DNA from: Escherichia coli
GTDB lineage: Bacteria > Pseudomonadota > Gammaproteobacteria > Enterobacterales > Enterobacteriaceae
Length of the DNA: 64,000 nt
Strand: one strand, 5' to 3'
Assembly (NCBI RefSeq): GCF_003991155.1
Contig: NZ_CP031294.1
Shown: in pieces, positions 1 through 64,000 of the stretch
Numbering within the stretch: the first letter of the stretch is position 1
Layout: each line of letters opens with the position of its first letter
The notes under the pieces: generated by a model
Told to the model about the DNA's origin: nothing
The model's database searches: none
The model's input: the letters and a program-made list of their open reading frames with translations, nothing else
Translations under genes and position numbers: made by a program

Positions 1-1198
1 AAAGATTGTCGTTAATTACACATTTTATCTTAGAAATAAACTCAGATTCATTGTCCTTGAATGAGTCACTAAAAATATCCCAAACATTGTTAACCTCACA
101 TAAAGCCTTGTGTTCTTTATATTGTTTATTTTTTTCTTCTATTATACCTCGAATATTGCTTTCAGTAGAAAGATAACCATTCTTGAGATAAAAATCTATG
201 TCATCATCGAAAGCAATTTCCGCTCGTTCATAAATAATATCAAGACTATTAATAAATGAATATACAGAATCATCCTTTTTATCATCTAACATGTAATCAA
301 ATACATGTATGTTTTTAATTGATTCTTTAAACAAGGCATAATCAACACCTGGAACACCAGAATAGTAAACCACTGAAAACAGAACCAATCTATTGATAAA
401 ACTTTCTCTAACCTTATCCTCTGCCAAGCTTAGCTCATTCCTAAGATTAACCAGAGATGTTTTTATTTTATTTAATATACGGATATTTTTAATGCCTAAG
501 TCATTTGCTAAGACTTTTAACAAAAGAAAATCAGAATCAGTTTCATAAAAAACTTTACGTAAGTTCTTCTCAGGCGTAGGATCGTATTTTATTTCGACAT
601 CAATTACTTTTTCTCTGTACTCTAAAAACTGTTTTTTTGCAGTTTCATCATGTAAATTATCTTCATTTAAAATTAGAACAACTTTGCAACCTTTTCTTCT
701 TGCTAATTCATCAATTACCCCCATAATTTCTTTAACTTCTAGCGAATTACCTTTTCTTTCAACATCATCAATACAAACCAAATAATTATTAACAAATTTA
801 TACTCAAGAGATGACAGCAGGTTATCTGTTTTGAACCCAAAAAAATCGTTCTTTCCGAAATGTATTAAAAATTTTGACAAGGAGTTGTATTTCAACCATC
901 CCCAAAACCCATTTCTATAACGAATCATAGTTCGATCCGTTTCAGATAAAATTAGTTCTTTATATTTCTTTTCATTAATTGGTGTGGCACAATGATAAAG
1001 AGTTTTTTTAATATCACCAATAGAGTTAACCCCAAACAAAGAAACATACGAATATGCATTAAAATCTAATCCTTCAGAATGCTTAGTATAAAAACTATTC
1101 CAATAATGAGTTTTACCAACGCCCCAATCTCCTTTTATGACGGCAACCCGATGATCTGAAACTAGAAAATTTTTTAGAAATGATTCTATCGATTCCAT
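1..1198 (-). CDS. KAP-like P-loop NTPase (partial; C-terminus runs off the left window edge)
   Basis: Absent from the ORF track because there is no stop in the window. Manual reverse-strand translation from ATG 1198 is open for all 399 codons: MESIESFLKNFLVSDHRVAVIKGDWGVGKTHYW... Walker A GDWGVGKT (GxWGxGKT/S form of KAP NTPases). Walker B-like LVCIDDVER. AGGA lies 9 nt upstream. Strikingly AT-rich versus its neighbours. Confidence 0.7.
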   Translation of the reverse strand, partial: MESIESFLKNFLVSDHRVAVIKGDWGVGKTHYWNSFYTKHSEGLDFNAYSYVSLFGVNSIGDIKKTLYHCATPINEKKYKELILSETDRTMIRYRNGFWGWLKYNSLSKFLIHFGKNDFFGFKTDNLLSSLEYKFVNNYLVCIDDVERKGNSLEVKEIMGVIDELARRKGCKVVLILNEDNLHDETAKKQFLEYREKVIDVEIKYDPTPEKNLRKVFYETDSDFLLLKVLANDLGIKNIRILNKIKTSLVNLRNELSLAEDKVRESFINRLVLFSVVYYSGVPGVDYALFKESIKNIHVFDYMLDDKKDDSVYSFINSLDIIYERAEIAFDDDIDFYLKNGYLSTESNIRGIIEEKNKQYKEHKALCEVNNVWDIFSDSFKDNESEFISKIKCVINDNL

Positions 1199-1219
1199 TA
1201 GTATCAATCCTTTAATTCA

Positions 1220-1248
1220 TATATTGGGCGTAACAAACGCCCAATATA
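1220..1248 (-). terminator. perfect 12-bp-stem hairpin between the partition operon and the NTPase gene
   Basis: TATATTGGGCGT-aacaa-ACGCCCAATATA lies directly after the stop at 1250. There is no clear U-tract, so it may be an insulator or processing hairpin. Confidence 0.4.
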
Positions 1249-1249
1249 A

Positions 1250-1609
1250 TCAACCTTTCTTCATCAACTCTCGTTTAATTTCATCGGTACGCATCGTAAC
1301 GTCGGCAGCTGTGATCGCCTCGTTAAGCTTCACGATGTCCTCGATTTCCTGCGGTGACTTCTCTGCCAGATGGAAAATGGCTGCTCGAATCACGTCAGAA
1401 CGAGTGAACTTCTCGAAGCGAGGGATGAACTTCATCATCTCCAGCAGTTCGAAGTATTCGTCTTCCAGTGACATTGTGCGGCTTTTAATTTTCTCTTTGC
1501 CACGAGTCGGGCGTCCCTGTGGTCTGACTGGTTGGCGCAAAGGAGTTGTGTTCTTAGCCGGTGCATCAGGCTCTTTGCGCTTTGCTAGGTCACCCATTTT
1601 CATGGACAT
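1250..1609 (-). CDS. partition centromere-binding partner (ParG/RHH-like)
   Basis: 119 aa. Basic disordered N-terminus (KRKEPDAPAKN...RPQGRPTRGKEK) plus a helical C-terminal domain. The start overlaps the parA stop. Size and position are typical of a type Ib ParA partner. Confidence 0.55.
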   Translation of the reverse strand: MSMKMGDLAKRKEPDAPAKNTTPLRQPVRPQGRPTRGKEKIKSRTMSLEDEYFELLEMMKFIPRFEKFTRSDVIRAAIFHLAEKSPQEIEDIVKLNEAITAADVTMRTDEIKRELMKKG

Positions 1610-2277
1610 TATTCTTCTTCCTCCAGACTCAACAGATAATCTACAAATTCTTCAAACTCGGCTTCCGCCTTTTTGTCGCGCTCGTTACCGGTCATTTCAA
1701 AGATAGAACGACCAGACTCTTCCGCATCATCATAGACGTTGCGGTTATATAGATTGACTGGCGCAGACTCGATGCCAAACGTCTCAACAATCTCTTTAGC
1801 CGCCAGAATGCGAGACACTTGTGATGGCAAAGCCGGGCACTGGTTCATGACCGCGCGGACCTTCACTTTATCGTTTACATTACGAACATTGTCGATAATA
1901 GGATCAATGTCACGTAAAGATTTCAAATCACGACGCTTAGGACGCAGCGGGATAATGATAACGTCAGCCATCAGCATCGCTTGTCGCTGAATTTCGGAGT
2001 CGAAGCCACCAGCATCTACCACTACAAACTCAGCTCTACCCTGAAGCGATTTTAGGTGCTTAATGATGTCATCCTGAACGTATGCAAAAGGAATCAGCTC
2101 AAGGTCTTCGTTCTGTCGACGGTCTTCACACCAGCTCGTTGTCGTGCGCTGAATATCTATATCGGTAATATAAACCTTCTTCTTCTTTTTGACTTTCAGG
2201 CAAACGGCAATTTGCTGGGCAACGGTGGATTTGCCAGGCCCGCCCTTTGTGCCGCCAACCACAAAGATCTTGGTCAT
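1609..2277 (-). CDS. parA: ParA-family partition ATPase (small, type Ib)
   Basis: 222 aa. Deviant Walker A GGTKGGPGKST (KGGxGKS/T). ParA/ParF-like length. Confidence 0.85.
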   Translation of the reverse strand: MTKIFVVGGTKGGPGKSTVAQQIAVCLKVKKKKKVYITDIDIQRTTTSWCEDRRQNEDLELIPFAYVQDDIIKHLKSLQGRAEFVVVDAGGFDSEIQRQAMLMADVIIIPLRPKRRDLKSLRDIDPIIDNVRNVNDKVKVRAVMNQCPALPSQVSRILAAKEIVETFGIESAPVNLYNRNVYDDAEESGRSIFEMTGNERDKKAEAEFEEFVDYLLSLEEEE

Positions 2278-2312
2278 TGGAGAGTTCCCTTTGCGTATAT
2301 AATTATCGTCTG

Positions 2313-2343
2313 AAACAACTTGTTTTCTTATATGTGATATAGC
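2313..2343 (-). promoter_or_regulatory. E-type promoter/leader module (copy upstream of parA)
   Basis: The plus strand reads AAACAACTTGTTTTCTTATATGTGATATAGCC. It has the palindrome AAACAA-c-TTGTTT plus a downstream ATATC(-10-like) element on the gene strand. Confidence 0.5.
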
Positions 2344-2423
2344 CTAAATGCCTACGGCTGTGGTGTAAAGGTTAAATGGTAGGTGCTGCCTTAGAATTTT
2401 TAGGCGAGAATTAATGGCTGTTA

Positions 2424-2448
2424 ACAAAAAAGGCGACCAAAGTCGCCT
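2424..2448 (-). terminator. rho-independent terminator
   Basis: AGGCGAC-caaa-GTCGCCT followed on the minus strand by TTTTTTGTT. It sits 5 nt after the stop at 2454. Confidence 0.75.
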
Positions 2449-2453
2449 GATTT

Positions 2454-3206
2454 TTAATCTTTTAGGTATAAACCTACTGGAGTTCTTGTTTTGCGGGAGA
2501 TGATAAGTACGATAAATTTCTGAACGTTAACTTGCACTTTGTTTGGGAGCCAAGAGCTTAACTCTGCATCAAGCAACAATCCTCTGTTCCACGGCAAAAA
2601 TCCGGTTTCTTTCCCCATCCCGTACTCACCTAACACATCTTCGAACGTTTCTGTTTTGGCATTGTATATACGCACATCGCCGGTTCGCATGAGAGGCCCT
2701 GCCCAGATCTTAGCACCAGGAATGGTTTGTGTATCGTCGCAGACTAAATGCTCATACCAATGAAGAAGAAAGAGATAGGTACGGTGACACAATCCTCGCT
2801 GACGACGCTCTCTGACAGTTTCGACACCAGCTACCTGGTAACATTCGATCTCATTACCGTCTTCAACAAAACTATATTCACGCAGAGCTATCCTACCAGC
2901 GATCGTATTTTTGTTTTCGTCCAGAAGCCCGGACTGGAGCACCTCTTTGATAATCTCTTCTTCAGGGGCATCTTCATCCGCTCGATCTAAGATGAATTCG
3001 CTCAGGTCGCCTTGGTCGCGCGCACCTACACGTTCCATAGAGACATACAGGCAAATGTCATCTTCTGGTTCAATGATTTCAATTTCTGAGATTTTATAGA
3101 GGTAGGCTTCATTGATAAGAAAGCCAAAACGAACAACACGAGTCTCCCCTTTATGAGGAAACTCGCTTAGATCTTTTGAATATGCGCTATCTAGTGTAGG
3201 AGCCAT
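2454..3206 (-). CDS. hypothetical protein (250 aa)
   Basis: Long ORF overlapping the upstream gene by 16 nt and followed by a terminator. No motif recognised. Confidence 0.6.
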   Translation of the reverse strand: MAPTLDSAYSKDLSEFPHKGETRVVRFGFLINEAYLYKISEIEIIEPEDDICLYVSMERVGARDQGDLSEFILDRADEDAPEEEIIKEVLQSGLLDENKNTIAGRIALREYSFVEDGNEIECYQVAGVETVRERRQRGLCHRTYLFLLHWYEHLVCDDTQTIPGAKIWAGPLMRTGDVRIYNAKTETFEDVLGEYGMGKETGFLPWNRGLLLDAELSSWLPNKVQVNVQKFIVLIISRKTRTPVGLYLKD

Positions 3207-3574
3207 TTTGTAGCAGAATCATCAGCCTTAACCGTGCTGACAATGCTACCATGATTGCGTAAGAAGCGGCGAATAGAATGTTCAATAACCTCCGAAAAAG
3301 CCTCGATAAAACGAGACAGCTCAGGGTACTGTTTAGCTGGCTTGACTACAAAACGAACACGACCATTCAGGTAAATTGCTTCAGCTAATGGCTTCACGCT
3401 TGCACCAGCGCGCTCAACATCGTCTTTGAAGGTAACGATGAAGCGTGAGTCTTCCGGTTCAATAGCGTCATTATTGAGCTTACGTACTTCAAGCTTGTGC
3501 TGATTCAGCACATGAGTCTCGATAATACTCGTGCAATCGCGAATAGTTTGTATAGAACGTTTCTCGTTCAGCAT
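3191..3574 (-). CDS. hypothetical protein (127 aa)
   Basis: ORF with RBS AAGGTGGA 5 nt before the ATG. First gene of a 2-gene unit. Confidence 0.6.
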   Translation of the reverse strand: MLNEKRSIQTIRDCTSIIETHVLNQHKLEVRKLNNDAIEPEDSRFIVTFKDDVERAGASVKPLAEAIYLNGRVRFVVKPAKQYPELSRFIEAFSEVIEHSIRRFLRNHGSIVSTVKADDSATKWLLH

Positions 3575-3609
3575 GTGTCCACCTTAGCCGTTAACACAAG
3601 TGTCATTGC

Positions 3610-3660
3610 GGCACCCCTCTCGGGGTTGAAGGCTACGAGGATGCGTAGCCTGTATGTGCC
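3610..3660 (-). promoter_or_regulatory. structured 5' leader (two hairpins closed by GGCA/TGCC)
   Basis: Minus strand: GGCA..GGCTACG-catcct-CGTAGCC..CCCC-gaga-GGGG-TGCC, about 35 nt upstream of ATG 3574. A candidate promoter TTGAAT-N17-TAGATT lies further upstream at about 3680-3710. Confidence 0.35.
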
Positions 3661-3798
3661 CACTTACGTGGATGCCTAATAAATCTACATCAAATTACTA
3701 AATGATTCAACATGAGCTTGAGTGAACAGGCGTGTATATGAGTGAAGATGCCATCTTTAGGATAAAAGGTAAACTGAGACCACTCATCAATCATCGCC

Positions 3799-4026
3799 TC
3801 AGTTCAGGTGCCCCCACTCACACAGCCTTTCACCTATCGTATTGTGGATAAGCAACTGTCGCTCCGTTTCCTCAGTCATAAAATCCTCTCTACTCACATA
3901 GATAGGATTTGCAGCATCGCAGAATAGCACGCCTGGAGCCTGCGTCTTAATCACGCACCCATTTATCAAGCAGCTCGCGATGAACACCAGAGGCATCTTT
4001 TTGCCGCACTTCATTAACCGTTTCAT
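3799..4026 (-). CDS. o-spanin (outer-membrane lipoprotein, Rz1-like), overlapping the i-spanin gene
   Basis: Within ORF 3799..4131 the sequence MKRLMKCGKKMPLVFIASC gives a lipoprotein signal with lipobox IAS|C. The frame starts inside the 3' end of the i-spanin gene. The exact start (4026, 4014 or 3996) is uncertain. Confidence 0.6.
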   Translation of the reverse strand: MKRLMKCGKKMPLVFIASCLINGCVIKTQAPGVLFCDAANPIYVSREDFMTEETERQLLIHNTIGERLCEWGHLN

Positions 4027-4198
4027 TTTTGACATCCACTGTGCTTTGAAGTCGTTTTCTGTCTTCCTGTTTTGCCTTCTCTTCCATTGCTCGTCGCGCC
4101 GCATTTCCGCCCATCGTGTAAGCGCCGACAAGAACGAAAAGAACGGCAGCCAGCGTAATCAAAGCAACTTTTAGCTTTGTCATCAGGCTGCCTAGCAT
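3947..4198 (-). CDS. i-spanin (Rz-like)
   Basis: 83 aa. N-terminal TM helix KVALITLAAVLFVLVGAY followed by a charged coiled region. The ATG lies 2 nt after the endolysin stop. Confidence 0.65.
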   Translation of the reverse strand: MLGSLMTKLKVALITLAAVLFVLVGAYTMGGNAARRAMEEKAKQEDRKRLQSTVDVKNETVNEVRQKDASGVHRELLDKWVRD

Positions 4199-4199
4199 A

Positions 4200-4892
4200 T
4201 TAGACCATCCCTTTCTGGTGTCTTCTTACCTGCGACCAGGCGATAAATCCAGCCACAACAATAGTGGCAATACCGAAGATGATGCGTACTGTATCCCCGC
4301 TAGAGATATGACCTTGTGCTTTATCCATAGCAGCGGAAACCTGCGGCATAACATCGGCCAGCTGCGCCAGACCAATACCTGCTGTAACAGTTGCGCCAGC
4401 GGTTTCTTTAGTTACAGGAACAGCCTTCACGGTTTTCACCGGCTTAACGACGCCAGCTCGACGCAGACCTTCCTCAATAACTTCTGCCGCATACCAGGTG
4501 TTCAGCGTTTTTAGTGGACCTCGACCATTCTCGTGGCGAATGATTGCCTCAACCAAAGGTCGAAGGATGTCGTAATCATGCAGATCGATGATCATGTCTG
4601 CGGTTACACCAACGGCTTTAGACACCTCATTAATGTAGGCGTCAGTGTTGTTTTCATTCGGCGGTGCCCAACGTTCAATAACTTCACGAATGGTATCGAT
4701 ACTTGAGCCGTCTTTTGCGCGACGTTTGTCGTGGTAGGTAATTAGAGTCACCGCCAGCGCACGAATCCCCCAAACAGGGTCTTTAAACGTGCAAAAGCGC
4801 GGTTCGTCTGGATTCGCAACCAGACCTTGCCACGGTGATCCTTTATCAAGATTACCGGGGTTATTATTACGAATGCCTCTCGGAGTCTTCAT
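4200..4892 (-). CDS. putative peptidoglycan hydrolase/endolysin with a C-terminal TM anchor
   Basis: Start moved to ATG 4892 (AGGAG 7 nt upstream). N-terminal GIRNNNPGNL motif family is seen in phage lytic enzymes. C-terminal hydrophobic helix IIFGIATIVVAGFIAW. Position lies between the holin-like gene and the spanins. Confidence 0.55.
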   Translation of the reverse strand: MKTPRGIRNNNPGNLDKGSPWQGLVANPDEPRFCTFKDPVWGIRALAVTLITYHDKRRAKDGSSIDTIREVIERWAPPNENNTDAYINEVSKAVGVTADMIIDLHDYDILRPLVEAIIRHENGRGPLKTLNTWYAAEVIEEGLRRAGVVKPVKTVKAVPVTKETAGATVTAGIGLAQLADVMPQVSAAMDKAQGHISSGDTVRIIFGIATIVVAGFIAWSQVRRHQKGMV

Positions 4893-4905
4893 CCTTGATC
4901 TCCTG

Positions 4906-5241
4906 TTATTGCAGTCCACTTTTTACGCCATACGCGGCTAACCCCAAAAGCAGTGCGGTAATAATGAACGACGTTATTTTAGAAACAATGCCGCCAAAGA
5001 ACCCACTTGAGATGGAATCTAACCGGTTAAGGAGTTTGTCCAGATTGGAGTGTTGAATACTATGTTGCGCCGGGGTCATATCACCAAAGTAGGTTTTCAG
5101 CTGATCATTGACCTCCTGGCCAATTTCTTCACGTAGCTCTTTACCTAATTTGCCAACAACCTCCCGAGCAACGATCGCGGCAATACGCTCAACTTGCTCT
5201 GTTGTAACGCCCGCCATCTCGTTCGACATGTTTTCCTCCAT
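4906..5241 (-). CDS. holin-like membrane protein (uncertain)
   Basis: 111 aa, hydrophilic N-terminal part plus a single C-terminal TM (ITSFIITALLLGLAAYGV). First gene of the lysis block. Confidence 0.35.
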   Translation of the reverse strand: MEENMSNEMAGVTTEQVERIAAIVAREVVGKLGKELREEIGQEVNDQLKTYFGDMTPAQHSIQHSNLDKLLNRLDSISSGFFGGIVSKITSFIITALLLGLAAYGVKSGLQ

Positions 5242-5290
5242 GAAAAGTCAAATCGGGATGGCGGATTTATATCACACTTCTCCTTTCAAT

Positions 5291-5316
5291 TATAGGTATA
5301 TACTTACCTACCTATG
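5291..5316 (-). promoter_or_regulatory. L-type dyad motif (TAAGTA/TACTTA family)
   Basis: ATAGGTA-n10-TACCTAT with an inner GGTATATACTTACC. The gene strand reads GGTAAGTATATACCTATAAT, upstream of 5241. Confidence 0.45.
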
Positions 5317-5431
5317 CATATACCGTTTAACGGCTGTTCAAATTCGTATCTAGTAACTCACTAATATATCCCTATGATTGCGGCTGTGAGATCGCATTTT
5401 AAACCTCACAGCCATATAAATAATGTCTAAA

Positions 5432-8400
5432 TCAGTTACTTGTTGCCCCAACAGTACCTGCAAATTTCAGCCATTGACCTGACGGACTTCTATTACTACG
5501 GTAATGATAAACGAGGATTGCGTTTGTAACTCCACCGTAGTCAGCTTTATGTGACGTTGTTAAACGAATTGTATAATCACCGTTAGGTAGATTAAAAACT
5601 TCGATTATAGATTCTGCTAATTCTACAGCACCAAATCCCGTTATATTGTTGATACTGCCAGCATTGAATCCCATAGCATCGCCAAAGCCAATCCAATAAC
5701 TTTTGCTAAACGCCCCATTTGATTTTAGGTGGCTAATGAATGTGGACAAACTCATGCCCATATCCCCACCTGAAACAGAGGAAGTTCGCACAGTCATACT
5801 TGGAAGAGCACTGCTCTTCACATAGGAACTTAGAAGGTTTGTTACCTCTGTTTTCGTATAGGCATTAAGGTTAGCCGCAGTCAAAGTAATATCGGCAGAG
5901 CCATCAAACGCCACACCAGCAATTTTCCTTGCTGTCTGCAATTTTGTGGCAGTGGCAGCATTACCAGTAGTGTTCTGATTACCGGTTGTATTCACACCAG
6001 GTATTGAATCCTTAGCGGTATATACCTGCGCCCACGCAGACCATGCCGCATCAGTGGTATCTCTTCGGGAGCGAATGAAAACCGGCGCATGTGCACCGCT
6101 CGTACCACTCCAGCCAATAAGCAACTCGCCCTCACCAGCAGCACTCGCACCTTTCATGTGCAATACGTTGCCATACGTGGTCGGGTAGCTATTGCTGTAC
6201 GCCTCGTACATTTGAATGCCAGCAGTACCTTGAGCAGAACCGCTTAACGCCGTAACTCGGCCACGAGATACCAATGTATTAATGTTGATATCGCCTGAGC
6301 CATCAAACTTAACACCATTGATGTTTCTCGCTGTTTGCAACTTCGTAGCTGTTGAAGCATTACCGTTCAAACTACCATTTACGCCACCAGTCACATTTAG
6401 TCCATTACCAATTGATACAGCACCGCTGGTATTATTAATTGTAATAGGTCGCAAACCGTTCCATGAACCTAATGTGTCTCCTGATGCTGTTAGCATGAAA
6501 TATGTGTTCGATCCATCATTACGGATAAAGAACCCAAAGCTACCGTAAGCAATGCGGAAACCATTTGCATATTTTGAAATGATCTCGCCAGAAGATGTCA
6601 AACCTCCAGATAATGTACCACCGGTAAGAGGTAATGCACCGACATCAGAGGCTGTTGGTTTGTTTTTCGTGTTATATACTCTTCGCCATCCTGGAGAATA
6701 ATCTGTGCCATTAAATACATAGATAAACTCCGCATTAGTGAGAGCACCAGAGACACTCGTCGTTGTGGCCGTTGTTATACGGATCGTATAATTGTTTGAG
6801 CTACTACCGTTATTAAATACCTCTATAACAGCTCCTGCCAATGGAATAACGCCACAACCAGTTTCACTATTTGGTATGGTTGCACTATTGGCATAGGCCC
6901 ACGCACATCGAGCAATCCATGACTTTGTGTTAAATGCTCCATTATTTTGCAATAACGTCACTAACTGTGCTGTTGTTATTGCTCCGCCATTACTTCCTGT
7001 AGTTAACCAACCAGTAGGAGATGCCGGGCAACCTATATTTGCTGGCGACAAGGAAATATTTGCCGAGCCGTCAAACGACACCCCATTAATAGTACGCGCA
7101 GTCTGCAACTTCGTAGCAGTAGCCGCGTTGCCCGTTGTATTCTGATTACCAGTCGTATTAACACCTGGCAAATTAATATTCGCAGTACCATCAAAGCTCA
7201 CGCCGCCGATAGTTCTTGCCGTCTGAAGTTTTGTAGCAGTTGCAGCATTACCAGTGGTGTTCTGATTACCCGTAGTATTTACACCTGGAAGGTTGATATT
7301 TGCAGAACCGTCGAAACCAACTCCACCGATAGATCTTGCCGTCTGCAATTTCGTGGCTGTACTTGCATTACCATTCAATGAACCAGTTAATCCACCTGTA
7401 ACAGACAACGGACCTGAAACTGTTCCTCCGGTTGTTGGCAGTGCTCCAATATCTGATGGTGTAGGTTTCTGATGTGAGCTATACATCGTATAAACAACAC
7501 CATCGGTAACGCTGGAAGGCTTACTCGCTGAATATGTTGGCGAGGTATAAATAGAAACTGTCGCATTTGCAGTACAATCCCAATGGATATTTACACGAGT
7601 CGCATAATTGCCAATCTCAACGTAAATATCATATGTATCGCCGGATGTGTTGATCCAGGCGAAATTCGTTAATCCGACAGCTGTACGCTTCCACAAAGCA
7701 CCTGTAATCCCTTTGGGGTTTCCATTGCCTGCTCGTAGAACCAGTTCTGAAATGCCTGCCTGATGTGGGGAGCCGACGTTGTAACCAGCGCCACCAATCA
7801 ATGCGATGTAAACGATGGAACTCGCTTGTGGCATGGTAACCGTAGCCAGTTTGAACCACCCTGCCCCGCCAGAGAAAGACATCGTTACTGAATTTAAAGT
7901 ACCAATATCTTTCGGCGTTAATGTGATATCCGCAGTCAGTGCTTTACCGTTAACTTTTCGGTTAGATGGCACCCTGCTATTCGCATTGTCATTGGCTGCT
8001 TTAACTGCTTTTGGCGTTGCGGCCAGCGATTCACTGGTGCTGTCGACAGCACTGCTAAGTTTCACAACACCTTTAGTTGTAAGGCTTGCGTCTTCCATCG
8101 CAACTGCACCGGCAATCTCTTCAGCACGATCAGCAGCAGCTTCCGCACGGGTCGCAGCGGATTCAGCAGCAGTTTTGCTCTGAGATGCTGCCGTCGCACT
8201 GCCTGCCGCCTCTGTTGCTTTCGTGGATGCCGTCGTGGCACTGCCCTTCGCTGCTGACGCCTGTCTGGTCGCCTCATCTTTTGAAGCAGACGCAGATGAT
8301 GCCGATGACGCCGCCGAACTGGCGGACGATGCGGCAGCCGTTTTTGAGGATTCTGCGCTGGTTTCCGACGCTTTCGCGTTCGTTTCGGATGTCTTCGCTG

Positions 8401-9460
8401 CGGAAGCAGACCTCGCTGCTGCGCTGGCCTGTTCAGTGGCTTCGCCAGCCTTCGTTGTGGCTGTTGAAGCAGACGATGCGGCACTTTCTGCCGATTTTCC
8501 GGCGGCGGTGGCACTGGCTGAGGCCTGCCCGGCACTTGTTGACGCGGCACTGGCAGACGACGCAGCCGCTGTTTTTGAGCCTGCCGCAGCTGAGGCACTC
8601 TGTGCTGCTGCCGTCTCAGAAGACTTAGCGTTCGTCTCGGACGTTTTTGCCGCCTTCGCGGAATTGCCTGCCGCTGTTGCCGAGGAGGCTGCACTACTGG
8701 CGCTCAAGGATGCGTTCGTTTCTGATGATTTCGCTGCCTCTTTTGAGGCCGCCGCATCCCGGACTGAGGTGGCAGCTTCTGACGCTTTCGTGGTCGCGGT
8801 GGATGCAGAAGTGGCTGCTGATTGTTGTGACGCTGCGGCATTCGTTTCAGATTTTTTCGCAGCAGTTGCACTCGCACTTGCGGCACTTTGTGAGGATGCC
8901 GCAGCGGATGCACTTTGAGACGCTTGAGAGGCTTTTTCTCCAGCGGTATTGGCGCTTTCTGCTGCTGCGGCAGCACTGGCCGCCGCCTCACGAGCTTTGT
9001 CGCCAGCAGCATCAATCGCGTCAGTGTTATTTTTATACCACTCAACGTTTTCGTTGTGCTCGTTGACGATCTGCATTAGCGGCTTAACGGTTACTTCTGT
9101 ACCGTCTTCACGCTCGATTGTCACCTCATCCAGAGCAGTCAACCAACTGCGCATAGACTTGGAATCAGCCGACATACGCGACATTAGTGCTGTAAAGCGC
9201 GCGCTAAACTGTGTTAAGTCGCCTTCATAGGTCGTAATGATTCGGCACGGAACCTCAGACTGAGTTTCGCCGGTATAAGGTTCTGAGAGAACAATATTCG
9301 TATCGCTTATTACGCGCTTGATCTCATACAGCTTATTGTCGGGGCCAATGACGATCATCCCCGGCAACACACCATTAGCTGTTACGTTCCAGGCTGTCCC
9401 TGCCCCAACCAGAGTATTGCTACCCTGTGTAAATGTGATAGTACCTTCCCTGTACCACAT
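5432..9460 (-). CDS. side tail fibre (lambda Stf-like collar, fibre repeats, two tip-like domains)
   Basis: 1342 aa. The Ala/Ser-rich segment ...AAKTSETNAAASQQSAATSASTATTKASEAATS...KGVVKLSSAVDSTSESLAATPKAVK matches the lambda Stf collar from memory. There are 5 copies of GNA(A/S)TATKLQTAR-x-I-x-GV-x-FDGS. Confidence 0.9.
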   Translation of the reverse strand: MWYREGTITFTQGSNTLVGAGTAWNVTANGVLPGMIVIGPDNKLYEIKRVISDTNIVLSEPYTGETQSEVPCRIITTYEGDLTQFSARFTALMSRMSADSKSMRSWLTALDEVTIEREDGTEVTVKPLMQIVNEHNENVEWYKNNTDAIDAAGDKAREAAASAAAAAESANTAGEKASQASQSASAAASSQSAASASATAAKKSETNAAASQQSAATSASTATTKASEAATSVRDAAASKEAAKSSETNASLSASSAASSATAAGNSAKAAKTSETNAKSSETAAAQSASAAAGSKTAAASSASAASTSAGQASASATAAGKSAESAASSASTATTKAGEATEQASAAARSASAAKTSETNAKASETSAESSKTAAASSASSAASSASSASASKDEATRQASAAKGSATTASTKATEAAGSATAASQSKTAAESAATRAEAAADRAEEIAGAVAMEDASLTTKGVVKLSSAVDSTSESLAATPKAVKAANDNANSRVPSNRKVNGKALTADITLTPKDIGTLNSVTMSFSGGAGWFKLATVTMPQASSIVYIALIGGAGYNVGSPHQAGISELVLRAGNGNPKGITGALWKRTAVGLTNFAWINTSGDTYDIYVEIGNYATRVNIHWDCTANATVSIYTSPTYSASKPSSVTDGVVYTMYSSHQKPTPSDIGALPTTGGTVSGPLSVTGGLTGSLNGNASTATKLQTARSIGGVGFDGSANINLPGVNTTGNQNTTGNAATATKLQTARTIGGVSFDGTANINLPGVNTTGNQNTTGNAATATKLQTARTINGVSFDGSANISLSPANIGCPASPTGWLTTGSNGGAITTAQLVTLLQNNGAFNTKSWIARCAWAYANSATIPNSETGCGVIPLAGAVIEVFNNGSSSNNYTIRITTATTTSVSGALTNAEFIYVFNGTDYSPGWRRVYNTKNKPTASDVGALPLTGGTLSGGLTSSGEIISKYANGFRIAYGSFGFFIRNDGSNTYFMLTASGDTLGSWNGLRPITINNTSGAVSIGNGLNVTGGVNGSLNGNASTATKLQTARNINGVKFDGSGDININTLVSRGRVTALSGSAQGTAGIQMYEAYSNSYPTTYGNVLHMKGASAAGEGELLIGWSGTSGAHAPVFIRSRRDTTDAAWSAWAQVYTAKDSIPGVNTTGNQNTTGNAATATKLQTARKIAGVAFDGSADITLTAANLNAYTKTEVTNLLSSYVKSSALPSMTVRTSSVSGGDMGMSLSTFISHLKSNGAFSKSYWIGFGDAMGFNAGSINNITGFGAVELAESIIEVFNLPNGDYTIRLTTSHKADYGGVTNAILVYHYRSNRSPSGQWLKFAGTVGATSN

Positions 9461-9504
9461 GTTGAATATGCTCCTTGATTTGGCGGGTTATCCTTGCCCG
9501 CCAT

Positions 9505-9523
9505 TAAGTAAATACTTACCTAT
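9505..9523 (-). promoter_or_regulatory. L-type dyad motif
   Basis: TAAGTA-aa-TACTTA palindrome followed by CCTAT, upstream of the tail fibre gene. A GGCGGG/CCCGCC hairpin (9482-9502) lies between it and the ATG. Confidence 0.45.
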
Positions 9524-9553
9524 TTTTACCGATATAAAATTTTTTTTCCACCA

Positions 9554-12500
9554 TCACAGACGGCCAATTCTTACTCGTAGGACGTTGTTATCGTCATAAA
9601 CGTCAATCCGCTGACCATTTATAACCAATCTCCCATTGCCGCCGCTATTACCGTTGATCTCAAGCGTTCCATTTTTGCCGAACCGCCATCCAGATCTACC
9701 GCTAACAAAATTGGTAGATTGCAGATCGCCTACTTTTGCATTGGTGATTGTGCCATCCTTGATATACGCTCCATTCATATAGGCGATACTGTTTTCGATA
9801 ACAAATGGCGTTGTGATCTTCCCGTTAACAGAGTTGACCAAACCAAACCTGTCCGCCTGAACCAAAAACTGAGATAGCCCAGTGGTGTCAATACCAAGCG
9901 CAATACCGGCAACATACTTCTGCCCTCCGCTCGTTGAAGTCTCCATTTTCAACGTCCACGCGGTTGATACTTTTTTGTTGGTATCAGCAATAGCTGTTGC
10001 CTGCTGTTGAATTGTCGCGGTATTTCCATCCACCTCTGCTTTCAGAGTATCGATTCGCCCACTCAGAGCATTATCTGCCTGCGTTCTCGCTGTCGTTTCA
10101 GTTGTGACCGCCGCAGAAATGTTGGCTGCTGTTTGAGACTCTAAGTTTGTGATTTGAGTCGCCAATGCAGCATCTTGCTCTGTACGCGTTTTCGTTTCGG
10201 TTGCTACAGCCGCTTTAATATCCTCTTTGTATTGAGAGGTCAGCTTGGTGATCTGAGACGACAACGCCGAGTCAGCATCAGTTCGAGCCTGCGTTTCAAC
10301 TGCAACGGCCGCACTAATATCTTTCGCTGTCTGTGCTTTTAAACTTGAAACCTCTTTTGTTAAAGCGGTATCACCATCTGCACGAGCCGTTGTTTCTCTG
10401 GCAAGAGACGCCTCGAGATCATTAGCTTTTGCTGTAAGAGACGTAATCTGGGTAGACAATGCACTATCGGCATCAGTCCTTGCTTTTGTCTCTACAGCAA
10501 CCGCTGCGGCAATATCAGTTCCGGTTTGTGCTCGCAGGCTGTTAATTTCTCGTGAGAGCGCCTGGTCAGCACTTGCTCTGGCCTCCTGCTCCTGAGTGAT
10601 GGCCGCGGATATATCACCGTCAACCTTTGACTGAAGCTGGTTTATTTGTTTGGCTAACGCAGAGTCCCCGCTTGCTCGGGCCTCCTGCTCACTACGTATT
10701 GCAGCAGAAATATCATCATCAACCTTTGCCTGAAGTTGGGTGATCTGGCTTGCCAGAGCCGAATCTTCCGTTGCTCGGGCTTCTTGCTCTTCCTTAATAG
10801 CTGCGACGATATCGTTGCTTACTTTCGACTCAAGCTGAGTGATCTGTGTCGTCAGAGCTTCATCGGCAGATGTACGAGCCTCCTGCTCTGTACTAATCGC
10901 CGCGCTGATATCTCCTTCAAACTTAGATTGCAGCTGAGTGACACGCTTTGCCAACGCTTCATCGCCATCGGCACGAGCGGTGGACTCTTCCAGAATACTG
11001 GCCTTAATGTCTTCGCCAATTTCTACGCGAATTTCCTCAACCTTCGTGGCCATTGCAGACATATCATCAGCAAAGGTTTTCTGTGTTGTTGCGATCTTCG
11101 CGTTATTGACCATCTGCTTGTGCTGGTCTTCATCTTGACGAAGAGCCAGGTCAATATTTGTTTTGGCTAACGCCTCAATGTTCGTAGTCAGTTCTGCACT
11201 GGCACGATCGACCTCTGCAACCGTCTTTTTCATTTCTTCAACGGCAGCGGAGCTTTCCTCTACCGTTGACTGCAACACTTCCAGTTGTTTAGCGTTTGCA
11301 GCATCGCCTTCAACACGAGCCTCGCTTTCCTTAGCAATAAGAGCCGCCGCTTCATCTCTTGCAGCCTTTATTGCCTCGACTGTATTAGCGAGAGCTTTAT
11401 CGTGTTCAGATACGGTGTTTTCGATTTCAACAATTGCAGCATCAGTAGCATCAATTTTTTCAAACGCTTCATTGACCTTGTCGATCGTTGCCGAAACCTC
11501 ACCTTTAAGCTCGGTTTGTGCGTTCTCCAAAGCATCGCTACGCTCGTTGAATTTTATTTCAAAATCCGCGAGGTTATCGCTGAACTGCTTATCTAATTCA
11601 GCTATATCTTCCTTAACGTCGTTTACCGCCCCCTCCAAAGATTCGACGCTCTGGTTGATATGCTCATTTAACTCGTCAACTGCTTCTTGAGAGGCTTTGC
11701 TGTTGATGTCCTCAAGCAGAGCCTGACCAAGCTCGGAAGATGTAATTTTGCCAGTCAGGAACGACAGTACATCGCGAGTTGTCGCCTCTGTACCCAAGTT
11801 TGAGTTCGGAGGACTTAACATACCTCGCTTGTTCGATGCTCGAACCCAGTAATACCACGTTTCGCTATCCCCAAGACCAGCATGTGTAAAGGTGGTGCTT
11901 GCAGACTCTGCGATCAGTTTCGCCGTATCCAGATTGTTGGTCTGGGATGCGTAAACATTAATGTGATCAAGGTCTACCGAATCTGGATTAACCCAATTCA
12001 GTATCACATTACGATAGTCTCCAACGGCCGTTAATGACGTTGGGGCATCCGGCGGTGTCATTGTGCCCAACACCTGATAAACGGTACTGATAATCTCTGT
12101 TTTTTTACCGTTGAATGAAACCGCATACAGCTGGAAGTCGTAGCGTCCATTCTCCGCGACATTAACGATTTCGTATTGCTCTTCGGTTACACGCGCCGAT
12201 TGCCAGTTCGATACATTGTTTTCATCAGAACGTCGCCAACTGATCCAATACTCTGGAGATTTCCCTTCCCATGTTGCAGTCAGTTTTACTGACAGGTTGC
12301 CCGGGCTTGAGAGATAAGTCCCTTCAGTGATTTGCAGATTAGATGGCTTGGAGTAAGTTGGGTCCAATACCGTCGTATTCTGCGGGATCAGCGTTGCACC
12401 ATTGTCGATTGCCTCATATTTAGACGGATTGTTCTCAACAGCGGTGATGTCAAAGCTACCCGGCGTTTCCCCTTGCGCGATGTTAACGATGCGAACGCGC

Positions 12501-14287
12501 ATAGGTTCGAGGTCTGGTTCTGTAATAGTCCAGACGCCGTTCAAAACAGGCGTTTCAGCCGAAGACAGGGCTTTTGAAAACGTAACTTTTGTTATATTTT
12601 CGCCAGTTTCAAGAACATCGCGTTCAACGATTTTGCCTTCCTGATTCAGTATTCGAATAAAGCAGCCGCCTTTGGCTAACGACACAGGCGCATCGAGTGT
12701 GACGCTGTTTTTGGTAAACGCCACAATTCGACCTGAGTTACGTTTGCCTGCGCGATATTTGTTCTGAATCAGAACGGTTTCACCAGGCATCAGAAATGAC
12801 GCGTCTAAGCCGGCAGTAAATGTAATTACATCCGACTCCATTCTGGCGGTATATAAAAGCCACAAACCAACTCGGTGAGCCTGCCCTCGGCTTGTACAGC
12901 CAAATGCTACGACTTCTGTTTTACGCTCACCATAACGGCGCATTGCGTCCTGATCTTCGACGTACTCGATGTTTTGCTTATAACCGTCCTCCTTGTTGTT
13001 GTAGGTTACGAGCGCAACGGATGGGCGATCTTTACGCGCAGAACCTTTATAGGTAAACAATCCATCTTTGACGTTAGAGTTGGTAAACATCATTACCGGA
13101 TCTGATGGGCTATCCTGCATGATGTTAACCATCCCACCAGCCCAAAACACCATGCCGCGGAATGCTCCGGCAATATCCTGAATTAGCCGGTATGCGTCCT
13201 GTCGACTGGTGATCTGCGTATTGATTGCAAAGCGTTTCTCTTTGCCACCAAAGCCATCATCGACCTCTTCGTCACAATATCGACCAATCTGGTACAACTG
13301 GCCAAGGTCAATCATAGATTCCGACACATACTGACCAAGGCCATATCGAGCATTGGTCAGCAAATCAAAGAGAATCCACGCGGGGTTCGAAGAAGACAAC
13401 AGCTTAAAAGTGCCATCCCATACCCCAGCGTAAGTGTTACTGGACTCGTTATAGTTTGAAGGTACTCGAATTTTTAGGCCACGCACCAGATAAGAGCGAG
13501 ATGGCATGGTGCTGCCGAATTGCTCAGAGTTTACCTTCAATCCAACCAAAACAGAGTTTGGATAGTTCATCGGTGTATCGACAATTTCCCCGATTGAATC
13601 CACCCATGTATCGTTATAGAGATACTGGCTACTGTTATCATCGGTAATACGGACCACACGAACCTTGTATGCTCGTCCAGGCTTAGGCAGCTTCAGCTCA
13701 TAGCTACGGTAATAAACGCCGGTCTTCTTTGCTGTTAGCTTAATGCCAACGCTTTTTTCACCTTCAGCGACCACATCTACAAATGTTGAGTCGCCATTTG
13801 CTATCTGGAACTTGTACTCAACAGTCGTACCGTTCGTGTCACCAGTTTTTTTATCTATGCTTCGCAAAGAAGGAAACTTCATGATGACACGAACCCGATC
13901 AGCTTCATCGTTATCGATTGAAACCGTTACATAATGTGTTTTTTTTAACTGGATATTGACGGATTTAGGCGTTTCAACGAAATCAAAGCCAGACATTGGA
14001 GTCTGGTCTTGTGAACCGTCGCGAAAATCCCATGTGATTCCGCTGAAGTTGGAGGAACCGTCTTCATTTACAATCGGCAGATCGTCGATAAAAATAGATC
14101 TTGCGCCATTTACTAAGCCGCCAATTACCCCTTCCCCAAGAAGATCGAGGATAGCGGCCATTGCACGAGAATTTACGGTATCGTCGGCTTCAACCGGTGT
14201 ACGGCTGGAGCTTTTGCTGCTTTTTTTACCACCCGCACCGGCAATAAACAGCGGTAGCTTTTTCTTCTTGAACTGTTCCATGTTCAA
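9554..14287 (-). CDS. central tail fibre/host-specificity protein (lambda gpJ-like) with a long coiled-coil insertion
   Basis: 1577 aa. N-terminal two thirds are colinear with lambda J (e.g. YPNSVLVGLKVNSEQFGS, FGCTSRGQAHRVGLWLL, fibronectin-like region). The C-terminus keeps the KYVAGIALG...SQFLVQADRF block but lacks the lambda receptor-binding end. Confidence 0.9.
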   Translation of the reverse strand: MNMEQFKKKKLPLFIAGAGGKKSSKSSSRTPVEADDTVNSRAMAAILDLLGEGVIGGLVNGARSIFIDDLPIVNEDGSSNFSGITWDFRDGSQDQTPMSGFDFVETPKSVNIQLKKTHYVTVSIDNDEADRVRVIMKFPSLRSIDKKTGDTNGTTVEYKFQIANGDSTFVDVVAEGEKSVGIKLTAKKTGVYYRSYELKLPKPGRAYKVRVVRITDDNSSQYLYNDTWVDSIGEIVDTPMNYPNSVLVGLKVNSEQFGSTMPSRSYLVRGLKIRVPSNYNESSNTYAGVWDGTFKLLSSSNPAWILFDLLTNARYGLGQYVSESMIDLGQLYQIGRYCDEEVDDGFGGKEKRFAINTQITSRQDAYRLIQDIAGAFRGMVFWAGGMVNIMQDSPSDPVMMFTNSNVKDGLFTYKGSARKDRPSVALVTYNNKEDGYKQNIEYVEDQDAMRRYGERKTEVVAFGCTSRGQAHRVGLWLLYTARMESDVITFTAGLDASFLMPGETVLIQNKYRAGKRNSGRIVAFTKNSVTLDAPVSLAKGGCFIRILNQEGKIVERDVLETGENITKVTFSKALSSAETPVLNGVWTITEPDLEPMRVRIVNIAQGETPGSFDITAVENNPSKYEAIDNGATLIPQNTTVLDPTYSKPSNLQITEGTYLSSPGNLSVKLTATWEGKSPEYWISWRRSDENNVSNWQSARVTEEQYEIVNVAENGRYDFQLYAVSFNGKKTEIISTVYQVLGTMTPPDAPTSLTAVGDYRNVILNWVNPDSVDLDHINVYASQTNNLDTAKLIAESASTTFTHAGLGDSETWYYWVRASNKRGMLSPPNSNLGTEATTRDVLSFLTGKITSSELGQALLEDINSKASQEAVDELNEHINQSVESLEGAVNDVKEDIAELDKQFSDNLADFEIKFNERSDALENAQTELKGEVSATIDKVNEAFEKIDATDAAIVEIENTVSEHDKALANTVEAIKAARDEAAALIAKESEARVEGDAANAKQLEVLQSTVEESSAAVEEMKKTVAEVDRASAELTTNIEALAKTNIDLALRQDEDQHKQMVNNAKIATTQKTFADDMSAMATKVEEIRVEIGEDIKASILEESTARADGDEALAKRVTQLQSKFEGDISAAISTEQEARTSADEALTTQITQLESKVSNDIVAAIKEEQEARATEDSALASQITQLQAKVDDDISAAIRSEQEARASGDSALAKQINQLQSKVDGDISAAITQEQEARASADQALSREINSLRAQTGTDIAAAVAVETKARTDADSALSTQITSLTAKANDLEASLARETTARADGDTALTKEVSSLKAQTAKDISAAVAVETQARTDADSALSSQITKLTSQYKEDIKAAVATETKTRTEQDAALATQITNLESQTAANISAAVTTETTARTQADNALSGRIDTLKAEVDGNTATIQQQATAIADTNKKVSTAWTLKMETSTSGGQKYVAGIALGIDTTGLSQFLVQADRFGLVNSVNGKITTPFVIENSIAYMNGAYIKDGTITNAKVGDLQSTNFVSGRSGWRFGKNGTLEINGNSGGNGRLVINGQRIDVYDDNNVLRVRIGRL
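10025..11010 (-). repeat. ten in-frame tandem repeats of 99 nt (33 aa) inside the J-like gene
   Basis: Units such as DISAAISTEQEARTSADEALTTQITQLESKVSN, DIVAAIKEEQEARATEDSALASQITQLQAKVDD and DISAAVAVETQARTDADSALSSQITKLTSQYKE. Confidence 0.85.
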
Positions 14288-14298
14288 AAAATCCTTGT

Positions 14299-14892
14299 TT
14301 ACATTAGCTGGTCAATCGTGATTGAAGAACTCACAACCTGTGAGCCAACCAGAATTTCCTCGCCATAGATAAGTTGTACTGGGTTGCCCTGGTTTTCTGT
14401 ATTTTGAGGGCCGTCGAAATAATAAGAGTTCGAGTTATCTGCCTGTCTCACACTTTCGTTAGTGGCTTGCGGCGATATGATTTGTGATATGCCGCCCATC
14501 ATCAGTGACAAACCGAGAGGTGCTAAAGCAGGCATCACTACCGCCGATACAACCAACAAAGCGGCCCCTACTACCGTCTGAAACCACCCAAAAGCAGATC
14601 CACCGCTTCCTCGCGGAACAGGTGTAATGCGGATTTTGGCAATGTTGTCAGACTGCCCCATCATCTGATATTCACTTTCGTCAACAGACCACTTGTGGCC
14701 CTGTTTATTGGTGATCTGGATGTGGTAACGGTCATAGGTTTTGATATTGCGCTTCATCCATGCTTTAAACCCAGGCTTGTTGGCCTCAATTAAATCCAGA
14801 GCCTGTTTTGTATTGCGCACCTTTAGATGCCAGTGGCGGCCAAAATGTTTGGCCATAGGGCCGCCAAGCTGCACATGAACTAACTCAGACAC
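14299..14892 (-). CDS. tail assembly protein (lambda gpI-like)
   Basis: 197 aa, GTG start overlapping the gpK-like stop. A central hydrophobic Gly/Ala stretch and the C-terminal NPVQLIYGEEILVGSQVVS resemble the lambda I motif VLPVLYGEMRVGSRVVS. Confidence 0.8.
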   Translation of the reverse strand: MSELVHVQLGGPMAKHFGRHWHLKVRNTKQALDLIEANKPGFKAWMKRNIKTYDRYHIQITNKQGHKWSVDESEYQMMGQSDNIAKIRITPVPRGSGGSAFGWFQTVVGAALLVVSAVVMPALAPLGLSLMMGGISQIISPQATNESVRQADNSNSYYFDGPQNTENQGNPVQLIYGEEILVGSQVVSSSITIDQLM

Positions 14893-15677
14893 GTCTCATC
14901 TCCCTTGAGCAAGTCTCTGTGACGCAAGTGATGCGTCGTATGTTTCTGATACATTCCGCCGTAATAAGCACGACAACTAAGACGGTCGATCTGGTGATGA
15001 AGAATCATTCCATCGCCGATATAAACCGCGCAGTGATCTGGCATTTTCCCGTATTGAATAAAGAAGACGTCCCCACGTTGAGGCTCTGTTCCAGGTGCAA
15101 GCCGTACCAATCCCTCGTTTCGGTAGTTCTGGTCGAGAATGTCGTTATCGCCGGTGTACCACGATGGAATATGCAGGTGTGCGTTCGGGTTAAGCTCGAC
15201 GTTAAACTCACGCTTCAAATAGTCCCGACACAACATCCAGCAATCGAATACGCCAAATACATACGGTCTACCCAGGTATGGCATTTCGAAACCATCAGGT
15301 GTGATCACATTCATCTCGCTAAAATGGAAAGGGGCATCTCCCTCAACATTCTTGCGAATAGCCAGAATCATCCACGGAACTTCCGTCGCTTCACAGCCTG
15401 CACGATCGGCATCAGATGCTTCTGCTGATTCATCAGTATGTGAATGCCAGATTGCGATTACGTCACCTGCATCCTCTGCCGCCATAATGTCGTCAACGTG
15501 CATTACAAAAGTGTTCTGCGGGTTCTCCGAAACATTTCGCGCTTCCATAAAGCGATATTTGTCGCCATTAGTTCTCACCAGAAAGCCACACGCTTCATTA
15601 GGGTAGCGATTTATGGCGCAGAGATAGATTTGCTGCATAACATCAGAGCCAAGCTCAGGGATTGCTTTATTACCCAT
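14880..15677 (-). CDS. tail tip assembly protein (lambda gpK-like; JAB/MPN + NlpC/P60)
   Basis: JAMM motif HSHTDESAEASDAD (HxHx7SxxD) followed by a Cys-containing NlpC/P60-like half (FDCWMLCRDY). The ORF-track start is TTG; the ATG at 15677 (GGAG 9 nt upstream) overlaps the gpL-like stop. Confidence 0.8.
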   Translation of the reverse strand: MGNKAIPELGSDVMQQIYLCAINRYPNEACGFLVRTNGDKYRFMEARNVSENPQNTFVMHVDDIMAAEDAGDVIAIWHSHTDESAEASDADRAGCEATEVPWMILAIRKNVEGDAPFHFSEMNVITPDGFEMPYLGRPYVFGVFDCWMLCRDYLKREFNVELNPNAHLHIPSWYTGDNDILDQNYRNEGLVRLAPGTEPQRGDVFFIQYGKMPDHCAVYIGDGMILHHQIDRLSCRAYYGGMYQKHTTHHLRHRDLLKGDETCLS

Positions 15678-16368
15678 ATCGCGTAGCTCCAATAAACCCG
15701 CCAAAATGGATCACTCCGTTGGCAAAATAATTCCGACGCGCATTACAGGCGTCATAACGTTTTGTGCAGTAATCAGCACCAGACATAGACGTCTGCTGGT
15801 TATTTTTGTCGAAATATGGACCGGTATAGCCGCATTCTGGCCCTCGGTATTTCCACGGGCAGGTGTTTTTAATGATCTGACGATACGGCAGTTGCACCCC
15901 CATCAAATCGAACACACTGGACAATTCAAACTCGACAACCTGATGAGTTTCGAGAGTTTTCTGTTCGATAAACCACATTTCATCCGGGAAATGTTGGTTT
16001 GGATCTGCTGTTGGGTTGCCGTCTTTAAAATTAACGGCATCGAGGAAGCGAGCCAGCGTCATCTTGCGAATAATGCGGCAGCCAACAAGATCGTCGTTCG
16101 CCTGAACTTCCGCAGAGACGGTTCCGGCAAAGTTCGATACCTGAATTTTTGGACGTGGCAACGTTCCCTGGCCAGTTTTGTCAAAGCCTGATGCTTTGAT
16201 TGGCCACGGCTCGTATGTCACTCCTTGCCAGACGACCGGTTGCATCAGTTCGTTTGTTCCGGCGTGGAAGAATAACTTCCCCCCTGAAGTTGTGTTCGAC
16301 ATATCCAGTACGAACAACTCAATGAGTGCAGAGGGAGATAAGCTCTGAATATCAGCTTTAATTCCCAT
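15670..16368 (-). CDS. minor tail protein (lambda gpL-like)
   Basis: Shares ARFLDAVNF, NTCPWKYRGPECGY and a C-terminal Cys cluster with lambda L. Start set to ATG 16368 (AAGGA 7 nt upstream). Confidence 0.85.
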   Translation of the reverse strand: MGIKADIQSLSPSALIELFVLDMSNTTSGGKLFFHAGTNELMQPVVWQGVTYEPWPIKASGFDKTGQGTLPRPKIQVSNFAGTVSAEVQANDDLVGCRIIRKMTLARFLDAVNFKDGNPTADPNQHFPDEMWFIEQKTLETHQVVEFELSSVFDLMGVQLPYRQIIKNTCPWKYRGPECGYTGPYFDKNNQQTSMSGADYCTKRYDACNARRNYFANGVIHFGGFIGATRYG

Positions 16369-16418
16369 TGTTTCATCCTTGAAATAAGTAGGCGCTAACA
16401 TCCTGTCAGCGCCACAAT

Positions 16419-16445
16419 GATAGTAAATTAGTACTTACTTATCCA
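16419..16445 (-). promoter_or_regulatory. L-type dyad motif
   Basis: The gene strand reads GGATAAGTAAGTACTAATTTACTATCAT, upstream of the gpL-like gene. Confidence 0.4.
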
Positions 16446-16450
16446 GATAC

Positions 16451-16786
16451 TTAAGCCTCAAATACTTGTCTGAATGTAGCAGTTAAGACACAGTACCCCT
16501 GATATCGCTTGACCGTATGACTGTCACATACAACTACAATCCGTTTTCCTCTTGGATTAACCCAATAGAACGACTCAACGCCTGCTCGCTCAGTCAGGAA
16601 GTCATCGATTGCATTAATTTCGTTGTATGATCTGGTAAAGGTTAACGACCATTCTTCTTTAATACGATTAAGACCTTGAGCCTGTCGCTGCTCGTAGTCA
16701 TCACCAAAATTAAGTACCGTTACATTCGGTTTTACGCTTTTTTCAGATTCGTAATCTGGATACCAATTAAACGTTTGTCTTTCCAT
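16451..16786 (-). CDS. minor tail protein (lambda gpM-like)
   Basis: 111 aa. FGDDYEQRQAQGLN matches the lambda M motif FGDGYSQRAPAGLN. Confidence 0.8.
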   Translation of the reverse strand: MERQTFNWYPDYESEKSVKPNVTVLNFGDDYEQRQAQGLNRIKEEWSLTFTRSYNEINAIDDFLTERAGVESFYWVNPRGKRIVVVCDSHTVKRYQGYCVLTATFRQVFEA

Positions 16787-16828
16787 CTCACATCCTTGTG
16801 AGACTGCCCCGGTCGGGGCAGTCGATAG

Positions 16829-19800
16829 TTAGTTACGTTGAGTGTTTGGGTTGAGTGATCCGCCAGGGCGTTTCTCTTGAGCGATAGTCTCAAGCGCGAT
16901 TGCTTTCATCCGTTGAGCGGCATTGTTCCATATGCTTTCTGTATCGCCGGATTCAGTTGTGCTACCGTCACTATGGACGTTGATCTCAATTGATACAGGA
17001 GAAAGAACATTTCCTCCTCCACTCATACCATCGGTACTGAGCGTTACAGGGATTGTTCGACCATCAGGCAATGGAACATACGCCTCATTCATATCGCCTT
17101 CCCCAAACAACGCCAATTGAGGTGAGTTGGCGATACCGCCTTTCTGGTATGCCCGGAGCGGGATCACGCCGTCTTTTCCGAATATGCCACCATTTGCAAA
17201 CTTCGGAATTGCAGGAATACCATTCGTGCCATCGGCAGCAGAACTGGTCAGATTGTTGAACCCGGAAGTTGAGCCAGAAGAACCGGACATCAATCCATCG
17301 AATCCACCACCAGCCCATACTGAAACCAAACCAGATGCAACTGTCGCGCCGAAATTCAACCACTTATTACCAGAGCCGGAAGCATTAGCTCCAAGCATTG
17401 CAAACGCGGCAGACAGAGCGCCGGTAACAGAGCTGAGGTTCTGCATCGAGAAGATGGAGTCCTTCACTGCTTTTGTCTCAGCATCTTTGGCTTCGGTGCT
17501 ATTAAATAGCCCTGATACCCAGCTACCAATCGCATTTGTTGCTGTGCCAATTGCGCTGGTGGTCTGCTGTGTCGTTTGCCCCAATCCAGTTACCGAACTG
17601 GACGTCTCCTTCGTGGCTTCTCCTACCGACTTGTCGCCATTAACAGTGTTGCTTATGCGCACACCTTGATTGGCAACTGCGGAAGCAACCCCGGTGAGCA
17701 AATTACCACTCTGTGAACTACCAGCTGCGGTGGTTCCCATCCCCAACATGTTCATTAGAGGCAGCGTGATCTGCGACTTCACGACCATATTGGTGATATC
17801 TTTCAAAATGGACTGAGATAGGCTGGAGAAGCTCATCTTCCCGTTAATAACGAAATCAGTCAGGACATCAGTTAAGCCACTAAACAAATCAGTCCAGGTG
17901 CTTTCGATCTGCTCTGCCAGATTTTCGTATTCCAGTGCCAACTTCTGCGTCGCAGTCCCCGTCTCTTTAATAAGCGCGGTATTGCCAGCAGCAATCAGTT
18001 GATTGATTTTCTTTGTATAAAGCGCCACAACTTTAGGATCAGACGCCTTATCACGAAGTTCTATCAACGCTTTGAGATTGCGGTTGTAGGTGTCTTCGAA
18101 ATCAGCAACTTTCTCTTCGCGAGACGGCGTATAGCCAGCACTAATAATGGAATCCGCCTCCGGTGCCCAAGTGGAGATCATCTGCTCAACATTGCGGCGA
18201 TTAAACATCTCACGATATTCAGGTGTCGCATTTTTGAGGTCTTCAAGACGTTTTTTCGCCTTGTCGATCATCTCTTGAGTGATGAACTCGTTAGGAACCG
18301 CATTAGCCAAATCTGTCAGCGATTTCGTTGTATCGCGAAGAGACTGATCAAACGATACCGTAGCCTTAGAGCTTTCACCCATTTGCCCCATAAGCTGATC
18401 GGCTTTGTCCAGAGCCTTCTGGTATCCGGCTGCCAGTTTCTGTTGCGCTGCCTGTTCCTTCTTGGCCGCACGCTGCGAGGCGTTAGCTGATCGTTGGGCT
18501 GCTTTCTCGGCAGCTGCTGCATCCTGTTCACGAGCTTTAGTAAGTGCGGCAATGGCTGCGGCACGCTCTTCATCGCTCATTTTCTCCAGAGAGCTGGCAC
18601 TGGATGCTTTCTGCAAATTAAGCTGCGTCTTGAGTTGTTTAGGCCCAATAATCGGCTTACCTTCGAAGTCCATCATCGGAGTGCCGTCAGGCAAAGTACG
18701 CTGATAAGTCGCAGAATCCATCTGGTTTCGCATATATTGCGCCAACGCCTTCTGAGCAGCTTTATCAGTTGTACCTAACCCAAGAACAGTCCCCTGGTTT
18801 GACATTACGCCCTTACCAGTTTTGGCCGCGTTATCTCTCTCGAACTCTGCCTGAGTAAGTTCCTGAGCAACGGCTTCCAAATGCTCCTGATAACCACGAA
18901 TACTGCCTTGCAGTTTCTGGATTTGCTCGGTATTGCCATCCTTTTTGGCTTTTTCAAGCTGATCATTAAGAGTCGCGATTTGCTTCTCGGTCGCATTCTT
19001 ACGAGAAGAAAGTGAATCAACCAGTTTTTGCGCAGGCTCCAGATAGCTTTTGTTTACCGTTTCACGTAACGGTGCCAATAGCTTGTTCTTTTCGTCATCT
19101 GAAAGTGAACCGTCATCATTGATTTTCTGGATCTTATCCAGAGCCTCCTGCCGGGCTTTCACGAATGTTGCCGCGAAAATCTGGTTTTCCGCTCGAATTT
19201 TCTCAATCTGAGATTCGGCAGCCTCTTTAGCCAAACGCTTTGCTACAGCGCCGTCACCAAGAGCTATCGTGCCGGTTATCTTTTGATACTCTTCCTGATT
19301 TTTTTTCAGGCGTGCTTCGATGTCAGCCTTCGACTCTTTGTGAGTAATAACACCGGCAGAGTTAGATACGTAATTAACACCCTCACCAGTTTTTAATGCT
19401 CGTTGATCAGCAAGAATCTGCTTTTCGAGCTTTTCTGCGCGGTCGGCCATTTGTGCACGTTTGGCCGCCGTCATCGCCTCTGGTATTTTCCTAATCTCGT
19501 CAACGACCTTTGAAGTTTCGCTGCGGAGCATGGTCATGTACGTGATTAGGCCAGCAACAGCTACAGTGGCAACTGTAAATGCTGCCCCTATAGGGTTTGC
19601 TGCAATGAACGCCGTTAATCCAGCAAAAGCGCCTTTAAGCCCCGTAATCGCCCCACGGATGGCGAAAATAAGAGAGGGGATCGGAGCCAGCCCCATACGT
19701 GCCGCACGATTGAATCGGGTTACTGCTGTAGCGCCGAGGTTAAATGGAGTCTGTATGGCGGTCGCCATCGTGGCAAAGGTGCTAACCATCTGGCTGCCTG

Positions 19801-21421
19801 CGCCAACTACCCCCATGATCCCTGCTCGCATCAGTTTGAACGCAACCATCGCGGCCACGACCTTACCGAGATTAATTACCAGCTCTTGGTTCTTTGCTAA
19901 CCATTGAGCAAGCTGACGCAACCCATCGATTGCCGTCGTTAACCCCGAGCCTAAAGAATTGGCAAACGAAATCCCTTCGGCGCTATTCATGATTGAAGCC
20001 AGTTCTTTCATCCCCTTCGATAGAGAATCCAGATATCCGGCCTGACCAACCCGATCAGCAAATAACGTGAATGACGTCTGAAGTTGCGCCAGCGCACCTG
20101 TGTAGGTTTGCATCATGTCTTTCGCTGCGTTCTCATTCTCCGCACGCAGACCAACAAACATCAGAGACAACGCCTGTTTTGCCTCAACCGTACCGCTGGC
20201 AACGGCTTTAGTCAGTTCCCCCATAGTGATGCCTGCGGCGTCTGCCATTGCCTGCATCGCGTTAGGAACGGCTTCACCTAATTGCTGACGTAGCTCTTCC
20301 ATTGACACAACGCCCTTACCGGACATCTGCTGAACGGCCACAGCCGCACGTTTCAACAGCTCACTATCACCACCAAAACGAGCAACGGAGTCCACCAGCG
20401 CCTTCAGAGAACCATCGGTTGGATCTAAGCCAGCAGAACGAAACTTCACGAAGGAATCTGTTAACGCCTGCATCGCGAACGGCGCATTTTGCGCCATGTC
20501 TACGATGTACTTCATATCATCAGCGGCAGCCTGGCCCGGGTTGGACTTCTCCTTATTCAACCCTCGAAGCATCACCCGCATACGTTCCATTTCGGCCGCA
20601 GCTTCAACAATAGGCTTCTGCCACCCAAACATGATGTCAGTAACCGTTCTGGCTGCATCTCCGATCTCGCCAAGCAGGAAAATGTTGCCACGAAGGCCAG
20701 AGAACATACCTCCTTCGTTACTTTTACCGCTATGGCCAGAAGCGCCGCTACGCCGCCCGCTACCACCATCGCCACTTCCAGATGTACGAACGCGTACCGG
20801 CTTGCTAATCAGTTGCTGACGTCCGATAACTTCGTCCATCTGCTCACGAACCTTTTTCAGTCCCTCGGCAGCCTGACTCGTTGTGACACCCCAATTACTG
20901 AGTCGCTTCGTCGTGGTATTAAGGCGCGTATTCATGCCACTCACGGACGCAGAGGCTTCTTTGGCCTCCGTACCAAAGCGGCTTGCGCTTTTGCTTGCAT
21001 AGGTCGCCCAATCAGAGAAATCATTTAGCTCTGATTGCACTTTACGTAATGACGCGGTGAGTTTATCTACTGAAGAAGTTGTCGTATCGACGCGCTCAAT
21101 CAGGGCTTTAAGACCAGAATTGAGGCTGGTGATGTTGCCACGCATTTTACGCGTAGCATCTGAAGCAAGCTCAAAACCGGCAGCTACATCCTGTAGTTTA
21201 TCTGCCGTAGAATCGAGCTTGCTTTCCAGAACGCCAATGATACGGGCGACCGAACCCAAAGAGCGTTCAAAGGTTTGGATTTTTTGAGCAGGCTTTGTTA
21301 CCTGCTCACCAAATCGAGTAAGCAGTTTCCCCGCACGATCGATTGACGCTGTAAACTGTTTGTCTTCCAGCGACAGGATAAACTCTACGTTTTGTGACAT
21401 TCCCTTGTCATCCTCTGCCAA
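16829..21421 (-). CDS. tail tape measure protein
   Basis: 1530 aa, helical, with hydrophobic central segments and a Gly-rich C-terminus. Position lies between the G/GT and gpM-like genes. Confidence 0.9.
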   Translation of the reverse strand: MAEDDKGMSQNVEFILSLEDKQFTASIDRAGKLLTRFGEQVTKPAQKIQTFERSLGSVARIIGVLESKLDSTADKLQDVAAGFELASDATRKMRGNITSLNSGLKALIERVDTTTSSVDKLTASLRKVQSELNDFSDWATYASKSASRFGTEAKEASASVSGMNTRLNTTTKRLSNWGVTTSQAAEGLKKVREQMDEVIGRQQLISKPVRVRTSGSGDGGSGRRSGASGHSGKSNEGGMFSGLRGNIFLLGEIGDAARTVTDIMFGWQKPIVEAAAEMERMRVMLRGLNKEKSNPGQAAADDMKYIVDMAQNAPFAMQALTDSFVKFRSAGLDPTDGSLKALVDSVARFGGDSELLKRAAVAVQQMSGKGVVSMEELRQQLGEAVPNAMQAMADAAGITMGELTKAVASGTVEAKQALSLMFVGLRAENENAAKDMMQTYTGALAQLQTSFTLFADRVGQAGYLDSLSKGMKELASIMNSAEGISFANSLGSGLTTAIDGLRQLAQWLAKNQELVINLGKVVAAMVAFKLMRAGIMGVVGAGSQMVSTFATMATAIQTPFNLGATAVTRFNRAARMGLAPIPSLIFAIRGAITGLKGAFAGLTAFIAANPIGAAFTVATVAVAGLITYMTMLRSETSKVVDEIRKIPEAMTAAKRAQMADRAEKLEKQILADQRALKTGEGVNYVSNSAGVITHKESKADIEARLKKNQEEYQKITGTIALGDGAVAKRLAKEAAESQIEKIRAENQIFAATFVKARQEALDKIQKINDDGSLSDDEKNKLLAPLRETVNKSYLEPAQKLVDSLSSRKNATEKQIATLNDQLEKAKKDGNTEQIQKLQGSIRGYQEHLEAVAQELTQAEFERDNAAKTGKGVMSNQGTVLGLGTTDKAAQKALAQYMRNQMDSATYQRTLPDGTPMMDFEGKPIIGPKQLKTQLNLQKASSASSLEKMSDEERAAAIAALTKAREQDAAAAEKAAQRSANASQRAAKKEQAAQQKLAAGYQKALDKADQLMGQMGESSKATVSFDQSLRDTTKSLTDLANAVPNEFITQEMIDKAKKRLEDLKNATPEYREMFNRRNVEQMISTWAPEADSIISAGYTPSREEKVADFEDTYNRNLKALIELRDKASDPKVVALYTKKINQLIAAGNTALIKETGTATQKLALEYENLAEQIESTWTDLFSGLTDVLTDFVINGKMSFSSLSQSILKDITNMVVKSQITLPLMNMLGMGTTAAGSSQSGNLLTGVASAVANQGVRISNTVNGDKSVGEATKETSSSVTGLGQTTQQTTSAIGTATNAIGSWVSGLFNSTEAKDAETKAVKDSIFSMQNLSSVTGALSAAFAMLGANASGSGNKWLNFGATVASGLVSVWAGGGFDGLMSGSSGSTSGFNNLTSSAADGTNGIPAIPKFANGGIFGKDGVIPLRAYQKGGIANSPQLALFGEGDMNEAYVPLPDGRTIPVTLSTDGMSGGGNVLSPVSIEINVHSDGSTTESGDTESIWNNAAQRMKAIALETIAQEKRPGGSLNPNTQRN

Positions 21422-22075
21422 ATATTTGCATCAGTTGCTCTTTGGCGTCAGGGTCTGCCTTATCCTGGCTTGGATCGTAGACTTTATCTGTTACGACTGG
21501 TCTTCCAATCCTGAGTTGCAAACCCTCCATGAACGCCTTCACAGCCTCGCCATCCGCCTGGGACGCACGAGCGACTTGTAAGTTGCGGACATCCTCTTCC
21601 GCACGCAGACGGTCTATATTGCGACTGAGCATCCAGAACATCGTGAGAGGAACGTTCAGTAGCTCTAATGGCGACACGGCGTAGTGAGCAACTACACGAC
21701 TGAAATAGAATCCGAGATCTATTGAGACGGTCCTTGTCCCGGATTCATCGCGGGAAATTACTTTGCCCCTTCGCCAGCCGCTTTTTCGTTTTCTTCATCA
21801 ATCACTTCCATAGCGAAGGTGAAGATCTGCTGGAGTTGCGGAACAGTCAGTTTTTCAAGAACTTCGTCAGGTACTGAAGGGATAACCTTACGAACCAGAT
21901 CTGCATAAGCTGTCACTTGCTCAACAGGAGACATGTTCATGAGATCTTTGCCTTCCATCTGCTTGATGGAAACGAACAGACCTACCGTCATTTCAACGAT
22001 GGGATATTCCTGACCGCCAAATTTGATGCTTTTCTTCGGAGGCAGAATGGAATCGAGATCGAGTAATTTGGTCAT
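21408..22075 (-). CDS. tail assembly chaperone fusion (gpGT analogue) via a -1 programmed frameshift
   Basis: The -1 frame is open from about 21790 through the G stop to 21408. Candidate slip sites GAAAAAG (21781-21787) or CAAAG just before the TAA (21761-21765). Confidence 0.55.
21758..22075 (-). CDS. tail assembly chaperone (gpG analogue)
   Basis: 105 aa acidic protein immediately upstream of the tape measure gene, ending ...EENEKAAGEGAK. Confidence 0.75.
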   Translation of the reverse strand: MTKLLDLDSILPPKKSIKFGGQEYPIVEMTVGLFVSIKQMEGKDLMNMSPVEQVTAYADLVRKVIPSVPDEVLEKLTVPQLQQIFTFAMEVIDEENEKAAGEGAK

Positions 22076-22089
22076 TGGTTAAAATCCTT

Positions 22090-22118
22090 TTAAAAGAGAG
22101 GCCCATCCTGAGCCTCTG
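22090..22118 (-). terminator. attenuator hairpin after the major tail gene
   Basis: AGAGGC-n9-GCCTCT followed by CTTTTAAAA on the minus strand, 13 nt after the stop at 22131. Confidence 0.45.
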
Positions 22119-22130
22119 CTTAATTACTGA

Positions 22131-22877
22131 TTAATCTGCGGGGTTAATCGTTACTGACTTAGTTGCCTTCTTACCACCGCTATTGCTGGTGAAGGAGATA
22201 TTTGTAGAACCCTGCGCCACACCACGTACCAGACCCGTTTGATCTACCGTGGCCTTTTCCTGGTCTTCGGATTCCCAAACACCGGTTTTGTCTGCGGCAT
22301 CAGCTGGAGTGATTTCGGCTGTCAGTTGCACAGTTTCTCCAGCTTTTACGGTTGGAGATTCCGGTGAGATCGACACAGTTTTTACCGGTTTAGGACCGCT
22401 CATTTTGCCCAGAACGCCTTCATCATCCGGGTATGCGCTGAACTGAACAGAGAACACACGAACATCATCAGACTGGTAGGTCATAGTGAAGTTGCCCGCG
22501 GTTGCCGCTTTCGGGATGGTCAACACATAGTCGGTGGTGTCCTGCGGAGTCAGAACCAGCTCCTTCGCCACATCAATCAGGTTAACGCCCTGTGCAGATG
22601 TGATCGTGACAGAGTTGTCATCTTCGCTCAGAGTAGAACCAGGCATCAGGTCAACCATGTTTTGGAGTACAGACTCAGCCAGAGGCGCGGTGATGGTAAT
22701 GTTGCGCCCCTGAACTAATTCGGAAATTACGGTCTGCCCCAACTGATCGACGGTGACTTTCAGCGTTTCAGTGGCTACTTCAACCTGAACACCACCTTTG
22801 GTGTAACCCAAATCCACACCACCAAACGACACCTTACAGGCACCAAGTTTGATGTTTTTTACATGGGTATTAGACAT
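22131..22877 (-). CDS. major tail tube protein with a C-terminal Ig-like (Big_2) domain
   Basis: Start set to ATG 22877 (AAGGAG 10 nt upstream). C-terminal VSISPESPTVKAGETVQLTAEITPADA...KATVDQTGLVRGVAQGSTNISF is a Big_2-type repeat, as on lambda gpV. Confidence 0.8.
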   Translation of the reverse strand: MSNTHVKNIKLGACKVSFGGVDLGYTKGGVQVEVATETLKVTVDQLGQTVISELVQGRNITITAPLAESVLQNMVDLMPGSTLSEDDNSVTITSAQGVNLIDVAKELVLTPQDTTDYVLTIPKAATAGNFTMTYQSDDVRVFSVQFSAYPDDEGVLGKMSGPKPVKTVSISPESPTVKAGETVQLTAEITPADAADKTGVWESEDQEKATVDQTGLVRGVAQGSTNISFTSNSGGKKATKSVTINPAD

Positions 22878-22926
22878 TGATGGAAAACTCCTTTTTCCGT
22901 TAATTCTACGCATTCATTGCGCTAAT

Positions 22927-22944
22927 AGTAAGTATATACTTACT
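22927..22944. promoter_or_regulatory. L-type dyad motif, perfect 18-bp palindrome
   Basis: AGTAAGTATATACTTACT is its own reverse complement, 50 nt upstream of the tail tube ATG. Confidence 0.5.
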
Positions 22945-22951
22945 AATTGAG

Positions 22952-23335
22952 TTAATTCAATAAATAGCCAGCAAATTCAACAGGAATGCCTGCTTCTATT
23001 AATGCCCCATCATTTTTGGGATAAATGATTGGCATCGCCATCGGTCGTACAAGTCGAAAATAAACACCACCAGATTCCGTTTCCTCTACTGGAAACATCT
23101 CAATGATTTTATGGGCTTTCTCAACCGTCGTAGTAATTGACGAACCACGCACAATGATTGTGAATGATTCGTGATAAAAGCCCTGTAGCTCATGATCGAT
23201 GCTGATGCCGGTATTTGGGTTAATAAGCAGGACGCCAGATTTCACATTGGCAGGCAAGTAGTGACAGAAAATGTCAGTCCCGACCGTGCCAATCTTTGCC
23301 TTCTGCATCAAACTTGCAAACGCTTCAATAAACAC
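22952..23335 (-). CDS. tail terminator-like protein (gpU position)
   Basis: ORF trimmed to GTG 23335 (GAGAGG 5 nt upstream, 1 nt after the upstream TAA). Assigned by position only. Confidence 0.5.
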   Translation of the reverse strand: MFIEAFASLMQKAKIGTVGTDIFCHYLPANVKSGVLLINPNTGISIDHELQGFYHESFTIIVRGSSITTTVEKAHKIIEMFPVEETESGGVYFRLVRPMAMPIIYPKNDGALIEAGIPVEFAGYLLN

Positions 23336-23336
23336 A

Positions 23337-23810
23337 TTAACCTCTCGTAAATCCGGCTTTTCTGGCAGCCTCAAGAATCGCTTCTGAGAACTGCTTCTCG
23401 CTAATTTCCACCGCTCTTTCCAGAAAGTGTGGCCCAACACGGGGTTTAACACCGGCAATTGGTGGGTTTGTCACGTTCTTCATTCGAGAAAGATAACCGA
23501 GTCGGTATTTACCCAGCTCCATGTACTTAGCATAGTCACCTACTTCTACGCCCGGATGCCCCTGACGTGGTTTTGCTCCAGACACAGAAAGCTCAATACG
23601 CAGCCCTGAATAACCTTCTTTAATCACCCTGGCAAAGATGGCTGTCTCCAGAGATCCGGTTTCCAGCGGGGCCATTGCACGGCTGAGACGCTCAACCAAA
23701 CGCGCCAGCTTTTCCATGTCCCGGATAAGATATCGCTTAAATGCTTTCTGGCTGTTGTTGAGTCGATTCCCCGCACGTTTGAACTGATGCGCATCGTATT
23801 TCAGACCCAT
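23337..23810 (-). CDS. HK97 gp10-like tail/neck completion protein
   Basis: 157 aa. The motif APLETGSLETAIFARV resembles the P-x-x-TG-x-L-x-x-SI signature of the HK97 gp10 family. Confidence 0.6.
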   Translation of the reverse strand: MGLKYDAHQFKRAGNRLNNSQKAFKRYLIRDMEKLARLVERLSRAMAPLETGSLETAIFARVIKEGYSGLRIELSVSGAKPRQGHPGVEVGDYAKYMELGKYRLGYLSRMKNVTNPPIAGVKPRVGPHFLERAVEISEKQFSEAILEAARKAGFTRG

Positions 23811-24145
23811 ATATTCGCCCCTACTTCAAGATGCCCAGGTCTTCCTCGTAGCCCCCAGCGGCGATGAACACTGGACACCTTTAATTTTTGACCTTCAAGG
23901 ATCAGCACATCATCAAGTTGTACAGCCGCTTCTAAAGGGACAACTAACACAGCATCAAACAGCTCCAGACTCGCCTTACCACGACTACCAGAGCTATCAG
24001 CACGAACTGACGATTTCTCATTACTCTGTTCGAACTTAACCACGCCGACATTCGTCTTCCTGACGAATTGTAATTGCGCCTCGCCGTAAACGTTCTTTGC
24101 GCCAAAGCGGTAGATCGCAATTTCTGTTTGCCACGAAATATTCAT
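23801..24145 (-). CDS. head closure/head-tail adaptor protein
   Basis: Start set to ATG 24145 (GAGAGAGAG upstream). 114 aa. Assigned by synteny. Confidence 0.5.
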   Translation of the reverse strand: MNISWQTEIAIYRFGAKNVYGEAQLQFVRKTNVGVVKFEQSNEKSSVRADSSGSRGKASLELFDAVLVVPLEAAVQLDDVLILEGQKLKVSSVHRRWGLRGRPGHLEVGANIWV

Positions 24146-24224
24146 GCTCTCTCTCTGTTGTTGTCGGTCGCTCTCATTACTGGCCAAAAACCCTTTCGAC
24201 CAAAAGTAAATAATGCGACTGGCG

Positions 24225-25058
24225 TTACGCACGGCGAACAATCATACGGTTGTTGATGTAACTGACCAGCAAGCGCCAGGTACTGCGAGCCACATGAACG
24301 TTTGCAGCTTTACCGGTACGGTACATGTTGGTTGTTTCACCGATTGACTCTGACAAAATGCCATCCTCTCGTGCTGCGGCAACATCATTGCCATTTGCGA
24401 TCTCACACGCTTCGTTGACAACGGCAAGCATCAACGCTTCTTTGAAGTAGTCAGGGAACTCTTCAAACTTCTCCTGCGTCATCTTTTCCCAATCGACTAA
24501 ATCATGCCGGTACGCTCCATCTGCTCCCCACGGAATGTCATACACATTCAGCATATTTTGAGGGCGATCGTATCGGTCAAAGTCGATACGTAGAATTTTG
24601 CGGATTGAGAACGGTAAAGTTTTAATTCGTCTGGTAGCCTCAATGAGACGCTTGCGCATTAAGCCTTCACCATCCGACAGCAAAGTGTCCCCATTCAGCA
24701 TATCGATCGCCTGCATTTGAGCATCAGCGACAGTTGCAAACGACTGTTCTGGTATCGACAGTTCAAAACTATTCAGCAGAACATACATTTGCCGCTCTTC
24801 ATGCGTCAGACCCGATGCAACAGCCTTCACAATGACGTACCGCAGATCGCGTTCTTTCTCAGAGAGCTGGTTATATTCAGCCGACACGACAACCGGAATC
24901 GACATTTGACCGCTGGTAATTTCTAGCGGCTCGCCATCAACGAGAATAGCCCCGGTGCTGTCCTTTACTGTGTAGGTAGCAGATTCGATATCCAGCACGT
25001 TGAAGGCAAATGAAAGGGAAACAGCTTCACCGCTACGATACGAGTCGATCTGCGCCAT
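24225..25058 (-). CDS. head-tail connector/head completion protein (277 aa)
   Basis: TAATG overlap with the upstream gene. Assigned by synteny only. Confidence 0.45.
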   Translation of the reverse strand: MAQIDSYRSGEAVSLSFAFNVLDIESATYTVKDSTGAILVDGEPLEITSGQMSIPVVVSAEYNQLSEKERDLRYVIVKAVASGLTHEERQMYVLLNSFELSIPEQSFATVADAQMQAIDMLNGDTLLSDGEGLMRKRLIEATRRIKTLPFSIRKILRIDFDRYDRPQNMLNVYDIPWGADGAYRHDLVDWEKMTQEKFEEFPDYFKEALMLAVVNEACEIANGNDVAAAREDGILSESIGETTNMYRTGKAANVHVARSTWRLLVSYINNRMIVRRA

Positions 25059-25492
25059 TACTCACCGCCTTGTGCTTTCAGGATGCCTTCAATCATCTCG
25101 ACAATTCCTTTCGCTTTGACACCAACCTGATTACCAATCACACGTAGACCGGCAATGCCTTCATTGTCTGCAATTGACTCCAACTCTTCTCGTGTGAAAG
25201 TCTGGATCTGTTTGGCCGGTTCATCTGGTGTCCCACGTTTCATTGGCACAATGTCAGGTGCTGCTGGCTCGGTAATCAGGTCTGCGGTCAACTCGCCACG
25301 ATCACTGTATGCGGCAGACGGAGAAACATTTTTGCCCTCGACTGTTGATGCTCGCATTGAGGCACAAATCCTTTGCTGATCGATAAAAGGCAACTCCGCT
25401 ACGGACACCCCGTTCTCGAACTGAACGCCGCACAACATTCCCGAATAACCGGAAAATTGCGGTTCTAATAAAACAATTTTTGCTGGTTTCAT
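25058..25492 (-). CDS. structural-module protein (144 aa), paralogous N-terminus with the Big_2 protein
   Basis: The N-terminal FSGYSGMLCGVQFENGVS resembles FSDFTGHMCRAGFTNSIS of 25537..26457. Confidence 0.5.
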   Translation of the reverse strand: MKPAKIVLLEPQFSGYSGMLCGVQFENGVSVAELPFIDQQRICASMRASTVEGKNVSPSAAYSDRGELTADLITEPAAPDIVPMKRGTPDEPAKQIQTFTREELESIADNEGIAGLRVIGNQVGVKAKGIVEMIEGILKAQGGE

Positions 25493-25536
25493 AACGCATT
25501 CTCTCTACATGGGCGGCTTTCGCCGCCCAATATTGA

Positions 25537-26457
25537 TTATTCCTGTGCAGCAGTGACTTCTACGGTCGCTGTCGCTTTGTGGCTACCATCTTGGGTAGTA
25601 ACCTCGATTGTGGCAGTACCAGCCGCAACGCCAGTTACAACACCGGTTTCGCTATCCACCGTTGCAAACTCGGTATTTTTGGATTCCCAAGTAACGGTTT
25701 TATTTGTTGCTCCTGCCGGCTCGACATTTGCGGTCAGCTGAACAGTTTTGTTTGCCTCAACGGTTGTGCTATTTGGGTCGATTTCGACGCCGGTAACAGC
25801 CACAACAGGCGCAGTTACTTCCACCGTTGCAGTTCCCTTTTTGCTGCCATCTTGGGAAACGATCTCAATCGTCGCAGTGCCAACTTCTACACCAGTAACG
25901 TTCCCGCTCTGGTCTACCGTTGCCTTGTCTTCATTTTTGGAAGACCAAGTAACTGCCTTATTCGTCGCATTTGACGGCTGAACATTCGCTTTCAGACTGA
26001 CTGATTTCCCTTTCTCAACAGAGGTTGAGTCTGGCGTTACCGTTACGGATTGAACGGCTACCGGATTTACGGTGACTTCCACTGACGCGGAAAGCTGGGT
26101 TTCCTGATCAGTTGCGGTAATTTTCACTTTGCCTGGTGCTACGCCAGTTACTAATCCAGTGCCGTTGACGGTTGCAATTTGATCATTGGCTGACTTCCAG
26201 GTGAATGAACTGGCACTCTTACCCATAGTAATACCTGCACTAAGTTGAACAGTTTTCCCAACCAAAACTGACGGTGAAGCCGGGGTTATGTTTACGGATT
26301 GGGAGAAGGGAACCGCCTGCAAACAAGCAGATAGCTGACTTTGTTGTCGCTCGGTTAAAGGTTCATCGGAGATAGAATTGGTAAATCCGGCACGGCACAT
26401 ATGCCCCGTAAAATCCGAAAATGCCTCTTCCGTAATCTTCATCTTTTGTTCTGGCAT
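25537..26457 (-). CDS. Ig-like (3x Big_2) capsid decoration/accessory protein
   Basis: Three repeats of V-x-V-x-P-x-S-x-x-V-x-x-G-K-(T/S)-V-Q-L-(T/S)-A-x-V...ATVD..G.VTGV..G.A.I. Confidence 0.7.
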   Translation of the reverse strand: MPEQKMKITEEAFSDFTGHMCRAGFTNSISDEPLTERQQSQLSACLQAVPFSQSVNITPASPSVLVGKTVQLSAGITMGKSASSFTWKSANDQIATVNGTGLVTGVAPGKVKITATDQETQLSASVEVTVNPVAVQSVTVTPDSTSVEKGKSVSLKANVQPSNATNKAVTWSSKNEDKATVDQSGNVTGVEVGTATIEIVSQDGSKKGTATVEVTAPVVAVTGVEIDPNSTTVEANKTVQLTANVEPAGATNKTVTWESKNTEFATVDSETGVVTGVAAGTATIEVTTQDGSHKATATVEVTAAQE

Positions 26458-26470
26458 TTCTCGCTCCTAC

Positions 26471-26498
26471 AAAAAGGGTGGGCGTATAGCCCACCCTT
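26471..26498 (-). terminator. rho-independent attenuator after the major capsid gene
   Basis: AAGGGTGGGC-tatac-GCCCACCCTT followed by TTTTG on the minus strand. Confidence 0.7.
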
Positions 26499-26502
26499 TA
26501 AC

Positions 26503-26520
26503 ATAGATAATTACTTATCT
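26503..26520 (-). promoter_or_regulatory. L-type dyad motif
   Basis: AGATAA-ttac-TTATCT. The gene strand reads AGATAAGTAATTATCTATGTT. Confidence 0.4.
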
Positions 26521-26530
26521 ACTTCACTGA

Positions 26531-27406
26531 TTAAATTTTTACATTGGTCAGTGCAGCGATAGCCTTATCGTGCTTATTCGCCAGAGAGCAGTACCACTTC
26601 ACACGGGTACGTACTGCGTCTTTGTTCTGTACAGTACCAATGTTTTCAACAACGATACCTGCGTTGTCGCCGCCATACAGACCAGTAACGCCGTTCTCTT
26701 CTGACAGATGCAGGCAGTAGATGCTTGCTTTGCCAGAATCGGTCGGGATGAAGTCGTTGATGATGAACGGAACGCCGTTATGACACAGCATCGGACGACC
26801 GAAGTTCTCCATCATGATTTCAGACGGACCTACGTTTACTGTACGCAGCAGCGCACGGTAAGCACGCAGGTGCTCTGAACGCATCATGATGCAGTCAGCA
26901 CCAAGATCTTTCACCGCATCGACCAGTTCGTCGAACATAGAGAAAGTCATAGATGCACCGGCGATATCGATCTTCTGATCTGCGTGCATCAGGCGTGGAA
27001 TGCCGTCAAACGCCTTGTTGTTGGAGCTGGAGTCACCCAAAATCAGGTTGCGACGGAACGCACGAGCCAGACCTTTAACTTTCTGACGAACCTGAATAGC
27101 CAACTGGTTGTTGGTGTCGGCCATAGTGGTCGCCAGGAATTTATCAACGTCTACGTCACCAGCCAGAATACGCAGTTTCGCAACGCATTCTTCGAAGGTT
27201 GCTGCACCTTCAGGGATGGTGTCGTTAACGTCGATGAAGGTAGCTTCACTCAGCGTTTTTTCACGGTTGTACAGATATGCCTTTGAATTAATTTTCATAA
27301 AAGGCAGGATGGCAAACAGGTCATCGCGATCGATGATAGTTTCGATCACACCCTGTTCAAGTTCGTTGTTAGACAGCTTTTCAGCTTCTTCACGCAGTAA
27401 TGGCAT
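26531..27406 (-). CDS. major capsid protein
   Basis: 291 aa, highly biased codon usage. Follows the scaffold gene and is followed by an attenuator terminator. Confidence 0.7.
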   Translation of the reverse strand: MPLLREEAEKLSNNELEQGVIETIIDRDDLFAILPFMKINSKAYLYNREKTLSEATFIDVNDTIPEGAATFEECVAKLRILAGDVDVDKFLATTMADTNNQLAIQVRQKVKGLARAFRRNLILGDSSSNNKAFDGIPRLMHADQKIDIAGASMTFSMFDELVDAVKDLGADCIMMRSEHLRAYRALLRTVNVGPSEIMMENFGRPMLCHNGVPFIINDFIPTDSGKASIYCLHLSEENGVTGLYGGDNAGIVVENIGTVQNKDAVRTRVKWYCSLANKHDKAIAALTNVKI

Positions 27407-27431
27407 CTATCAATTCCCTTTGATTTAGATG

Positions 27432-28319
27432 TTACTTAAGTCCAATTTTCCCCAGACCGGAGGCCAACTTATCCATAGTCGACTTGTTCTTCGGTTGGGA
27501 TATTGTGTAGGTCGATTTGGAATGTGAGCCTACACCCTGCTTGGCTTCGCTACGCATCAATGCGTCAGCTTCCGGATCTGCCCGCACAATGCGTTCAATC
27601 GCGGATTCAAACGGCAACGGCTTACCTTCACCGTCAACCAGAACAGCTCGTTCTTTGTGACCTGCCGGTTTGTCATAACCCACTACGCTACCGTCTTCAC
27701 CCACTTCAAAATGAGAACCGTAGATCACGCGGGCTTTTGCCGGGGTCATCAGAACTTTGTCACGTAGGAAGAGAGAGTTACTGAAGGAAGCGCCCACGGT
27801 CATCTCGACTAATTGAGATTTCAGTGATGCGTTTTCACTTTCCAGTGCTGCATAACGTTCGTCACGCTGTGCCAGCTCTGCCTGGTGTGCTTCGATCATC
27901 TGTTTTTTAACAGCATCGAACTCACCACGACGCTCCAGTTCAGCTTGCTCCGCCTCACGACGTGCGTTTTCTGCGGCCTGTTCAGCTTCTAAAAGCTGGC
28001 GAGCACGAGCCGGATCGATATCACCGTACTGAGCAAGCTGATCGGCCAATGTGCGCTCTTTCTCTTTGCGCTTCATGTTCTCCTTCAGCAGTTCAGCACC
28101 AGCTTTCTTGGTTTTACGAAGTTCGGCCAGTAACTCTTCCTGAGTCATGCCAGCGTATTCGTCATCGCCCTTCGGCTGCTCTTTTTGTTCACCCTGTTTG
28201 TCAGGATCTTGTGTACTCTGCTCATTATCAGCAGCTACACCGCCAGCGCCTCCACGCTCATGCGCTTCAGCGACATCCATCAGACCACGACGGGCCAAAA
28301 GCATTTGCCACAGATTCAT
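27432..28319 (-). CDS. scaffolding protein
   Basis: 295 aa, Glu/Ala/Gln/Arg-rich coiled coil (EAEQAAENARREAEQAELERRGE...), between portal and capsid. Confidence 0.65.
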   Translation of the reverse strand: MNLWQMLLARRGLMDVAEAHERGGAGGVAADNEQSTQDPDKQGEQKEQPKGDDEYAGMTQEELLAELRKTKKAGAELLKENMKRKEKERTLADQLAQYGDIDPARARQLLEAEQAAENARREAEQAELERRGEFDAVKKQMIEAHQAELAQRDERYAALESENASLKSQLVEMTVGASFSNSLFLRDKVLMTPAKARVIYGSHFEVGEDGSVVGYDKPAGHKERAVLVDGEGKPLPFESAIERIVRADPEADALMRSEAKQGVGSHSKSTYTISQPKNKSTMDKLASGLGKIGLK

Positions 28320-28340
28320 AAAAATTCCTTTTGTTACTTA

Positions 28341-29915
28341 TCACTCGTTCTCTTGAGTAGATGAGTCCCCATTCCCTCGGGGTTGATCTTGCCCGCTTTC
28401 TTGGGCTGCACCACGATCATAAGTAAGTACTGACTTATTTTCAAGGGTATTTAGATCATTTTTTGGAGGAAAATTCAAGAGATCTTTATCAAATTCCTTT
28501 TTCATCGCCTCAGTAATGTTCGGGAAAATCTTCTCAATAAGCATTTCCATCTGGTGACGACGTACAGAGTCCGGTGCCTGAAGTAATGACAGTTTCTCGG
28601 CAACAGAAAATTCATCAGTAAGGCCACGAATATCGAAACTTTCTGGATATGCAATTAAAGAGTGGTCTTCGTCCAGATCTACCCCCATCCATTTCGCAAC
28701 CAGTAGCATGATTTGGCGTTCAGCCCTTTCCAGACGCTCTGCTTTTGTGACAAGCAAGCTATTTACACGCTGGAAGTCATACATTTTTGCGGCACCAGAT
28801 GAATTATCGATTCCCTGTGCGTTGTCCTGCTTCGTTCGCTCACCAGCTACACCAACTGAATGGTAGATTTCGTTAATCACCGTCTTAATCGTAGTGATGA
28901 TCATCTGAGCTTGTTTCGGGTCTGGTGACAGATAAAACGGCTGGTTTCCACCTTCAGAATCGTAGGTGAAGACTCGCTTTGTGCCCATTTCAAGCACTTT
29001 AGTGTGGTTTTCATCACCAGGTAAAAGCGACTGTACCGGTATAGCCAACTGGCTAAATGTCTGATCCTGAATAATGGCATCAAGGTTTGACAGATAGTTT
29101 GCAACCGCACGATCAAGATAAGCGATATCATCGATCAACGATGGGCTGAAATACGGTGATTCACTTTCTCCAATACAATCAACAGGAAACACAGGAACTA
29201 CGCCGAGATTATGCTCACCGCTATCCTCTAAAATAACTTTTGCCTGACGGCGACCTGCTCCACCAGCGCCCTTCTTCACTTCCTCACGGAACAGATACCA
29301 CTCGTTTTGTGTCCACAGACGATAACGTTGGTATTCCTGACCTGTAGAAGTAAAAGGATCTGCGTCATCACGAGCGACTTCCACAATTAACGCCCACAAC
29401 ATATTCCCGTCGTCGTCCCATGCCACATCCAGCATTTGCTGAGGTGAAATCCAGTAGGCGTAGGCGCGAGCATCTTTCTTTTTCTCGTCAGCTACTGACT
29501 CAACATCACCACTCATCGTGCTATCGACAACAACCCATATGCGACCGTAAATAGACGACTGCAAATCAATAGCGGCCATAAATGAGTCAATAGAGGCATT
29601 CTGGCGAGTCGCACGTTTCCAGAAATTGCGGATCTGCTCTGGTGCCTCTTCGATATTTCTATGAATGTCTTCTTTAAAGAGATATTTGTTGATGAGGTTT
29701 ACCACCTCACGAGTGTGGTTGAAGCGATAAGCACGTTCAACTCGCTCCTTAAACTCCTGATCTCCCTCTTTAAAGTAACGAAAGATATTGTCTGTAAACC
29801 AACCACGCCCGCCAGCGTAAGTGCTGGCGAGGAAGTCCCAATGTTCTTTTTTCTTTTCGTATTCCGGGTGGCGTCGCGCCACCAGATCCTTAATTTGTTT
29901 GTCGTTCAATTCCAT
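28341..29915 (-). CDS. portal protein
   Basis: 524 aa, immediately downstream of the large terminase. Assigned by size and synteny. Confidence 0.7.
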   Translation of the reverse strand: MELNDKQIKDLVARRHPEYEKKKEHWDFLASTYAGGRGWFTDNIFRYFKEGDQEFKERVERAYRFNHTREVVNLINKYLFKEDIHRNIEEAPEQIRNFWKRATRQNASIDSFMAAIDLQSSIYGRIWVVVDSTMSGDVESVADEKKKDARAYAYWISPQQMLDVAWDDDGNMLWALIVEVARDDADPFTSTGQEYQRYRLWTQNEWYLFREEVKKGAGGAGRRQAKVILEDSGEHNLGVVPVFPVDCIGESESPYFSPSLIDDIAYLDRAVANYLSNLDAIIQDQTFSQLAIPVQSLLPGDENHTKVLEMGTKRVFTYDSEGGNQPFYLSPDPKQAQMIITTIKTVINEIYHSVGVAGERTKQDNAQGIDNSSGAAKMYDFQRVNSLLVTKAERLERAERQIMLLVAKWMGVDLDEDHSLIAYPESFDIRGLTDEFSVAEKLSLLQAPDSVRRHQMEMLIEKIFPNITEAMKKEFDKDLLNFPPKNDLNTLENKSVLTYDRGAAQESGQDQPRGNGDSSTQENE

Positions 29916-29926
29916 TTGAATAACCT

Positions 29927-29945
29927 TAGATAATTACTTACCTAT
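29927..29945 (-). promoter_or_regulatory. L-type dyad motif
   Basis: The gene strand reads ATAGGTAAGTAATTATCTA. It spans the TerL stop/portal start junction. Confidence 0.4.
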
Positions 29946-31198
29946 CGAGAACCACCAAGAATAACACGGTTTTTGACTGGATACCTACGATGTACTGGAT
30001 AGCCCAATGCGTCTGCACTATGCTCAATGCCACCTGTCTTATCCATATCTCGTGTTCCAGGCTTGTAGATGACTTTTTCCAGTGAATCAATCAAATGCTT
30101 GCACTTCGGATCGATATACAGCCGGATATCTCCAGATGCGGTCATCAGCATTCGGTTAACAGCATTAACACGATCCGCAATTGGCGGGTGCTTTTTCGAA
30201 TAATCGACACGTAAGAATCCCTTCTCTTTGAATATGTCGACGTCAGACTCCCCGCGAGCATGTTGGCGATAAGCACCTGCCGGATCTGGAAATACCGTTA
30301 TCTGTGATTTCCAGCGCCAGAAGCGTCTCTCAAGCTCATCACAAACCTCTGCCGTGTTAGAGGAAAAGAGCACCAATTCATCAATTGCCCATAGCTCACC
30401 ATTTGGCTGAGGTTGCAAAATTACTGAAGACATCGGGTCAATGTTGAAGTCCTGCCCTACCCATATAGGCAACCGAGGGTTGAACTGAAGCGGTTTTACA
30501 TGCACGTTACGATCGAACGGGTAGTAAACGCGCCCGGACATGTTCTCAAAGCTCGCCAGGTACTCCTGAGCGAACGATTTCGGGTCCATATCGTTCTTAG
30601 CAGCTTCAATTTCCGCCGTAGGTACAAACGGAGAATCGGCAGTTACAAACTGCCAGCTCTTCCACTGTCCCTTTCTTTGCAGCTCTACGTTCTGGCCTAT
30701 AGTCCACAGTTTGTGAAATTCCGAGAAGCCTTTTGGCGTACCAATGATCAGTGCACCGCCGCGTGTCGATGAAAGAGTAGGTCGTAACACCTTGTACCAG
30801 GTGTCAGCCTTCATATCCTGAAATTCATCAAGCACTACAAAATGCAACGCTACGCCGCGCAGAGTGTCAGGCTTATCAGCACCTTTGAGGGCGATCTCCG
30901 AACCGTTCTTCAACACGATTGTCATCGTGGTGTCGTTCTTTTTCCTAACCCACTTACGAGGCAGAACTTCCTGTAGATCGTCCCACAAAATCTGGCGAGC
31001 CATCTGGTAAGTAGGAGCGACATACCAGACTCTTTGCTTTTTTTCCTTTGCCGCCGCACGAATAATAGTGGAGATCGACAACCGGGATTTTCCCCAGCGT
31101 CGACCAGCACAAACAACTTTAAATCGATGCGGAGACTGGAAGACTTTCATCTGTCCAGAATGCAGTTGCACAAGACTGAGCGAGGACGGGATTGCCAT
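29942..31198 (-). CDS. terminase large subunit
   Basis: 418 aa. Walker A CAGRRWGKS, Walker B HFVVLDEF, C-terminal nuclease half. Start overlaps the TerS stop. Confidence 0.85.
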   Translation of the reverse strand: MAIPSSLSLVQLHSGQMKVFQSPHRFKVVCAGRRWGKSRLSISTIIRAAAKEKKQRVWYVAPTYQMARQILWDDLQEVLPRKWVRKKNDTTMTIVLKNGSEIALKGADKPDTLRGVALHFVVLDEFQDMKADTWYKVLRPTLSSTRGGALIIGTPKGFSEFHKLWTIGQNVELQRKGQWKSWQFVTADSPFVPTAEIEAAKNDMDPKSFAQEYLASFENMSGRVYYPFDRNVHVKPLQFNPRLPIWVGQDFNIDPMSSVILQPQPNGELWAIDELVLFSSNTAEVCDELERRFWRWKSQITVFPDPAGAYRQHARGESDVDIFKEKGFLRVDYSKKHPPIADRVNAVNRMLMTASGDIRLYIDPKCKHLIDSLEKVIYKPGTRDMDKTGGIEHSADALGYPVHRRYPVKNRVILGGSR

Positions 31199-31830
31199 TA
31201 TTCGTCCTCCCCTTCACTTCCATCATCTGTCGCATCAAATTCGCTTAGAGCTTCTTCTTCCAACGTCTCAAGCAATTCGTCATCGATGATTTCAGGCTCG
31301 TCGTCTTCCTGACGTAATTTCGCCACCTGGGAAGGCGTAAGCTCACCAAATACCAGGTTCGGAATTTCTTCCTCGTCATTTTCCGCATGATCCATGCCCA
31401 ATGCTTTGGACGAAACTTCAAAGCATTTTGCAAGGGTATTACTGGCTCTCTGTAAGCTCTTGAGAGAATCCTCAATCGCCCCTAAAGGCTTACCCTCACG
31501 TTTGGCCGTAGTGACTTCGACCATCACCATCTGCCCCAACGCATACGCCCAGCCGTCATAACGTGTACGACGTTCTTCTATCTTTTCCGCACGGGCTTTA
31601 GCGCGAAGCTCTGCGTCAGATTTAAGAGACTCACGAACCATCTTCCCAACAGAGTCCGCGCCTTTCTCTAATCCTCGCTTTTTGAAATGTCTGGAGAGTG
31701 TTTCACGACGAATGCCGTACTCTTCCTCCAGCTTTGAGAGTGTATATTCGCCTGACGTCCATTTGGCTTCAGCTTCGGCCCACTCCGCTGGTGTCAGGCG
31801 AGTTTTTACCTCGTCTTTTTCGACCGTCAT
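31198..31830 (-). CDS. terminase small subunit
   Basis: 210 aa. N-terminal HTH (YTLSKLEEEYGIRRETLSRHFKKRG), acidic C-terminus, directly upstream of TerL. Confidence 0.7.
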   Translation of the reverse strand: MTVEKDEVKTRLTPAEWAEAEAKWTSGEYTLSKLEEEYGIRRETLSRHFKKRGLEKGADSVGKMVRESLKSDAELRAKARAEKIEERRTRYDGWAYALGQMVMVEVTTAKREGKPLGAIEDSLKSLQRASNTLAKCFEVSSKALGMDHAENDEEEIPNLVFGELTPSQVAKLRQEDDEPEIIDDELLETLEEEALSEFDATDDGSEGEDE

Positions 31831-31870
31831 AGATCCCTCTAAAACACACAGAGCGCGTCCATGCGCTCTA

Positions 31871-31913
31871 AAACAACTTGTTTACTGCATCTGCTAACCA
31901 ACTTGTTTTCTGG
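31871..31913 (-). promoter_or_regulatory. E-type module, two half-degenerate copies upstream of terS
   Basis: AAACAACTTGTTT at 31871-31883 and CAACTTGTTTTCTGG at about 31898-31913. Confidence 0.4.
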
Positions 31914-31945
31914 GGTGTTTAATTAGGTCTGGCATGTCTTACGAA

Positions 31946-32002
31946 GCCTGCTTCCGTATATATTTAATAAGTTACTTATTATTTATATATACAGATGCAG
32001 GT
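31946..32002. repeat. 57-bp inverted-repeat element, copy 1
   Basis: Arms GCCTGCTTCCGTATATA / TATATACAGATGCAGGT (14/17 complementary) around an AT-rich spacer that holds the palindrome AATAAGT-T-ACTTATT. The left arm is identical to copy 2 at 62239. Confidence 0.8.
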
Positions 32003-32025
32003 CTTTAAATAAGCTCCCAGACCGA

Positions 32026-32292
32026 TTACATCACCAGTAACTTCGCTTTGGCTCGACCTAAAGTGGTTAACCCAAGAGTCCGGCGGTGATAGCGATTGTC
32101 ACTGCGTTGGCGCGTATGCCCTTTCTCCACCAGCCCCTTTTTTATCAGAGCGCGAATTGAGAACTGGATACTTTGCTTGGTTGTCTTGTACGGCAAAACT
32201 TCAAGCAATTCGTCCAGGTCAAGTAGATGACCTCGCTCATAACCGAGATTGAGCGTTTTGATGATGTCCTTTTGTTTGTCGGTTAACGTCAT
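32026..32292 (-). CDS. small winged-HTH protein (operon gene 5)
   Basis: 88 aa. TKQSIQFSIRALIKKGLVEKG is a recognition helix plus wing. RBS AAGGA. Confidence 0.6.
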   Translation of the reverse strand: MTLTDKQKDIIKTLNLGYERGHLLDLDELLEVLPYKTTKQSIQFSIRALIKKGLVEKGHTRQRSDNRYHRRTLGLTTLGRAKAKLLVM

Positions 32293-32301
32293 GGCAAATC
32301 C

Positions 32302-33192
32302 TTATGCCGGTAAAGCAATTTCTAACGGTTTATCCAAAGGTTGTTTGTCGAATGCCAGCAGTGGCAGCGTGTCAGGCAGTCGACGGCCAAAGTCAGGGTT
32401 TCGGTACACACCATACAACGGAGACGTAAAGCTCAGGTTGTGAATGTCCTTGAGCAGCTTCACAATGCTGGCCTCGTCCACCAGACTGTCGGCAATGTCC
32501 TGAATCGTCGTGCCACGATTCCGCCCAGCTTTTGCCAGGGAACTGTTCTTATGGTAGTCCGCCACCAAATCGCGCAGCGCACGGCGACGACGAGACTCGC
32601 TCATAGCGAACAACTCTTTGACGATCGCCTCGTTATCACCCGGGTCGGAGCGGAAATGGCGCTGGAACACACGCAGTGCACTTTCATAGCTCTTCGGTCG
32701 CTCAGGGCGGATGAACTTAAACCCTGCTTTCATGGCGAAGGGATTGTATTTGCTCATCGAGGACTGGATCTCAATGATTGGCCGGTCATGCATCCTGCTA
32801 ACCAGGTTAATCATTCTATAAGAGACGCCTACGCCACGATACTGAGTATCCACAACTGAGCGACTGATCACCGCAAAGTTGTTATTCACGTACCGACCCC
32901 AGTACTGGTTAGCCACGGTGGTATTAGTGGTTGGTTTCAACTTAGGAAACATGCGGTGGCGAGGTGCCAACAGTAGTTTCGGGTAAGCCATAACCACGAC
33001 GCCCACCAGACGGTCATCAAGTTCGCAGCGATAGTAAGTTGGCGCGAAAGGTTTGCCGTCTGTTTTGTAGTGAAGCGACTTAAGAGCGTGCCAGTCCTCT
33101 ACAGTTCCCTTTGTAACAGTCATTCGCTCCAGAAAGTCCAGATGACGCGGAAACTCTTCAGGGCGGTAGCGTTTAATGATGATGTCCGTCAT
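32302..33192 (-). CDS. GNAT-fold acyltransferase fused to an uncharacterised C-terminal domain (operon gene 4)
   Basis: 296 aa. GNAT motif A-like VVDTQYRGVGVSYRMINL. ATGA overlap with the upstream ATPase gene. Confidence 0.6.
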   Translation of the reverse strand: MTDIIIKRYRPEEFPRHLDFLERMTVTKGTVEDWHALKSLHYKTDGKPFAPTYYRCELDDRLVGVVVMAYPKLLLAPRHRMFPKLKPTTNTTVANQYWGRYVNNNFAVISRSVVDTQYRGVGVSYRMINLVSRMHDRPIIEIQSSMSKYNPFAMKAGFKFIRPERPKSYESALRVFQRHFRSDPGDNEAIVKELFAMSESRRRRALRDLVADYHKNSSLAKAGRNRGTTIQDIADSLVDEASIVKLLKDIHNLSFTSPLYGVYRNPDFGRRLPDTLPLLAFDKQPLDKPLEIALPA

Positions 33193-33854
33193 GAATGGAC
33201 CTCATCATGACTACCATTGTGATATTCCACCTTCACGCGTTCTTTGTAGTGCTTGGTGATCTGCATATCAGGGCGCAGCGCGTTCTTCAGGTCTTCGTGA
33301 GTCGTCGCCACCATTACCGTCGCACCAACCTTTCGAGCGGCACGCTGGAGGTTAGACGCCACAACCTGAGCGGTTACACGGTCGAGAACAGCGCCGAACT
33401 CGTCAGCAGCCCATACTTTAGCGCCTGACTCAATCAGTTTGGCAATCTTGAGACGATATTTCTGGCCGTCTGACATTTCAGAAGGCTTGCGAACAAACAG
33501 ATATGCATCGTTCAGACCAGCCATAGATAACAACCCAAGCGCATCACTGGTCGTTTTGCCCAACTGATCGATGACGTTAACCTCATTATCGAAGGTAAAA
33601 TCATCGATGGAGGCTACAGACAGCCCTTCATCCTTCATCTGTCGTTGCAACTCGCGCAGCACAACGGATTTGCCGGAACCGGATTGGCCGGTGATGTACA
33701 CCACATCGCCCTGCTTCACTTCCAGCTCCAGATTGTCGTAAAGCGTCCACTCTTTTTCGTCCAGGCCAAGCCCGAACGACTCAGCGATTTCCAACGTGCG
33801 CGTGGTTTTATTTACGCGTGTCTGAAACGATACGTTGATGATGTATTTGCTCAT
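33189..33854 (-). CDS. soluble ABC-type ATPase (operon gene 3)
   Basis: 221 aa. Walker A GQSGSGKS, signature-like MSDGQKYRL, Walker B VWAADEFGAVLD, H-loop TTHE. No membrane partner. Confidence 0.8.
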   Translation of the reverse strand: MSKYIINVSFQTRVNKTTRTLEIAESFGLGLDEKEWTLYDNLELEVKQGDVVYITGQSGSGKSVVLRELQRQMKDEGLSVASIDDFTFDNEVNVIDQLGKTTSDALGLLSMAGLNDAYLFVRKPSEMSDGQKYRLKIAKLIESGAKVWAADEFGAVLDRVTAQVVASNLQRAARKVGATVMVATTHEDLKNALRPDMQITKHYKERVKVEYHNGSHDEVHS

Positions 33855-34519
33855 GCAGCCATCTCCCCGGAAGAGATCTTCTCCGCATATGCCACAAATG
33901 CGTCTACCCCGCTTTCTCCCGTCATTTCTTCCATATGGGCAAGCAAATCACCAACAACAATGGCAGAGCCAGCAGGGAGCGTTTTAAAGCCCAATACGTC
34001 GACAACACGTACTTCTTCCGCTGCAACTTCACGACTGATCTCGGTGTGTTCATCCTTCTGTCGTTTAGTTTCTTCGCCAAGATCGATAACTAGCGAGTCG
34101 GTGTCCATTTCTTCTGTCATACTGCCAACGAGAACATTCAACTCACGCTCTTCAAAGCCGAAAACCTCGATATCGTCCAGAACAAGCGACTCAAGCTCTT
34201 TCTGTAGCTTAATTGCATCGTAATCAATGCTGGCAAGTCGGTTATCTTCAAGGCGCTTCGCACGAACCTCGTCATCACTGAGATCATCGCGAACAATAAC
34301 CGGTACGCGCTCAAGTCCAGCAAAAATTGCAGCCTCACGGCGGCCGTGGCCAGTAATAATTACGTCGTTCTTATCGACCGTAATTGGCTGGTCAAATCCG
34401 CGCTTTTTAATGGCTGCGGCTAGATCTCGGATCTGCTGTTCATCATGCTTTTTGGCATTCATCTCATAGGGAATAAGATCTGCCGGGTCGCGATATACGA
34501 TTTCAAACTTTTTGGTCAT
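33851..34519 (-). CDS. ParB/Srx-like nuclease-domain protein 2 (operon gene 2)
   Basis: Start set to ATG 34519 (AAGGAG 8 nt upstream, TAATG overlap). The motif IITGHGRREAA is the ParB-box-like GxxRxxA. Acidic C-terminal half. Confidence 0.7.
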   Translation of the reverse strand: MTKKFEIVYRDPADLIPYEMNAKKHDEQQIRDLAAAIKKRGFDQPITVDKNDVIITGHGRREAAIFAGLERVPVIVRDDLSDDEVRAKRLEDNRLASIDYDAIKLQKELESLVLDDIEVFGFEERELNVLVGSMTEEMDTDSLVIDLGEETKRQKDEHTEISREVAAEEVRVVDVLGFKTLPAGSAIVVGDLLAHMEEMTGESGVDAFVAYAEKISSGEMAA

Positions 34520-35199
34520 TACATACGCTCCTTGTAGTAGTCGACCAGCCACACCAGAGCCTCACCAGCGTTCTCCATTTCATTACCGGTGTTAATAGCC
34601 TGCTCTTTGATGATGTTTTTTATGGTTTCTGCAACACGATCTGACGCATCGAAAGTTACTTTGAAGCGCATGGTCTGATGTTCCGCACCCACACGTTCGG
34701 TTTTCTCTCGTTTGTCGGTATCGACAGGCTCATCACTACCACGAGACAACGCCTCCAGTGCTTCAAGGTCGATTGCCGCCTCTTTTGCTAAAACCATCGA
34801 GATTTCGTCGTCATACGGAGCGATTTCAGACAGTTGATAGTCAAGTTCTGACTGAATTTCTTCAATGAAGCGTTGCAATGCGATTTGGTCGTCTTCACCG
34901 TATCGCTCGTTGTCCACCAGTGACATCTGTTTAGCTACGACATCGCTAATTTTGCCCACAGAAAGCACCGGAACCGTTGAAATTCCTTGCTCAATAGCAG
35001 CACGCCAGCGATGTTCGCCGCCGAGGATTTCAAAAAATCCATCTTCAAGTTCACGAGCCAAAATTGGCTTAAAAAAGCCCAATTTTTCGATAGAACCTTT
35101 CAGTTTTTCAAAATTCTGCGCACCAACCGAATTGGTGTTCCAGGTATTCGGGCGAAGGTTGGCAACATCAACCTGCAAAATCGTGATTTTTACATCCAT
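34519..35199 (-). CDS. ParB/Srx-like nuclease-domain protein 1 (operon gene 1)
   Basis: The motif ILGGEHRWRAA is the ParB GERRxRA box. The start could be ATG 35199 or GTG 35217, and neither has a strong SD. Confidence 0.7.
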   Translation of the reverse strand: MDVKITILQVDVANLRPNTWNTNSVGAQNFEKLKGSIEKLGFFKPILARELEDGFFEILGGEHRWRAAIEQGISTVPVLSVGKISDVVAKQMSLVDNERYGEDDQIALQRFIEEIQSELDYQLSEIAPYDDEISMVLAKEAAIDLEALEALSRGSDEPVDTDKREKTERVGAEHQTMRFKVTFDASDRVAETIKNIIKEQAINTGNEMENAGEALVWLVDYYKERM

Positions 35200-35216
35200 T
35201 TTATTGCTACAATCCA

Positions 35217-35236
35217 CTAAGTAATCACTTACTTAT
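35217..35236. promoter_or_regulatory. L-type dyad in the divergent control region (ParB operon / helicase)
   Basis: CTAAGTAATCACTTACTTAT is followed by TATAAT (plus strand) and overlaps TATTATAAT on the minus strand. Confidence 0.45.
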
Positions 35237-35281
35237 TATAATAGCCAAATAACATACAAAAGGCACTAAGGAAAGAGGTTT

Positions 35282-36841
35282 ATGACTGTTCGGATTGTAT
35301 CTAACGCAGTAAATGCGCTTATTTCTGGCGCAGATGACAAGGTAAAGCAACTGGTGCAGCAAATGTTGAGCTACGAAGTCGAGACTGGCGACTGGAAGGG
35401 CACAAGCACGATGTTCAACTGGAGTAAAAACTCGTTCCCTGCTGGCTTTGCCAAGCCTGTAGCGGCGAACTTGAACAAGGCGGGCATCAAATGTGTTCAT
35501 ATCCGCAAAGACAAAGCCCCGGCGCTTGGTAAACCAAATCCTGCGGTTAACCCATTCCCATACAATCCTGATTATGCGTATCAGGATCAGACTGTGGAAA
35601 CACTGGTTCGAGAGGGAATGATGATTGCGCAGATCGCTACTGGTGGCGGGAAATCTAACGTTGCCTGCAAAGCAGCTGCACGTATCGGTCGAATGACATT
35701 ATTTTTAACAACCCGCTCTGTTCTGATGTTTCAAATGGCCGAAAACTTCCAGAGATCCATCGACTACCGCGCCGAAAATGGCGAACCGTGGTTAAAAGAC
35801 CAAAAGGTTGGAGTCATTGGCTCGGGTGAGTTCCAGGTATCACGACATATCAACGTCGCTACAGTTCAAACTCTTGCAAGTTTCCTCGAAGAACCACCAC
35901 GCGATGCAACACCAGATAAGAAAAGCTACCACCTCAAACGTCGGGAGTTGGTGAAACGCTTCCTTTCAAGTGTCTCTCTTCTTATTCTGGAAGAGGCGCA
36001 TGAGTCTTCAGGCTCAAATTTCTATGACATCGCCAGATTATGTGTGAACGCAGACTATCGTCTGGCGCTTACAGCCACGCCGTTCATGAAGGATTCGACG
36101 GAAGCCAACATGCGCCTGATGGCGGTGGCCGGGCGAATTGAAATTAAAGTCACAGAAAAGTACCTGATTGATCGAGGCATTCTGGCAAAGCCGTACTTCC
36201 TTTATCATAAAGTTGCCTACAAGCCAGACGAGGCCAGAATCAAGGCCGAACTTGCCAACAAACACCTCAATTTTAGAGTTGGTATGAGCACCGCCTACCA
36301 AAAGGCTTATCAGTTGGGGATCGTGTATAATTTGGGACGTAACGAGGCCATAGTGCGCGAGGCATTGCTTTATAAGCAACATTCACTCAACTGCATGACT
36401 CTGGTTCGTCTTAAACGCCACGGGCAAATCCTGATGGAGATGATGAAGGAGTCAGGTCTTAAAGTTGATTTCATCTATGGGGAATCTAACCAGACGACAA
36501 GGCAAGCAAAGCTGAATAGTTTAGCGTCTGGTGAAATAGATGTTTTAATAGGCTCGACTATTCTGGATGTTGGTGTTGATGTGCCAAGCGTTGGTGCGGT
36601 CATTCTTGCTGGTGGTGGGAAAGCAGAAGTTGAAATGAGACAGCGTGTCGGTCGTGGCTTACGAGCCAAAAAAAATCAGGCAAACGTGTGTTTTATCACC
36701 GATTTCATTGACATTAGCAACAAATACCTGTTGTCTCACTCTTATGAGCGAAAACACATCATCGACACCACACCTGGCTTTGCAGAAGGTGTATTGCCTA
36801 TTGATGGAGCATTCGATTTTGGAGTTCTGAAACGAGATTAG
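35282..36841 (+). CDS. SF2 DEAD/DEAH-like helicase (type III restriction Res-like fold)
   Basis: 519 aa. Motif I ATGGGKSNV, motif II LILEEAHES, motif VI QRVGRGLR. Confidence 0.85.
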   Translation: MTVRIVSNAVNALISGADDKVKQLVQQMLSYEVETGDWKGTSTMFNWSKNSFPAGFAKPVAANLNKAGIKCVHIRKDKAPALGKPNPAVNPFPYNPDYAYQDQTVETLVREGMMIAQIATGGGKSNVACKAAARIGRMTLFLTTRSVLMFQMAENFQRSIDYRAENGEPWLKDQKVGVIGSGEFQVSRHINVATVQTLASFLEEPPRDATPDKKSYHLKRRELVKRFLSSVSLLILEEAHESSGSNFYDIARLCVNADYRLALTATPFMKDSTEANMRLMAVAGRIEIKVTEKYLIDRGILAKPYFLYHKVAYKPDEARIKAELANKHLNFRVGMSTAYQKAYQLGIVYNLGRNEAIVREALLYKQHSLNCMTLVRLKRHGQILMEMMKESGLKVDFIYGESNQTTRQAKLNSLASGEIDVLIGSTILDVGVDVPSVGAVILAGGGKAEVEMRQRVGRGLRAKKNQANVCFITDFIDISNKYLLSHSYERKHIIDTTPGFAEGVLPIDGAFDFGVLKRD

Positions 36842-36843
36842 TT

Positions 36844-37122
36844 ATGAGTGAAAAGAAAACAACTTACTGTCAGGTAGCATTGTCTGATAAGGCCAATGAC
36901 AAACTTGGAAAGTTTCAAGTGAAACTAAAAGAAAAAAATATCAAAATGTCTAAGGCTGAAGTCATAAATACCATTCTGGAACAATTGACAATGGCCGACT
37001 TTGACAAGGTTATATCTTCTGTCGGGGCTTCCGCTAAGACTCGTGAGAAAATCATGCGTATCTATGAGAACTCTAATATGACAAAGGAAGATCTCAAAAC
37101 GCTATTAAGCAGATTAAAATAA
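36844..37122 (+). CDS. small RHH-like protein
   Basis: 92 aa. The pattern TYCQVALSDKANDKLGKFQVKLKEKNIKMSKAEVINTILEQL fits strand-helix-helix. Confidence 0.45.
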   Translation: MSEKKTTYCQVALSDKANDKLGKFQVKLKEKNIKMSKAEVINTILEQLTMADFDKVISSVGASAKTREKIMRIYENSNMTKEDLKTLLSRLK

Positions 37123-37148
37123 TCACGCTATCAATTAGGGAGACAAAG

Positions 37149-37613
37149 ATGAAGTCTCCCATACTGTTCACTTTCTGTTCTAAAACTATCATGAAATACT
37201 CGCTTCTCCCTCTACTAACGTTACCAGTGTTGATGCTTGCCGCGTGCCAATCACACCCAATATCAATCCATGACGCCAAACCAGCACCGCAGGCCAAAGT
37301 GTTCAAGTATCAAAGCGCAGCGCCAGCTACGTTGGTGGTAATGAGAGACACAGGTTTTGTAGGAGCTGGATGTGATGCTTCCATTTTCATCAACGGCGAA
37401 ACTGTCGCAAAACTGGCTACAGGCGAAAAAGCGACTTTCCATTTAAATGCCGGAGAATTAATTGTGGGTGCATCTCTTGAAGGTGCAGGTTTATGTGCTC
37501 TAAACCCCGCTCGTCAAGAGCGAGAAACGACTCTGAAGAATGGAGACACAAAAGCGTTCAGGGTGTTTACCAGCAATTCTGGTGACATCGACATTCTGCC
37601 AACAACTCTGTGA
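37149..37613 (+). CDS. lipoprotein (possible surface/exclusion function)
   Basis: Signal with lipobox LMLAA|C (..LLPLLTLPVLMLAAC). RBS GGGAGA 5 nt upstream. An alternative start lies at 37191. Confidence 0.65.
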   Translation: MKSPILFTFCSKTIMKYSLLPLLTLPVLMLAACQSHPISIHDAKPAPQAKVFKYQSAAPATLVVMRDTGFVGAGCDASIFINGETVAKLATGEKATFHLNAGELIVGASLEGAGLCALNPARQERETTLKNGDTKAFRVFTSNSGDIDILPTTL

Positions 37614-37617
37614 TGAC

Positions 37618-38142
37618 ATGACAACCAAAGATATTACCTACGGTATCCAAGCTGAACTCTGGCCGCGAGATTACACTAACGTTGAAAAACTACTGATGTT
37701 CTGGCGCAGAGAACAAATTCCTGTAAGGGTCACTCTCGAAGATGGCCAGGCGTTTTGCATGTACGTTTATGGCCTCATGCCATCTCGTAACAAAGTTGAC
37801 CTTTGCCCAGCCCCTTTTGACAAAGAAAATCGTATAAGGCTCCCACTTGAACGCATTAGTACAATTGAATCAGGTGTGGTTGACAGTATCGCTCACGATT
37901 TCAAAGGTCGACTAACAGTTCACCCTGATTATGTCGATAATCGGCCATCACGCCGCGATTTTTTTGCAATTTGCAACCAAGCCTACAAAGCAAACAAATC
38001 TATAAGGGTGTACATGGCGGATGGCCGTGAAATTGAGGGGGTGTCAGCAGGCGCAGATGCTTGTCAGGTTACACTACGTGTCGAGAACGGTAGAAAAATA
38101 GTTGTTTTGTTCGATTGGGTTGAACGAATTTTGCCTTTTTGA
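37618..38142 (+). CDS. hypothetical protein with two Rof-like/Sm-like repeats (tentative)
   Basis: Start set to ATG 37618, 4 nt after the upstream stop. Two segments fit the pattern (I/V)xVxxxDGxxxxGxxxxxxxxxxVxLxxxxxxxxxxLxxIxxI. The Rof assignment comes from memory and is weak. Confidence 0.4.
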   Translation: MTTKDITYGIQAELWPRDYTNVEKLLMFWRREQIPVRVTLEDGQAFCMYVYGLMPSRNKVDLCPAPFDKENRIRLPLERISTIESGVVDSIAHDFKGRLTVHPDYVDNRPSRRDFFAICNQAYKANKSIRVYMADGREIEGVSAGADACQVTLRVENGRKIVVLFDWVERILPF

Positions 38143-38145
38143 GTT

Positions 38146-38454
38146 ATGAAATCGATATTGTTACCACCATTATTTTTACTTTGCTCAGTTGCGGCAAATG
38201 CAATGGACTATAAGCCTGTCATTCAGTCGCTGATGAATGACGTGTGCTCAACGTCTCAGAATGTATCAGTTTGCATGTATCAATTTTCGGCAGCCGTAAA
38301 AGCAGGAAAAGCGATAGGCGAGAATGTGGAACTGTGTAAGAAAGTGGCAAATGAAGAACGGGCAATGTTGGATTGCGAATCTAGCGAGTCATCGGCACAG
38401 TTCGTTGATGCGCTATTTGACACCAATCGTAAGGCTGTAGAGTCTGTTCAATAA
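38146..38454 (+). CDS. secreted small protein
   Basis: 102 aa. Sec signal MKSILLPPLFLLCSVAANA|M. Four Cys. Confidence 0.55.
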   Translation: MKSILLPPLFLLCSVAANAMDYKPVIQSLMNDVCSTSQNVSVCMYQFSAAVKAGKAIGENVELCKKVANEERAMLDCESSESSAQFVDALFDTNRKAVESVQ

Positions 38455-38466
38455 ATCTATAAGGTT

Positions 38467-38496
38467 AATAACCGGCTAAGTCCGGTTATTATTTTT
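38467..38496 (+). terminator. rho-independent terminator
   Basis: AATAACCGG-ctaagt-CCGGTTATT followed by ATTTTT. Confidence 0.8.
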
Positions 38497-38645
38497 CACA
38501 TCACTTCTTTATATCTACAAATCAAATAACCTAAATATATATAAGGTCTAAAGCCGCAATCAATTATTTATTTAGGGAACACCTTCGACGATCTCGCTTT
38601 TATTTCTAGGACTTTCATCCCTGCAAAAAATTTAAAAAAAAACAC

Positions 38646-38673
38646 TTGCAATCTTTTTTCGCATATCGATAAT
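38646..38673 (+). promoter_or_regulatory. sigma70-like promoter of the AT-rich three-gene cassette
   Basis: TTGCAA-N16-GATAAT, about 65 nt upstream of ATG 38739. Confidence 0.5.
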
Positions 38674-38738
38674 TGAACTCGTCGAAAGCGAAGACGCTAA
38701 CGACAATAAATTTTAAATTTACATAAGGAAAAATTATC

Positions 38739-39389
38739 ATGGCTAACATTATCATTTCTAAAAAATCCATCATTGAAGCTGCTTCCATTGTATCCGATGA
38801 ACTGCGCGAAAAAGCAGATCTGGCAACTCAAACATATAACGAACATTATAAAAATGGTACGCACACTAAAGCAGACAAAGCAAATATGCAAGCTGCGACC
38901 ACTAAACTTGCTTACTTCATCAACAACGTCGTAAACGCAGTAGAAGACGAAAAATTATGCTCTGTTTTCTACTATGCGATTAAAGCAAGCAAACAAGCGC
39001 CAGAAGTATTTTTCCGTGATGCAATGACTAATAGTTATTCTCTGGAAAAACTGGTTTATCTGGTTAAATCAATTAAATCTGGTAAATGCGTTTATTCCAT
39101 CGCTGATATGTCTGGATCTCGTGTATTCGCTTTAATCGATATGATTAACGACGAGATCGACACGTTCACTAATGGCGCTGTTTTCGATTTAATGAATGAA
39201 GCTAAAAAAGCGTGTGAAATTAAATTGGACGCTGGTTATACTCAAGCCAACCAGTTGATCAATCTTTGCGAACGTCTTGGACTTGTTGAAAAAGTCAAAG
39301 GAGCTGGGAGCGCGAAAGCTGGTACTCAGCAATATCGCTTCATTAAAAATGATTTCTACAATTATTTAGCTGATGCTTTCAAAGCGTAA
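38739..39389 (+). CDS. hypothetical protein (216 aa), possible C-terminal wHTH
   Basis: AT-rich gene with codon usage different from its neighbours. RBS AAGGAAAAA. Confidence 0.6.
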   Translation: MANIIISKKSIIEAASIVSDELREKADLATQTYNEHYKNGTHTKADKANMQAATTKLAYFINNVVNAVEDEKLCSVFYYAIKASKQAPEVFFRDAMTNSYSLEKLVYLVKSIKSGKCVYSIADMSGSRVFALIDMINDEIDTFTNGAVFDLMNEAKKACEIKLDAGYTQANQLINLCERLGLVEKVKGAGSAKAGTQQYRFIKNDFYNYLADAFKA

Positions 39390-39401
39390 TTAATGGAATC
39401 A

Positions 39402-39420
39402 AGCGCCCACTATGGGCGCT
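39402..39420 (+). terminator. hairpin AGCGCCC-actat-GGGCGCT (copy 1, weak U-tract)
   Basis: Identical hairpin sequence to 39898-39916. It sits between genes 1 and 2 of the cassette and may act as an attenuator. Confidence 0.4.
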
Positions 39421-39437
39421 TTAAAGGAGCTTTGAAA

Positions 39438-39641
39438 ATGGTCAGCTATGACAAGATCCGCGCGGAATATCGCGCAAAGTATCGCGCTTATAAACTAGAA
39501 TTAATCGATGATTTAATCGCGCAACGCGACCAATTAAATTTTACGTTTTCTGATTTGCTTAACAGCAAGCGAGATTGCAAGCGCAAACGTGAATACTTAC
39601 GTTTAAGCGCATTAATCGGAAAACTTCAAAATTCTATTTAA
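39438..39641 (+). CDS. hypothetical small protein (67 aa)
   Basis: Start set to ATG 39438 (AAAGGAGC 9 nt upstream). Basic helical protein. Confidence 0.5.
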   Translation: MVSYDKIRAEYRAKYRAYKLELIDDLIAQRDQLNFTFSDLLNSKRDCKRKREYLRLSALIGKLQNSI

Positions 39642-39661
39642 TTTTTTTAAGGAGCTTAATC

Positions 39662-39892
39662 ATGTTTGTTCTTATCGCTGGCGTTAACGTCCATAACGAA
39701 TATTATGTTAATCGCATCGCTGGGATCGCTGGTTACGCTGGGCGCGCAGTCGAGTTTATCGATGAAACAACGCGTAAAATTGATTTATTGAGCGACCAGG
39801 AGCGAAAAAAAGCAGACGTGAACGACGCTGATATATTTTTAATGTTAAAAGCGTTTGTAGAAATGGGATTTAAAATCAGTTTACACAAATAA
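39662..39892 (+). CDS. hypothetical small protein (76 aa)
   Basis: RBS TAAGGAGC has the same context as the previous gene. Confidence 0.5.
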   Translation: MFVLIAGVNVHNEYYVNRIAGIAGYAGRAVEFIDETTRKIDLLSDQERKKADVNDADIFLMLKAFVEMGFKISLHK

Positions 39893-39897
39893 AATCG

Positions 39898-39922
39898 AGC
39901 GCCCACTATGGGCGCTTTTTTC
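39898..39922 (+). terminator. rho-independent terminator
   Basis: AGCGCCC-actat-GGGCGCT followed by TTTTTT. Confidence 0.8.
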
Positions 39923-39940
39923 GTTTCCAATACTTCCACA

Positions 39941-40087
39941 ATAACGCGCCATTGATGGCGCGTTTTTTATTGTCTTTAACTCACTCCAACAACATAAAAA
40001 TAAGCGCCAAAATAACGCCATAAACGCGCTTTTATATCCTTACCAGTACATACCCATTACTTAACACATTAACGCGCTTAAAACGCG
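39941..40087. repeat. cluster of ATAA(N)CGC(G/C) repeats, including three tandem 11-mers
   Basis: aaATAAGCGCC/aaaATAACGCC/ATAAACGCGC at 39998-40029. Further copies at 39941, 40068 and 40078. Confidence 0.6.
39943..39969 (+). terminator. second tandem terminator
   Basis: AACGCGCCA-ttga-TGGCGCGTT followed by TTTTAT. Confidence 0.7.
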
Positions 40088-40210
40088 TTATATTGCGCTA
40101 TAGCGTATGGTTAATCATTGGCTTTTAGTCTTGCTATGTGATCCGCGTTTATTTGTCGGCGCGGATCGGCATTTTGTTTTGTTCCGTATCCGCTCGCGTA
40201 TTATGTGCGC

Positions 40211-40256
40211 GTGATTTTTCACATAATCACACCACTTAATCACGTATGTGATTATG
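40211..40256. repeat. operator-like set of four GTGATT/AATCAC hexamers
   Basis: GTGATT(40211) AATCAC(40225) AATCAC(40238) GTGATT(40248). The outer 9-bp inverted repeat is CATAATCAC/GTGATTATG. A GATC-bearing inverted repeat GATCCGCG-n12-CGCGGATC lies nearby at 40140-40167. Confidence 0.55.
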
Positions 40257-40380
40257 CTACGAAAGAAATCTGGATGTCTCAGGCGACGAAAGTCATCATA
40301 ATTTTCCCCGCTCGCCTGTCCGACAACCGCTGGTTGGATTCCACCAGCTTCCCGATGTTTTTTTCTACATAAAGGCGAAT

Positions 40381-40500
40381 GCAGCCGTTTCCCGAAAAAA
40401 TCCTGGCCGTTTCCCGTCGGCTCATGAATACGTTCCTCGCCGTTTCTGAAAATTTCCCTGCGGCAGCTGGTGGCTATAGAGAAAGGGCCGTTTCTGGCCC
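40381..40500 (+). repeat. iteron-like array A (core GTTTCCC / CCGTTTC)
   Basis: aGCCGTTTCCCGaaaa, gGCCGTTTCCCGtcgg, aCGTTCCTCG, CCGTTTCTGaaaa, TTTCCCTGcgg and gGCCGTTTCTGG. The first copies are spaced 22 bp apart. Confidence 0.6.
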
Positions 40501-40509
40501 TCTTCTCAG

Positions 40510-40992
40510 TTACACGCCATCAAGGATGTGGATGCGGTTGCTTGCGTATACATTCAGCATAAAGTTAGCGCAAAACAGTTTCCATGTATCAACGCCAGCG
40601 GTATACGTAATGTTTTTGCATTTAATCGCATTGTTGGCGATCCGCATCCCCTGCGATACTGCTTCATCGTCGGAAAATTTGAACGACGATTGAGTTTTAA
40701 TCCAGACAGAAATCTGCGTAGCGAACTCAATCAGCTTGGACTGGCAGAATCGCCCGGAGCGCACCGGAAAGACGAACGTTCCGAATCCAGAATTTACCAC
40801 ATATGCTTTCTCAAATACCCGCGAGTAACGACGATTGCCAATGATGTCGCGTGCAATAATGCATTTTTCTTGTGCTGACAGTTCTACCGTCTCATTGTCG
40901 CGCCATGCACCAAGTACTCGTTTTTCAATGTCAGAGAACGTTACAGCGATATTGCCATGTGCGGGTGCGTTTACAGTAGCGATAAAATTCAT
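40510..40992 (-). CDS. hypothetical protein (160 aa)
   Basis: ORF preceded by an E-type module and RBS AAGGAA. Flanked by iteron arrays. Confidence 0.6.
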   Translation of the reverse strand: MNFIATVNAPAHGNIAVTFSDIEKRVLGAWRDNETVELSAQEKCIIARDIIGNRRYSRVFEKAYVVNSGFGTFVFPVRSGRFCQSKLIEFATQISVWIKTQSSFKFSDDEAVSQGMRIANNAIKCKNITYTAGVDTWKLFCANFMLNVYASNRIHILDGV

Positions 40993-41010
40993 GATTAATT
41001 CCTTATCGTA

Positions 41011-41046
41011 AATAACAAATTGTTTTCTTGTTGGTGTTAATTATCG
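41011..41046 (-). promoter_or_regulatory. E-type promoter/leader module
   Basis: The gene strand reads CGATAATTAACACCAACAAGAAAACAATTTGTTATT...AAGGAATTAATC-ATG. Confidence 0.55.
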
Positions 41047-41077
41047 TTGTACGAATAAGGCGTCAAAGTGGAAAGTT

Positions 41078-41160
41078 GCGGTAGCCGGACGGGAACAGGT
41101 GGGTTTGTCGGTTGCCTGGAGGTAAGAGGTTGGTGTTTTTAGCCTGCGGGAAACAGGATG
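41078..41160. repeat. about 70-nt module (copy A of a duplicated segment) with two inverted GTT(T)CCCG cores
   Basis: gCGGTAGCCggaCGGGAACAGGTGGGTttgTCGGTtGCCTGgaggtaAGAGGTTGGTgTTTTT aligns at about 75% by eye with 44712-44790. CGGGAACAGG and CGGGAAACAGG are reverse complements of the iteron core. Confidence 0.55.
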
Positions 41161-41167
41161 GTCATTT

Positions 41168-41191
41168 AAGGCCACCAGCATTGGTGGCCTT
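41168..41191 (-). terminator. 10-bp-stem hairpin containing a Chi octamer
   Basis: AAGGCCACCA-gcat-TGGTGGCCTT lies just downstream of the stop at 41197. It contains CCACCAGC. Confidence 0.55.
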
Positions 41192-41196
41192 AATCT

Positions 41197-41478
41197 TTAG
41201 TGGAGCAGACCGATGTCGATGGTATCCCCTGAATCATCCACACGGATCATCAGCATGGCAAAGGCGTTTAGTGGATAGCTTGCGTGCCATTCAGGGAAGC
41301 GGTCATCTCGCATGAAGTCGGCAATGTCGTAAACGCATCCCTCAAAGTGGAAGAATCGCGTGCTTACCTGCTCGTCATAATCCACATGATCCATTTCTTG
41401 CTGTTCTGTTTCCGGCAAGTCCAGCCATGATTCAAGAAATACATTTTGTGCTTTAGGGGTAATGGTGAAATCAGTCAT
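41197..41478 (-). CDS. hypothetical acidic protein (93 aa)
   Basis: Trimmed to ATG 41478 (GAGGA 8 nt upstream), because the E-type module lies inside the longer ORF-track call. Confidence 0.6.
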   Translation of the reverse strand: MTDFTITPKAQNVFLESWLDLPETEQQEMDHVDYDEQVSTRFFHFEGCVYDIADFMRDDRFPEWHASYPLNAFAMLMIRVDDSGDTIDIGLLH

Positions 41479-41497
41479 GAGCATATCCTCACTGCGT

Positions 41498-41530
41498 AAA
41501 CATGTTGTTTTCTTGTTGGTGTAATTATCG
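41498..41530 (-). promoter_or_regulatory. E-type promoter/leader module
   Basis: The gene strand reads cTGCGATAATTACACCAACAAGAAAACAACATGTTTAC (extended -10 TGcGATAAT). Confidence 0.55.
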
Positions 41531-41638
41531 CAGTGTAGATAAGGCATAAAAGAAGTTAATACAGGCTGAATACACAAGAAAGGTTCTGGAAGTTGATAGC
41601 CAGGTTTCAAACTAACCTTCGGTTATTAAAAGTCATTT

Positions 41639-41662
41639 AAGACCACCAATGCTGGTGGCCTT
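41639..41662 (-). terminator. hairpin, sequence-related to 41168-41191, containing a Chi octamer
   Basis: AAGACCACCA-atgc-TGGTGGCCTT. It contains GCTGGTGG. Confidence 0.5.
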
Positions 41663-41667
41663 AATAA

Positions 41668-41811
41668 TTATCGCCCGATTACGCTAAGGATCTTTTCCTC
41701 AACTGATTTGTTGTTGCGACTAAACTGCCTTGCGTATCTGATGACAGAAGAGGCGTTTTGCTTTCTGACCATCTCGGCTCTTTCCTTCAGGCGTTTCTTG
41801 AAATCGCCCAT
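41668..41811 (-). CDS. small basic ORF (47 aa), below the ORF-track cutoff
   Basis: MGDFKKRLKERAEMVRKQNASSVIRYARQFSRNNKSVEEKILSVIGR. The ATG lies 2 nt after the stop of 41814..42188, so the two are coupled. Confidence 0.35.
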   Translation of the reverse strand: MGDFKKRLKERAEMVRKQNASSVIRYARQFSRNNKSVEEKILSVIGR

Positions 41812-41813
41812 AT

Positions 41814-42188
41814 TTACCACCAGGCGCAGAAGGTCAGTCTGTTATTGTGAAAGTCGTGGTTCTTAATCAGATCTTCCACAAGCTCTTTCAACTCCCCCAC
41901 ATCATGCCAGTAACCTTCATCGTACTCCTGACTGCCGAAGAAAAAACCTTCCCGGGTAGGCAAGTACTCTTCGCAATTACTTTCGTTTATGTGCATCAAA
42001 TGAGCCTTCAGAAAACAAATGTCATTCATCGTTAATTCTAAAAGCTCACAATTTTCGACTTCACCTACGTTGCGCTCCATCCACCCAACGAGCGCATTGA
42101 ACTTACGGAAGTAAGCAACCTGCTTTCTGGATGCCTCGTTATTCAGATCGTTTTTAGGCTGTGTCTCGATATAGATATCAAGTCCCAT
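41814..42188 (-). CDS. hypothetical protein (124 aa)
   Basis: Trimmed to ATG 42188 (AAGGAAACC upstream): MGLDIYIETQPK... Confidence 0.55.
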   Translation of the reverse strand: MGLDIYIETQPKNDLNNEASRKQVAYFRKFNALVGWMERNVGEVENCELLELTMNDICFLKAHLMHINESNCEEYLPTREGFFFGSQEYDEGYWHDVGELKELVEDLIKNHDFHNNRLTFCAWW

Positions 42189-42244
42189 GATGGTTTCCTT
42201 ATTAAGTTGCTTCAGTGAAATCATTTTCACAAATCAGATAAGGC

Positions 42245-42261
42245 AGAAAACAAATTGTTAT
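42245..42261. promoter_or_regulatory. E-type palindrome core (opposite orientation)
   Basis: AGAAAACAAATTGTTAT on the plus strand. The flank AAGGCAGAAAAC resembles 46311-46335. Confidence 0.4.
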
Positions 42262-42305
42262 CGGGCATAAGAAAATGGCGCGGTTTACGCGCCATTCAAA
42301 GAGGA

Positions 42306-42701
42306 TTAAGCGAATACGCTTTCAGGGATTAAGGTGTCAGCAGGAATGCCGGAGGTAATGCGCAGGCCGTACTGACCAATCCAGGTAGTGTTGGTATTCA
42401 GGCTGGAGGCGAATACGGTGTTAACCATATTCATCATGGTTTCAAACACCTCTTCATCAACCTGGCGGAAGTAGTTCTCGATTTTCAGCAGCAGCGGGTC
42501 AGTTGCATCGAAAATAGACTGGTATTGAGTCGCGTACTCGCCGCCGGAGGCATCACCTTTACGCACGATCGTACTGGCCTGGACTTCGGCACCAGTTTCG
42601 GTGTTGTACGTAACAACGGTGATTTTTGCCACATTCTTACCTTCGGCGGTTTCAGAGGCATAGTAAACATCAACTGTCAGTTTTTCGCGTTTAACGGTCA
42701 T
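42306..42701 (-). CDS. hypothetical protein (131 aa), highly expressed look
   Basis: Trimmed to ATG 42701 (GGAGAGTGAA upstream). Preceded by an L-type dyad and an upstream terminator. Confidence 0.6.
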   Translation of the reverse strand: MTVKREKLTVDVYYASETAEGKNVAKITVVTYNTETGAEVQASTIVRKGDASGGEYATQYQSIFDATDPLLLKIENYFRQVDEEVFETMMNMVNTVFASSLNTNTTWIGQYGLRITSGIPADTLIPESVFA

Positions 42702-42744
42702 TTCACTCTCCGTAGTGTTTTGGTTATTTTTATATTCTATGATC

Positions 42745-42760
42745 GTAAGTATGTACTTAC
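42745..42760. promoter_or_regulatory. L-type dyad motif
   Basis: GTAAGTA-tg-TACTTAC. Confidence 0.45.
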
Positions 42761-42763
42761 AAT

Positions 42764-42793
42764 ACAAAAAAGCCCCGTAAGGATGGCGGGGCT
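42764..42793 (-). terminator. rho-independent terminator
   Basis: AGCCCCG-n9-CGGGGCT followed by TTTTTTG on the minus strand. Confidence 0.75.
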
Positions 42794-42827
42794 GTCGTAC
42801 TGTCGACTAATTACCACTTGCACATTA

Positions 42828-43139
42828 TCAGGCTATTGCCATCACTGATGCTCTCTGAATCTCTTGCTGGGCCACGCGGTTAACTTCCATCAAAGCCAGT
42901 TCGAGCTGATGTTCCGGCCACATTCTTTGAAATGCCACCCAGCCTTTTCCACGCTGGCGACGAACATTCATTACATAACGAGTAAAGGTGTATTTATCGA
43001 AAGACACCGCTGTTTCACGGAACAGACGAATAGAGGTTCCATTGGCAACGATGTCCAGCAAAGTTAATTGAGCAACCAGCGCAGGCTTCTCTTTTCTCTT
43101 CTGGTCTTTGTCCAGACCAAGAACCAATGATTTTTTCAT
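42828..43139 (-). CDS. hypothetical protein (103 aa)
   Basis: Trimmed to ATG 43139 (ACGGAG upstream): MKKSLVLGLDKDQKRKEKPALVAQL... Confidence 0.55.
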   Translation of the reverse strand: MKKSLVLGLDKDQKRKEKPALVAQLTLLDIVANGTSIRLFRETAVSFDKYTFTRYVMNVRRQRGKGWVAFQRMWPEHQLELALMEVNRVAQQEIQRASVMAIA

Positions 43140-43150
43140 CACAACTCCGT

Positions 43151-43185
43151 AAACAACTTGTTTTCTCAATGGCGTAAATAATACC
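43151..43185 (-). promoter_or_regulatory. E-type promoter/leader module
   Basis: The gene strand reads GGTATTATTTACGCCATTGAGAAAACAAGTTGTTTACGGAG. Confidence 0.55.
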
Positions 43186-43292
43186 AGTAAGAAAACGGCT
43201 ACAAAGCATATTGATCAGGTGCATGAGCGATATGCAGGTTCTTCCCTGCGGCTATAGAGAAATTAAGCCAGCATTGCTGGCTTTGGTTAGGT

Positions 43293-43622
43293 TTACTCGA
43301 ATACTTCAAGAAACTCCTGAACGTCCCAATGCTGGACAAGGTGAAGATAGACCTTAGAAATAACATCATTCTCGCTATCGCATGTGAAGTAGTACTTCTG
43401 GCTGCGGTTGTATGTGTCCACACAAAATTCGCTCATATCCATAAAGTCAGCATCTTCACCCATGTCGCAAATCATCAAAGCAGGTGCGTCATCACGAGTC
43501 ATCAGCTCAAGCACCCACCGCGAATTGATCAGAGTGGAAGACCAACCTTCTAACTCATAAAACTGATCAAACTCTTTTTGAGTTAATTTCTTGATTTGGT
43601 TGATGTCGATATTTGCAAACAT
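43293..43622 (-). CDS. hypothetical acidic protein (109 aa)
   Basis: Trimmed to ATG 43622 (AAGGA 7 nt upstream): MFANIDINQIKKL... Confidence 0.55.
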   Translation of the reverse strand: MFANIDINQIKKLTQKEFDQFYELEGWSSTLINSRWVLELMTRDDAPALMICDMGEDADFMDMSEFCVDTYNRSQKYYFTCDSENDVISKVYLHLVQHWDVQEFLEVFE

Positions 43623-43634
43623 AAAGCAATCCTT

Positions 43635-43667
43635 AAACAACATGTTTTCTTGATGGTGTTATTATCG
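43635..43667 (-). promoter_or_regulatory. E-type promoter/leader module
   Basis: The gene strand reads TGCGATAATAACACCATCAAGAAAACATGTTGTTTAAGGA. Confidence 0.55.
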
Positions 43668-43985
43668 CAATAACGCACAGGTGAAAAAGGATTTTATTCC
43701 GGTGAATGTGGTTTTGGCAGTGAGTTTTCAGGTTCAGTACCGAGTACACTTTTTACATTATTCTGATTTAGTGGCCGAAGGTGGCTGGTGGGCAGAATAA
43801 TCCTCTCCCCGAAAACCTACTGAAATCGATTGTGACCCGTTGGCTGTCTGGCACAATTACGCTGTAACTGGGCATTCAGAGGGAATCCAGCGGTAAGTAA
43901 GTTCGCCTGCACGTGAGCGCCTCTCTTCTTCCCGCACATTACAGGTGGGTAGCCGCAACTCTCCCTCTCGCTATACCGGTACGCC

Positions 43986-44121
43986 GCCGTTCCTGAACCG
44001 GCATCGAGCCTTCTCCCGAAATCCACACAGGCAACTCGACCGTTTCCCTGAAAACCTCCAGCCGTTCCCCGAAGGCAACCCAGCCGTTTCTGTAGCGGGA
44101 TGCAACCTTTTCCCTGTATGG
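43986..44121 (+). repeat. iteron-like array B: six direct repeats at about 22-bp phasing
   Basis: GCCGTTCCTGAAcc, gCCTTCTCCCGAAAtcc, gaCCGTTTCCCTGAAAAcc, aGCCGTTCCCCGAAgg, aGCCGTTTCTGtagc and aaCCTTTTCCCTGtat. Starts at 43986, 44008, 44039, 44061, 44083 and 44105. Confidence 0.7.
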
Positions 44122-44175
44122 ACCGAAGGCTGACCGTAGGGGTGTTACGGGGGATAAAATCAGGAGTTGAATAAA

Positions 44176-44203
44176 TACGAAAAAGGAGGCGACACCCCTC
44201 CTT
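44176..44203 (-). terminator. rho-independent terminator ending the non-coding unit
   Basis: Minus strand: AAGGAGG-ggtgtcg-CCTCCTT followed by TTTCGTATTT. Confidence 0.7.
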
Positions 44204-45035
44204 CTCTCCCCACTTATACATACCTGGCTTCTTCGCTATACATGTTGTGTTTTATTCGTGTTTTATCTGTCTCAACCTCTCTATGGACGTTAATACTCAC
44301 TCCTTCCAGAACGTTCTATACGGCGACTAATTCTGTTGGTGAATTGGGTGTGTTGTTCTCTCTGTCGGTGTATGTGGTTTCGTTCGTTTTGCGGTGGTTC
44401 TTCTATGGGGTGTTCTCGTCGTTTTGGTGATTGTTCTTCTCCGTGTATGGAGTAATGGCAGGTGGGCGATTCCTTTCGTTATTGTGTTTGAGTTGTTTGT
44501 CTGGAGTGCGTGAAGGGCTTTTGTAGTTATTCGTGTGTTGGGTAATGGCGTTTCCCGTGATTGTTCTGTTTCGTGTCTTTTGGGATTGAGAGAAACCTTG
44601 CGGTTACAGGCTTCGTTGGGGTTTCAGTGATTCTGGTGTTTCTTCGCTGTTTGGGTAATGGCGTGTCGTGGGTATCGCGCGTATGGAAGTTTCGAATTGC
44701 CTGTGAAAGTTAGGTTGGTTGTCCGGTAGCCTGAGAAGAAGAGGTGGGTCTTTTCGGTAGCCTGCCATAAAGAGGTTGGTTGTTTTTGGTAATGGCATAT
44801 GTGTTATTTAGTTGTTTTGTTATGCCTGAAAATAAGTTGTTTATATGGTTATGTAACGCAACGGGAACGATTTTGAGCGTGTGTTTTTGTTGGTAGTGTG
44901 TTGGGTCGTCTGTGGTGAAAATTGGACGCTGTGGCGCTGTCTGCTGCGTAGAATTACGGGTATAAGCAGTGATGTGTGAAAACGTCAATTTTTTAGACCA
45001 AATCGGGTGAAAGCGTTGATGTTTCGTTGATCTGT
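44204..45035 (-). ncRNA. candidate about 830-850-nt A/C-rich non-coding transcript
   Basis: Bounded by an E-type module variant (45041-45069) and a terminator (44176-44203). The plus strand is about 70% G+T by eye, so the RNA would be A/C-rich and G-poor. No ORF has an SD. Internal degenerate repeats are present. Confidence 0.4.
44452..44796. repeat. dispersed GGTAATGGC repeats within degenerate 90-130-nt units, plus copy B of the 70-nt module
   Basis: G(G/A)GTAATGGC at 44452, 44541, 44654 and 44788. GTGATT(G/C)T.. recurs three times. 44549-44557 carries a GTTTCCCG core. 44712-44790 aligns with 41078-41150. Confidence 0.6.
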
Positions 45036-45040
45036 TATTC

Positions 45041-45069
45041 AGTTGTTTTCTTATTGGTATAAACAACTG
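45041..45069 (-). promoter_or_regulatory. E-type module variant with a split palindrome
   Basis: CAGTTGTTT-tcttattggtat-AAACAACTG (9-bp perfect inverted repeat). It shares TTGTTTTCTTATTGG with 59088-59119. No CDS follows. Confidence 0.4.
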
Positions 45070-45176
45070 TAACCTATTGATATTTAAGGATGTGATTCCA
45101 GGCATGGAAGGGGAGTAGTGGCGATCAACGGATTCTTATAGAAAAGAATCAAATTGTGACCGCCATTATCAATGTT

Positions 45177-45911
45177 TTACTTAGTTTTGTTTAGCAGAGA
45201 GAGAATTTCATCACTAATTTCACTCGCCTGTTTGATAGCCAATGCAGTTACCTCTTCTATGGTTGGTGACTGTTGATGCTCATATTTGGTTTCGGTTATG
45301 ACAATGTGTTCTTCACCAGAATTTGCGCATAGTGCCGCATTGACGATAAGGTTTGAGTAAGAATTTAGCAGAGCACTGTTGATGAACGCTTTCACGGTAT
45401 TACTGTCTGCACCAAATACATCTTTTCTGACCGCTTCAGCCTCACAGCGAACCCCTGCAGCAACATCGTGAAGAACATGTATGGCCTTGGAGCTTGTTTG
45501 TTCACAGTACTCAATCATTATTGTCGAATTGTTCTGTTCAACAAACGATCTGATGCCTGACGATTTACCCATAGCATCGAAGGCAGCGTGACCCGCACTA
45601 GTAGAGATATCTTCATAGAGTTCTTCATCGCTATCTTTTTCTTCAGGTGTCGAGGTGTCTTCATCGTCGTAATAGATATTGCCTTTAATCAGTGTCTTGG
45701 ACACTTGATATAAACAATAAGAAACGAGATTTAAGCATTGGATTTTAGCTGTATTGTCCTTTGTCGCCTCGCTATTCAGTTCTTTCGCTTCTTCAGTAAG
45801 GCTGTTGATAAGACTTTGTATTTTTTCCAACGCGTTAGGTGCACACTCCGCGTTGTCCATAAAGAATTTATAACCAGTCCCAGGGATTTCTAAACTTTTC
45901 AACTTTTTCAT
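45177..45911 (-). CDS. hypothetical protein (244 aa), lower GC
   Basis: Long ORF with a degenerate E-like sequence upstream (45926-45952). No motif recognised. Confidence 0.6.
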   Translation of the reverse strand: MKKLKSLEIPGTGYKFFMDNAECAPNALEKIQSLINSLTEEAKELNSEATKDNTAKIQCLNLVSYCLYQVSKTLIKGNIYYDDEDTSTPEEKDSDEELYEDISTSAGHAAFDAMGKSSGIRSFVEQNNSTIMIEYCEQTSSKAIHVLHDVAAGVRCEAEAVRKDVFGADSNTVKAFINSALLNSYSNLIVNAALCANSGEEHIVITETKYEHQQSPTIEEVTALAIKQASEISDEILSLLNKTK

Positions 45912-45956
45912 TTCTTTGATAATCCTAAAAACAAACTACCAATGCTTTAATATCTG

Positions 45957-46256
45957 TTACCAGTTCCAGCACTCAAGCCCTTCAACGACCGGCGCACCAC
46001 AATCAAAATGTACAGAGTCAAAGCCTACATCAAGTACTTTCTGAATGTTAGCAATCGCGCCTTCGGATATACCATATCGACGCAAGTCCTCTTTCCAGAC
46101 ATCATCCTGTAACCCAGCGTGGACAATACAACCGCCGTCAATTTGTGAAACCCAATCCAGCTCATTGCTTGCGATCATGAATCGGCGAGCATCTTCCTCT
46201 GATGTATGAGATGAGCTGATCAATGCCACCTGGTAGGCTTGGGTAATGTTCAACAT
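45957..46256 (-). CDS. hypothetical protein (99 aa)
   Basis: ORF with RBS CGGAG and an E-type module upstream. Ends ...PVVEGLECWNW. Confidence 0.55.
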   Translation of the reverse strand: MLNITQAYQVALISSSHTSEEDARRFMIASNELDWVSQIDGGCIVHAGLQDDVWKEDLRRYGISEGAIANIQKVLDVGFDSVHFDCGAPVVEGLECWNW

Positions 46257-46270
46257 TTCAACAACTCCGA

Positions 46271-46304
46271 AACAATTTGTTTTCTTATGTGGCTTATTAT
46301 CTCA
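46271..46304 (-). promoter_or_regulatory. E-type promoter/leader module
   Basis: The gene strand reads TGAGATAATAAGCCACATAAGAAAACAAATTGTTTCGGAG. Confidence 0.55.
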
Positions 46305-46318
46305 ATCAACAAAAGGTA

Positions 46319-46335
46319 GAAAACAAATTGTTTTA
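46319..46335. promoter_or_regulatory. E-type palindrome core (opposite orientation); last phage-type motif before metG
   Basis: AGAAAACAAATTGTTTT on the plus strand. Confidence 0.4.
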
Positions 46336-46369
46336 GGGTTTGTTAAAGTCAGAAGGGGTTGTGTCTATA

Positions 46370-46399
46370 TGAAAATGCCCAGCGTGTTGCCGGGCATTG
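46370..46399 (-). terminator. metG rho-independent terminator
   Basis: Minus strand: AATGCCCGGCA-acac-GCTGGGCATT followed by TTCATAT, 19 nt after the stop. Confidence 0.7.
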
Positions 46400-46417
46400 C
46401 GAACAGAGGTTGTTTAA

Positions 46418-48451
46418 TTACTTAACCTGGTGGCCTGGTTTAGCACCAGCATCCGGGCTTAACAGGAAGATATCTTTCCCGCCGGGGCCAGCAGCCATCA
46501 CCATGCCTTCGGAGATACCGAAGCGCATTTTACGCGGAGCCAGGTTAGCCACCATAATGGTGTGACGACCAATCAGTGCCTGTGGGTCTGGATAAGCAGA
46601 ACGGATGCCTGAGAAGACATTACGCTTTTCACCACCGAGATCCAGTGTCAGACGCAGCAGTTTGTCAGAACCTTCGACAAACTCCGCGTTTTCAATCAGC
46701 GCCACACGCAGGTCAACTTTGGCGAAGTCGTCAAAGGTGATGGTTTCCTGAATCGGGTCGTCAGCCAGTGGGCCAGTTACCGGTGCAGCTGTGGCTTTCA
46801 CTTCTTCTTTGGATGCTTCCACCAGTGCTTCCACCTGTTTCATATCGATACGGTTATACAATGCCTTGAACGGATTCACTTTATGGCCCAGCAGCGGTTG
46901 CTGGATACCATCCCAGGTCAGTTCTGTATTCAGGAATGCTTCTGCACGTTCAGTCAGTTTCGGCAGTACCGGTTTCAAGTACGTCATCAGCACGCGGAAC
47001 AGGTTAATGCCCATAGAGCAAATCGCCTGCAGATCGGCATCGCGTCCTTCCTGCTTCGCCACCACCCACGGAGCCTGTTCATCGACATATCGGTTAGCCA
47101 GGTCAGCCAATGCCATGATTTCACGGATAGCTTTACCAAATTCGCGGCTTTCCCATGCTTCGCCAATCACTTCAGCGGCATCAGTAAAGGTTTTGTACAG
47201 TTGCGGGTCAGCCAGTTCGCTTGCCAGCACGCCGTCAAAACGCTTGTTGATAAAGCCTGCATTACGGGAGGCCAGGTTAACCACTTTGTTCACGATATCG
47301 GCATTCACGCGCTGAACGAAATCCTCCAGGTTGAGATCGATATCATCAATGCGCGAAGAGAGTTTCGCAGTGTAGTAGTAACGCAGGCTGTCGGCGTCAA
47401 AATGATTCAGCCAGGTGCTGGCTTTAATAAAGGTGCCGCGAGACTTGGACATCTTCGCGCCGTTCACCGTCACATAGCCGTGAACAAACAGGTTGGTCGG
47501 CTTGCGGAAGTTGCTGCCTTCCAGCATGGCAGGCCAGAACAGGCTGTGGAAGTAAACAATATCTTTACCGATGAAGTGGTACAGCTCGGCTGTGGAGTCT
47601 TTCTTCCAGTATTCATCGAAGCTGGTGGTATCGCCGCGCTTGTCGCACAGATTCTTGAAGGAACCCATGTAGCCAATCGGCGCGTCCAGCCAGACGTAGA
47701 AATATTTGCCCGGCGCGTTCGGAATTTCAAAACCGAAGTAAGGCGCATCGCGGGAGATATCCCACTGTTGCAGGCCGGATTCAAACCACTCCTGCATTTT
47801 GTTCGCCACCTGCTCCTGCAACGCACCGCTGCGGGTCCATGCCTGCAACATTTCGCTGAAAGAGGGCAGATCAAAGAAGAAGTGTTCGGAATCACGCATT
47901 ACCGGGGTAGCGCCAGAAACCACCGATTTCGGCTCGATCAATTCAGTCGGGCTATATGTTGCGCCGCAGACTTCACAGTTATCGCCGTATTGATCTGGCG
48001 CTTTACATTTCGGGCAGGTGCCTTTCACAAAACGATCCGGCAGGAACATGCCTTTTTCCGGGTCGTACAACTGAGAGATAGTGCGGTTTTTAATAAAACC
48101 GTTCTCTTTCAGGCGAGTATAGATAAGCTCAGACAGCTGGCGGTTCTCTTCGCTGTGCGTCGAGTGATAGTTGTCATAGCTGATGTTAAAGCCTGCGAAA
48201 TCAGTCTGGTGTTCCTGACTCATTTCGCCAATCATCTGCTCCGGTGTGATACCAAGCTGCTGTGCTTTCAGCATGATCGGCGTACCGTGGGCATCGTCGG
48301 CACAGATGAAATTAACCTCGTGGCCGCGCATTCGCTGGTAACGAACCCAGACATCAGCCTGGATGTGCTCCAGCATATGGCCGAGGTGGATTGAGCCGTT
48401 AGCGTACGGCAGCGCGCACGTCACCAGAATTTTCTTCGCGACTTGGGTCAT
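46418..48451 (-). CDS. metG: methionyl-tRNA synthetase
   Basis: 677 aa from [29 protein letters not shown]. Has KMSKS and the C-terminal tRNA-binding domain. Near-identical to E. coli/Salmonella MetRS from memory. The ORF-track start at 48580 is an upstream in-frame extension. Confidence 0.97.
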
Positions 48452-48608
48452 AGTAGGCATTACTTCTTTGTAGTGAAAAGGGGCTTGATAGTAACAAAAT
48501 GGCCTTATGTCTGCCATGTGATAACAGCATTTCTCATAAATGATTAAATGTCGTAGCTGGAGTACACTACAAGGCGACAATTGCGCAAATTAAAATAAAG
48601 GAGACGGG

Positions 48609-49709
48609 ATGAGCGAGTCCAAATCGCCGGATGCCCTGAGAGCAATGGTAGCCGGTACGCTGGCTAATTTTCAGCACCCAACCCTGAAACACAACCTGAC
48701 TACGCTTAAAGCGTTACACCATGTTGCGTTGATGGATGACACACTGCATGTCGAACTAATCATGCCTTTCGTGTGGAATAAGCCTTTTGAAGACCTGAAA
48801 GAGCAATGTAGTGGTGATCTGCTCCGTATCACTGGCGCAAAGGCTATTGACTGGAAGCTGTCGTACAACATTGCCACGCTTAAGCGCGTCAAAAACCAAC
48901 CAGGCATTAATGGCGTTAAGAACATTATCGCCGTCAGCTCAGGCAAGGGCGGCGTGGGTAAATCCTCCACGGCGGTAAACCTGGCACTGGCGTTGGCTGC
49001 TGAAGGTGCGAAAGTTGGTATTTTGGATGCCGATATCTATGGTCCATCAATTCCAACCATGCTGGGCGCGGAAAACCAACGTCCAACCTCACCTGACGGT
49101 ACTCACATGGCACCTATCATGTCTCATGGCCTGGCAACCAACTCTATTGGTTATCTGGTCACCGACGACAATGCAATGGTGTGGCGTGGACCGATGGCCA
49201 GCAAGGCGCTGATGCAGATGTTGCAGGAAACTCTATGGCCTGATCTGGACTATCTCGTTCTCGATATGCCGCCGGGCACTGGTGATATTCAGTTGACGCT
49301 GGCGCAGAACATTCCTGTAACTGGTGCGGTTGTGGTAACTACGCCGCAAGACATCGCGCTGATCGATGCGAAGAAAGGCATTGTGATGTTCGAAAAAGTC
49401 GAAGTGCCGGTACTGGGTATCGTCGAAAACATGAGTGTGCATATTTGCAGTAACTGCGGTCATCACGAGCCAATTTTTGGCACCGGTGGCGCACAGAAAC
49501 TGGCCGAGAAATACAACACGCAGTTGTTAGGCCAAATGCCACTTCATATCTCTCTTCGTGAAGATCTGGATAACGGAACACCAACCGTTATTAGTCGTCC
49601 AGATAGCGAATTTACGGCTATTTATCGTGACCTCGCAGATCGCGTTGCCGCCCAAATGTATTGGCAAGGTGAAGTAATACCTGGCGAAATCGCATTCCGC
49701 GCAGTGTGA
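48609..49709 (+). CDS. apbC: Fe-S cluster carrier ATPase Mrp/ApbC
   Basis: 366 aa. P-loop SSGKGGVGKS and the CSNCGHH motif. Divergent from metG, as in enterobacterial chromosomes. Confidence 0.95.
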   Translation: MSESKSPDALRAMVAGTLANFQHPTLKHNLTTLKALHHVALMDDTLHVELIMPFVWNKPFEDLKEQCSGDLLRITGAKAIDWKLSYNIATLKRVKNQPGINGVKNIIAVSSGKGGVGKSSTAVNLALALAAEGAKVGILDADIYGPSIPTMLGAENQRPTSPDGTHMAPIMSHGLATNSIGYLVTDDNAMVWRGPMASKALMQMLQETLWPDLDYLVLDMPPGTGDIQLTLAQNIPVTGAVVVTTPQDIALIDAKKGIVMFEKVEVPVLGIVENMSVHICSNCGHHEPIFGTGGAQKLAEKYNTQLLGQMPLHISLREDLDNGTPTVISRPDSEFTAIYRDLADRVAAQMYWQGEVIPGEIAFRAV

Positions 49710-49710
49710 T

Positions 49711-49737
49711 AAAAGGCGGTGCATTGCACCGCCTAAT
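49711..49737. terminator. bidirectional hairpin between convergent apbC and humD
   Basis: AGGCGGTGCA-t-TGCACCGCCT flanked by AAAA and TAAT. Confidence 0.6.
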
Positions 49738-49745
49738 CAGTTCTC

Positions 49746-50135
49746 CTACATCACGGGACAATCATCAAACTCGCCACTTCTTGCGTCGTTGATAATGTGA
49801 GTGATCACACCAAACACGGCATTGCTGCCCGTGCATCCATCGTCATCCTTTGGCAATGCTTCCTTCTTACCGGTTCTTAAATCCTCCAGATGCTGACGTG
49901 GGTACTTCCGGTATCTTTTTACGCGATATTCCCCATCCAGAGCGCATACAAGCAGAGAACCATCAACCGGGGTAAGTGAGGAATCGACCACCAGCAATGC
50001 ACCCTGTAATATTCCCTCACGATGATGACTATCAGCTGCCCTCATGAAGTAGGTCGCTGAAGGATGTCTAATTATCTGCTGATCAAGAGAAATACGGCTC
50101 TCAGCATAATCCGCCGCAGGAGAAGGGAAGCCCAT
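49746..50135 (-). CDS. humD: pre-processed UmuD'-like protein (P1 HumD-like)
   Basis: 129 aa, starting M-GFPSPAADY. This is exactly at the residue after the UmuD Cys24/Gly25 self-cleavage site. Retains the Ser (AADS) and Lys (VKRY) region. No umuC follows. Confidence 0.8.
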   Translation of the reverse strand: MGFPSPAADYAESRISLDQQIIRHPSATYFMRAADSHHREGILQGALLVVDSSLTPVDGSLLVCALDGEYRVKRYRKYPRQHLEDLRTGKKEALPKDDDGCTGSNAVFGVITHIINDARSGEFDDCPVM

Positions 50136-50153
50136 AGCGTTTTCACCTCAGAG

Positions 50154-50173
50154 TACTGTTTATCCATACAGTA
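50154..50173. promoter_or_regulatory. LexA (SOS) box
   Basis: TACTGTTTATCCATACAGTA matches TACTG-N10-CAGTA, 19 nt upstream of the humD ATG. Confidence 0.85.
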
Positions 50174-50233
50174 TACATTAAAGATGCTTGAAGTGTGCAA
50201 TAGCGCGATGCTTTGCGCTCGTCTGGTGGCGCG

Positions 50234-50485
50234 TTATTTTTTGGCTATATCTTCTTTCTGATATACCGGATCGTTTCCTTTTGGCAGCAGGAGGCTTAAC
50301 TGCCGGTAGTGCCGTAGCCGTTCCATGAAATAGGTGCGCAGGTTCTCAGGTTGCTCACGGGCTACCTGTTCCGCTATGACGGGTATGTTCAATCGCTCTT
50401 TGTAGGCAACCCCCCTGGCAGCCAGGTCAACGTTAACTTTATTCCTTTCTTCCTGGCTTTTGGCTGCTATGTTCCAGTTGCTCAT
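50234..50485 (-). CDS. hot: DNA polymerase III theta-subunit homologue (P1 Hot-like)
   Basis: [43 protein letters not shown] aligns with the E. coli HolE segment [43 protein letters not shown], recalled from memory. Confidence 0.8.
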
Positions 50486-50487
50486 GT

Positions 50488-50676
50488 TTAAGGCTCACAT
50501 TTCCAGATGGTATTCTGAACACCCGTACCAGGCGCAAGATGAGGGTTAGCGTTCGCGCTATGCAGATATACAGCTTTAGACTTTCCGTATTGCTGACAGG
50601 CTTTATCTGCGTTTTTTGGCAGGCTATCCAAGCCAATACCAGCCATCGAACTGGATGCTAACCTTTTCACCGTCAT
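50488..50676 (-). CDS. hypothetical small protein coupled to hot
   Basis: Its stop lies 2 nt before the hot ATG. The start is uncertain (ATG 50676 or GTG 50694) and the RBS is weak. Confidence 0.35.
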
Positions 50677-50837
50677 TGTATTGCACCATCGCACACCCAG
50701 ACATAGCTAAAATCGCACCGACAATACCGCTTTTCCAAAAAGCTCTAATTAGGTCATTCGTTACCTAATGTCCGAACTGCTAAAGCATCCAAGTTGCTGT
50801 AGAATCACATCCAATTACTTAAACCTGAAATAAGTGG

Positions 50838-52396
50838 ATGAAAATGACAAGTATTCAACAACGTGCAGAGCTTCATCGCCAGATCTGGCAAATTGCTAAC
50901 GATGTCAGGGGTTCAGTCGATGGATGGGATTTTAAGCAGTACGTTTTGGGCGCGCTTTTTTACCGTTTTATCAGCGAAAATTTTTCCAGTTATATTGAAG
51001 CCGGTGATGACAGTATCTGTTATGCGAAACTGGATGACAGCGTAATTACTGATGACATTAAAGACGATGCCATCAAAACTAAAGGCTACTTCATCTACCC
51101 CAGTCAGCTTTTCTGCAACGTAGCTGCGAAAGCAAATACTAATGACAGACTGAATGCAGATTTAAACAGCATCTTCGTTGCTATCGAAAGTTCTGCTTAC
51201 GGTTATCCTTCAGAAGCTGACATCAAAGGTTTGTTTGCTGATTTCGATACCACCAGTAACCGCCTGGGTAACACCGTTAAAGATAAAAATGCCCGCTTGG
51301 CTGCGGTTCTGAAAGGGGTTGAAGGGCTAAAACTTGGTGACTTCCATGAACATCAGATTGACCTGTTCGGTGACGCCTATGAGTTCCTGATTTCTAACTA
51401 TGCGGCGAATGCCGGTAAGTCCGGCGGCGAGTTCTTTACACCGCAGCACGTCTCTAAGCTGATTGCACAACTGGCTATGCACGGGCAGACCCACGTTAAC
51501 AAAATCTACGACCCGGCAGCAGGCTCCGGTTCGCTGTTGTTGCAGGCGAAAAAACAGTTTGATGACCATATCATCGAAGAAGGTTTTTTTGGTCAGGAAA
51601 TCAACCATACGACCTATAACCTGGCGCGTATGAACATGTTTTTGCACAACATCAACTACGACAAGTTTGATATCAAGCTGGGTAATACACTGACTGAGCC
51701 GCACTTCAGAGATGAAAAACCGTTTGATGCCATCGTTTCTAACCCGCCGTATTCGGTGAAATGGATTGGCAGCGATGACCCGACGCTGATTAACGATGAA
51801 CGTTTTGCCCCGGCTGGCGTTCTGGCCCCCAAATCCAAAGCTGACTTTGCGTTTGTATTACATGCGCTGAACTATCTTTCGGCCAAAGGTCGCGCTGCGA
51901 TTGTCTGCTTCCCAGGCATTTTTTACCGTGGCGGCGCGGAGCAGAAAATCCGTCAGTATCTGGTCGACAATAACTATGTCGAAACCGTGATTTCACTGGC
52001 ACCGAATCTGTTCTTTGGCACCACTATTGCCGTCAATATTCTGGTGCTGTCTAAACATAAAACGGATACCAAAGTTCAGTTTATTGATGCCAGCGAACTG
52101 TTCAAAAAAGAGACTAACAACAACATTCTGACCGATGCTCATATCGAACAGATTATGCAGGTATTTGCCAGCAAGGAAGATGTTGCTCATCTGGCGAAAT
52201 CTGTTGCGTTTGAGACTGTTGTCGCGAATGACTATAACCTGTCGGTGAGCAGCTATGTGGAAGCGAAAGATACTCGCGAAATTATCGATATCGCTGAGCT
52301 GAATGCTGAGCTGAAAACCACGGTCAGCAAAATCGACCAGTTGCGTAAAGATATTGATGCGATTGTTGCTGAGATTGAAGGTAGCGAGGTACAGGC

Positions 52397-52400
<4 letters not shown>
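50838..52400 (+). CDS. hsdM: type I R-M methyltransferase subunit, type IC (EcoR124 family)
   Basis: 520 aa. [25 protein letters not shown]..., SAM motif DPAAGSGS, catalytic NPPYS. Essentially EcoR124I HsdM from memory. Confidence 0.95.
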
Positions 52401-53656
<1,256 letters not shown>

Positions 53657-53777
53657 TTGACCATTGCTACCGACCGGATCACCTTAACATCCGGTCTATA
53701 TAGAGACTATTTTTTACACGCCGGAAGTCGCCCTTAAAGCCCTTCCGGCCCTTGCCAGACGGCACAAAGGATGCGCT

Positions 53778-56700
53778 ATGACTCATCAGACACACACCAT
53801 TGCTGAATCCAATAACTTTATCGTTCTTGATAAGTACATCAAAGCCGAGCAAACAGGCGACAGCTACCAGAGCGAATCGGACCTGGAACGTGAACTGATT
53901 CAGGATCTGCGGAATCAGGGCTATGAATTTATTTCCGTAAAATCTCAGTCGGCGATGCTGGCCAACGTTCGGGAACAGCTTCAGAGCCTCAATGGTGTGA
54001 TGTTTAATGACAGCGAGTGGCGGCGCTTCACGGAGCAGTATCTGGACAACCCCAGCGATGGTATTCTGGATAAAACCCGTAAAATCCATATCGACTATAT
54101 CTGCGACTTTATTTTTGACGACGGGCGACTTGAGAACATCTATTTGATAGATAAAAAGAATCTCATGCGCAATAAGGTGCAGATTATCCAGCAGTTTGAA
54201 CAGACGGGTTCTCATGCTAACCGTTATGACGTCACGATCCTGGTTAATGGTTTACCGCTGGTGCAAATCGAACTAAAAAAACGCGGGGTGGCGATTCGTG
54301 AGGCTTTCAACCAGATACATCGTTACAGTAAAGAGAGTTTTAACAGCGAAAATTCCCTGTTTAAGTATCTGCAACTGTTTGTCATTTCTAACGGCACCGA
54401 TACCCGTTATTTTGCCAACACGACAAAGCGCGATAAAAACAGTTTTGACTTCACCATGAATTGGGCGAAATCAGACAACACGCTGATTAAAGACCTCAAA
54501 GACTTTACCGCTACCTTTTTCCAGAAACATACTCTGCTGAATGTTCTGGTGAACTACAGCGTTTTTGACAGTAGTCAGACGCTACTGGTGATGCGACCGT
54601 ACCAGATTGCCGCCACCGAGCGCATTCTGTGGAAAATTAAGAGTTCCTTTACAGCGAAGAACTGGTCAAAACCGGAAAGCGGTGGGTATATCTGGCATAC
54701 TACCGGTTCTGGTAAAACCCTCACCAGCTTTAAAGCCGCGCGTCTGGCAACAGAGCTGGACTTTATTGATAAAGTCTTCTTTGTGGTCGACAGGAAAGAC
54801 CTCGATTACCAGACCATGAAGGAATATCAGCGTTTTTCGCCAGACAGCGTCAACGGCTCGGAAAATACCGCAGGCCTTAAACGAAATCTGGATAAGGACG
54901 ATAACAAAATTATCGTCACTACTATTCAGAAACTCAATAACCTGATGAAAGCAGAAAGCGACCTGCCTGTATATAATCAGCAAGTGGTGTTTATATTTGA
55001 TGAATGCCACCGCAGCCAGTTTGGAGAAGCGCAGAAAAACCTGAAGAAGAAATTCAAACGCTATTATCAGTTTGGTTTTACCGGCACCCCTATTTTCCCG
55101 GAAAACGCTTTAGGCTCAGAAACGACCGCCAGCGTATTTGGTCGTGAATTGCATTCGTATGTAATTACCGATGCGATTCGTGATGAAAAAGTGCTCAAAT
55201 TCAAGGTGGACTACAACGATGTGCGGCCACAGTTTAAATCTTTAGAGACAGAAACCGACGAGAAAAAACTGAGTGCGGCTGAAAATCAGCAGGCATTTCT
55301 TCATCCCATGCGTATACAGGAAATTACGCAATATATTCTGAATAACTTCCGCCAGAAGACCCACCGTACTTTCCCAGGTTCCAAAGGCTTTAATGCCATG
55401 CTGGCAGTGAGTAGCGTGGATGCCGCGAAAGCCTATTACGCGACGTTTAAACGGTTACAAGAGGAAGCAGCTAATAAATCGGCTACCTATAAACCGCTGC
55501 GTGTTGCAACAATCTTCTCCTTTGCCGCCAATGAAGAACAAAATGCCATTGGTGAAATTTCCGATGAAACTTTTGATACCAGCGCAATGGACAGCAGTGC
55601 TAAAGAGTTTCTTGACGCTGCAATTCGTGAGTATAACAGCTATTTTAAAACTAACTTCAGCACCGACAGTAACGGTTTTCAGAACTACTATCGTGATTTA
55701 GCCCAACGGGTTAAAAATCAGGATATCGATCTGTTAATTGTCGTTGGGATGTTTTTAACCGGCTTCGACGCTCCAACATTGAACACGCTATTCGTCGATA
55801 AAAACTTGCGTTTTCACGGCCTGATGCAGGCATTCTCCCGTACCAACCGCATTTATGACGCTACTAAAACCTTCGGTAACATCGTCACTTTTCGGGATCT
55901 GGAACGCTCAACCATTGATGCCATAACGCTGTTTGGTGATAAAAATACTAAAAATGTGGTGTTAGAAAAGAGTTATGCTGAGTATATGGAAGGCTTTACA
56001 GATGCTGCCACTGGTGAAGCTAAACGCGGCTTTATGGCAGTAGTTTCAGAACTGGAACAACGGTTCCCTGACCCTGCCAGTATTGAAAGTGAAAAACAGA
56101 AGAAAGACTTCGTAAAACTGTTTGGTGAATACCTGCGTGCCGAGAACATCCTGCAAAACTATGATGAATTTGCCACGCTGAAAGCCCTGCAACAAATCGA
56201 TCTTAGCGATCCTGTTGCGGTAGAAAAATTCAAAGCAGAACATTATGTGGATGATGAAAAGTTCGCTGAATTGCAAACAATTCGTCTCCCTGCTGAACGC
56301 AAGATTCAGGATTATCGTTCTGCCTATAACGATATTCGCGACTGGCAGCGCCGTGAGAAAGAAGCTGAGAAAAAAGAGAAATCAACCACTGACTGGGATG
56401 ACGTAGTTTTTGAGGTCGATTTGCTGAAGTCTCAGGAAATAAACCTGGATTATATCCTTGGACTGATTTTCGAACACAACAGACAAAATAAAGGCAAGGG
56501 CGAAATGATCGAAGAGGTCAAACGCTTAATTCGTTCAAGCCTGGGGAACCGGGCGAAAGAGGGCCTGGTGGTCGATTTTATTCAGCAAACGAACCTGGAT
56601 GATTTACCAGACAAAGCCAGTATCATTGAGGCATTCTTTACGTTTGCTCAACGCGAACAGCAACGTGAAGCAGAAGCATTGATAAAAGAAGAAAATCTCA

Positions 56701-56894
56701 ATGAAGAGGCGGCGAAACGCTATATTCGCACGTCTTTAAAACGCGAATACGCCACCGAAAATGGCACAGAATTAAACGAGACATTACCAAAACTTAGTCC
56801 GTTAAACCCGCAATATAAAACGAAAAAACAGACCGTTTTCCAGAAAATCGTCACGTTTATTGAAAAGTTCAAAGGAGTAGGTGGGCAGATATAG
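53778..56894 (+). CDS. hsdR: type IC restriction/translocase subunit
   Basis: 1038 aa. Motor motifs TTGSGKT and FDECHRS. Has its own promoter region after a 121-bp gap, as in EcoR124. Confidence 0.95.
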
Positions 56895-56952
56895 TGTATT
56901 AATCTGAACCAGATCTGGCAGACATCTGTGCAAATTGCAGATAGCTGTCAGA

Positions 56953-57363
56953 TCAAACCATCGTAGGGATGTTTGTATCCACTTTGAACTCAGGTACACC
57001 AACGAACTCTTTAACCTTCATCTGGTAGCCGGTTCTGTCAGTTTTGATGACTTCCTGTTTGCCCTCTATAAACTGCTCACGCCACTCGTCGCGACGGGAA
57101 GCTGGCATGATCAGCAAAACGTTAGTCATATCCGTGACCTTCCTCCAGTACTCGGCCCAAATATTCTGTTTCACCCATTCCAGATCGACTTTATCCAGCC
57201 AAGCTCGATTCAAACGTGAGCGTTCTTCATCTGGTCGATGGTTTAGTCTCAGCAGGCGATTAATCATGTTGTGGCGTTCGTCGCCATAAACGAAGTCGTG
57301 TACCTGATACATGAAGGCGATCTCTTTCTCGCACTCGGCCACGATTTCGTGGATGACATTCAT
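56953..57363 (-). CDS. hypothetical protein (136 aa)
   Basis: ORF convergent with hsdR. RBS AGGAA. No motif recognised. Confidence 0.55.
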   Translation of the reverse strand: MNVIHEIVAECEKEIAFMYQVHDFVYGDERHNMINRLLRLNHRPDEERSRLNRAWLDKVDLEWVKQNIWAEYWRKVTDMTNVLLIMPASRRDEWREQFIEGKQEVIKTDRTGYQMKVKEFVGVPEFKVDTNIPTMV

Positions 57364-57370
57364 TTCCTGC

Positions 57371-57398
57371 CGATAGTCGATAGTCGATAGTCGATAGC
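57371..57398. repeat. heptanucleotide tandem repeat (CGATAGT)x3 + CGATAGC
   Basis: Direct read. It starts 8 nt upstream of ATG 57363, immediately 5' of the RBS. Confidence 0.9.
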
Positions 57399-57443
57399 AG
57401 CGTTTGAGTTGGGATCGTCGATGATGGAAAGGGCTGTATTCAT

Positions 57444-57483
57444 AATAGCACCATTAAGAAGTGATTTGTTTAATGGTGCTATT
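57444..57483. terminator. perfect 14-bp-stem hairpin
   Basis: AATAGCACCATTAA-n12-TTAATGGTGCTATT, between 57547 (stop) and 57363 (start). Confidence 0.5.
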
Positions 57484-57546
57484 ATTTCAAAAATGAAAAG
57501 GTACTAAATAGAAATAAACAGGCAATCCTTCAAATAAAGGCATTGG

Positions 57547-58161
57547 CTAATCATACTTGGAGGTATTTATCACCAGAATTTTGTTTGTATAAATCTTCTT
57601 AATATCCCATGTGACATTACCGGAATACCATTGACCGTTATATACTTGGTTTCCAGTTGCACCTGTCATTGTTACATAGACAGGTCTGTCGTAATCGGTT
57701 CGTCTATAGTTATATACTCCAACCATAGCAGGCATTACCGCACATGGATACCCCATATCTATTGTAAATTGAGGGTCAGAAATAGTGATAAGTTTCGCAT
57801 CAAGGGGCATCATCTCACCGTGATACACCATTGCGCCTGCGCTGTTATACATGGCAATGCCATAGCCAGAATGTGGTAACACCATATCAGAAAAAGCATA
57901 AACTGTTATTGTTCCGGGGCTACCATTTACCTGATGCAATCTGAGAGCATTGTATCCGTTACTATGTTCATGAATAAACATCATGTTCGCCTTATTACTG
58001 CTTTTTATGAAAAAAAAACATGATTTGTTTGATGGGATTGATGTTTGAAAAACAGAACCTTTAGATGTAGACATTGTCCCTTTATTAATCAGATTTTGCG
58101 GAGTAAATTCAGGACTCATCCACAAACTTCCATCTGATTGAGTAATTGACATCCCGAACAT
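57547..58161 (-). CDS. hypothetical protein (204 aa), AT-rich, paralogous motif with the upstream gene
   Basis: Trimmed to ATG 58161 (GGGGATAA upstream, 2 nt after the upstream TAA). Contains SGYGIAMYNSAGAMVY, compare MAYGTGIYNNKGINV. Confidence 0.55.
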   Translation of the reverse strand: MFGMSITQSDGSLWMSPEFTPQNLINKGTMSTSKGSVFQTSIPSNKSCFFFIKSSNKANMMFIHEHSNGYNALRLHQVNGSPGTITVYAFSDMVLPHSGYGIAMYNSAGAMVYHGEMMPLDAKLITISDPQFTIDMGYPCAVMPAMVGVYNYRRTDYDRPVYVTMTGATGNQVYNGQWYSGNVTWDIKKIYTNKILVINTSKYD

Positions 58162-58163
58162 AA

Positions 58164-58445
58164 TTATCCCCAGTATGTGTATATGTAAGAACCAAGCCCC
58201 GTATATAAATTTGACCAACTAACCGTATTTCCATTAATAGTAACATTTGGAACAGGTAAATTGATGTAGTTGTCGTTGTTAAGAGGCATTAATGACCACA
58301 CGGCATGTAGTGATTTACCCGGTGGCGGATTAGAGTACGTCTTAGAGCCTGATGACGCCGTAAATCGATCAAGAAAAAAAATAGGTGTAAGGAAGCCAGT
58401 AACGTTAATTCCTTTATTGTTGTAAATCCCTGTACCGTATGCCAT
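58164..58445 (-). CDS. hypothetical protein (93 aa), AT-rich
   Basis: Starts MAYGTGIYNNKGINVTGF. Coupled to the downstream gene. Confidence 0.55.
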   Translation of the reverse strand: MAYGTGIYNNKGINVTGFLTPIFFLDRFTASSGSKTYSNPPPGKSLHAVWSLMPLNNDNYINLPVPNVTINGNTVSWSNLYTGLGSYIYTYWG

Positions 58446-58499
58446 TTTTCACCCTTGTTTTTATCAACACAATATGGCCGATCATGCGGCCATATCAGA

Positions 58500-59069
58500 T
58501 CAATTAGAGCTTTGAAAGACTTTGTGTGGTTGTGTTGCGAGGTTATGTCGATGGCTTAACTCACGCATCATGTCTTCAAGGCGACTCTTTGTGTCGTCGA
58601 GTTGGTCGGCCATTGCTCCCAAAAGCTGACGAACGGCCATAGGATCATCGCTGTTTAGTGATGGCATTTTATAACCCGCCTGAGAAGACATAAGATTGAA
58701 CGCAGACATCAACATCGTTAGAGAGGATTTAAGCCCAGCAATTTCACGATCTTTGCTGGCAATAATCGTCTCACTCTTGTTAGTGTCATCAGTTCGTTGA
58801 GTCTCGCTCACCATATCCAAAGTCGCCTGCAACTTATCAGCGCGCTCTTTTTCAGCAAGATAATGAACACCGAAATGATGTGCTAAAGCTACAACCTGAG
58901 TTGGCTCTTCAAAGGTGGACTCAAAATTAAGTGCTGTAACCACTCTCTCAAATATGGAAACGTCTTCTATTCCTCGAAGAATGGCTAACATTTTGACCAG
59001 TTCATTAGCATCCATTTCTTCGAATAAGGCGTTTTGTTCATCAGCTATCGCTTTGCATTTCTTGCACAT
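58500..59069 (-). CDS. hypothetical protein (189 aa)
   Basis: ORF with an E-type module upstream. Helical/coiled. Confidence 0.55.
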   Translation of the reverse strand: MCKKCKAIADEQNALFEEMDANELVKMLAILRGIEDVSIFERVVTALNFESTFEEPTQVVALAHHFGVHYLAEKERADKLQATLDMVSETQRTDDTNKSETIIASKDREIAGLKSSLTMLMSAFNLMSSQAGYKMPSLNSDDPMAVRQLLGAMADQLDDTKSRLEDMMRELSHRHNLATQPHKVFQSSN

Positions 59070-59087
59070 GTGTTTTTCCTAATTCTT

Positions 59088-59119
59088 AAACAAGTTGTTT
59101 TCTTATTGGCTTTATTGTG
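59088..59119 (-). promoter_or_regulatory. E-type promoter/leader module (right of the metG-hsd block)
   Basis: The gene strand reads CACAATAAAGCCAATAAGAAAACAACTTGTTTAAG. Confidence 0.55.
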
Positions 59120-59208
59120 ATGTGGCATAAAAGGGGAGCAAGCTAAACGTAAAGGTGCAAACTCTCTATTTCGGTCAACGAAACACAAGGGCCATTTGGC
59201 CCTTGTTA

Positions 59209-59367
59209 TTAACACGTTGCTTTACGGACTAGCGGATAAGCGAAGTAGATCGCCAGACCAATGAGGACGCCATCAGAAATGACAGACATCATCTTTCCCG
59301 TAAAATCCACCAACACCGCCATCACCAGAAGAGCAATGACGATCACAAGCCGGAATCTCTCAAGCAT
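59209..59367 (-). CDS. small membrane protein (52 aa), below the ORF-track cutoff
   Basis: MLERFRLVIVIALLVMAVLVDFTGKMMSVISDGVLIGLAIYFAYPLVRKATC. TAATG overlap with the TerB-like stop. Two hydrophobic helices. Confidence 0.45.
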   Translation of the reverse strand: MLERFRLVIVIALLVMAVLVDFTGKMMSVISDGVLIGLAIYFAYPLVRKATC

Positions 59368-59792
59368 TAGAGATAAGCATCCAGTGACAACTGAAGCGCC
59401 TGGGCGATCTTTTTCAGTGCCTGCTCTTCTTGTTCACCAATGCCATCCTGATCGGCAATATCAAGGCACAGACACAGAACATCGACCGCCTCTGGAGTAC
59501 CCGCAATATCAGACAGCTCACGAATAGCCTGTGCATTAGCAGAACGAGGGGACGCTTCGTAACGAGCACGGATATTGGCGCTCATTTGGGCAATTTCACC
59601 AGCAAACGGAGAAAACGCAGGCAGAGCTGCAATTGTCTTCTCAAGAATGGCAATTTCTTTTGCGTCACATGTGCCGTCGGCATAGGAGATCATGTACGCG
59701 CCCCACACGGTGGCCTCAACCGCATCACGGTTCTCCATTTTTTTGACTTCGATAACTGCTTTACGAGTTTTCTTTTTGAAGAAACCTAACAT
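59367..59792 (-). CDS. TerB-family (tellurite-resistance-like) protein
   Basis: 141 aa. Architecture and motifs (ISYADGTCDAKEIAILEK..., DIADQDGIGEQEEQALKKIAQAL) resemble TerB repeats (ADG-x-x-x-x-E). Assigned from memory. Confidence 0.55.
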   Translation of the reverse strand: MLGFFKKKTRKAVIEVKKMENRDAVEATVWGAYMISYADGTCDAKEIAILEKTIAALPAFSPFAGEIAQMSANIRARYEASPRSANAQAIRELSDIAGTPEAVDVLCLCLDIADQDGIGEQEEQALKKIAQALQLSLDAYL

Positions 59793-59816
59793 GTGTTTTC
59801 CTTTTGTTATTTGTCA

Positions 59817-59847
59817 AAACAAGTTGTTTTATAGTTTCATAAATTGC
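59817..59847 (-). promoter_or_regulatory. E-type promoter/leader module
   Basis: The gene strand reads AATTTATGAAACTATAAAACAACTTGTTTTGAC. Confidence 0.5.
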
Positions 59848-59885
59848 TTACGCAAAGATGGTCAATGCATATGCACTAACAGCCG

Positions 59886-60074
59886 TCAGAAATAACCAAG
59901 TACCGAACCGACTGGAAAAACAAAAATCCCAACTACACGAGCCAAGGTCATGCCAGCCTGAAACTGGAGATCGCCAGAGCAAACAAGTTTTATAATGTTC
60001 GATACCCAACCGGCGGCCATGAGGGCAAGAATTGCCAGCCAAATTTTTCCAAAGTGATTTGAAAACCAGTTCAT
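59886..60074 (-). CDS. small membrane protein (62 aa)
   Basis: Two TM helices (IWLAILALMAAGWV, VVGIFVFPVGSVLGYF). ATGA overlap with the upstream ORF. Confidence 0.5.
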   Translation of the reverse strand: MNWFSNHFGKIWLAILALMAAGWVSNIIKLVCSGDLQFQAGMTLARVVGIFVFPVGSVLGYF

Positions 60075-60322
60075 ACAACCGCCTTAGTCACAGCATGATC
60101 CTGAGTAACCGGATGAACTTGAGGTATCGCATCCACCGTCATCCCATCCAGAGTGACAGGACGCTCTACTGGAGTGGTGGTAATTGTCGTCGACGGAGGT
60201 GTGGTGATGGATGAACCCGGCATCAAAAGGCTCTGGCCGGCTGGAACGGCTACCGTCGCCAGTGAAACTATAATGAGAACGTAGGCCATTGGTTTCAGCC
60301 TCTTTCTTTGAAAATTTTCCAT
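60071..60322 (-). CDS. secreted Thr/Pro-rich small protein
   Basis: Signal-like MENFQRKRLKPMAYVLIIVSLATVAVPAGQ. Coupled (ATGA) to the downstream membrane protein. Embedded in another frame of 60084..60578. Confidence 0.45.
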   Translation of the reverse strand: MENFQRKRLKPMAYVLIIVSLATVAVPAGQSLLMPGSSITTPPSTTITTTPVERPVTLDGMTVDAIPQVHPVTQDHAVTKAVV

Positions 60323-60578
60323 TCGAACTGTCCTTGTTGTTTTTCTCCTTCACTAAAGGCCGTGTACTTTTCGCTTCGCGTGAAGAACCAGAGGCAACAA
60401 TCGCCCCCACGTTCGCAACAACTGACGCTTGATTATCTAAACGTTCATTCAGCAACCGAACGGTAGTCTCTAGTTCATCAAGACGTGACATAACACGACC
60501 GCTAAACAATTCGGCCAAAATTTGACGTAAAGAACGAGGACGTTTAGTTGCAGAAGTGAAATAGGTTTGACGTGCCAT
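60084..60578 (-). CDS. hypothetical protein; only the N-terminal ~80 aa look protein-like
   Basis: The N-terminal part is coiled (SRLDELETTVRLLNERLDNQ). The C-terminal half (S/H/G/D-rich) overlaps the better-supported 60071..60322 frame. The true 3' end is unclear. Confidence 0.35.
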   Translation of the reverse strand: MARQTYFTSATKRPRSLRQILAELFSGRVMSRLDELETTVRLLNERLDNQASVVANVGAIVASGSSREAKSTRPLVKEKNNKDSSNGKFSKKEAETNGLRSHYSFTGDGSRSSRPEPFDAGFIHHHTSVDDNYHHSSRASCHSGWDDGGCDTSSSSGYSGSCCD

Positions 60579-60706
60579 GTGGACTCCATCCAGTGTCAGA
60601 AAGAGTTGCGGCTGGCGATTGCCAGCCGCCTTTCTCGTTCCATCCTGGAACTGTGTCTTACCGACACATTGTCATCCTGACGCTGATAAGATACATGATT
60701 TAAAAT

Positions 60707-60728
60707 GATAGGTAAACACTTACTTACC
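60707..60728 (-). promoter_or_regulatory. L-type dyad motif (right of the metG-hsd block)
   Basis: The gene strand reads GGTAAGTAAGTGTTTACCTATCAT. GGTAA/TTACC arms. Confidence 0.4.
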
Positions 60729-61317
60729 ACTTGTTATAAACAAAACCAATATCTTTCTTGTGAGGCATATCTGCTGCTGAAAAAGCTGCGATCTTCGCGA
60801 GTCGATCACATATTTCATTTTCACGATGCCCGGCGTGACCTTTAACCCACTTCCAGCGAACATTATGTCGACTTGCGGCCTCATCCAGACGTTTCCACAG
60901 ATCAACATTCTTTACCGGTTTTTTATCAGAAGTCATCCATCCATTACGTTTCCACCATTTCATCCACTGTGTCATGCCGTTTTTCAGATACTGGCTATCA
61001 GAGTACAAAATAACGTTGCATGGATATTTCAAACGCTCCAGCCCGATAAGTGCGCCCATCATCTCCATGCGGTTATTGGTGGTGCTATGAAAACCATCTG
61101 AGAACTCGCGTTCCTCACCACGATACTGGAGAACGATACCGTAACCGCCCGGGCCACCCGGATTTTTAAGGCAAGAGCCATCACTAAAGATTTTCACGGT
61201 TTTGAGCTGGGGATTGAACTCTACGACAGGCGTTGTGGGATTGGTGCGGGGAGAATTTTTGTTTTTGGCTTTTTTGCGAGTTTTTGCTTGCGATCGGGCT
61301 GGTGTCTTCGTCGTCAT
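60724..61317 (-). CDS. rnhA: RNase HI with a basic N-terminal extension
   Basis: Trimmed to ATG 61317 (CAGGAG 5 nt upstream). RNase H core FSDGSC...GGYG...TNNRMEM...SDSQY...W..H.GH..NE..D, preceded by about 45 aa rich in K/R/P/T. Confidence 0.85.
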
Positions 61318-61355
61318 ATAAACTCCTGAATCAAGCGCCGCGCCGATTTTTTCCT

Positions 61356-61380
61356 CGCGCGTGCGCACACGCGTGCGTGT
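61356..61380. repeat. 25-nt perfectly alternating pyrimidine-purine tract (Z-DNA-prone)
   Basis: CGCGCGTGCGCACACGCGTGCGTGT. Contains the 8-bp palindromes GTGCGCAC and CACGCGTG. Confidence 0.85.
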
Positions 61381-61403
61381 TAATAATTATTAAAATAAAC
61401 AAA

Positions 61404-61783
61404 TTACTTCCCAGAACAGGTTTTTTATAAACCTGAACTGAACGAACGAAGTGAGTGAAGTTCACCTCGAACGAAGTGAGAGGTTGTCTTTTCAGGTAAT
61501 ACTCTCCCAGGGAGGTGAGTATAAAATTCCTCACCAACCTGGTCGTTTCATAACCTGAAAAGCTATGGTCTAAGTCTACTGCCAGCTTAGACTTGGGAAG
61601 TTATGGATGACAGCACCCCAGAACCGAGATCTTCCCACACTTTATGAAGGGGAGTACTGGATTCAACCTCTCGAAACACCCCAGACTCGACAATCATAAA
61701 GTGACCCTTGTCTCTGCTCACTTTGGTTCCCCCTTCCCCGACACCTAAACGGCACCGGTTCTACGCTGGTAGTGAGCTTTTTT
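61404..61783 (+). ncRNA. candidate about 345-nt structured RNA (orientation tentative)
   Basis: Promoter-like TTACTT-N16-TATAAA (61404-61431). Direct repeats CGAACGAAGTGAG x2. Nested helices: GTCTAAG/CTTAGAC, GGGAAG/CTTCCC, ACTTTATGA/TCATAAAGT enclosing GGGG/CCCC, and GCTCACT/AGTGAGC followed by T6 (61778-61783). No credible ORF. Confidence 0.4.
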
Positions 61784-61882
61784 AAACCTGACGCCAGTGA
61801 CGCTTACCCCCACCCATCAGGTCGAGTCTCCAGTCTACGACTGGAAACTATCAGATCTTAGCACTTACAATTCACTTTATGA

Positions 61883-61901
61883 ATAGTTTGTACTTATCTA
61901 T
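61883..61901 (-). promoter_or_regulatory. L-type motif (degenerate)
   Basis: The gene strand reads ATAGATAAGTACAAACTAT. Confidence 0.3.
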
Positions 61902-62131
61902 CATTTCGATTGATTATTTTTTCGACCATGTAGTTGAACATTCAAGGCAAACACCTCGTTGATCAACTCACCTAAAAGCTGTTCAACAAGTTCGCGATGC
62001 TCCCCAAGATGCAAGCACTTAATTGCCCATTCGTACAAGTTGAAAGCCTGCTCACGATCTTTCATCATTTCACGAGCCTGGGCCAGAAAATCGCTCTCTA
62101 CGAGCGCAACGACATTAGTCGGATATGACAT
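61901..62131 (-). CDS. hypothetical small protein (76 aa)
   Basis: Trimmed to ATG 62131 (AAGGAAACC upstream): MSYPTNVVALVESDFLAQ... Confidence 0.5.
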   Translation of the reverse strand: MSYPTNVVALVESDFLAQAREMMKDREQAFNLYEWAIKCLHLGEHRELVEQLLGELINEVFALNVQLHGRKNNQSK

Positions 62132-62238
62132 GTTGGTTTCCTTAAAGTGGTTCATAAAATCGATTTTAAAGCGTCTGGGAAGGGGTTCTAGTGGATTCTG
62201 TAGTGGTGTTCAGGTCTGGGAGTCTCTGATATAAAACA

Positions 62239-62295
62239 GCCTGCTTCCGTATATTAATAATTAATATGTAGTTATTTATATATACAGAAGCAGGC
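62239..62295. repeat. 57-bp inverted-repeat element, copy 2
   Basis: Arms GCCTGCTTCCGTATAT / ATATACAGAAGCAGGC (15/16 complementary) around an AT-rich spacer. Same context as copy 1 (gene stop, then element, then next gene). Confidence 0.8.
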
Positions 62296-62317
62296 TAATT
62301 ACAGACGCCAGAACAAA

Positions 62318-62911
62318 CTAAGCAGCCTTCTTTGATGGTCTTTTTTTCCTGATCACATTCGCAGGATCATACCCTCCCAGACTTTTCATGACGTCCAAAG
62401 GGATCTTGCTTATAGAGTGCCCAGCGTCCTGACAGAATCCTCGAAAAACAACGAGCATACTGCCACCGGGGTTGATGTTTACTTCTACCTGACCCAAATT
62501 GACGTCAGGCTCGACAAACGCTACGCGGCCACCAGACAGAATAATCGTCTCATTCGCACACTCTGTTGCACGCTCATACCACTTTGTATCGAGGGATTGA
62601 GGAATTAGCATCACTGTTGTAACTCCGCGAGCCTGCTCACGTATAGCCGCATCAATCCAGGGGGAGATTTTGGAGTAGGGTGGATTGAGGAAGGCAATTG
62701 TACCTGGCTGTCCCCATTCAGATTTCAAAGCATCACGCTCAACGCCTATGAAATTAGGCAGCTTCGCATTGTCCTTGTTGCAGGCAACGTCAACATCAAA
62801 TGTCACTCCAAGATAACGTTGAATGGCAGAAAACAGCCAGTCAGGTGTTCTCCAGAGGTCACGAAGAGAGTTGTCGCGCTTTCGCTGTTTGATTTTTTCG
62901 GCTGCAATCAT
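62318..62911 (-). CDS. phage-type DNA N6-adenine methyltransferase
   Basis: 197 aa. WRTPDWLF...FDVDVA...AFLNPPYS layout of the phage Dam family. Confidence 0.8.
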   Translation of the reverse strand: MIAAEKIKQRKRDNSLRDLWRTPDWLFSAIQRYLGVTFDVDVACNKDNAKLPNFIGVERDALKSEWGQPGTIAFLNPPYSKISPWIDAAIREQARGVTTVMLIPQSLDTKWYERATECANETIILSGGRVAFVEPDVNLGQVEVNINPGGSMLVVFRGFCQDAGHSISKIPLDVMKSLGGYDPANVIRKKRPSKKAA

Positions 62912-62922
62912 CTTCTTTCTCG

Positions 62923-62942
62923 ATAGGTAAGTGATTACCTAT
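62923..62942. promoter_or_regulatory. L-type dyad motif, perfect 8-bp arms
   Basis: ATAGGTAA-gtga-TTACCTAT, 12 nt upstream of the methylase ATG. Confidence 0.5.
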
Positions 62943-62975
62943 TTTTGCATTTGATTTTATGTCTGACAATCAAAT

Positions 62976-63020
62976 AAAACGCGCCAGAAATGCAAACGAG
63001 AAGCTCTCTGGCGCGTTTTT
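62976..63020. terminator. bidirectional rho-independent terminator
   Basis: AAAACGCGCCAGA-n18-TCTGGCGCGTTTT with T-runs on both strands. Confidence 0.7.
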
Positions 63021-63094
63021 GTGGTGCTGGATATGTGATTGGCTTACCCAGCACTATAAAGCTCTCTATGGGCTTTATTTTCAGTAGGGGGACG

Positions 63095-63904
63095 TCATCC
63101 AATAGTGTACTCCGCTACAAACTTCTTAACGATCGGTGATTCTTCGTTCAATGTTAGATTTCCACCGTCTCTAACGGCAATTCCTGTCGCTGGAAATACA
63201 GCCATCATTTGCCCAGCCTGAGTTGACGCAGTGTTAAGCGGATACGGTTTTTCTGGATTGCTCATTAAAGCAATCTTAATACTATTACTTGTAGCCTTCT
63301 TTTCTGTGAGAAGGTGTCTCATGGAAATTACCGTGTAAACACTAATATCTGGACCTCCGCTAAACCAATTAAGAAGGTTTAATATCTTATCCTTTGCTTT
63401 GACAGGCGCGTTTTCGTAAGCGTCTAAGAAAATATCTGTTTCTAAGCCTGCTTTATTGAAAAACGAATCATCTTTATCACTTAAAGTAAAACGAGGACCT
63501 CTTGCAGTACGCGCTTTTTTATTTGTGTTGCTATCATTTGACTGTTGAACTTTTAATTCATCATTAACATCAACACACTCTTCAACCTCAATCAATCCCA
63601 ATTGTTCTGGCTCGTTTTCGGCAGATTCAACACTTTCAGCGTTAATTACGTTTATAGGCTCATGCGCTAACTCCAACTCATTTAAAGCAGAGCTGAAATC
63701 ACCTGCTTTTTCTTCATTGAACAGTTCTTCGGCAACATCATCAGAACTCATGGCTACGCCAGCATCGAGGCCGAGCAGCAGATCGTCAATATCATCAGTA
63801 TTTTCAACCTGTGCGGCTTTTTTTACTGGCTCATCAAGTGATTGCAACATGGCTGTCAGCTCGTCCAGATCATCATTTGCCATTACATTTTCAACCGAAC
63901 TCAT
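63095..63904 (-). CDS. hypothetical acidic protein (269 aa)
   Basis: Long ORF. The N-terminal half is extremely acidic (D/E-rich) and the C-terminal half is globular. No motif recognised. Confidence 0.55.
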   Translation of the reverse strand: MSSVENVMANDDLDELTAMLQSLDEPVKKAAQVENTDDIDDLLLGLDAGVAMSSDDVAEELFNEEKAGDFSSALNELELAHEPINVINAESVESAENEPEQLGLIEVEECVDVNDELKVQQSNDSNTNKKARTARGPRFTLSDKDDSFFNKAGLETDIFLDAYENAPVKAKDKILNLLNWFSGGPDISVYTVISMRHLLTEKKATSNSIKIALMSNPEKPYPLNTASTQAGQMMAVFPATGIAVRDGGNLTLNEESPIVKKFVAEYTIG

Positions 63905-64000
63905 GTAAGTCTCCTTCTGCTTGGTTACATTTGCGTTTCGATAGCTACATTTTGACTAAACCTATCAGGCGGAAAAGTATTAAATACAGGCAGGAAATGA

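Follow-up and report, generated by a model that had tools for sequence, protein, structure and literature searches.

At phage T4 oriE, an early promoter is accompanied by iterons of 12 nt, evenly spaced and still of undefined role (PMC3016281). Direct repeats about two helical turns apart characterize the iterons of P1 oriR/incA, F incB/incC, R6K gamma, and pPS10. The C repressor of phage P2 recognizes direct repeats separated by two turns of the helix, and in lambda the immunity region is spanned by a CI-mediated loop that joins OL to OR. Ribbon-helix-helix centromeres, such as those of TP228, pSM19035, and R1, usually consist of 4-10-bp subsites with periods of 7-11 bp, and the phage-plasmid N15 has dispersed centromeres that can be far from its par genes.

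We compared these systems with a repeat locus in a 64,000-nt stretch of DNA (the window) from a 110.7-kb E. coli element, which is a phage-plasmid of the SSU5/pHCM2/pLF82 type. Record coordinates are those of NZ_OW849379.1, in which the window spans bases 32001-96000. SSU5-type phage-plasmids are common elements: family matches were found in about 770-830 PLSDB records and in 242 of 5,426 complete E. coli genomes, and the family takes in S. Typhi pHCM2 as well as part of Y. pestis pMT1. We found no description of the lytic origin, centromere, or early-gene control of these elements in the searchable literature, and the two repeat arrays, A and B, appear not to have been described previously. 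The initial annotation had likened them to plasmid iterons and type Ib centromeres; the sequence features that it listed were all recovered, at or within a few bases of where it had placed them. The features needed here are the following (window positions):

38739-39389, plus strand: 216-aa protein, predicted to comprise an N-terminal helical region and a winged helix at the C terminus
39897-40380: conserved non-coding stretch left of array A
39897-39917 and 39943-39964, plus strand: two terminators left of array A
39998-40029: AACGCGCC-type 11-mers
40140-40167: GATC inverted repeat
40211-40256: GTGATT/AATCAC hexamers
40385-40448, plus strand: array A; its three strong copies, with core CCGTTTC(C/T)(C/G), start at 40385, 40407, and 40440
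~40453 (region 40453-40508): weak array A copy TTTCCCTGCGG
40466-40473: conserved Chi sequence in the array A region
40476-40508, minus strand: terminator of the 160-aa gene, with a core copy (40488-40496) in its loop
40510-43643, minus strand: inter-array island of six small genes, all equipped with a promoter/operator module and a terminator of their own
41090-41098 and 41148-41156, minus strand: inverted copies CCTGTTCCCG and CCTGTTTCCCG
43987-44114, plus strand: array B, six copies starting at 43987, 44009, 44040, 44062, 44084, and 44106
44180-44206, minus strand: strong intrinsic terminator
44207-45075, minus strand: non-coding unit of ~0.85 kb with skewed composition, directed towards array B
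44547-44556, plus strand: lone copy GGCGTTTCCC within the skewed non-coding region, PWM score <9
45037-45075: shared promoter/operator module of the skewed unit, from which its promoter is inferred

We asked which part of the repeats carries the signal. In array B, the six direct repeats and their spacing of 22, 31, 22, 22, and 22 bp were exactly as first described. Array A had likewise been given six related copies; its 22-bp first pair held, and three copies are strong (spaced 22 and 33 bp), with the others, at ~40453 and 40488, being weaker. The clusters are real, but the GTTTCCC heptamer by which they had been defined shows no window-wide enrichment (9 occurrences vs 7.2 expected). By comparison, the longer core GCCGTTYCY has 8 matches vs 1.72 expected, a count of at least 8 being reached in 0 of 100 shuffles, and 7 of these matches, all on the plus strand, fall within array A (40385-40496) and array B (43987-44114). 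Because the heptamer itself is not enriched, the signal lies in the longer core together with its clustering and phasing. Copies are two or three helical turns apart, which places them on the same face of the helix. The additional core that had been noted at 44549 is present (at 44550), but as a lone match it is probably due to chance. A PWM scan found no further array-motif cluster elsewhere on the 110.7-kb plasmid.

The two-array architecture is common to about 70 related loci, including phage SSU5 and pHCM2, across which the 22-bp spacing was counted 151 times. The recurring pattern is (28),22,31,22,22,22 for array B and 22,33/34,46-48 for array A, and the first two array A copies are invariant across the 43 distinct array A sequences compared. 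Matches to the array motif in IMG/VR were SSU5-like in 63 of 66 cases; the other three have no protein in common with the plasmid and were regarded as chance hits. Plasmid matches came from host genera that are all those of the SSU5/pHCM2 family, with sizes mostly of ~95-120 kb among the records listed. Chromosomal array matches in E. coli numbered 0 of 244, and no array-motif cluster was found in other plasmid families. At about 9-12 bp out of each 22-bp unit, the conserved core is short, and in distant relatives copy number ranges from 2 to 7 and spacing is variable, features that do not favor an origin.

Y. pestis pMT1 has array A only, array B and the skewed non-coding unit having been lost; array B is missing from all pMT1 records of the plasmid collection. 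Since pMT1 nonetheless replicates as a plasmid, both are dispensable for plasmid maintenance. This loss, the drift of copy number and spacing in distant relatives, and the fact that a partner protein has not been found could mean that the arrays are without present function, as decaying relics, retained through linkage, of a lost replicon or an ancient tandem duplication. We consider this improbable, because the cores persist as the spacers change: in a comparison of the window with a Salmonella relative, 46/54 core positions (85%) but just 43/74 spacer positions (58%) are identical (Fisher p = 0.001). Also at odds with decay, phasing is preserved across E. coli, Salmonella, Enterobacter, and Salmonella phage SSU5, and the core survives in a relative whose neighboring protein is just 53% identical. 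Judged by this alignment, the array cores are under selection.

We next considered the surroundings of the arrays. Terminators flank both, and the arrays were shown to be located in gaps that these terminators insulate from transcription; the one at 44180-44206 shields array B from minus-strand transcription. Array A lies in the gap between convergent transcription units, an unusual position for an origin. The island of six genes between the arrays differs among relatives in gene content and length (1.5-4.3 kb), and all six genes belong to PHROG families of unknown function.

While island content varies, the arrays bracket it in the same orientation in every relative, which would fit a family-specific regulator that binds the arrays and the two inverted copies and so loops or insulates the early-gene island. 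The effect would be to silence the island in lysogeny, or to block read-through into or out of it. The inverted pair, annotated at 41089-41157, is real: the copies, which are contained in ~30-bp CGGTAGCC...AGGTGGGT repeats, lie directly upstream of the 160-aa gene's promoter module and have a terminator (41166-41193) on their other side, and the 41148-41156 copy was found in five of six relatives scanned. Each array also directly follows terminators. There are precedents in the P2 C operators, which are likewise non-palindromic repeats with 22-bp centre-to-centre spacing, and in lambda CI, with lambda OL/OR and 186 FL/FR each being two sets that flank a gene block. Unlike the P2, lambda, and 186 operators, however, the arrays overlap no promoter, the nearest array B copy being ~265 bp from the next promoter-like site. 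The island promoters instead have a common palindromic module, AACAAnTTGTTTTCT, distinct from the array motif, which looks like their actual operator, and the 160-aa island protein has no recognisable DNA-binding fold. Looping or insulation of the island by such a regulator, and silencing or read-through control as its purpose, each seem to us possible but doubtful; if the arrays are regulatory only, their interest is local.

On its other side, array B adjoins the skewed non-coding unit, which is conserved, has its own promoter module and terminator, and has a minus-strand composition of 39% A, 29% C, 15% G, and 16.5% T. An Frpo/ssi-type single-strand promoter was considered for this region and rejected, as there is no long stable hairpin: DNA folds of 44700-45090 barely beat shuffles (z = -1.56 and -1.72).

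The adjacency of a long non-coding unit raises the question of whether the repeats function as RNA, for instance as a protein sponge carrying minus-strand GGGAAAC motifs; the minus-strand copies do read (C/U)GGGAAACGG, which contains GGA. We regard this as very improbable, because intrinsic terminators precede both arrays and the spacing (22, 31, and 33 bp) holds the helical phase of DNA. The alifold covariation term was +0.28 for array B and -0.93 for array A, where the terminator hairpin at 40476-40508 is the only well-supported structure, and Rfam gave no match at the gathering threshold. A structured ncRNA or riboregulator was rejected on the same grounds, namely that there is no covariation outside the terminator and no Rfam family. 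Helical phasing, core conservation, insulated gaps, and the absence of conserved RNA structure support the view, already taken in the initial annotation, that the arrays are phased, iteron-like, putative sites of the protein-binding kind.

Which protein, then, might bind them? One candidate is the RepA of the plasmid's IncFIB replicon, for which the arrays would be iterons or incA-like copy-control sites. A 22-bp period is typical of RepA-type iterons, and the arrays, as tandem direct repeats in helical phase (22/31/33 bp), resemble them also in that there are two per element that could pair (handcuffing) and that are insulated from transcription. The window was correctly said to hold no Rep gene: repA, at record bases 1-1056, is some 35 kb distant from the arrays, no Rep family was found among the genes flanking the arrays, and no cognate Rep gene lies between or beside them. 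Downstream of repA are its own ATCCACTGTAGTGAG-type repeats, which share nothing with the array motif GCCGTTTCCC, and exact 7-mers of the ATCCACTGTAGTGAG-type repeat occur also in the 743-bp gap before repA. The real RepA iterons of the element are thus elsewhere and unrelated, and the arrays differ from RepA-type iterons further in having a core of ~9-12 bp per 22-bp unit. On visual inspection of the aligned array A flank, no conserved DnaA box and no obvious unwinding element were apparent, which also speaks somewhat against a phage-mode origin. The arrays are outside the RepA (IncFIB) replicon; a reading of them as its iterons or copy-control sites is not supported and extremely unlikely.

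The centromere reading relied on a ParA/ParG-like pair at 1250-2277. This pair is real: the ParA (222 aa) is type Ib-like with Pfam support, and its 117-aa partner, by reading of the sequence, looks like a basic tail followed by a ribbon-helix-helix. The operon is about 38 kb from the arrays. Its promoter region has a different conserved block, CCTACCATTTCACCTTTACACC, made of NxAC tetramers with an 8-bp period and conserved in pHCM2 and a Klebsiella relative, and the array motif is absent from this region and from the par locus. A ParG-type centromere in the strict sense is not supported: TP228 parH/ParG and pSM19035 parS/omega resemble the arrays as direct repeats on a low-copy element with a small ParA and RHH-like partner, but here no array or motif is shared with the par operon's control region. 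The arrays might still be an accessory centromere distant from par, bound by the ParG-like protein or by two ParB_N-domain proteins that are encoded, with an ABC ATPase, 5 kb from array A. The par operon itself has no large adjoining repeat array, and shielding from transcription is usual for centromeres. Both the 22-bp period, as opposed to 7-11 bp, and the core length are nevertheless atypical of ribbon-helix-helix sites, parS sites of the ParB type are usually palindromic, and, in a difference from type Ib and N15 centromeres, array B is dispensable in pMT1, which persists as a plasmid without it. We judge an accessory centromere rather unlikely.

We tentatively favor a further possibility, that the arrays are iteron-like sites that serve phage-mode (lytic) replication or control it, in the manner of T4 oriE. 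Several observations led us to it. Apart from those of repA, the element has no iteron-like arrays other than A and B, and the helicase-primase module has no repeat array beside it. The element encodes its own replication proteins (a DnaB-like helicase, a primase, a Pol III alpha subunit, and a gp32-like SSB), as well as a RecA/UvsX-like protein and a UvsW-like helicase. Array B follows the skewed unit with its promoter module and terminator, and pMT1, a plasmid, has lost both. T4 oriE itself pairs an early promoter with iterons, and a family-specific predicted winged-helix protein is encoded near array A. The likeness to oriE comprises direct repeats at even intervals within the early region of a phage, adjoining a transcript inferred to be driven by an early-type promoter as well as small early genes; syntenic conservation in relatives; and a role and binding protein that are undefined. 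The gp32-, UvsX-, and UvsW-like proteins add to the resemblance. The period here is 22 bp rather than 12 nt, however, the two arrays are separate (1.5-4.3 kb apart), and the sequences are dissimilar.

In this explanation, arrays A and B would be cis-acting DNA sites bound by a protein peculiar to the SSU5/pHCM2 family. The protein may multimerise along each array, and A and B may pair with each other. Array B would mark where a promoter-driven non-coding transcript of 0.85 kb ends, in an oriE-like layout. A candidate binder is the neighboring 216-aa protein, whose gene is 1 kb from array A and is confined to the SSU5/pHCM2 family. Its predicted winged-helix structure has weak and generic matches (best Foldseek E = 0.0095, TM about 0.3), the 50 matches listed include none named as a plasmid Rep structure, and an initiator has not been identified, which weighs against an origin.

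A more specific version, about which we are more skeptical, is that array B, the promoter-driven 0.85-kb C+A-rich non-coding transcript running into it, and array A together form the phage-mode origin of the SSU5/pHCM2/pMT1 family, fired by the family-confined 216-aa protein as initiator. If this were true, the element would have two unrelated iteron origins, the RepA-dependent plasmid origin and a second one, and would alternate between them; the transcript would serve as activator or primer, as happens at T4 origins. Since the arrays are the element's only phased repeat clusters besides the RepA iterons, they are the most obvious places to seek cis-acting function. Knowing which protein binds them would open a way to study how the element changes between plasmid and phage modes, and might yield a curing or incompatibility tool.

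Cumulative GC skew gave no origin signal, because the skew follows gene orientation. The repeat families annotated upstream of array A, at 39998-40256, are present in the window and only partly conserved: the AT-rich 11-mer repeats, ~350 bp left of array A, are conserved in part, and two elements are restricted to the window's lineage, namely the GTGATT/AATCAC set and, of the GATC inverted repeat, the right arm.

All of the sequence features listed in the initial annotation were found to be present in the window. The heptamer that it gave as the repeat unit, GTTTCCC, is not itself enriched (9 occurrences vs 7.2 expected), and the informative unit proved to be a longer core, GCCGTTYCY. This core has 8 matches in the window vs 1.72 expected, a count reached in 0 of 100 shuffles, and seven of the eight fall in two clusters, all on the plus strand. 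We refer to these clusters as array A (40385-40496) and array B (43987-44114). The arrays and other features discussed here are as follows, in window coordinates unless another record is named:

40385, 40407 and 40440, plus strand: strong cores of array A, spaced 22 and 33 bp
43987, 44009, 44040, 44062, 44084 and 44106, plus strand: cores of array B, spaced 22, 31, 22, 22 and 22 bp
40510-43643, minus strand: six small genes between the arrays (the island), all in PHROG families of unknown function
44207-45075, minus strand: skewed non-coding unit of about 0.85 kb beside array B (A 39%, C 29%, G 15%, T 16.5% on the minus strand)
35282-36841: UvsW-like helicase
1609-2277, minus strand: ParA (222 aa), supported by Pfam
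2314, 31872/31897, 41014, 41499, 42245 (minus), 43152, 43636, 45037, 46271, 46318 (minus), 59089 and 59818: AACAAnTTGTTTTCT module, at many promoters
Bases 1-1056 of NZ_OW849379.1: repA
Locus L085, 5001-5356: non-coding stretch close to psiA that matches 44724-45058

Array A contains further, weaker copies of the core, one of which forms the loop of the adjacent gene's terminator, and a short distance upstream of the promoter that serves the 160-aa gene beside this array are two inverted copies. When we scanned the whole 110.7-kb plasmid with a position weight matrix built on nine strong array copies, those same copies scored 15.7-22 and the best site elsewhere scored 12.4; no other copies were found outside the arrays. 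Apart from the repeats of RepA, arrays A and B are the sole iteron-like arrays on the element.

The 5.5 kb around the arrays is 100% identical to plasmid P2 of E. coli isolate 162 (NZ_OW849379.1; 110,667 bp, IncFIB, non-mobilizable), in whose record the window starts at base 32001, and 98% identical to pLF82 (phage Cyrano). Besides a ParA operon, the window contains genes for tail, head and terminase and numerous small genes with no assigned function, and the element that carries the arrays is a phage-plasmid of the SSU5/pHCM2 type. Both non-coding array regions could be aligned, at 66-78% identity, among elements from E. coli, Salmonella (including pHCM2), Enterobacter, Citrobacter and Klebsiella, while all 55 Y. 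pestis pMT1 records in the plasmid collection have region A and lack region B. The strand, order and spacing of the repeats are alike in six relatives, phage SSU5 and 63 IMG/VR loci, among which the 22-bp spacing was counted 151 times; the recurrent patterns are (28),22,31,22,22,22 in array B and 22,33/34,46-48 in array A. The distance from A to B varies between 1.5 and 4.3 kb among relatives because the gene content between the arrays differs. Core conservation is 90% or higher across 20 distinct B and 43 distinct A sequences, in contrast to the variable spacers; when the window is compared with a Salmonella relative, 46 of 54 core positions are identical vs 43 of 74 spacer positions (p = 0.001). 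Even a relative in which identity of the neighboring protein falls to 53% retains the core GCCGTTTC, with spacings of 24/12 and 26/10/24, and a rearranged Serratia element still has two B copies 22 bp apart. The preferential conservation of cores over spacers, together with the recurrent architecture, confirms the original observation and indicates that the arrays are under selection, with the cores maintained at the DNA level. We accordingly regard it as quite unlikely that the arrays are a relic.

The arrays are also confined to this element family. A synthetic consensus query of plasmids matched only SSU5/pHCM2 family members, no such motif array being found in other plasmid families, and three non-SSU5 matches in IMG/VR have no protein in common with the plasmid and were put down to chance. 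Among 5,426 E. coli genomes, 242 carry a total of 244 array loci, all of them on plasmids, and no copy was found on a chromosome.

The copies in A and B are in helical phase, and we predict from these patterns that both are protein-binding repeat arrays that would work like iterons or centromere repeats. The initial annotation had reasoned similarly, and its general idea of origin- or partition-like repeats is reasonable, but neither of its two specific forms, Rep iterons and ParG sites, found support. The repeats of repA are unrelated to the arrays and lie elsewhere, with that gene: those following repA are of the ATCCACTGTAGTGAG type, 7-mers of which recur in the gap before the gene, and share nothing with arrays A and B. 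No Rep is encoded next to the arrays, which argues against a RepA-type origin; no conserved DnaA box was seen beside them when the aligned flanks were inspected by eye. Sites for the control of RepA are the least probable of the roles we weighed. Cumulative GC and keto skews gave no origin information, as both follow gene orientation, and a de novo k-mer repeat scan was too noisy within coding sequence.

As for ParG sites, the arrays lie away from the par operon and differ from it in motif, which argues against a type Ib centromere; they are not evidently the centromere of that operon. The 117-aa partner of ParA (1250-1603) has a basic tail followed by sequence that we read by eye as ribbon-helix-helix, a reading backed by no family match. 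No repeat array was found near the operon. Over the 105 bp that precede parA, the sequence is near-invariant in pHCM2 and a Klebsiella relative, and the upstream block CCTACCATTTCACCTTTACACC consists of NxAC tetramers with an 8-bp period, unlike the array core. Tetramers of this kind and period are the type of site used by ParG-type proteins. Judging from its sequence, the CCTACCATTTCACCTTTACACC block (operon region 1250-2470, minus strand) is probably a ParG-type operator or centromere. That the arrays would act as an accessory centromere is rather unlikely.

Both arrays are transcriptionally insulated. Convergent genes flank array A, which occupies a conserved gap of 620 bp and is shielded by several terminators, found on both strands; array B lies behind a strong terminator (44180-44206) that ends the skewed unit. 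We rejected an RNA element, an explanation we rate as very improbable, since both arrays sit just downstream of intrinsic terminators; Rfam gave nothing above threshold on the arrays, and consensus folding with alifold found no covariation save in the terminator hairpin. A pac site is likewise unlikely because terS and terL are 8.5-12 kb away. A pair of tandem terminators on the plus strand, separated by 46 bp (39894-39978), opens a 480-bp conserved non-coding stretch, possibly a small RNA, whose Rfam matches (Hrs1, suhB, isrK) were all sub-threshold.

Each of the island genes has its own terminator and a conserved promoter/5' module containing the palindrome AACAAnTTGTTTTCT; none of these genes gave a significant match in Pfam or NCBIfam. 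The module occurs at at least 12 promoters in the window, including those of parA and all of the small island genes, with 36 matches (up to 3 mismatches) vs 12.4 expected, seven of them perfect. These sites are probably the operators through which a repressor controls the element globally, a system distinct from the arrays. The position of the arrays on either side of this island of early genes would fit looping or insulator sites, a role that is possible but ranks second in our estimation, ahead of the accessory centromere. Two neighboring small genes end in terminator hairpins (41166-41193 and 41637-41664) that are almost identical but inverted relative to one another (96% complementary over 28 nt); these inverted terminators and the promoter modules common to the island genes could together promote shuffling of gene cassettes there. 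A repeat of about 30 bp, CGGTAGCCTG-N8-AGAGGTGGGT, is present in two or three copies at each of 41076-41168 and 44720-44786 (plus strand); the copy at 41078 includes GCGGTAGC, the core sequence of the ops element of RfaH, on the strand opposite local transcription.

The skewed unit begins with the shared AACAAnTTGTTTTCT module and ends in its strong terminator, and has no conserved ORF. Its plus strand is 69% G+T, an asymmetry kept in relatives, and its composition is that of a predicted unstructured, C-rich, G-poor RNA resembling a Rho-loading site. We rejected an Frpo-like single-strand promoter here, as folding does not support a stable single-strand hairpin. The right part of the unit (44724-45058) shares about 70% identity with non-coding DNA close to psiA on some 100 IncFIB plasmids of Klebsiella, roughly 200 kb in size, and DUF1380 and DUF4942, families known from conjugative-plasmid leading regions, are encoded nearby in relatives of the window. 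By these similarities, the early region of the phage-plasmid resembles the leading ("establishment") region of conjugative plasmids.

The role that we place first, if only tentatively, is in phage-mode replication or its control. The arrays are the element's only ones of iteron type besides those of RepA, and the element encodes a complete complement of phage proteins for replication and recombination (DnaB-like helicase, primase, Pol III alpha, gp32-like SSB, RecA/UvsX-like protein and UvsW-like helicase), for which our literature search found no described origin. The helicase module has no repeats, for which reason we rejected a lytic origin there. The transcript of the skewed unit would run into array B, coupling the two physically, and pMT1 maintains itself without array B; both fit a replication role. 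A precedent is the T4 oriE, which combines an early promoter with evenly spaced iterons whose role is undefined (PMC3016281). The arrays share its evenly spaced repeats and, with a promoter inferred at array B, its early promoter. A full-text literature search found no description of the arrays themselves.

Whatever the role, a protein encoded by the element family would bind one face of the DNA along both arrays. For the 160-aa neighbor of array A, a fair model was obtained (pLDDT 81.5), but it matched no known structure or fold. The 216-aa protein encoded about 1 kb left of array A (38739-39389, plus strand) is a candidate binder and nothing more: its model (pLDDT 79) combines an N-terminal helical part with a winged helix at the C terminus, and its family, with 23 cluster representatives among 1.84 billion proteins, has no informative Pfam domain. 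Close by, a 200-aa protein (37540-38142, plus strand) matches Pfam Flag1_repress (FljA, the phase-1 flagellin repressor; E = 2.5e-84), with an additional faint Hfq-like match, and may be a moron targeting host flagellin expression.

The RecA/UvsX-like and gp32-like proteins (4284-5357 and 6631-7659 of locus L003, on the plasmid outside the window), together with the UvsW-like helicase, suggest T4-style recombination-dependent replication. Divergent from the helicase gene is an operon (33189-35199, minus strand) that encodes two proteins with a ParB_N domain (33851-35199) and a small ABC/SMC-like ATPase and is kept in all relatives examined, pMT1 included. Chi (GCTGGTGG) occurs 15 times across the whole window vs 1.4 expected (e.g. 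40466, 41172 on the minus strand, 41651 and 43784), on the minus strand below about 33 kb and for most copies on the plus strand at 36-48 kb. Several copies lie within terminator hairpins, and the Chi of array A is kept in most relatives.

What the first reader, a model, noticed from the sequence alone, without database searches (positions are those of the whole stretch)
40510..46256. Array of mostly monocistronic small-gene cassettes with uniform expression signals (candidate anti-defence/early set)
Nine small genes of 47-244 aa, several of them strongly acidic, lie head-to-tail on the minus strand. Seven of the eight transcription units have their own E-type (or, for 42306, L-type) module, and the eighth (45177..45911) has only a degenerate copy. 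Three units end in their own hairpin; two of these hairpins (41168 and 41639) are sequence-related and embed Chi octamers.

None of the proteins has a motif I recognise. The ORF track over-extends five of them across their own promoters, and I trimmed those starts.

This organisation (many short, individually promoted, unrelated ORFs next to a replication/repeat region) resembles the early or leading regions of phages and plasmids, where anti-restriction, anti-CRISPR and other counter-defence genes accumulate.
Basis: inference. Interest (0 to 1): 0.5.

Follow-up and report, generated by a model that had tools for sequence, protein, structure and literature searches.

The report
Repressible small-gene cassette array, phage-plasmid
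A 6-kb stretch of an SSU5-type phage-plasmid of E. coli carries nine small genes of unknown function, most built as self-contained promoter-operator-gene-terminator cassettes that are silent in the resting plasmid and are swapped in and out between relatives, which makes it a reasonable but unproven place to look for counter-defence genes.

Summary
The window is part of a ~110-kb SSU5/pHCM2-type phage-plasmid (100% identical to E. coli plasmids, 98% to phage Cyrano/pLF82). Nine minus-strand genes lie at the stated coordinates.

Six units carry one conserved module: a -10 GATAAT, ~11 nt, then a 15-17-bp palindrome (G)AAAACAAnTTGTTTT(C), then the ribosome-binding site. One unit (D) carries a different palindrome shared with head and tail genes. 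One (G) has only a remnant. At least six units end in hairpins.

The palindrome marks about 14 promoters across the element, including DnaB helicase and a ParA-like gene. It is conserved in Salmonella SSU5 and Klebsiella relatives.

Cassettes come and go between relatives, with breakpoints inside the repeated hairpins and modules. This resembles the PeSL cassettes of T4-type phages.

Published RNA-seq of the Cyrano lysogen shows the palindrome-bearing genes at background. G and the 47-aa gene are expressed.

No product matches a known function, fold or anti-defence family. H is DUF5983, with a confident fold that has no solved relative.

The early/accessory reading is supported. The anti-defence reading is untested. 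A conserved 1.5-kb non-coding element splits the array and remains unexplained.

The parts
40510..40992 (-). gene A, 160 aa, basic (pI 9.2), function unknown; present in all 11 relatives compared, including Y. pestis pMT1
   Evidence: PHROG 1641 'unknown'; only 19 cluster representatives among 1.84 billion proteins
40478..40502 (-). hairpin GGGCC-N6-GGCCC plus U-rich tail after gene A
41013..41045 (-). E-type module of A: -10 GATAAT (41040-41045), 12 nt, palindrome GAAAACAATTTGTTA (41013-41027), 20 nt before the ATG
   Evidence: (families D1, D4)
41166..41193 (-). 12-bp-stem hairpin after B, contains Chi (minus orientation); left joint of the 471-bp B cassette
   Evidence: (D8, I1)
41197..41478 (-). 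gene B, 93 aa, very acidic (net -15); found only in SSU5-type elements; absent from 5 of 11 relatives
   Evidence: AlphaFold2 model poor (pLDDT 64)
41498..41529 (-). E-type module of B (GATAAT 41524-41529; palindrome 41498-41512)
41637..41664 (-). hairpin after Cs, 96% complementary to 41166-41193, Chi in plus orientation; right joint of the B cassette
41668..41811 (-). gene Cs, 47 aa, basic; expressed about 6x background in the Cyrano lysogen
41814..42188 (-). gene C, 124 aa, acidic, unknown
42223..42265 (-). module of C: operator in reverse orientation at the -35 position (42248-42262) plus -10-like GAAAAT (42223-42228); no downstream operator
   Evidence: (D5)
42273..42297 (-). terminator hairpin after D (AUGGCGCG-N5-CGCGCCAU plus U tract)
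42306..42701 (-). gene D, 131 aa; most divergent of the core genes (36-55% identity in Klebsiella and SSU5)
42734..42760 (-). L-type module of D: perfect palindrome GTAAGTACATACTTAC (42745-42760), 5 nt, then -10 TAGAAT (42734-42739); same motif precedes head, tail, thyA and parB units; conserved before D homologues in all relatives
42766..42792 (-). canonical intrinsic terminator after E (GCCCCG-N9-CGGGGC-UUUUUU)
42828..43139 (-). gene E, 103 aa, basic (pI 10.3), unknown
43151..43183 (-). E-type module of E (-10 TATTAT 43178-43183; palindrome 43151-43165)
43265..43283 (-). hairpin after F, related to the two Chi hairpins but without Chi
   Evidence: (D9)
43293..43622 (-). gene F, 109 aa, very acidic (net -14); seen only in the E. 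coli-lineage elements among those compared
43635..43666 (-). E-type module of F (GATAAT 43661-43666; palindrome 43635-43649); insertion point of an extra 71-aa cassette in three relatives
43696..45176 (.). conserved non-coding element. It has a G-rich part with 4 GAAACGG repeats about 22 bp apart (43990-44100), a hairpin at 44180-44206, and an 880-nt part that is A+C-rich and G-poor on the minus strand (44250-45130), with 4 GCCATTACCCA repeats and degenerate E-boxes at 44829 and 45042. Function unknown.
45177..45911 (-). gene G, 244 aa, acidic; only a half-palindrome upstream; expressed about 6x background in the lysogen. Its slot is variable: G, a 396-aa gene, a 132-aa gene plus DUF1380, or empty.
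45957..46256 (-). gene H, 99 aa, DUF5983 (Pfam 42.7 bits, cut-off 27); confident alpha/beta model (pLDDT 94) with no solved relative
46270..46335 (-). two-operator module of H: downstream operator 46270-46284, GATAAT 46296-46301, upstream operator 46321-46335 (centres 51 bp apart, forming a 30-nt inverted repeat around the -10)
   Evidence: (I2)

Best explanation
This is the accessory ('hyperplastic') early arm of an SSU5/pHCM2-type phage-plasmid.

Most genes are autonomous expression cassettes. Each has a sigma-70-type -10 (GATAAT) and a 15-17-bp palindromic operator placed at about +5 to +21. In some units there is a second, inverted copy over the -35 position. A Shine-Dalgarno sequence, one small ORF and a hairpin follow.

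A dimeric element-encoded regulator, not yet identified, sits on the palindrome and keeps the units shut while the element lives as a plasmid. With no regulator in a newly infected cell, or after induction, the units fire together with the other palindrome-bearing units (DnaB helicase and others).

The repeated modules and hairpins also serve as homology for recombination. Cassettes are therefore gained, lost and replaced between relatives.

D is a late-class gene embedded in the array. G and Cs escape repression and behave as lysogeny-expressed morons.

What the products do is not shown. My best guess is host-takeover or counter-defence functions for B, C, F and H (about one chance in three).

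Shown: anatomy, conservation, polymorphism, silence in a lysogen. Inferred: promoter activity, repression through the palindrome, timing, product function.
For: - Identity of the element.
- Module enrichment: 28 against 3.95 expected; composite pattern 4 against 0 expected, all in the array.
- Site placement: 17 palindromes with at most 2 mismatches in the ~110-kb element. Sixteen are intergenic although only 13% of the DNA is non-coding, and 15 lie about 18-72 nt before a minus-strand start codon (coordinates checked).
- Conservation: modules sit at homologous positions in SSU5 and a Klebsiella phage, where surrounding DNA is only 67-80% identical.
- Hairpins follow the units.
- Breakpoints: the B cassette lies between the two hairpin repeats; the extra cassette and the G-slot replacements end at modules or gene borders.
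- Expression (PMC9928086, S1 table, Cyrano, LB overnight, median 9.8): H 7.5, F 12.8, E 12.2, C 5.7, B 6.7, A 25.5, against G 57 and Cs 58.
- Timing: E-type units rise earlier than L-type units.
Against: - No transcription start sites, and no binding data for any regulator.
- -35 elements are weak, and the generic promoter scan did not call the modules.
- The ParA-like operon carries the palindrome yet is expressed in the lysogen (CYRAN_28). The palindrome alone therefore does not guarantee silence.
- L-type and plain-promoter units are silent in the lysogen too, so lysogenic silence does not single out the palindrome.
- The RNA-seq comes from a 98%-identical relative, and for genes outside the array the module positions were carried over by homology.
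- The timing statistic is weak (n = 13 against 12, one-sided p = 0.027).
- No functional evidence exists for any product.
Confidence: 0.6

Rival explanations
1. Dedicated anti-defence island: most products inhibit host restriction, CRISPR, abortive-infection or similar systems right after entry or induction.
For: - Small, often very acidic ORFans.
- Individually promoted, silent in lysogeny.
- High turnover of B, F, the 71-aa cassette and the G slot.
- Alternative cassettes include DUF1380 (annotation) and DUF5983 (H). From memory, these families occur in plasmid leading regions and CP4-type islands.
- The SSU5 group has very few recognised anti-defence genes, so unrecognised ones are expected somewhere.
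Against: - No hit to any anti-defence family, fold or solved structure.
- A, D, E and H are conserved core genes rather than fast-turnover cargo.
- D is late-class, and G and Cs are expressed in lysogeny.
- No dedicated anti-defence HMM library was available here.
Confidence: 0.3
2. The palindrome is the target of the FljA-family protein encoded 2.4 kb away (37618-38142), acting on the mRNA leader as FljA does on fliC mRNA. The cassettes would then be silenced post-transcriptionally.
For: - The neighbour is a full-length FljA homologue (Pfam PF03614, 1.5e-84).
- Among 50,697 phage records, nearly all full-length homologues are in recognisably SSU5-like genomes.
- It is kept in Klebsiella elements. 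Klebsiella hosts have no flagellin (from memory), which suggests a target inside the element.
- It is transcribed in lysogens (CYRAN_114).
- The downstream operators lie inside the predicted leader, just before the SD.
- The Salmonella/Citrobacter flagellin leader has CAAGTTGT just before its SD, followed by GATAAGGAA...ATCATG as in the module of gene A.
Against: - Copies at the -35 position (C, H and others) cannot be in the mRNA, and they form DNA-level inverted repeats around the -10.
- The RNA hairpin would be very weak.
- The match to fliC is an 8-mer found after the fact.
- From memory, the E. coli fliC leader, also repressed by FljA-type proteins, has a different spacing.
- The FljA binding site could not be read in the literature held.
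Confidence: 0.1
3. Lysogenic-conversion or defence cluster: the genes act for the host or plasmid during carriage (superinfection exclusion, fitness factors).
For: G and Cs are about 6x above background in the lysogen and are listed as morons in PMC9928086. The G slot is the most variable position and lies next to captured host genes metG-apbC.
Against: The other seven genes are at background in the lysogen. There are no significant PADLOC hits.
Confidence: 0.1
4. Replication- or maintenance-linked region: the non-coding element with GAAACGG iteron-like repeats is an origin or copy-control locus, and some flanking small proteins (for example basic A, which has the same repeats just downstream) bind it.
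For: - The non-coding 1.5 kb is conserved while the cassettes vary.
- Four GAAACGG repeats are spaced about 22 bp apart in each of two clusters, one directly after A.
- A and its downstream repeats are retained even in Y. pestis pMT1.
- There is extreme strand asymmetry.
Against: repA lies about 40 kb away, and no similar repeat cluster is found near repA. No DNA-binding domain is detected in A or E. There is no experimental origin mapping.
Confidence: 0.08

Closest known systems
PeSL (promoter-early stem-loop) regulatory cassettes in the hyperplastic regions of T4-type phages (Arbiol et al. 2010, PMC2839356; PMC4122927)
   Same: Repeated composite motifs made of a sigma-70-like early promoter and a stem-loop flank small non-essential ORFans. 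Differences between close relatives are insertions, deletions and replacements with end points in the repeats.
   Different: The host element is a temperate siphovirus-type phage-plasmid, not a lytic myovirus. The joint also contains a palindromic operator, so the cassettes are switchable and silent in lysogeny. There is no sequence similarity to PeSLs. Mini-circle formation was not examined.
Dispersed immunity regulon of phage-plasmid P1 (C1 repressor with many operators across the genome; Lpa-dependent late promoters with an inverted repeat near -22) (from memory)
   Same: One operator type is scattered over a ~100-kb phage-plasmid in front of many separate units, including replication genes. 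A second palindrome class sits just upstream of a -10 at structural-gene promoters, as for the L-type module of D.
   Different: From memory, P1 C1 operators are asymmetric 17-mers, whereas here the site is a true palindrome. There is no sequence relation, and the regulator here is unidentified.
Anti-defence islands: plasmid leading regions, phage early regions (T7 0.3/Ocr, T5 pre-early, acr-aca loci)
   Same: Clusters of short, often acidic, unrelated ORFs with early expression and high turnover.
   Different: No recognised anti-defence gene or marker (ArdA, KlcA, Ocr, Aca, PsiB/SSB, ssDNA promoters) is present, so the resemblance is architectural only.
Integron gene-cassette arrays
   Same: Head-to-tail single-gene units with repeated junction sequences and presence/absence polymorphism.
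   Different: The repeats are promoters, operators and terminators rather than attC sites. Every unit has its own promoter. The only tyrosine recombinase of the element is about 55 kb away.

Membership tests
PeSL-type mobile regulatory cassettes | Repeated sigma-70-like early promoter in front of each small ORF | tested here: inconclusive
   A conserved -10 GATAAT at fixed distance from the ORF occurs in 4 units exactly and in variants in the others. -35 elements are weak and not called by the generic scan. No start-site data.
PeSL-type mobile regulatory cassettes | Stem-loop terminator paired with the promoter | tested here: met
   Hairpins follow A, B, Cs, D, E and F, four of them with U tracts. 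In SSU5 the hairpin abuts the operator directly.
PeSL-type mobile regulatory cassettes | Indels between close relatives end inside the repeats | tested here: met
   The B cassette is bounded by the 39-nt hairpin repeats 41161-41199 and 41632-41670. The 71-aa cassette is inserted at module 43634-43650.
PeSL-type mobile regulatory cassettes | Excised cassette mini-circles | not testable with these tools
   Needs PCR or deep sequencing across the joints.
Anti-defence island | Contains at least one recognised anti-defence gene | tested here: not met
   Pfam, NCBIfam, PHROGs and PDB sequences gave nothing. A published DefenseFinder screen of the SSU5 group found only Rad; Rad is a 189-aa Toprim protein with no counterpart in the array. 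No dedicated anti-defence library was available here.
Anti-defence island | Products inhibit a defence system | not testable with these tools
   Needs expression against defence-system panels.
Anti-defence island | Expressed first on entry or induction | tested here: inconclusive
   Silent in the lysogen. Weak earlier rise than L-type units. No infection time course exists.
Repressor-operator regulon (P1 or lambda style) | One operator sequence overlapping many promoters of the element | tested here: met
   Seventeen sites with at most 2 mismatches; 15 lie directly upstream of start codons. Conserved in SSU5 and Klebsiella relatives.
Repressor-operator regulon (P1 or lambda style) | Identified repressor that binds the operator | not testable with these tools
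   Candidates are the CI-like HTH protein (weak HTH_19 hit), the FljA-family protein and the ParB-like pair.
DUF5983 (gene H only) | Pfam PF19419 above the gathering score | tested here: met
   42.7 bits against a cut-off of 27. 109 profile hits, most annotated PF19419. The fold matches DUF5983 proteins of Erwinia and Colwellia phages.
Integron cassette array | attC recombination sites and an adjacent IntI integrase with Pc promoter | tested here: not met
   The junction repeats are promoter, operator and terminator motifs. No integrase is adjacent.

The most novel reading that the evidence does not exclude
The palindromic box is the recognition element of the FljA-family protein encoded beside the array. 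FljA-type regulators would then be, in origin, phage-plasmid master regulators that silence about 14 units of the element through their leaders (RNA) and promoter regions. The Salmonella phase-variation repressor FljA and the fliC leader box would be a domesticated copy of that circuit. The array would be the largest block of this regulon.
Probability: 0.1. Interest if true: 0.75.

Novelty: new member of a known kind. Interest (0 to 1): 0.4.

Why it matters
SSU5/pHCM2-type phage-plasmids are common in E. coli, Shigella, Salmonella Typhi, Klebsiella and Yersinia pestis (pMT1). Current tools find almost no counter-defence genes in them.

This analysis gives three concrete things:
- A map of one conserved promoter-operator module that defines a regulon of about 14 units. 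I found no description of it in the literature held.
- A short list of individually switchable ORFan cassettes, both variable (B, F, the 71-aa gene, the G slot) and core (A, C, E, H), that can be tested directly against defence-system panels.
- The junction sequences that explain how the cassettes are exchanged.

If the products prove to be counter-defence or host-takeover factors, the module itself becomes a search handle for more of them in this family.

Tried and rejected
- Family searches of all nine products: Pfam, NCBIfam, PADLOC and PDB sequences gave nothing significant, and all PHROGs were 'unknown'. The weak PDB hits for E and F (antibody, multicystatin) had no stretch passing on its own and were dismissed.
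- Deep homology for A gave only 19 representatives, all close or fragmentary. B is confined to SSU5-type elements and mis-named 'ABC transporter' in sources.
- The AlphaFold2 model of B was poor (pLDDT 64), so no fold search was made with it.
- I tested whether the 189-aa gene with an E-box (58500-59069) is the 189-aa anti-retron protein Rad. It has no Toprim domain and falls in an unknown PHROG, so the idea was rejected.
- Non-coding element: no Rfam family, no excess RNA folding on either strand (z +1.4 and +1.5), no tandem repeats. The two ORFs that Cyrano annotates there keep about 40% amino-acid identity at about 68% DNA identity. They lie in G/T-poor sequence where stop codons are rare, so I treat them as non-coding.
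- Chi orientation bias around the array: none was apparent.
- The FljA binding site could not be read in the primary papers, which are not held.
- Integron and attC reading: rejected on anatomy.

Full report
ORIGIN OF THE WINDOW. The 5.7-kb finding is 100% identical to three ~110.7-kb E. coli plasmids (for example pEC17CM6_2, NZ_CP190020.1) and 98.3% identical to phage Cyrano (pLF82). Weaker matches occur in 728 plasmid records of Klebsiella, Enterobacter, Yersinia, Salmonella and others, and in Salmonella phage SSU5. Annotation of the matching record shows a phage-plasmid. It has head, tail and terminase genes (window 2.4-32 kb), ParB-like genes, a helicase, the array, then metG-apbC, an S24 peptidase, a type I R-M system and further small genes. 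repA, dnaE, primase, DnaB and nrdAB lie outside the window. The array therefore belongs to an SSU5/pHCM2-type phage-plasmid, not to a chromosome.

THE GENES. All nine ORFs exist on the minus strand at the stated coordinates. B, C, D, F, G and H are acidic (pI 4.1-4.7; net charge -7 to -17). A, Cs and E are basic.

THE E-TYPE MODULE. The pattern GAAAACAANNTGTTT with up to two mismatches gives 28 matches in the window against 3.95 expected; none of 100 shuffles reached 28. Read on the minus strand, the modules of A, B, E, F and H align as follows (17 families D1/D2/D4, 115):
- a -10 hexamer (GATAAT; TATTAT for E);
- 11-12 nt;
- AAGAAAACAAnTTGTTTA;
- a Shine-Dalgarno sequence, then the ATG 10-25 nt further on.

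The strict composite GATAAT-N9-14-AGAAAACA occurs four times in 64 kb, all in the array, with none expected. With a start about 7 nt after the -10, the palindrome would cover about +5 to +21. H has a second, inverted copy whose centre lies 51 bp upstream, over the -35 position, so the whole promoter is a 30-nt inverted repeat (I2). C has only that upstream copy, followed by a GAAAAT -10.

THE E-BOX ACROSS THE ELEMENT. I rebuilt an approximate whole element from the window plus the two flanking stretches of pEC17CM6_2. In it, 17 palindromes have at most two mismatches. Sixteen are intergenic although only 13% of the DNA is non-coding. Fifteen lie roughly 18-72 nt before the start of a minus-strand gene (the window differs from that record by small indels, so distances beyond about 50 kb were corrected). 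Besides the array, they precede a DUF7238 gene, CobT, DnaB helicase, a ParA-like ATPase, the probable small terminase (two copies), a 189-aa ORF and a TerB-like gene.

THE L-TYPE MODULE. D is preceded by a perfect 16-bp palindrome, GTAAGTACATACTTAC, then 5 nt, then TAGAAT. The motif class gives 17 matches in the window against 1.7 expected. It precedes tail, head, holin, thyA, parB and SbcD-like units. The motif is kept in front of D homologues in Cyrano, PhiR41_1, a Klebsiella phage and SSU5. D therefore belongs to another promoter class, one shared with structural genes.

HAIRPINS AND CHI. Folding the 70 nt after each stop codon shows hairpins after A, B, Cs, D, E, F and G. Those after A, D, E and F have U-rich tails, and E's is a textbook intrinsic terminator. 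The hairpins after B and Cs are 28 nt long and 96% complementary. Each holds one Chi octamer, in opposite orientations because the 4-nt loop is inverted. Related hairpins in SSU5 have no Chi, so I attach no clear meaning to it.

CONSERVATION AND CASSETTE TURNOVER. I compared ten related elements with the window, eleven in all.
- The E-modules sit at homologous positions in SSU5 and the Klebsiella phage and are nearly identical, although surrounding DNA is only 67-80% identical.
- Gene content varies: A 11/11; D, E and H 10/11; C 9/11; F and Cs 8/11; B 6/11; an extra 71-aa gene 5/11; a 396-aa gene 4/11; G 3/11; DUF1380 2/11; a 132-aa gene 1/11.
- Breakpoints are precise. B is a 471-bp unit lying between the two hairpin repeats, and elements without B keep a single hairpin. 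The 71-aa gene is inserted at F's module and brings a second module. G is cleanly deleted (45178 joined to 45957) or replaced.

However, A, C, D, E and H behave as core genes of the group.

EXPRESSION. The Cyrano paper (PMC9928086) provides RNA-seq of the LF82 lysogen. In LB overnight culture the median over Cyrano genes is 9.8 normalised reads. The array genes give H 7.5, F 12.8, E 12.2, D 17, C 5.7, B 6.7 and A 25.5, against G 57 and Cs 58. The authors list G and Cs among the 'morons'. The unit with only a remnant palindrome (G) is thus expressed, and the units with intact ones are not. There are exceptions and limits. The ParA-like operon has the palindrome and is expressed. Cs is ten-fold above the upstream gene C. 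L-type units are silent too. Inside macrophages (1 h and 6 h), all rise a few-fold. E-type first genes change by +0.32 log2 between 1 h and 6 h, L-type ones by +1.04 (one-sided Mann-Whitney p = 0.027, n = 13 and 12). D behaves like the L class. This is weak support for 'E before L'.

PRODUCT FUNCTION.
- Pfam, NCBIfam, PADLOC and PDB sequence searches gave nothing significant except DUF5983 for H, and every PHROG hit is 'unknown function'.
- B exists only in SSU5-type elements. A has 19 relatives among 1.84 billion cluster representatives.
- B's model was poor.
- A published DefenseFinder survey of SSU5-group elements found only the anti-retron Rad, in 16-22% of Escherichia and Shigella elements and in none of the Salmonella ones. 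Rad is a 189-aa Toprim protein, and nothing like it is in the array.

The anti-defence reading is therefore neither supported nor excluded. The products match no housekeeping phage function either.

WHO BINDS THE PALINDROME. There are three candidates:
- the CI-like protein that the Cyrano authors call the putative repressor (weak HTH_19 hit);
- the ParB-like pair;
- a full-length FljA-family protein encoded at 37618-38142 (PF03614, 1.5e-84).

The FljA-family protein is intriguing. Among 50,697 phage records, nearly all full-length homologues are in recognisably SSU5-like genomes, including Klebsiella phages. Klebsiella hosts lack flagellin (from memory). [quoted passage not shown] The Salmonella/Citrobacter flagellin leader reads ...AACATCAAGTTGTAATTGATAAGGAAAAGATCATG, which shares CAAGTTGT and its position before the SD with the E-box. 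Against this, the copies at -35 cannot be in the transcript, and they form DNA inverted repeats around the -10. The RNA hairpin is also weak, and the match is short. I keep this as the novel case at about 10%.

THE NON-CODING ELEMENT. The stretch 43696-45176 is conserved in every relative, including SSU5, while the genes around it vary.
- Its minus strand between 44250 and 45130 is 39% A, 30% C, 14% G and 18% T, with four GCCATTACCCA repeats.
- The G-rich part has four GAAACGG repeats about 22 bp apart. The same repeat recurs four times just downstream of gene A.
- There is no Rfam match, no excess RNA structure and no transcript signal in the lysogen.
- An E-box inside it is well conserved in SSU5 and Klebsiella.

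It may be an origin, a copy-control locus or a leader. I could not decide.

COMPARISON WITH WHAT IS KNOWN, AND VERDICT. The closest described organisation is the PeSL system of T4-type phages, in which promoter-plus-stem-loop repeats flank ORFans in hyperplastic regions and mediate their shuffling (PMC2839356). Three of its four defining features are met or partly met here. The difference is a temperate host element and an operator built into the joint. The regulon logic resembles P1's dispersed C1 operators (from memory). I found no description of the SSU5 operator in the literature held.

My verdict:
- a real, well-defined accessory early arm;
- a new member of a known kind;
- interesting mainly as a test list for counter-defence screening and for its undescribed regulon;
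- interest 0.4.

Noticed in passing
window 3652, 5292, 9504, 16423, 22928, 28419, 35217, 42745, 60712, 62927: A second dispersed palindrome, GTAAGTAnnTACTTAC, lies 5 nt upstream of a -10. It precedes tail, head, holin, parB, thyA and SbcD-like units (17 matches against 1.7 expected). It is probably the binding site of a late or middle activator. A shorter relative, GGTAAGCACTTACC, lies just before the putative repressor gene outside the window.
   Followed up: partly
window 43696-45176: A conserved 1.5-kb non-coding element with extreme A+C/G+T strand asymmetry, GCCATTACCCA repeats and GAAACGG iteron-like repeats. It has no Rfam hit, no RNA-structure excess and no transcript in the lysogen.
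   Followed up: partly
window 40330-40510: Four GAAACGG repeats and two opposed Chi octamers (40341, 40466) lie directly downstream of gene A. This stretch together with genes A and B is retained in Yersinia pestis pMT1.
   Followed up: partly
window 37618-38142 (+): A full-length FljA-family ('repressor of phase-1 flagellin') gene with a weak Hfq-like C-terminal hit. It is present in every SSU5-like relative examined, including Klebsiella elements; Klebsiella hosts lack flagellin (from memory).
   Followed up: partly
window 46418-49709: A full-length methionyl-tRNA synthetase gene and a divergent apbC/mrp gene lie side by side on the phage-plasmid, in the same arrangement as on the E. coli chromosome (from memory). 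The metG-apbC pair lies beside the array in Cyrano and pEC17CM6_2 (only the start of an mrp-like gene was seen in PhiR41_1), and it is absent from the homologous 14-kb stretch of SSU5.
   Followed up: no
window about 50850-56894: A type I restriction-modification operon (hsdM, hsdS, hsdR) occupies a slot that in Cyrano holds Ea22/Eaa-like genes. This looks like a variable defence slot next to the accessory arm.
   Followed up: no
window 31871-31910: Two E-boxes 25 bp apart, followed by a GC-rich hairpin and a U-rich tail, lie just upstream of the probable small-terminase gene. This suggests repression plus termination/antitermination control of the packaging operon.
   Followed up: no
window 1612-2327: The ParA-like ATPase operon has an E-box (2313-2327) yet is well expressed in the Cyrano lysogen (CYRAN_28). 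A second GATAAT lies downstream of the palindrome.
   Followed up: partly
window 41668-41811: In the published lysogen RNA-seq, the 47-aa gene Cs is ten-fold higher than gene C immediately upstream, without a recognisable module between them. An internal promoter or an antisense or unstranded artefact is possible.
   Followed up: no
window 38630-38740 (+): A near-consensus sigma-70 promoter (CTTGCA, 17 nt, GATAAT) without any palindrome precedes the plus-strand gene 38739-39389, which converges on the array.
   Followed up: no

Follow-up and report, generated by a model that had tools for sequence, protein, structure and literature searches.

The window analysed here, a stretch of 64,000 nucleotides, is derived from an SSU5/pHCM2-type phage-plasmid of Escherichia coli, which is 99.9% identical to pEC17CM6_2. 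Clinical Klebsiella, E. coli, Enterobacter, and Salmonella commonly harbour phage-plasmids of this type, which carry resistance and defence genes. Two minus-strand genes of the window enclose a tract of non-coding DNA (Table 1), in which the RefSeq annotation contains no CDS, in agreement with the preliminary description of the region, with the left-hand gene beginning at position 43622, rather than 43643. The small genes in the vicinity encode no recognisable domains, and a search of the literature found no paper describing the region.

Table 1. Features of the gene-free tract and its margins (positions in the window).
Feature	Position	Strand	Remarks
Whole gene-free tract	43623-45176	none	Between two minus-strand genes
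Canonical E-type module of the gene starting at 43622	43636-43690	-	-35-like element, GATAAT, leader/operator CAAGAAAACAnnTTGTTT, ribosome-binding site
Chi site GCTGGTGG	43784-43791	+	Same position in most clades
Iteron-like array, ~8 repeats of (G/A)CC(G/T)TT(T/C)CC(C/T)G	43800-44130	+	GC-rich, 55-60%
Hairpin H2, intrinsic-terminator-like	44183-44203	-	Stem AAGGAGG/CCUCCUU, then UUUUCGUAUUUAUU; scan call and folding
G+T-rich tract	44207-44960	none	69.5% G+T on the plus strand
Repeat unit TTCTTCTCCGTGTATGGAGTAATGGC	44431-44459	+	Further copies end at 44549, 44662, 44796
Three tandem ~31-bp units, (C)GGTAGCCTG-N8-AGAGGT(G/T)GGT	44699-44785	+	Duplicated at 41078-41165
AT-rich patch with orphan operator-like palindrome	44816-44845	none	No accompanying promoter
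Promoter-like site TTGACG-17-TTATAC(CC)	44958-44990	-	Conserved; -10 without the invariant -7 T; not called by the promoter scan
CGTTGAY box cluster	44983-45174	none	Sole such cluster in the plasmid
E-type leader copy	45041-45069	-	HMM match; no -10 element, no gene after it
Hairpin H1	45120-45164	-	Directly after the stop codon of the upstream gene (45177-45179)

The strand bias of this tract far exceeds anything found elsewhere in the element. The G+T content of the plus strand, which had been estimated by eye at approximately 70%, is 67.2% over positions 44176-45069 and reaches the value given in Table 1 in the G+T-rich body, 7 SD above the mean of the window. In sliding windows of 750 nt, the G+T content averages 49.9 +/- 3.0% and peaks at 71% in the tract, with the next-highest region reaching 59%. 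The GC skew is +0.3 to +0.5 and the AT skew is -0.3 to -0.6. In the minus sense, the G+T-rich body contains 40% A, 30% C, 14-15% G, and 15% U, and the C/G ratio of the minus sense of the tract is 1.99 over 909 nt. The longest minus-sense run with a C/G ratio of at least 1.5 and no more than 18% G in the 110-kb plasmid is also found here (44300-45003, 704 nt), the next-longest being 266 nt. Neither intrinsic curvature nor a 10.5-bp phasing was found in the G+T-rich body, and the cumulative skew of the whole plasmid has no mark at the site of the tract, being uninformative as an origin marker.

A protein-coding gene or pseudogene was rejected, given that no codon-phase bias was found in any ungapped block of 27 non-redundant homologues (p 0.45-0.99), in which only 21% of the indels are divisible by three, that the tract has no 3-nt periodicity, and that the neighbouring proteins returned no tblastn match to it (all E > 0.09). 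Open reading frames of at least 40 aa are common on both strands solely because the skew depletes the stop codons.

The iteron-like repeats lie just outside the segment covered by the preliminary description. The best four of these repeats start at 44040, 44062, 44083, and 44105, at a spacing of 21-22 bp, with weaker copies extending back to 43803, and the array has a TTC/TCC periodicity of 10.6-10.7 nt, above 95% of the null. Iteron-type origins are recognised by three or more direct repeats, 17-22 bp long and in helical register, which the array contains, and its repeats have been retained across clades. The motif forms another such array between convergent genes, at 40290-40500. The single iteron core reported previously within the tract is present, as one GTTTCCCG at 44549, and the real arrays of this core are those at 43800-44130 and 40290-40500. 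The RepA iterons of the plasmid, which are of the ATCCACTATAGAGAG type, differ in sequence from these repeats and are found approximately 34 kb away, so the tract is not the plasmid oriR, and a RepA copy-control locus was rejected on the same grounds.

The body of the tract contains further repeats, such as the GTAATGGC units and the GTGATT units, the latter recovered as families D7 and D12. A marker said to occur four times does identify repeats, but its exact form, GGTAATGGC, is present only three times, together with one AGTAATGGC. The unit TTCTTCTCCGTGTATGGAGTAATGGC is found in 3-5 copies per element in every clade. A duplicate of part of the tract near 41.1 kb, as noted previously, was also recovered (41079-41167 versus 44712-44786, with 70-76% identity and E = 1e-8), and in 96 viral contigs, the motif of the 31-bp units is found essentially only at these two homologous places, each with an iteron array 600-900 bp to its left. 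Near the right-hand end, the CGTTGAY boxes include direct copies at 45014 and 45025, with an 11-bp spacing, and an inverted copy at 45124, with the copies at 44983 and 45168 being degenerate here and intact in other clades. The orphan palindrome reads AAATAAGTTGTTT in this element and AAACAAnTTGTTT in other clades. The GC content of the tract is 40-48%, with two low-stability, AT-rich patches of 60-80 bp, at 44780-44860 and 45020-45100, similar to those of ordinary early promoters. Neither a DnaA box nor a long AT-rich unwinding element was seen in the tract, and one IHF-like match (45167-45179) was found by eye only.

The variant of the E-type module reported at 45041-45069 is homologous to the real modules (E = 2.8e-5, score 13.5) in a search with an HMM built from 10 canonical modules, for which the best score in 200 shuffles was 5.9, but it does not have their GATAAT -10 element, and no clade has a usable -10 in this copy. 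The repeat units of the tract were rejected as degenerate E-type promoter modules, given that the HMM matches only 45069-45041. One relative, p09EL50, has an extra small gene with a duplicated E-type module, and early-gene modules have been duplicated and shuffled in this region.

The tract is syntenic and gene-free in every SSU5-like phage-plasmid examined, and its architecture is present in all 833 related plasmids found, which come from six or more genera (Klebsiella, Escherichia, Enterobacter, Salmonella, Citrobacter, Cronobacter, and others), and the tract is also present in 12 phage records. The preliminary proposal had been made dependent on conservation in related elements, which is what was found. 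Seemingly partial BLAST matches proved on inspection to be complete, or to contain an extra small gene to the left, and no natural deletion variant was found among the 833 plasmids. An apparently independent tract in large Klebsiella IncFIB/HI1B plasmids was rejected, as it is a recombined fragment of a Klebsiella SSU5-like element, with the same DUF262 and type I R-M cargo. Scans of genome and viral collections with the conserved motifs found no more distant relatives, recovering only SSU5-like elements and chance matches. The tract has 67% identity with that of SSU5, in comparison with 67-83% in the adjacent early genes, and its divergence is no greater than that of its neighbours, with several 20-nt bins being conserved at 0.93-0.97 (27 representatives) and the block at 44950-45069 at 0.85-0.95. 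Every clade examined has both the two-part architecture and the skew, which are not the product of chance.

The composition of the tract has been kept more strictly than its sequence, given that, in each of the 11 divergent elements, 200-nt segments have a G+T fraction of 0.64-0.80, even where the sequence can no longer be aligned. In the E. coli clade, the recent polymorphisms run against the bias, with 34 changes from G/T to A/C and 19 from A/C to G/T, versus 23 and 35, respectively, in the rest of the tract. This suggests that the bias is maintained by selection, rather than by mutation pressure. The keto (G+T) bias may arise from a strand-specific role of the DNA in single-stranded form, in which it would be used, for example, by a single-strand-binding initiator, a primase, or a recombinase, or occur as a displaced-strand intermediate. 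It is very doubtful that the tract has no present function, as a set of decayed early-gene cassettes or a mutational footprint of, for example, long single-strandedness. The duplication and shuffling of early-gene modules, as in p09EL50, and the gene-less leader copy within the tract would be consistent with decay, but the full length is kept in all 833 plasmids with a divergence equal to that of the coding neighbours, there is no protein-level remnant or match between the repeat units and the E-module HMM, and the bias persists across genera even though recent polymorphism erodes it.

The preliminary description interpreted the region as a minus-strand transcription unit. Its non-coding, A/C-rich character, the terminator at its end, and the leader copy near its start all stand, but the leader copy has no -10 element, and no RNA was found in lysogens. 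The evidence on this point comes from the phage-plasmid Cyrano, which is 97% identical to the source phage-plasmid, and was analysed by stranded RNA-seq in ten lysogen samples of E. coli LF82 (PMC9928086, S1 Table). In these samples, for which the gene-level counts of minus-sense features may not register plus-strand reads, the FPKM of the minus-sense interval 44711-45067 ranges from 0 (LB) to at most 14, and that of 43817-44221 from 0.5 to 20, whereas the values of the gene upstream of the tract (CYRAN_102) are 45-590, and those of the early gene on its downstream side increase to about 200-220 (PMC9928086). The cargo is expressed in the lysogens, with the S24 peptidase reaching an FPKM of about 5000 and CYRAN_102 up to 590, and in the macrophage samples, the tract remains at no more than 14, while the neighbouring early genes rise 10-fold or more (PMC9928086). 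The signal reaches 0 no more than about 110 nt after the stop codon of the upstream gene, at H1, and no transcript reaches H2 in lysogens. The tract is transcriptionally silent in lysogens, and the minus-strand transcript on which the preliminary proposal also depended was not found in these ten samples, with the FPKM of 0-14 contradicting a copy-control or decoy RNA that acts in the lysogen.

Other evidence on the RNA points in the same direction. No Rfam match was obtained in the tract at E <= 1, and no conserved RNA structure, for which a check had been proposed in the preliminary description, was found on either strand beyond H1 and H2 in 27 representatives (SCI no higher than 0.42 for the plus strand and 0.30 for the minus strand), nor any covariation outside these two hairpins. 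The MazF toxin cleaves RNA at ACA, and an ACA-rich decoy for this toxin was rejected, as was a CsrA-type GGA array, given the lack of meaningful enrichment (seven GGA motifs versus 6.8 expected). None of the attributes of a bacterial ncRNA gene (its own promoter, a detectable lysogen transcript, and a conserved structure or curated family) was found, and the tract is most likely not a stable RNA gene of the lysogen. Annotation of the tract as a regulatory RNA expressed in lysogens should, given this negative result, be avoided.

The two hairpins are strand-specific. The minus-strand terminator of the preliminary description was recovered as H2, in which folding produces a 7-10-bp stem followed by UUUUUCGUAUUUAUU, that is, the hairpin and U-tract of an intrinsic terminator. 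All clades have a hairpin here, maintained in part by G-U pairs. Its U-rich tail has persisted in the E. coli and Klebsiella clades, and that of the SSU5 clade (GUAGAAAUUC) is weaker. Given that the register of the stem varies from clade to clade, column-wise covariation was replaced by a per-sequence comparison of the strands, in which H2 is more stable as minus-strand RNA in all 26 distinct homologues. The H1 hairpin is more stable in this sense in 14 of 16, with an outer stem, GGCGGUCA/UGAUCGCC, that contains a G-U pair, and an inner stem kept in three versions across clades. The minus-sense RNA would be almost unstructured, with a minimum free energy of -7 to -14 kcal/mol per 120 nt, and its C-rich, G-poor, untranslated sequence would suit the loading of Rho, as proposed previously, containing the 80 nt or more of such RNA by which a rut site is recognised.

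These features may be read as a redundant one-way insulator, in which H1, a long Rho-loading zone, and H2 act in series to block the read-through of moron transcription into the repressed early genes. In every clade, the tract marks the precise boundary between the variable cargo and the conserved early genes, with the upstream gene reading into it in most clades, and the expression of the cargo in lysogens, the disappearance of the RNA at H1, the exceptional length and weak folding of the C>G, G-poor run, and the strict retention of the composition are all consistent with this role. This explanation is unlikely, however, given that the RNA signal ends at H1, before the strongly skewed part, which means that the Rho zone is not needed to account for the data. 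Known Rho terminators require 80-200 nt, rather than 750, the conserved repeated motifs, including the blocks of 93-97%, would be left without a role, and in the Klebsiella elements, the neighbouring gene is directed away from the tract, which is still kept.

A second possibility, somewhat unlikely, is that of an ncRNA of the lytic or infection phase, activator-dependent or antiterminated, which would be transcribed on the minus strand from approximately 44955, or by read-through of H1, and would end at H2. This RNA, of 750-950 nt, A/C-rich and unstructured, could be an origin or primer transcript beside the iterons, or a sponge for Rho, Hfq, or the FljA/Hfq-like RNA-binding protein that the element itself encodes. 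The conserved H2, with its U-rich tail, closes the tract on the strand on which it is the more stable, and the conserved block at 44950-45069 contains a perfect -35 (TTGACG) and the early-gene leader copy. Upstream of this -35, CGTTGAT is repeated in tandem with a spacing of one helical turn. In T4, RNase H, UvsW, and RecA functions accompany R-loop-primed origins, and this element encodes RNase H, a UvsW-like helicase, and RecA, as well as a full-length FljA-family protein (PF03614, E = 1.5e-84, with a weak match to Hfq) at 37618-38142, 6 kb away. The RNA-seq samples, in addition, are of lysogens, rather than the lytic cycle. However, no sigma-70-type site was called in the tract by the promoter scan, neither candidate start has a conserved sigma-70 -10, and the -35 is itself one of the five CGTTGAY boxes, forming an inverted repeat with another. 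The persistently low FPKM in the macrophage samples and the lack of conserved structure or covariation outside the two hairpins also argue against this RNA, as does the GGA count, which is not CsrB-like, and Rho would terminate such a transcript unless it were protected. It is very improbable that a lytic-cycle minus-sense RNA of 750-950 nt titrates Rho, or Hfq and the FljA/Hfq-like protein, as a global antitermination or derepression device, a kind that, to our knowledge, has not been described for phages; made beside the iteron array, such an RNA might be coupled to the firing of the origin.

There is little probability of a G/U-rich plus-strand transcript acting in trans as an antisense to the early-gene leaders, or forming an R-loop as an origin transcript. 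The tract does contain TTGTTTTCTTATTGG, the complement of the shared early-gene leaders, with such complements at 45043 and, in other clades, at 44816, its GC skew favours R-loops in rightward transcription, and the minus-sense counts may have missed plus-strand reads. Against this, the plus strand has neither a called nor a conserved promoter or terminator, H1 and H2 are both weaker on this strand, where the SCI is no higher than 0.42, and the complementarity to the leaders extends over only 15-29 nt.

We tentatively favour the reading of the tract as a conserved cis-acting non-coding DNA control region with repeats, probably linked to lytic replication or its control. Under this reading, minus-strand transcription from the right-hand accessory genes would stop at H1, and any RNA leaking past this hairpin, being unstructured, untranslated, and richer in C than G, would be a substrate for Rho and then encounter the terminator H2. 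Five motif families, that is, the helically phased iteron-like repeats, the GTAATGGC units, the 31-bp tandem units, the CGTTGAY boxes, and the orphan operator/leader copies, would assemble phage and/or host DNA-binding proteins. The locus would most likely act in the replication of the lytic cycle or in the control of this replication, being an origin itself or an origin-control (handcuffing-type) partner of the second iteron cluster, at 39.9-40.5 kb. We infer the protein binding, the action of Rho, and the link with replication from these features, and some of the evidence points the other way. The conserved H2 at the downstream end implies that transcription crosses the tract under some condition, and the apparent lack of a DnaA box or long AT-rich unwinding element, together with a cumulative skew that is silent at the site, also argues against a DNA control region.

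The tract is among the most conserved non-coding features of the SSU5/pHCM2-type phage-plasmids. If it is a lytic origin or control locus, it would provide a handle for studies of copy number and induction, and for typing, and if it encodes a lytic-phase RNA, this would be an unusual one.

Among the closest parallels of the tract are the iteron origins and control loci, such as incC/incA of P1, incB/incC of F, the lambda ori, and oriE of T4, which share with the tract direct repeats approximately two helical turns apart, two separate arrays of one motif, and a location in non-coding DNA with sites for other factors nearby. Unlike these loci, the tract has no recognised cognate initiator gene beside it and shares no iteron type with the RepA of the plasmid, and neither DnaA boxes nor a clear AT-rich unwinding element was seen in it, whereas those origins are not known to contain a 750-bp keto-skewed tract. 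We know of no origin type that uses one.

The Rho-dependent terminators, such as lambda tR1, resemble the minus sense of the tract in being C-rich and G-poor, with a C/G ratio of about 2, and the tract is A/C-rich, as are rutA/rutB, and also unstructured, untranslated, and located directly after a stop codon. It is, however, approximately five times longer than needed, with conserved repeats, and the RNA ends upstream of its most skewed part. The sponge RNAs (CsrB/RsmZ and CrcZ) are also long non-coding regions with repeated short motifs, and the minus sense is A-rich, like the motifs of CrcZ. The motifs of the tract are not in hairpin loops, however, and no enriched binding motif exposed in loops was found, with no enrichment of GGA, no expression in lysogens, and no conserved structure.

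In the promoter-early stem-loop (PeSL) modules of T4-type phages, the likeness is with the modules that border the tract, rather than with its G+T-rich body, the repeats of which have no match to the module profile. The E-type modules, composed of a promoter and a leader/palindrome, are similarly repeated before many small early genes, and in a relative they flank an inserted extra gene, which indicates that they can act as recombination joints. The origin or primer transcripts, such as ColE1 RNA II and the R-loops of T4 oriF/oriG, differ from the tract, which has no evident promoter and no RNA in lysogens, and RNA II is highly structured, with a hybrid that depends on G-rich RNA, whereas the minus-sense RNA of the tract is unstructured and G-poor. 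As in these systems, however, a non-coding stretch of several hundred nucleotides points towards a putative repeat-bearing origin, and RNase H and a UvsW-like helicase are encoded by this element.

The element that carries the tract is a phage-plasmid of the SSU5/pHCM2 type. The 1.6 kb around the feature is 99.9% identical to pEC17CM6_2, an E. coli plasmid of 110,667 bp (window position = record position - 32,000). It shares 97% identity with Cyrano, the phage-plasmid found in E. coli LF82, and 68% with the Salmonella phage SSU5. Nearly all of the genes of this element lie on the minus strand, and repA and the RepA iterons are found at record position 1, approximately 34 kb from the feature. 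This phage-plasmid family is common in the clinic, and the tract stands out as a feature conserved in all of its members.

Every feature listed in the preliminary description was found to be present. The region said to be free of genes extends from 43623 to 45176, given that the annotated start of the left gene is 43622, not 43643. The plus strand, which had been judged to be about 70% G+T, reaches 67.2% over 44176-45069, and 69.5% over 44207-44960 (the G+T-rich tract), against a window mean of 49.9 +/- 3.0% (750-nt windows) and 59% in the next highest region. This skew depletes stop codons, and many ORFs of at least 40 aa are found on both strands as a result. The dismissal of these ORF calls as artefacts is borne out by an alignment of 27 non-redundant homologues, in which the variable sites have no codon-phase bias in any ungapped block (p 0.45-0.99), and 104 of the 493 pairwise indels are divisible by three, while the gene-free tract presents no 3-nt periodicity and no remaining similarity to the neighbouring proteins. 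When polymorphisms among 22 sequences of the E. coli clade were polarised by parsimony with three outgroups, those of the G+T-rich tract ran against the bias (34 G/T>A/C vs 19 A/C>G/T), and the remainder of the gene-free tract had 23 and 35, respectively; these small counts suggest that the bias is kept by selection, rather than by ongoing mutational pressure.

Homologous tracts are plasmid-borne in each of the 244 complete E. coli genomes that have one, and were also found in 12 phage records and in 833 PLSDB plasmids from Klebsiella, Escherichia, Enterobacter, Salmonella, Citrobacter, Cronobacter, and others. Eleven divergent elements share the same two-part layout, with a GC-rich (55-60%), mildly C-rich left part of 400-700 nt and a right part of 700-800 nt with a G+T content of 0.64-0.80 per 200 nt, and the skew is retained even in segments that can no longer be aligned. 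Identity to SSU5 is 67%, similar to that of the adjacent early genes (67-83%). Alongside this conservation, it is very improbable that the tract has no present function. No deletion variants were found, and the cases that appeared partial in BLAST were either complete or had an extra small gene to the left, inserted with a duplicated E-type module (the repeated early-gene promoter, operator, and leader). Motif scans of genome and viral collections for distant relatives recovered only SSU5-like elements (Kluyvera being added) and chance matches.

The large Klebsiella IncFIB/IncHI1B plasmids (L007-L009) do not represent an independent occurrence, given that what they hold is a recombined fragment, the right third of the tract (~44640-45170), which lies between IS remnants and is joined to genes for DUF262 and a type I R-M system; this same cargo follows the tract in the SSU5-like elements of Klebsiella. 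A phage-plasmid fragment with defence cargo has moved into conjugative plasmids. In the SSU5/Salmonella/Enterobacter clade, a plus-strand ORF of 80 aa fills the left end of the tract, with the E-type module on one side of it and the iteron array on the other (L003 6130-6372, L013 1595-1837, L014 1519-1761); this ORF is not found in the E. coli or Klebsiella clades.

Features of the gene-free tract and its flanks, from right to left, the reading direction of the flanking genes
Feature	Position	Strand	Remarks
244-aa gene, function unknown (CYRAN_102 in Cyrano)	45177-45911	-	right neighbour, upstream gene; FPKM 45-590
H1 hairpin	45120-45164	-	directly after stop codon of upstream gene
Promoter-less E-type leader	45069-45041	-	right part of gene-free tract
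CYRAN_103	44711-45067	minus sense	2.32 in both LB samples, 2.7-4.3 in other eight (FPKM 0-14)
Two CGTTGAT boxes, 11 bp apart	45014, 45025		members of five-box CGTTGAY cluster
Conserved TTGACG-17-TTATAC site	44990-44958	-	-10 without -7 T
AT-rich patch with orphan operator palindrome	44816-44845
Three tandem 31-bp units	44785-44699
Three or four GCCAUUACYC...GAAGAA units		minus sense	within G+T-rich tract
CYRAN_104	43817-44221	minus sense	FPKM 0.5-20
H2 terminator	44203-44183	-	closes G+T-rich tract
~8 iteron-like repeats	44130-43800		left of H2
Chi site	43784		left of iteron-like array
Canonical E-type promoter of next gene			left of Chi site
CYRAN_105, downstream early gene	43293-43643	-	up to ~200 in macrophage samples
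Row of small early genes, function unknown	43622 leftwards	-	left neighbours

Several families of motifs are repeated within the tract. The CGTTGAY cluster, with boxes in both orientations, is the sole such cluster in the plasmid, and one of its boxes forms an inverted repeat with the -35 of the conserved site. The best four of the iteron-like repeats are spaced at 21-22 bp, with a 10.6-10.7-nt periodicity above 95% of the null. The four-fold repeat marker is GTAATGGC, which occurs three times as GGTAATGGC, and the duplicate noted near 41.1 kb proved to be genuine (41079-41167, E = 1e-8). A second array of the same iteron motif (CCGTTTCCCG, as at 43800-44130) is found at 40290-40500, where two convergent genes are separated by 600 bp of non-coding DNA, and the 31-bp units also recur 600-900 bp to the right of this array. 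The non-coding region (39894-40509) also contains two plus-strand terminators, AACGCG-type repeats, and the inverted repeats TGTGATTAT/ATAATCACA, and is itself a candidate origin or control locus.

On the minus strand, at least ten plasmid genes have the E-type motif in front of them. It consists of a -35-like hexamer, 17 nt, GATAAT, ~9 nt, AAGAAAACAAnTTGTTT, which contains the 13-bp palindrome AAACAAnTTGTTT, a ribosome-binding site, and ATG, and is therefore an early promoter with an operator and a leader. The variant proposed at 45041-45069 is matched by a profile built from ten canonical modules (E = 2.8e-5; 13.5 bits vs 5.9 for the best of 200 shuffles), as the leader half only. The GATAAT position reads TTGTTT here, GCCAAT in the SSU5 clade, and GCACAT or CACATA in the Klebsiella clade, and no sigma-70 promoter is present at this copy in any clade. 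Elsewhere, GATAAT-N9-AAGAAAACAAnTTGTTT modules precede many small genes and a ParA-like gene (2320, 41020, 41505, 43158, 43642, 46277, 59095; further copies at record 3098, 30577, 102034). In p09EL50, an extra 216-nt gene sits between duplicated modules, which suggests that the modules act as recombination joints, by analogy with the PeSL elements of T4-type phages.

In a study of LF82 (PMC9928086), stranded RNA-seq data (GSE154648) were analysed anew against the genome of Cyrano, where two spurious minus-sense ORFs annotated within the tract, CYRAN_103 and CYRAN_104, can be used as expression probes (values are log2(FPKM+5), with 2.32 being zero). In these ten samples, all from lysogens, the tract is silent, the minus-strand RNA of the upstream gene stops within ~110 nt, that is, at H1, and the next gene is transcribed from its own promoter. 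The expression data and the missing promoter contradict any regulatory RNA expressed in lysogens, including the copy-control or decoy RNA suggested for the prophage state, and the expression data also speak against the most exciting RNA readings. The terminator and composition of the proposed minus-strand transcription unit stand, and its promoter and lysogen transcript (FPKM 0-14) do not.

The intrinsic terminator reported on the minus strand (44183-44203, with a U tract) was picked up by the scan, and its fold is the expected one. All clades retain a hairpin at H2, with G-U pairs and a shifting register, and the outer stem of H1 (GGCGGUCA/UGAUCGCC) has one G-U pair, its inner stem being preserved in three different versions. 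The minus-strand RNA is the more stable in 14 of 16 (H1) and 26 of 26 (H2) distinct homologues. No Rfam match was found in the tract, and sliding RNAalifold on 27 representatives recovered no conserved structure (SCI <= 0.42 on the plus strand, <= 0.30 on the minus strand). Taken together, these comparisons indicate that the two terminal hairpins, both minus-strand, are the only conserved RNA-level features. An RNA made from the plus strand is the least probable of the readings considered. A transcript confined to the lytic phase is a somewhat doubtful possibility, in favour of which stand the well-kept H2 and the conserved block at 44950-45069.

In the minus sense, the RNA would be essentially unstructured (-7 to -14 kcal/mol per 120 nt), and has a C/G ratio of ~2. 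When a C>G run is defined by every 78-nt window having C/G >= 1.5 and G <= 18%, the one at 44300-45003, of 704 nt, is the longest in the plasmid, the second longest being 266 nt. These are the sequence traits of a rut region, and a pure Rho-type insulator would account for the position and composition of the tract. It is unlikely, however, as this leaves the length and the conserved motifs unexplained, and the RNA already stops at H1.

The tentatively preferred reading is a cis-acting DNA hub on which a nucleoprotein complex would assemble, most plausibly for lytic replication or the control of it. Such an assembly site fits the five repeated motif families, the helical phasing, the twin iteron array at a distance of 3.6 kb, the independence from RepA, and a sequence as conserved as coding DNA. 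The element encodes a Pol III alpha, a helicase, a primase, an RNase H, a RecA, and a UvsW-like helicase of its own. The minus-strand hairpins and the Rho-prone composition between them would keep the tract free of transcription in the prophage. The G+T-rich strand might be used strand-specifically as single-stranded DNA, which would explain selection on keto content.

Other features of the element were also observed. The element has full-length, host-type metG (methionyl-tRNA synthetase; 46418-48451, -) and apbC/mrp (~48609-49709, +) genes, and after them come genes for an S24 LexA-like peptidase, Pol III theta, and a type I R-M system; lysogens of Cyrano express apbC and the S24 peptidase well, but not metG. 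Chi (GCTGGTGG) has 15 copies in the whole window vs 1.4 expected, nearly all minus-strand to 32127 (e.g., 2006-32127) and mostly plus-strand from 36608 (36608-47621), the polarity switching near the ParB-like/helicase divergent region. Two near-identical, bidirectional-terminator-like hairpins (41168-41197 and 41640-41668; AAGGCCACCAGCATTGGTGGCCTT and a variant) each have a Chi octamer within the stem, in opposite orientations. FljA is the repressor of phase-1 flagellin, and acts on the translation of the fliC mRNA. A 174-aa protein (37618-38142, +), which bears the annotation 'transcriptional regulator/repressor' in Cyrano and SSU5, belongs over its full length to the FljA family (Pfam PF03614, E = 1.5e-84). 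Its residues 120-162 weakly match the Hfq domain (E = 7e-4), and the protein is expressed in lysogens (FPKM 13-270); it could repress the host flagellin or bind to the shared early-gene leaders.

Among the known systems, the iteron part has the repeats of iteron origins, but no DnaA box, clear unwinding element, or cognate initiator was recognised. The tract is unlike CsrB/CrcZ (GGA 7 vs 6.8 expected), and none of the three hallmarks of an ncRNA gene that were tested (promoter, transcript in lysogens, conserved structure) was found. Its minus sense fits Rho rut regions in sequence, and these comparisons place the tract, putatively, as a variant of the known kinds of cis-acting control region.
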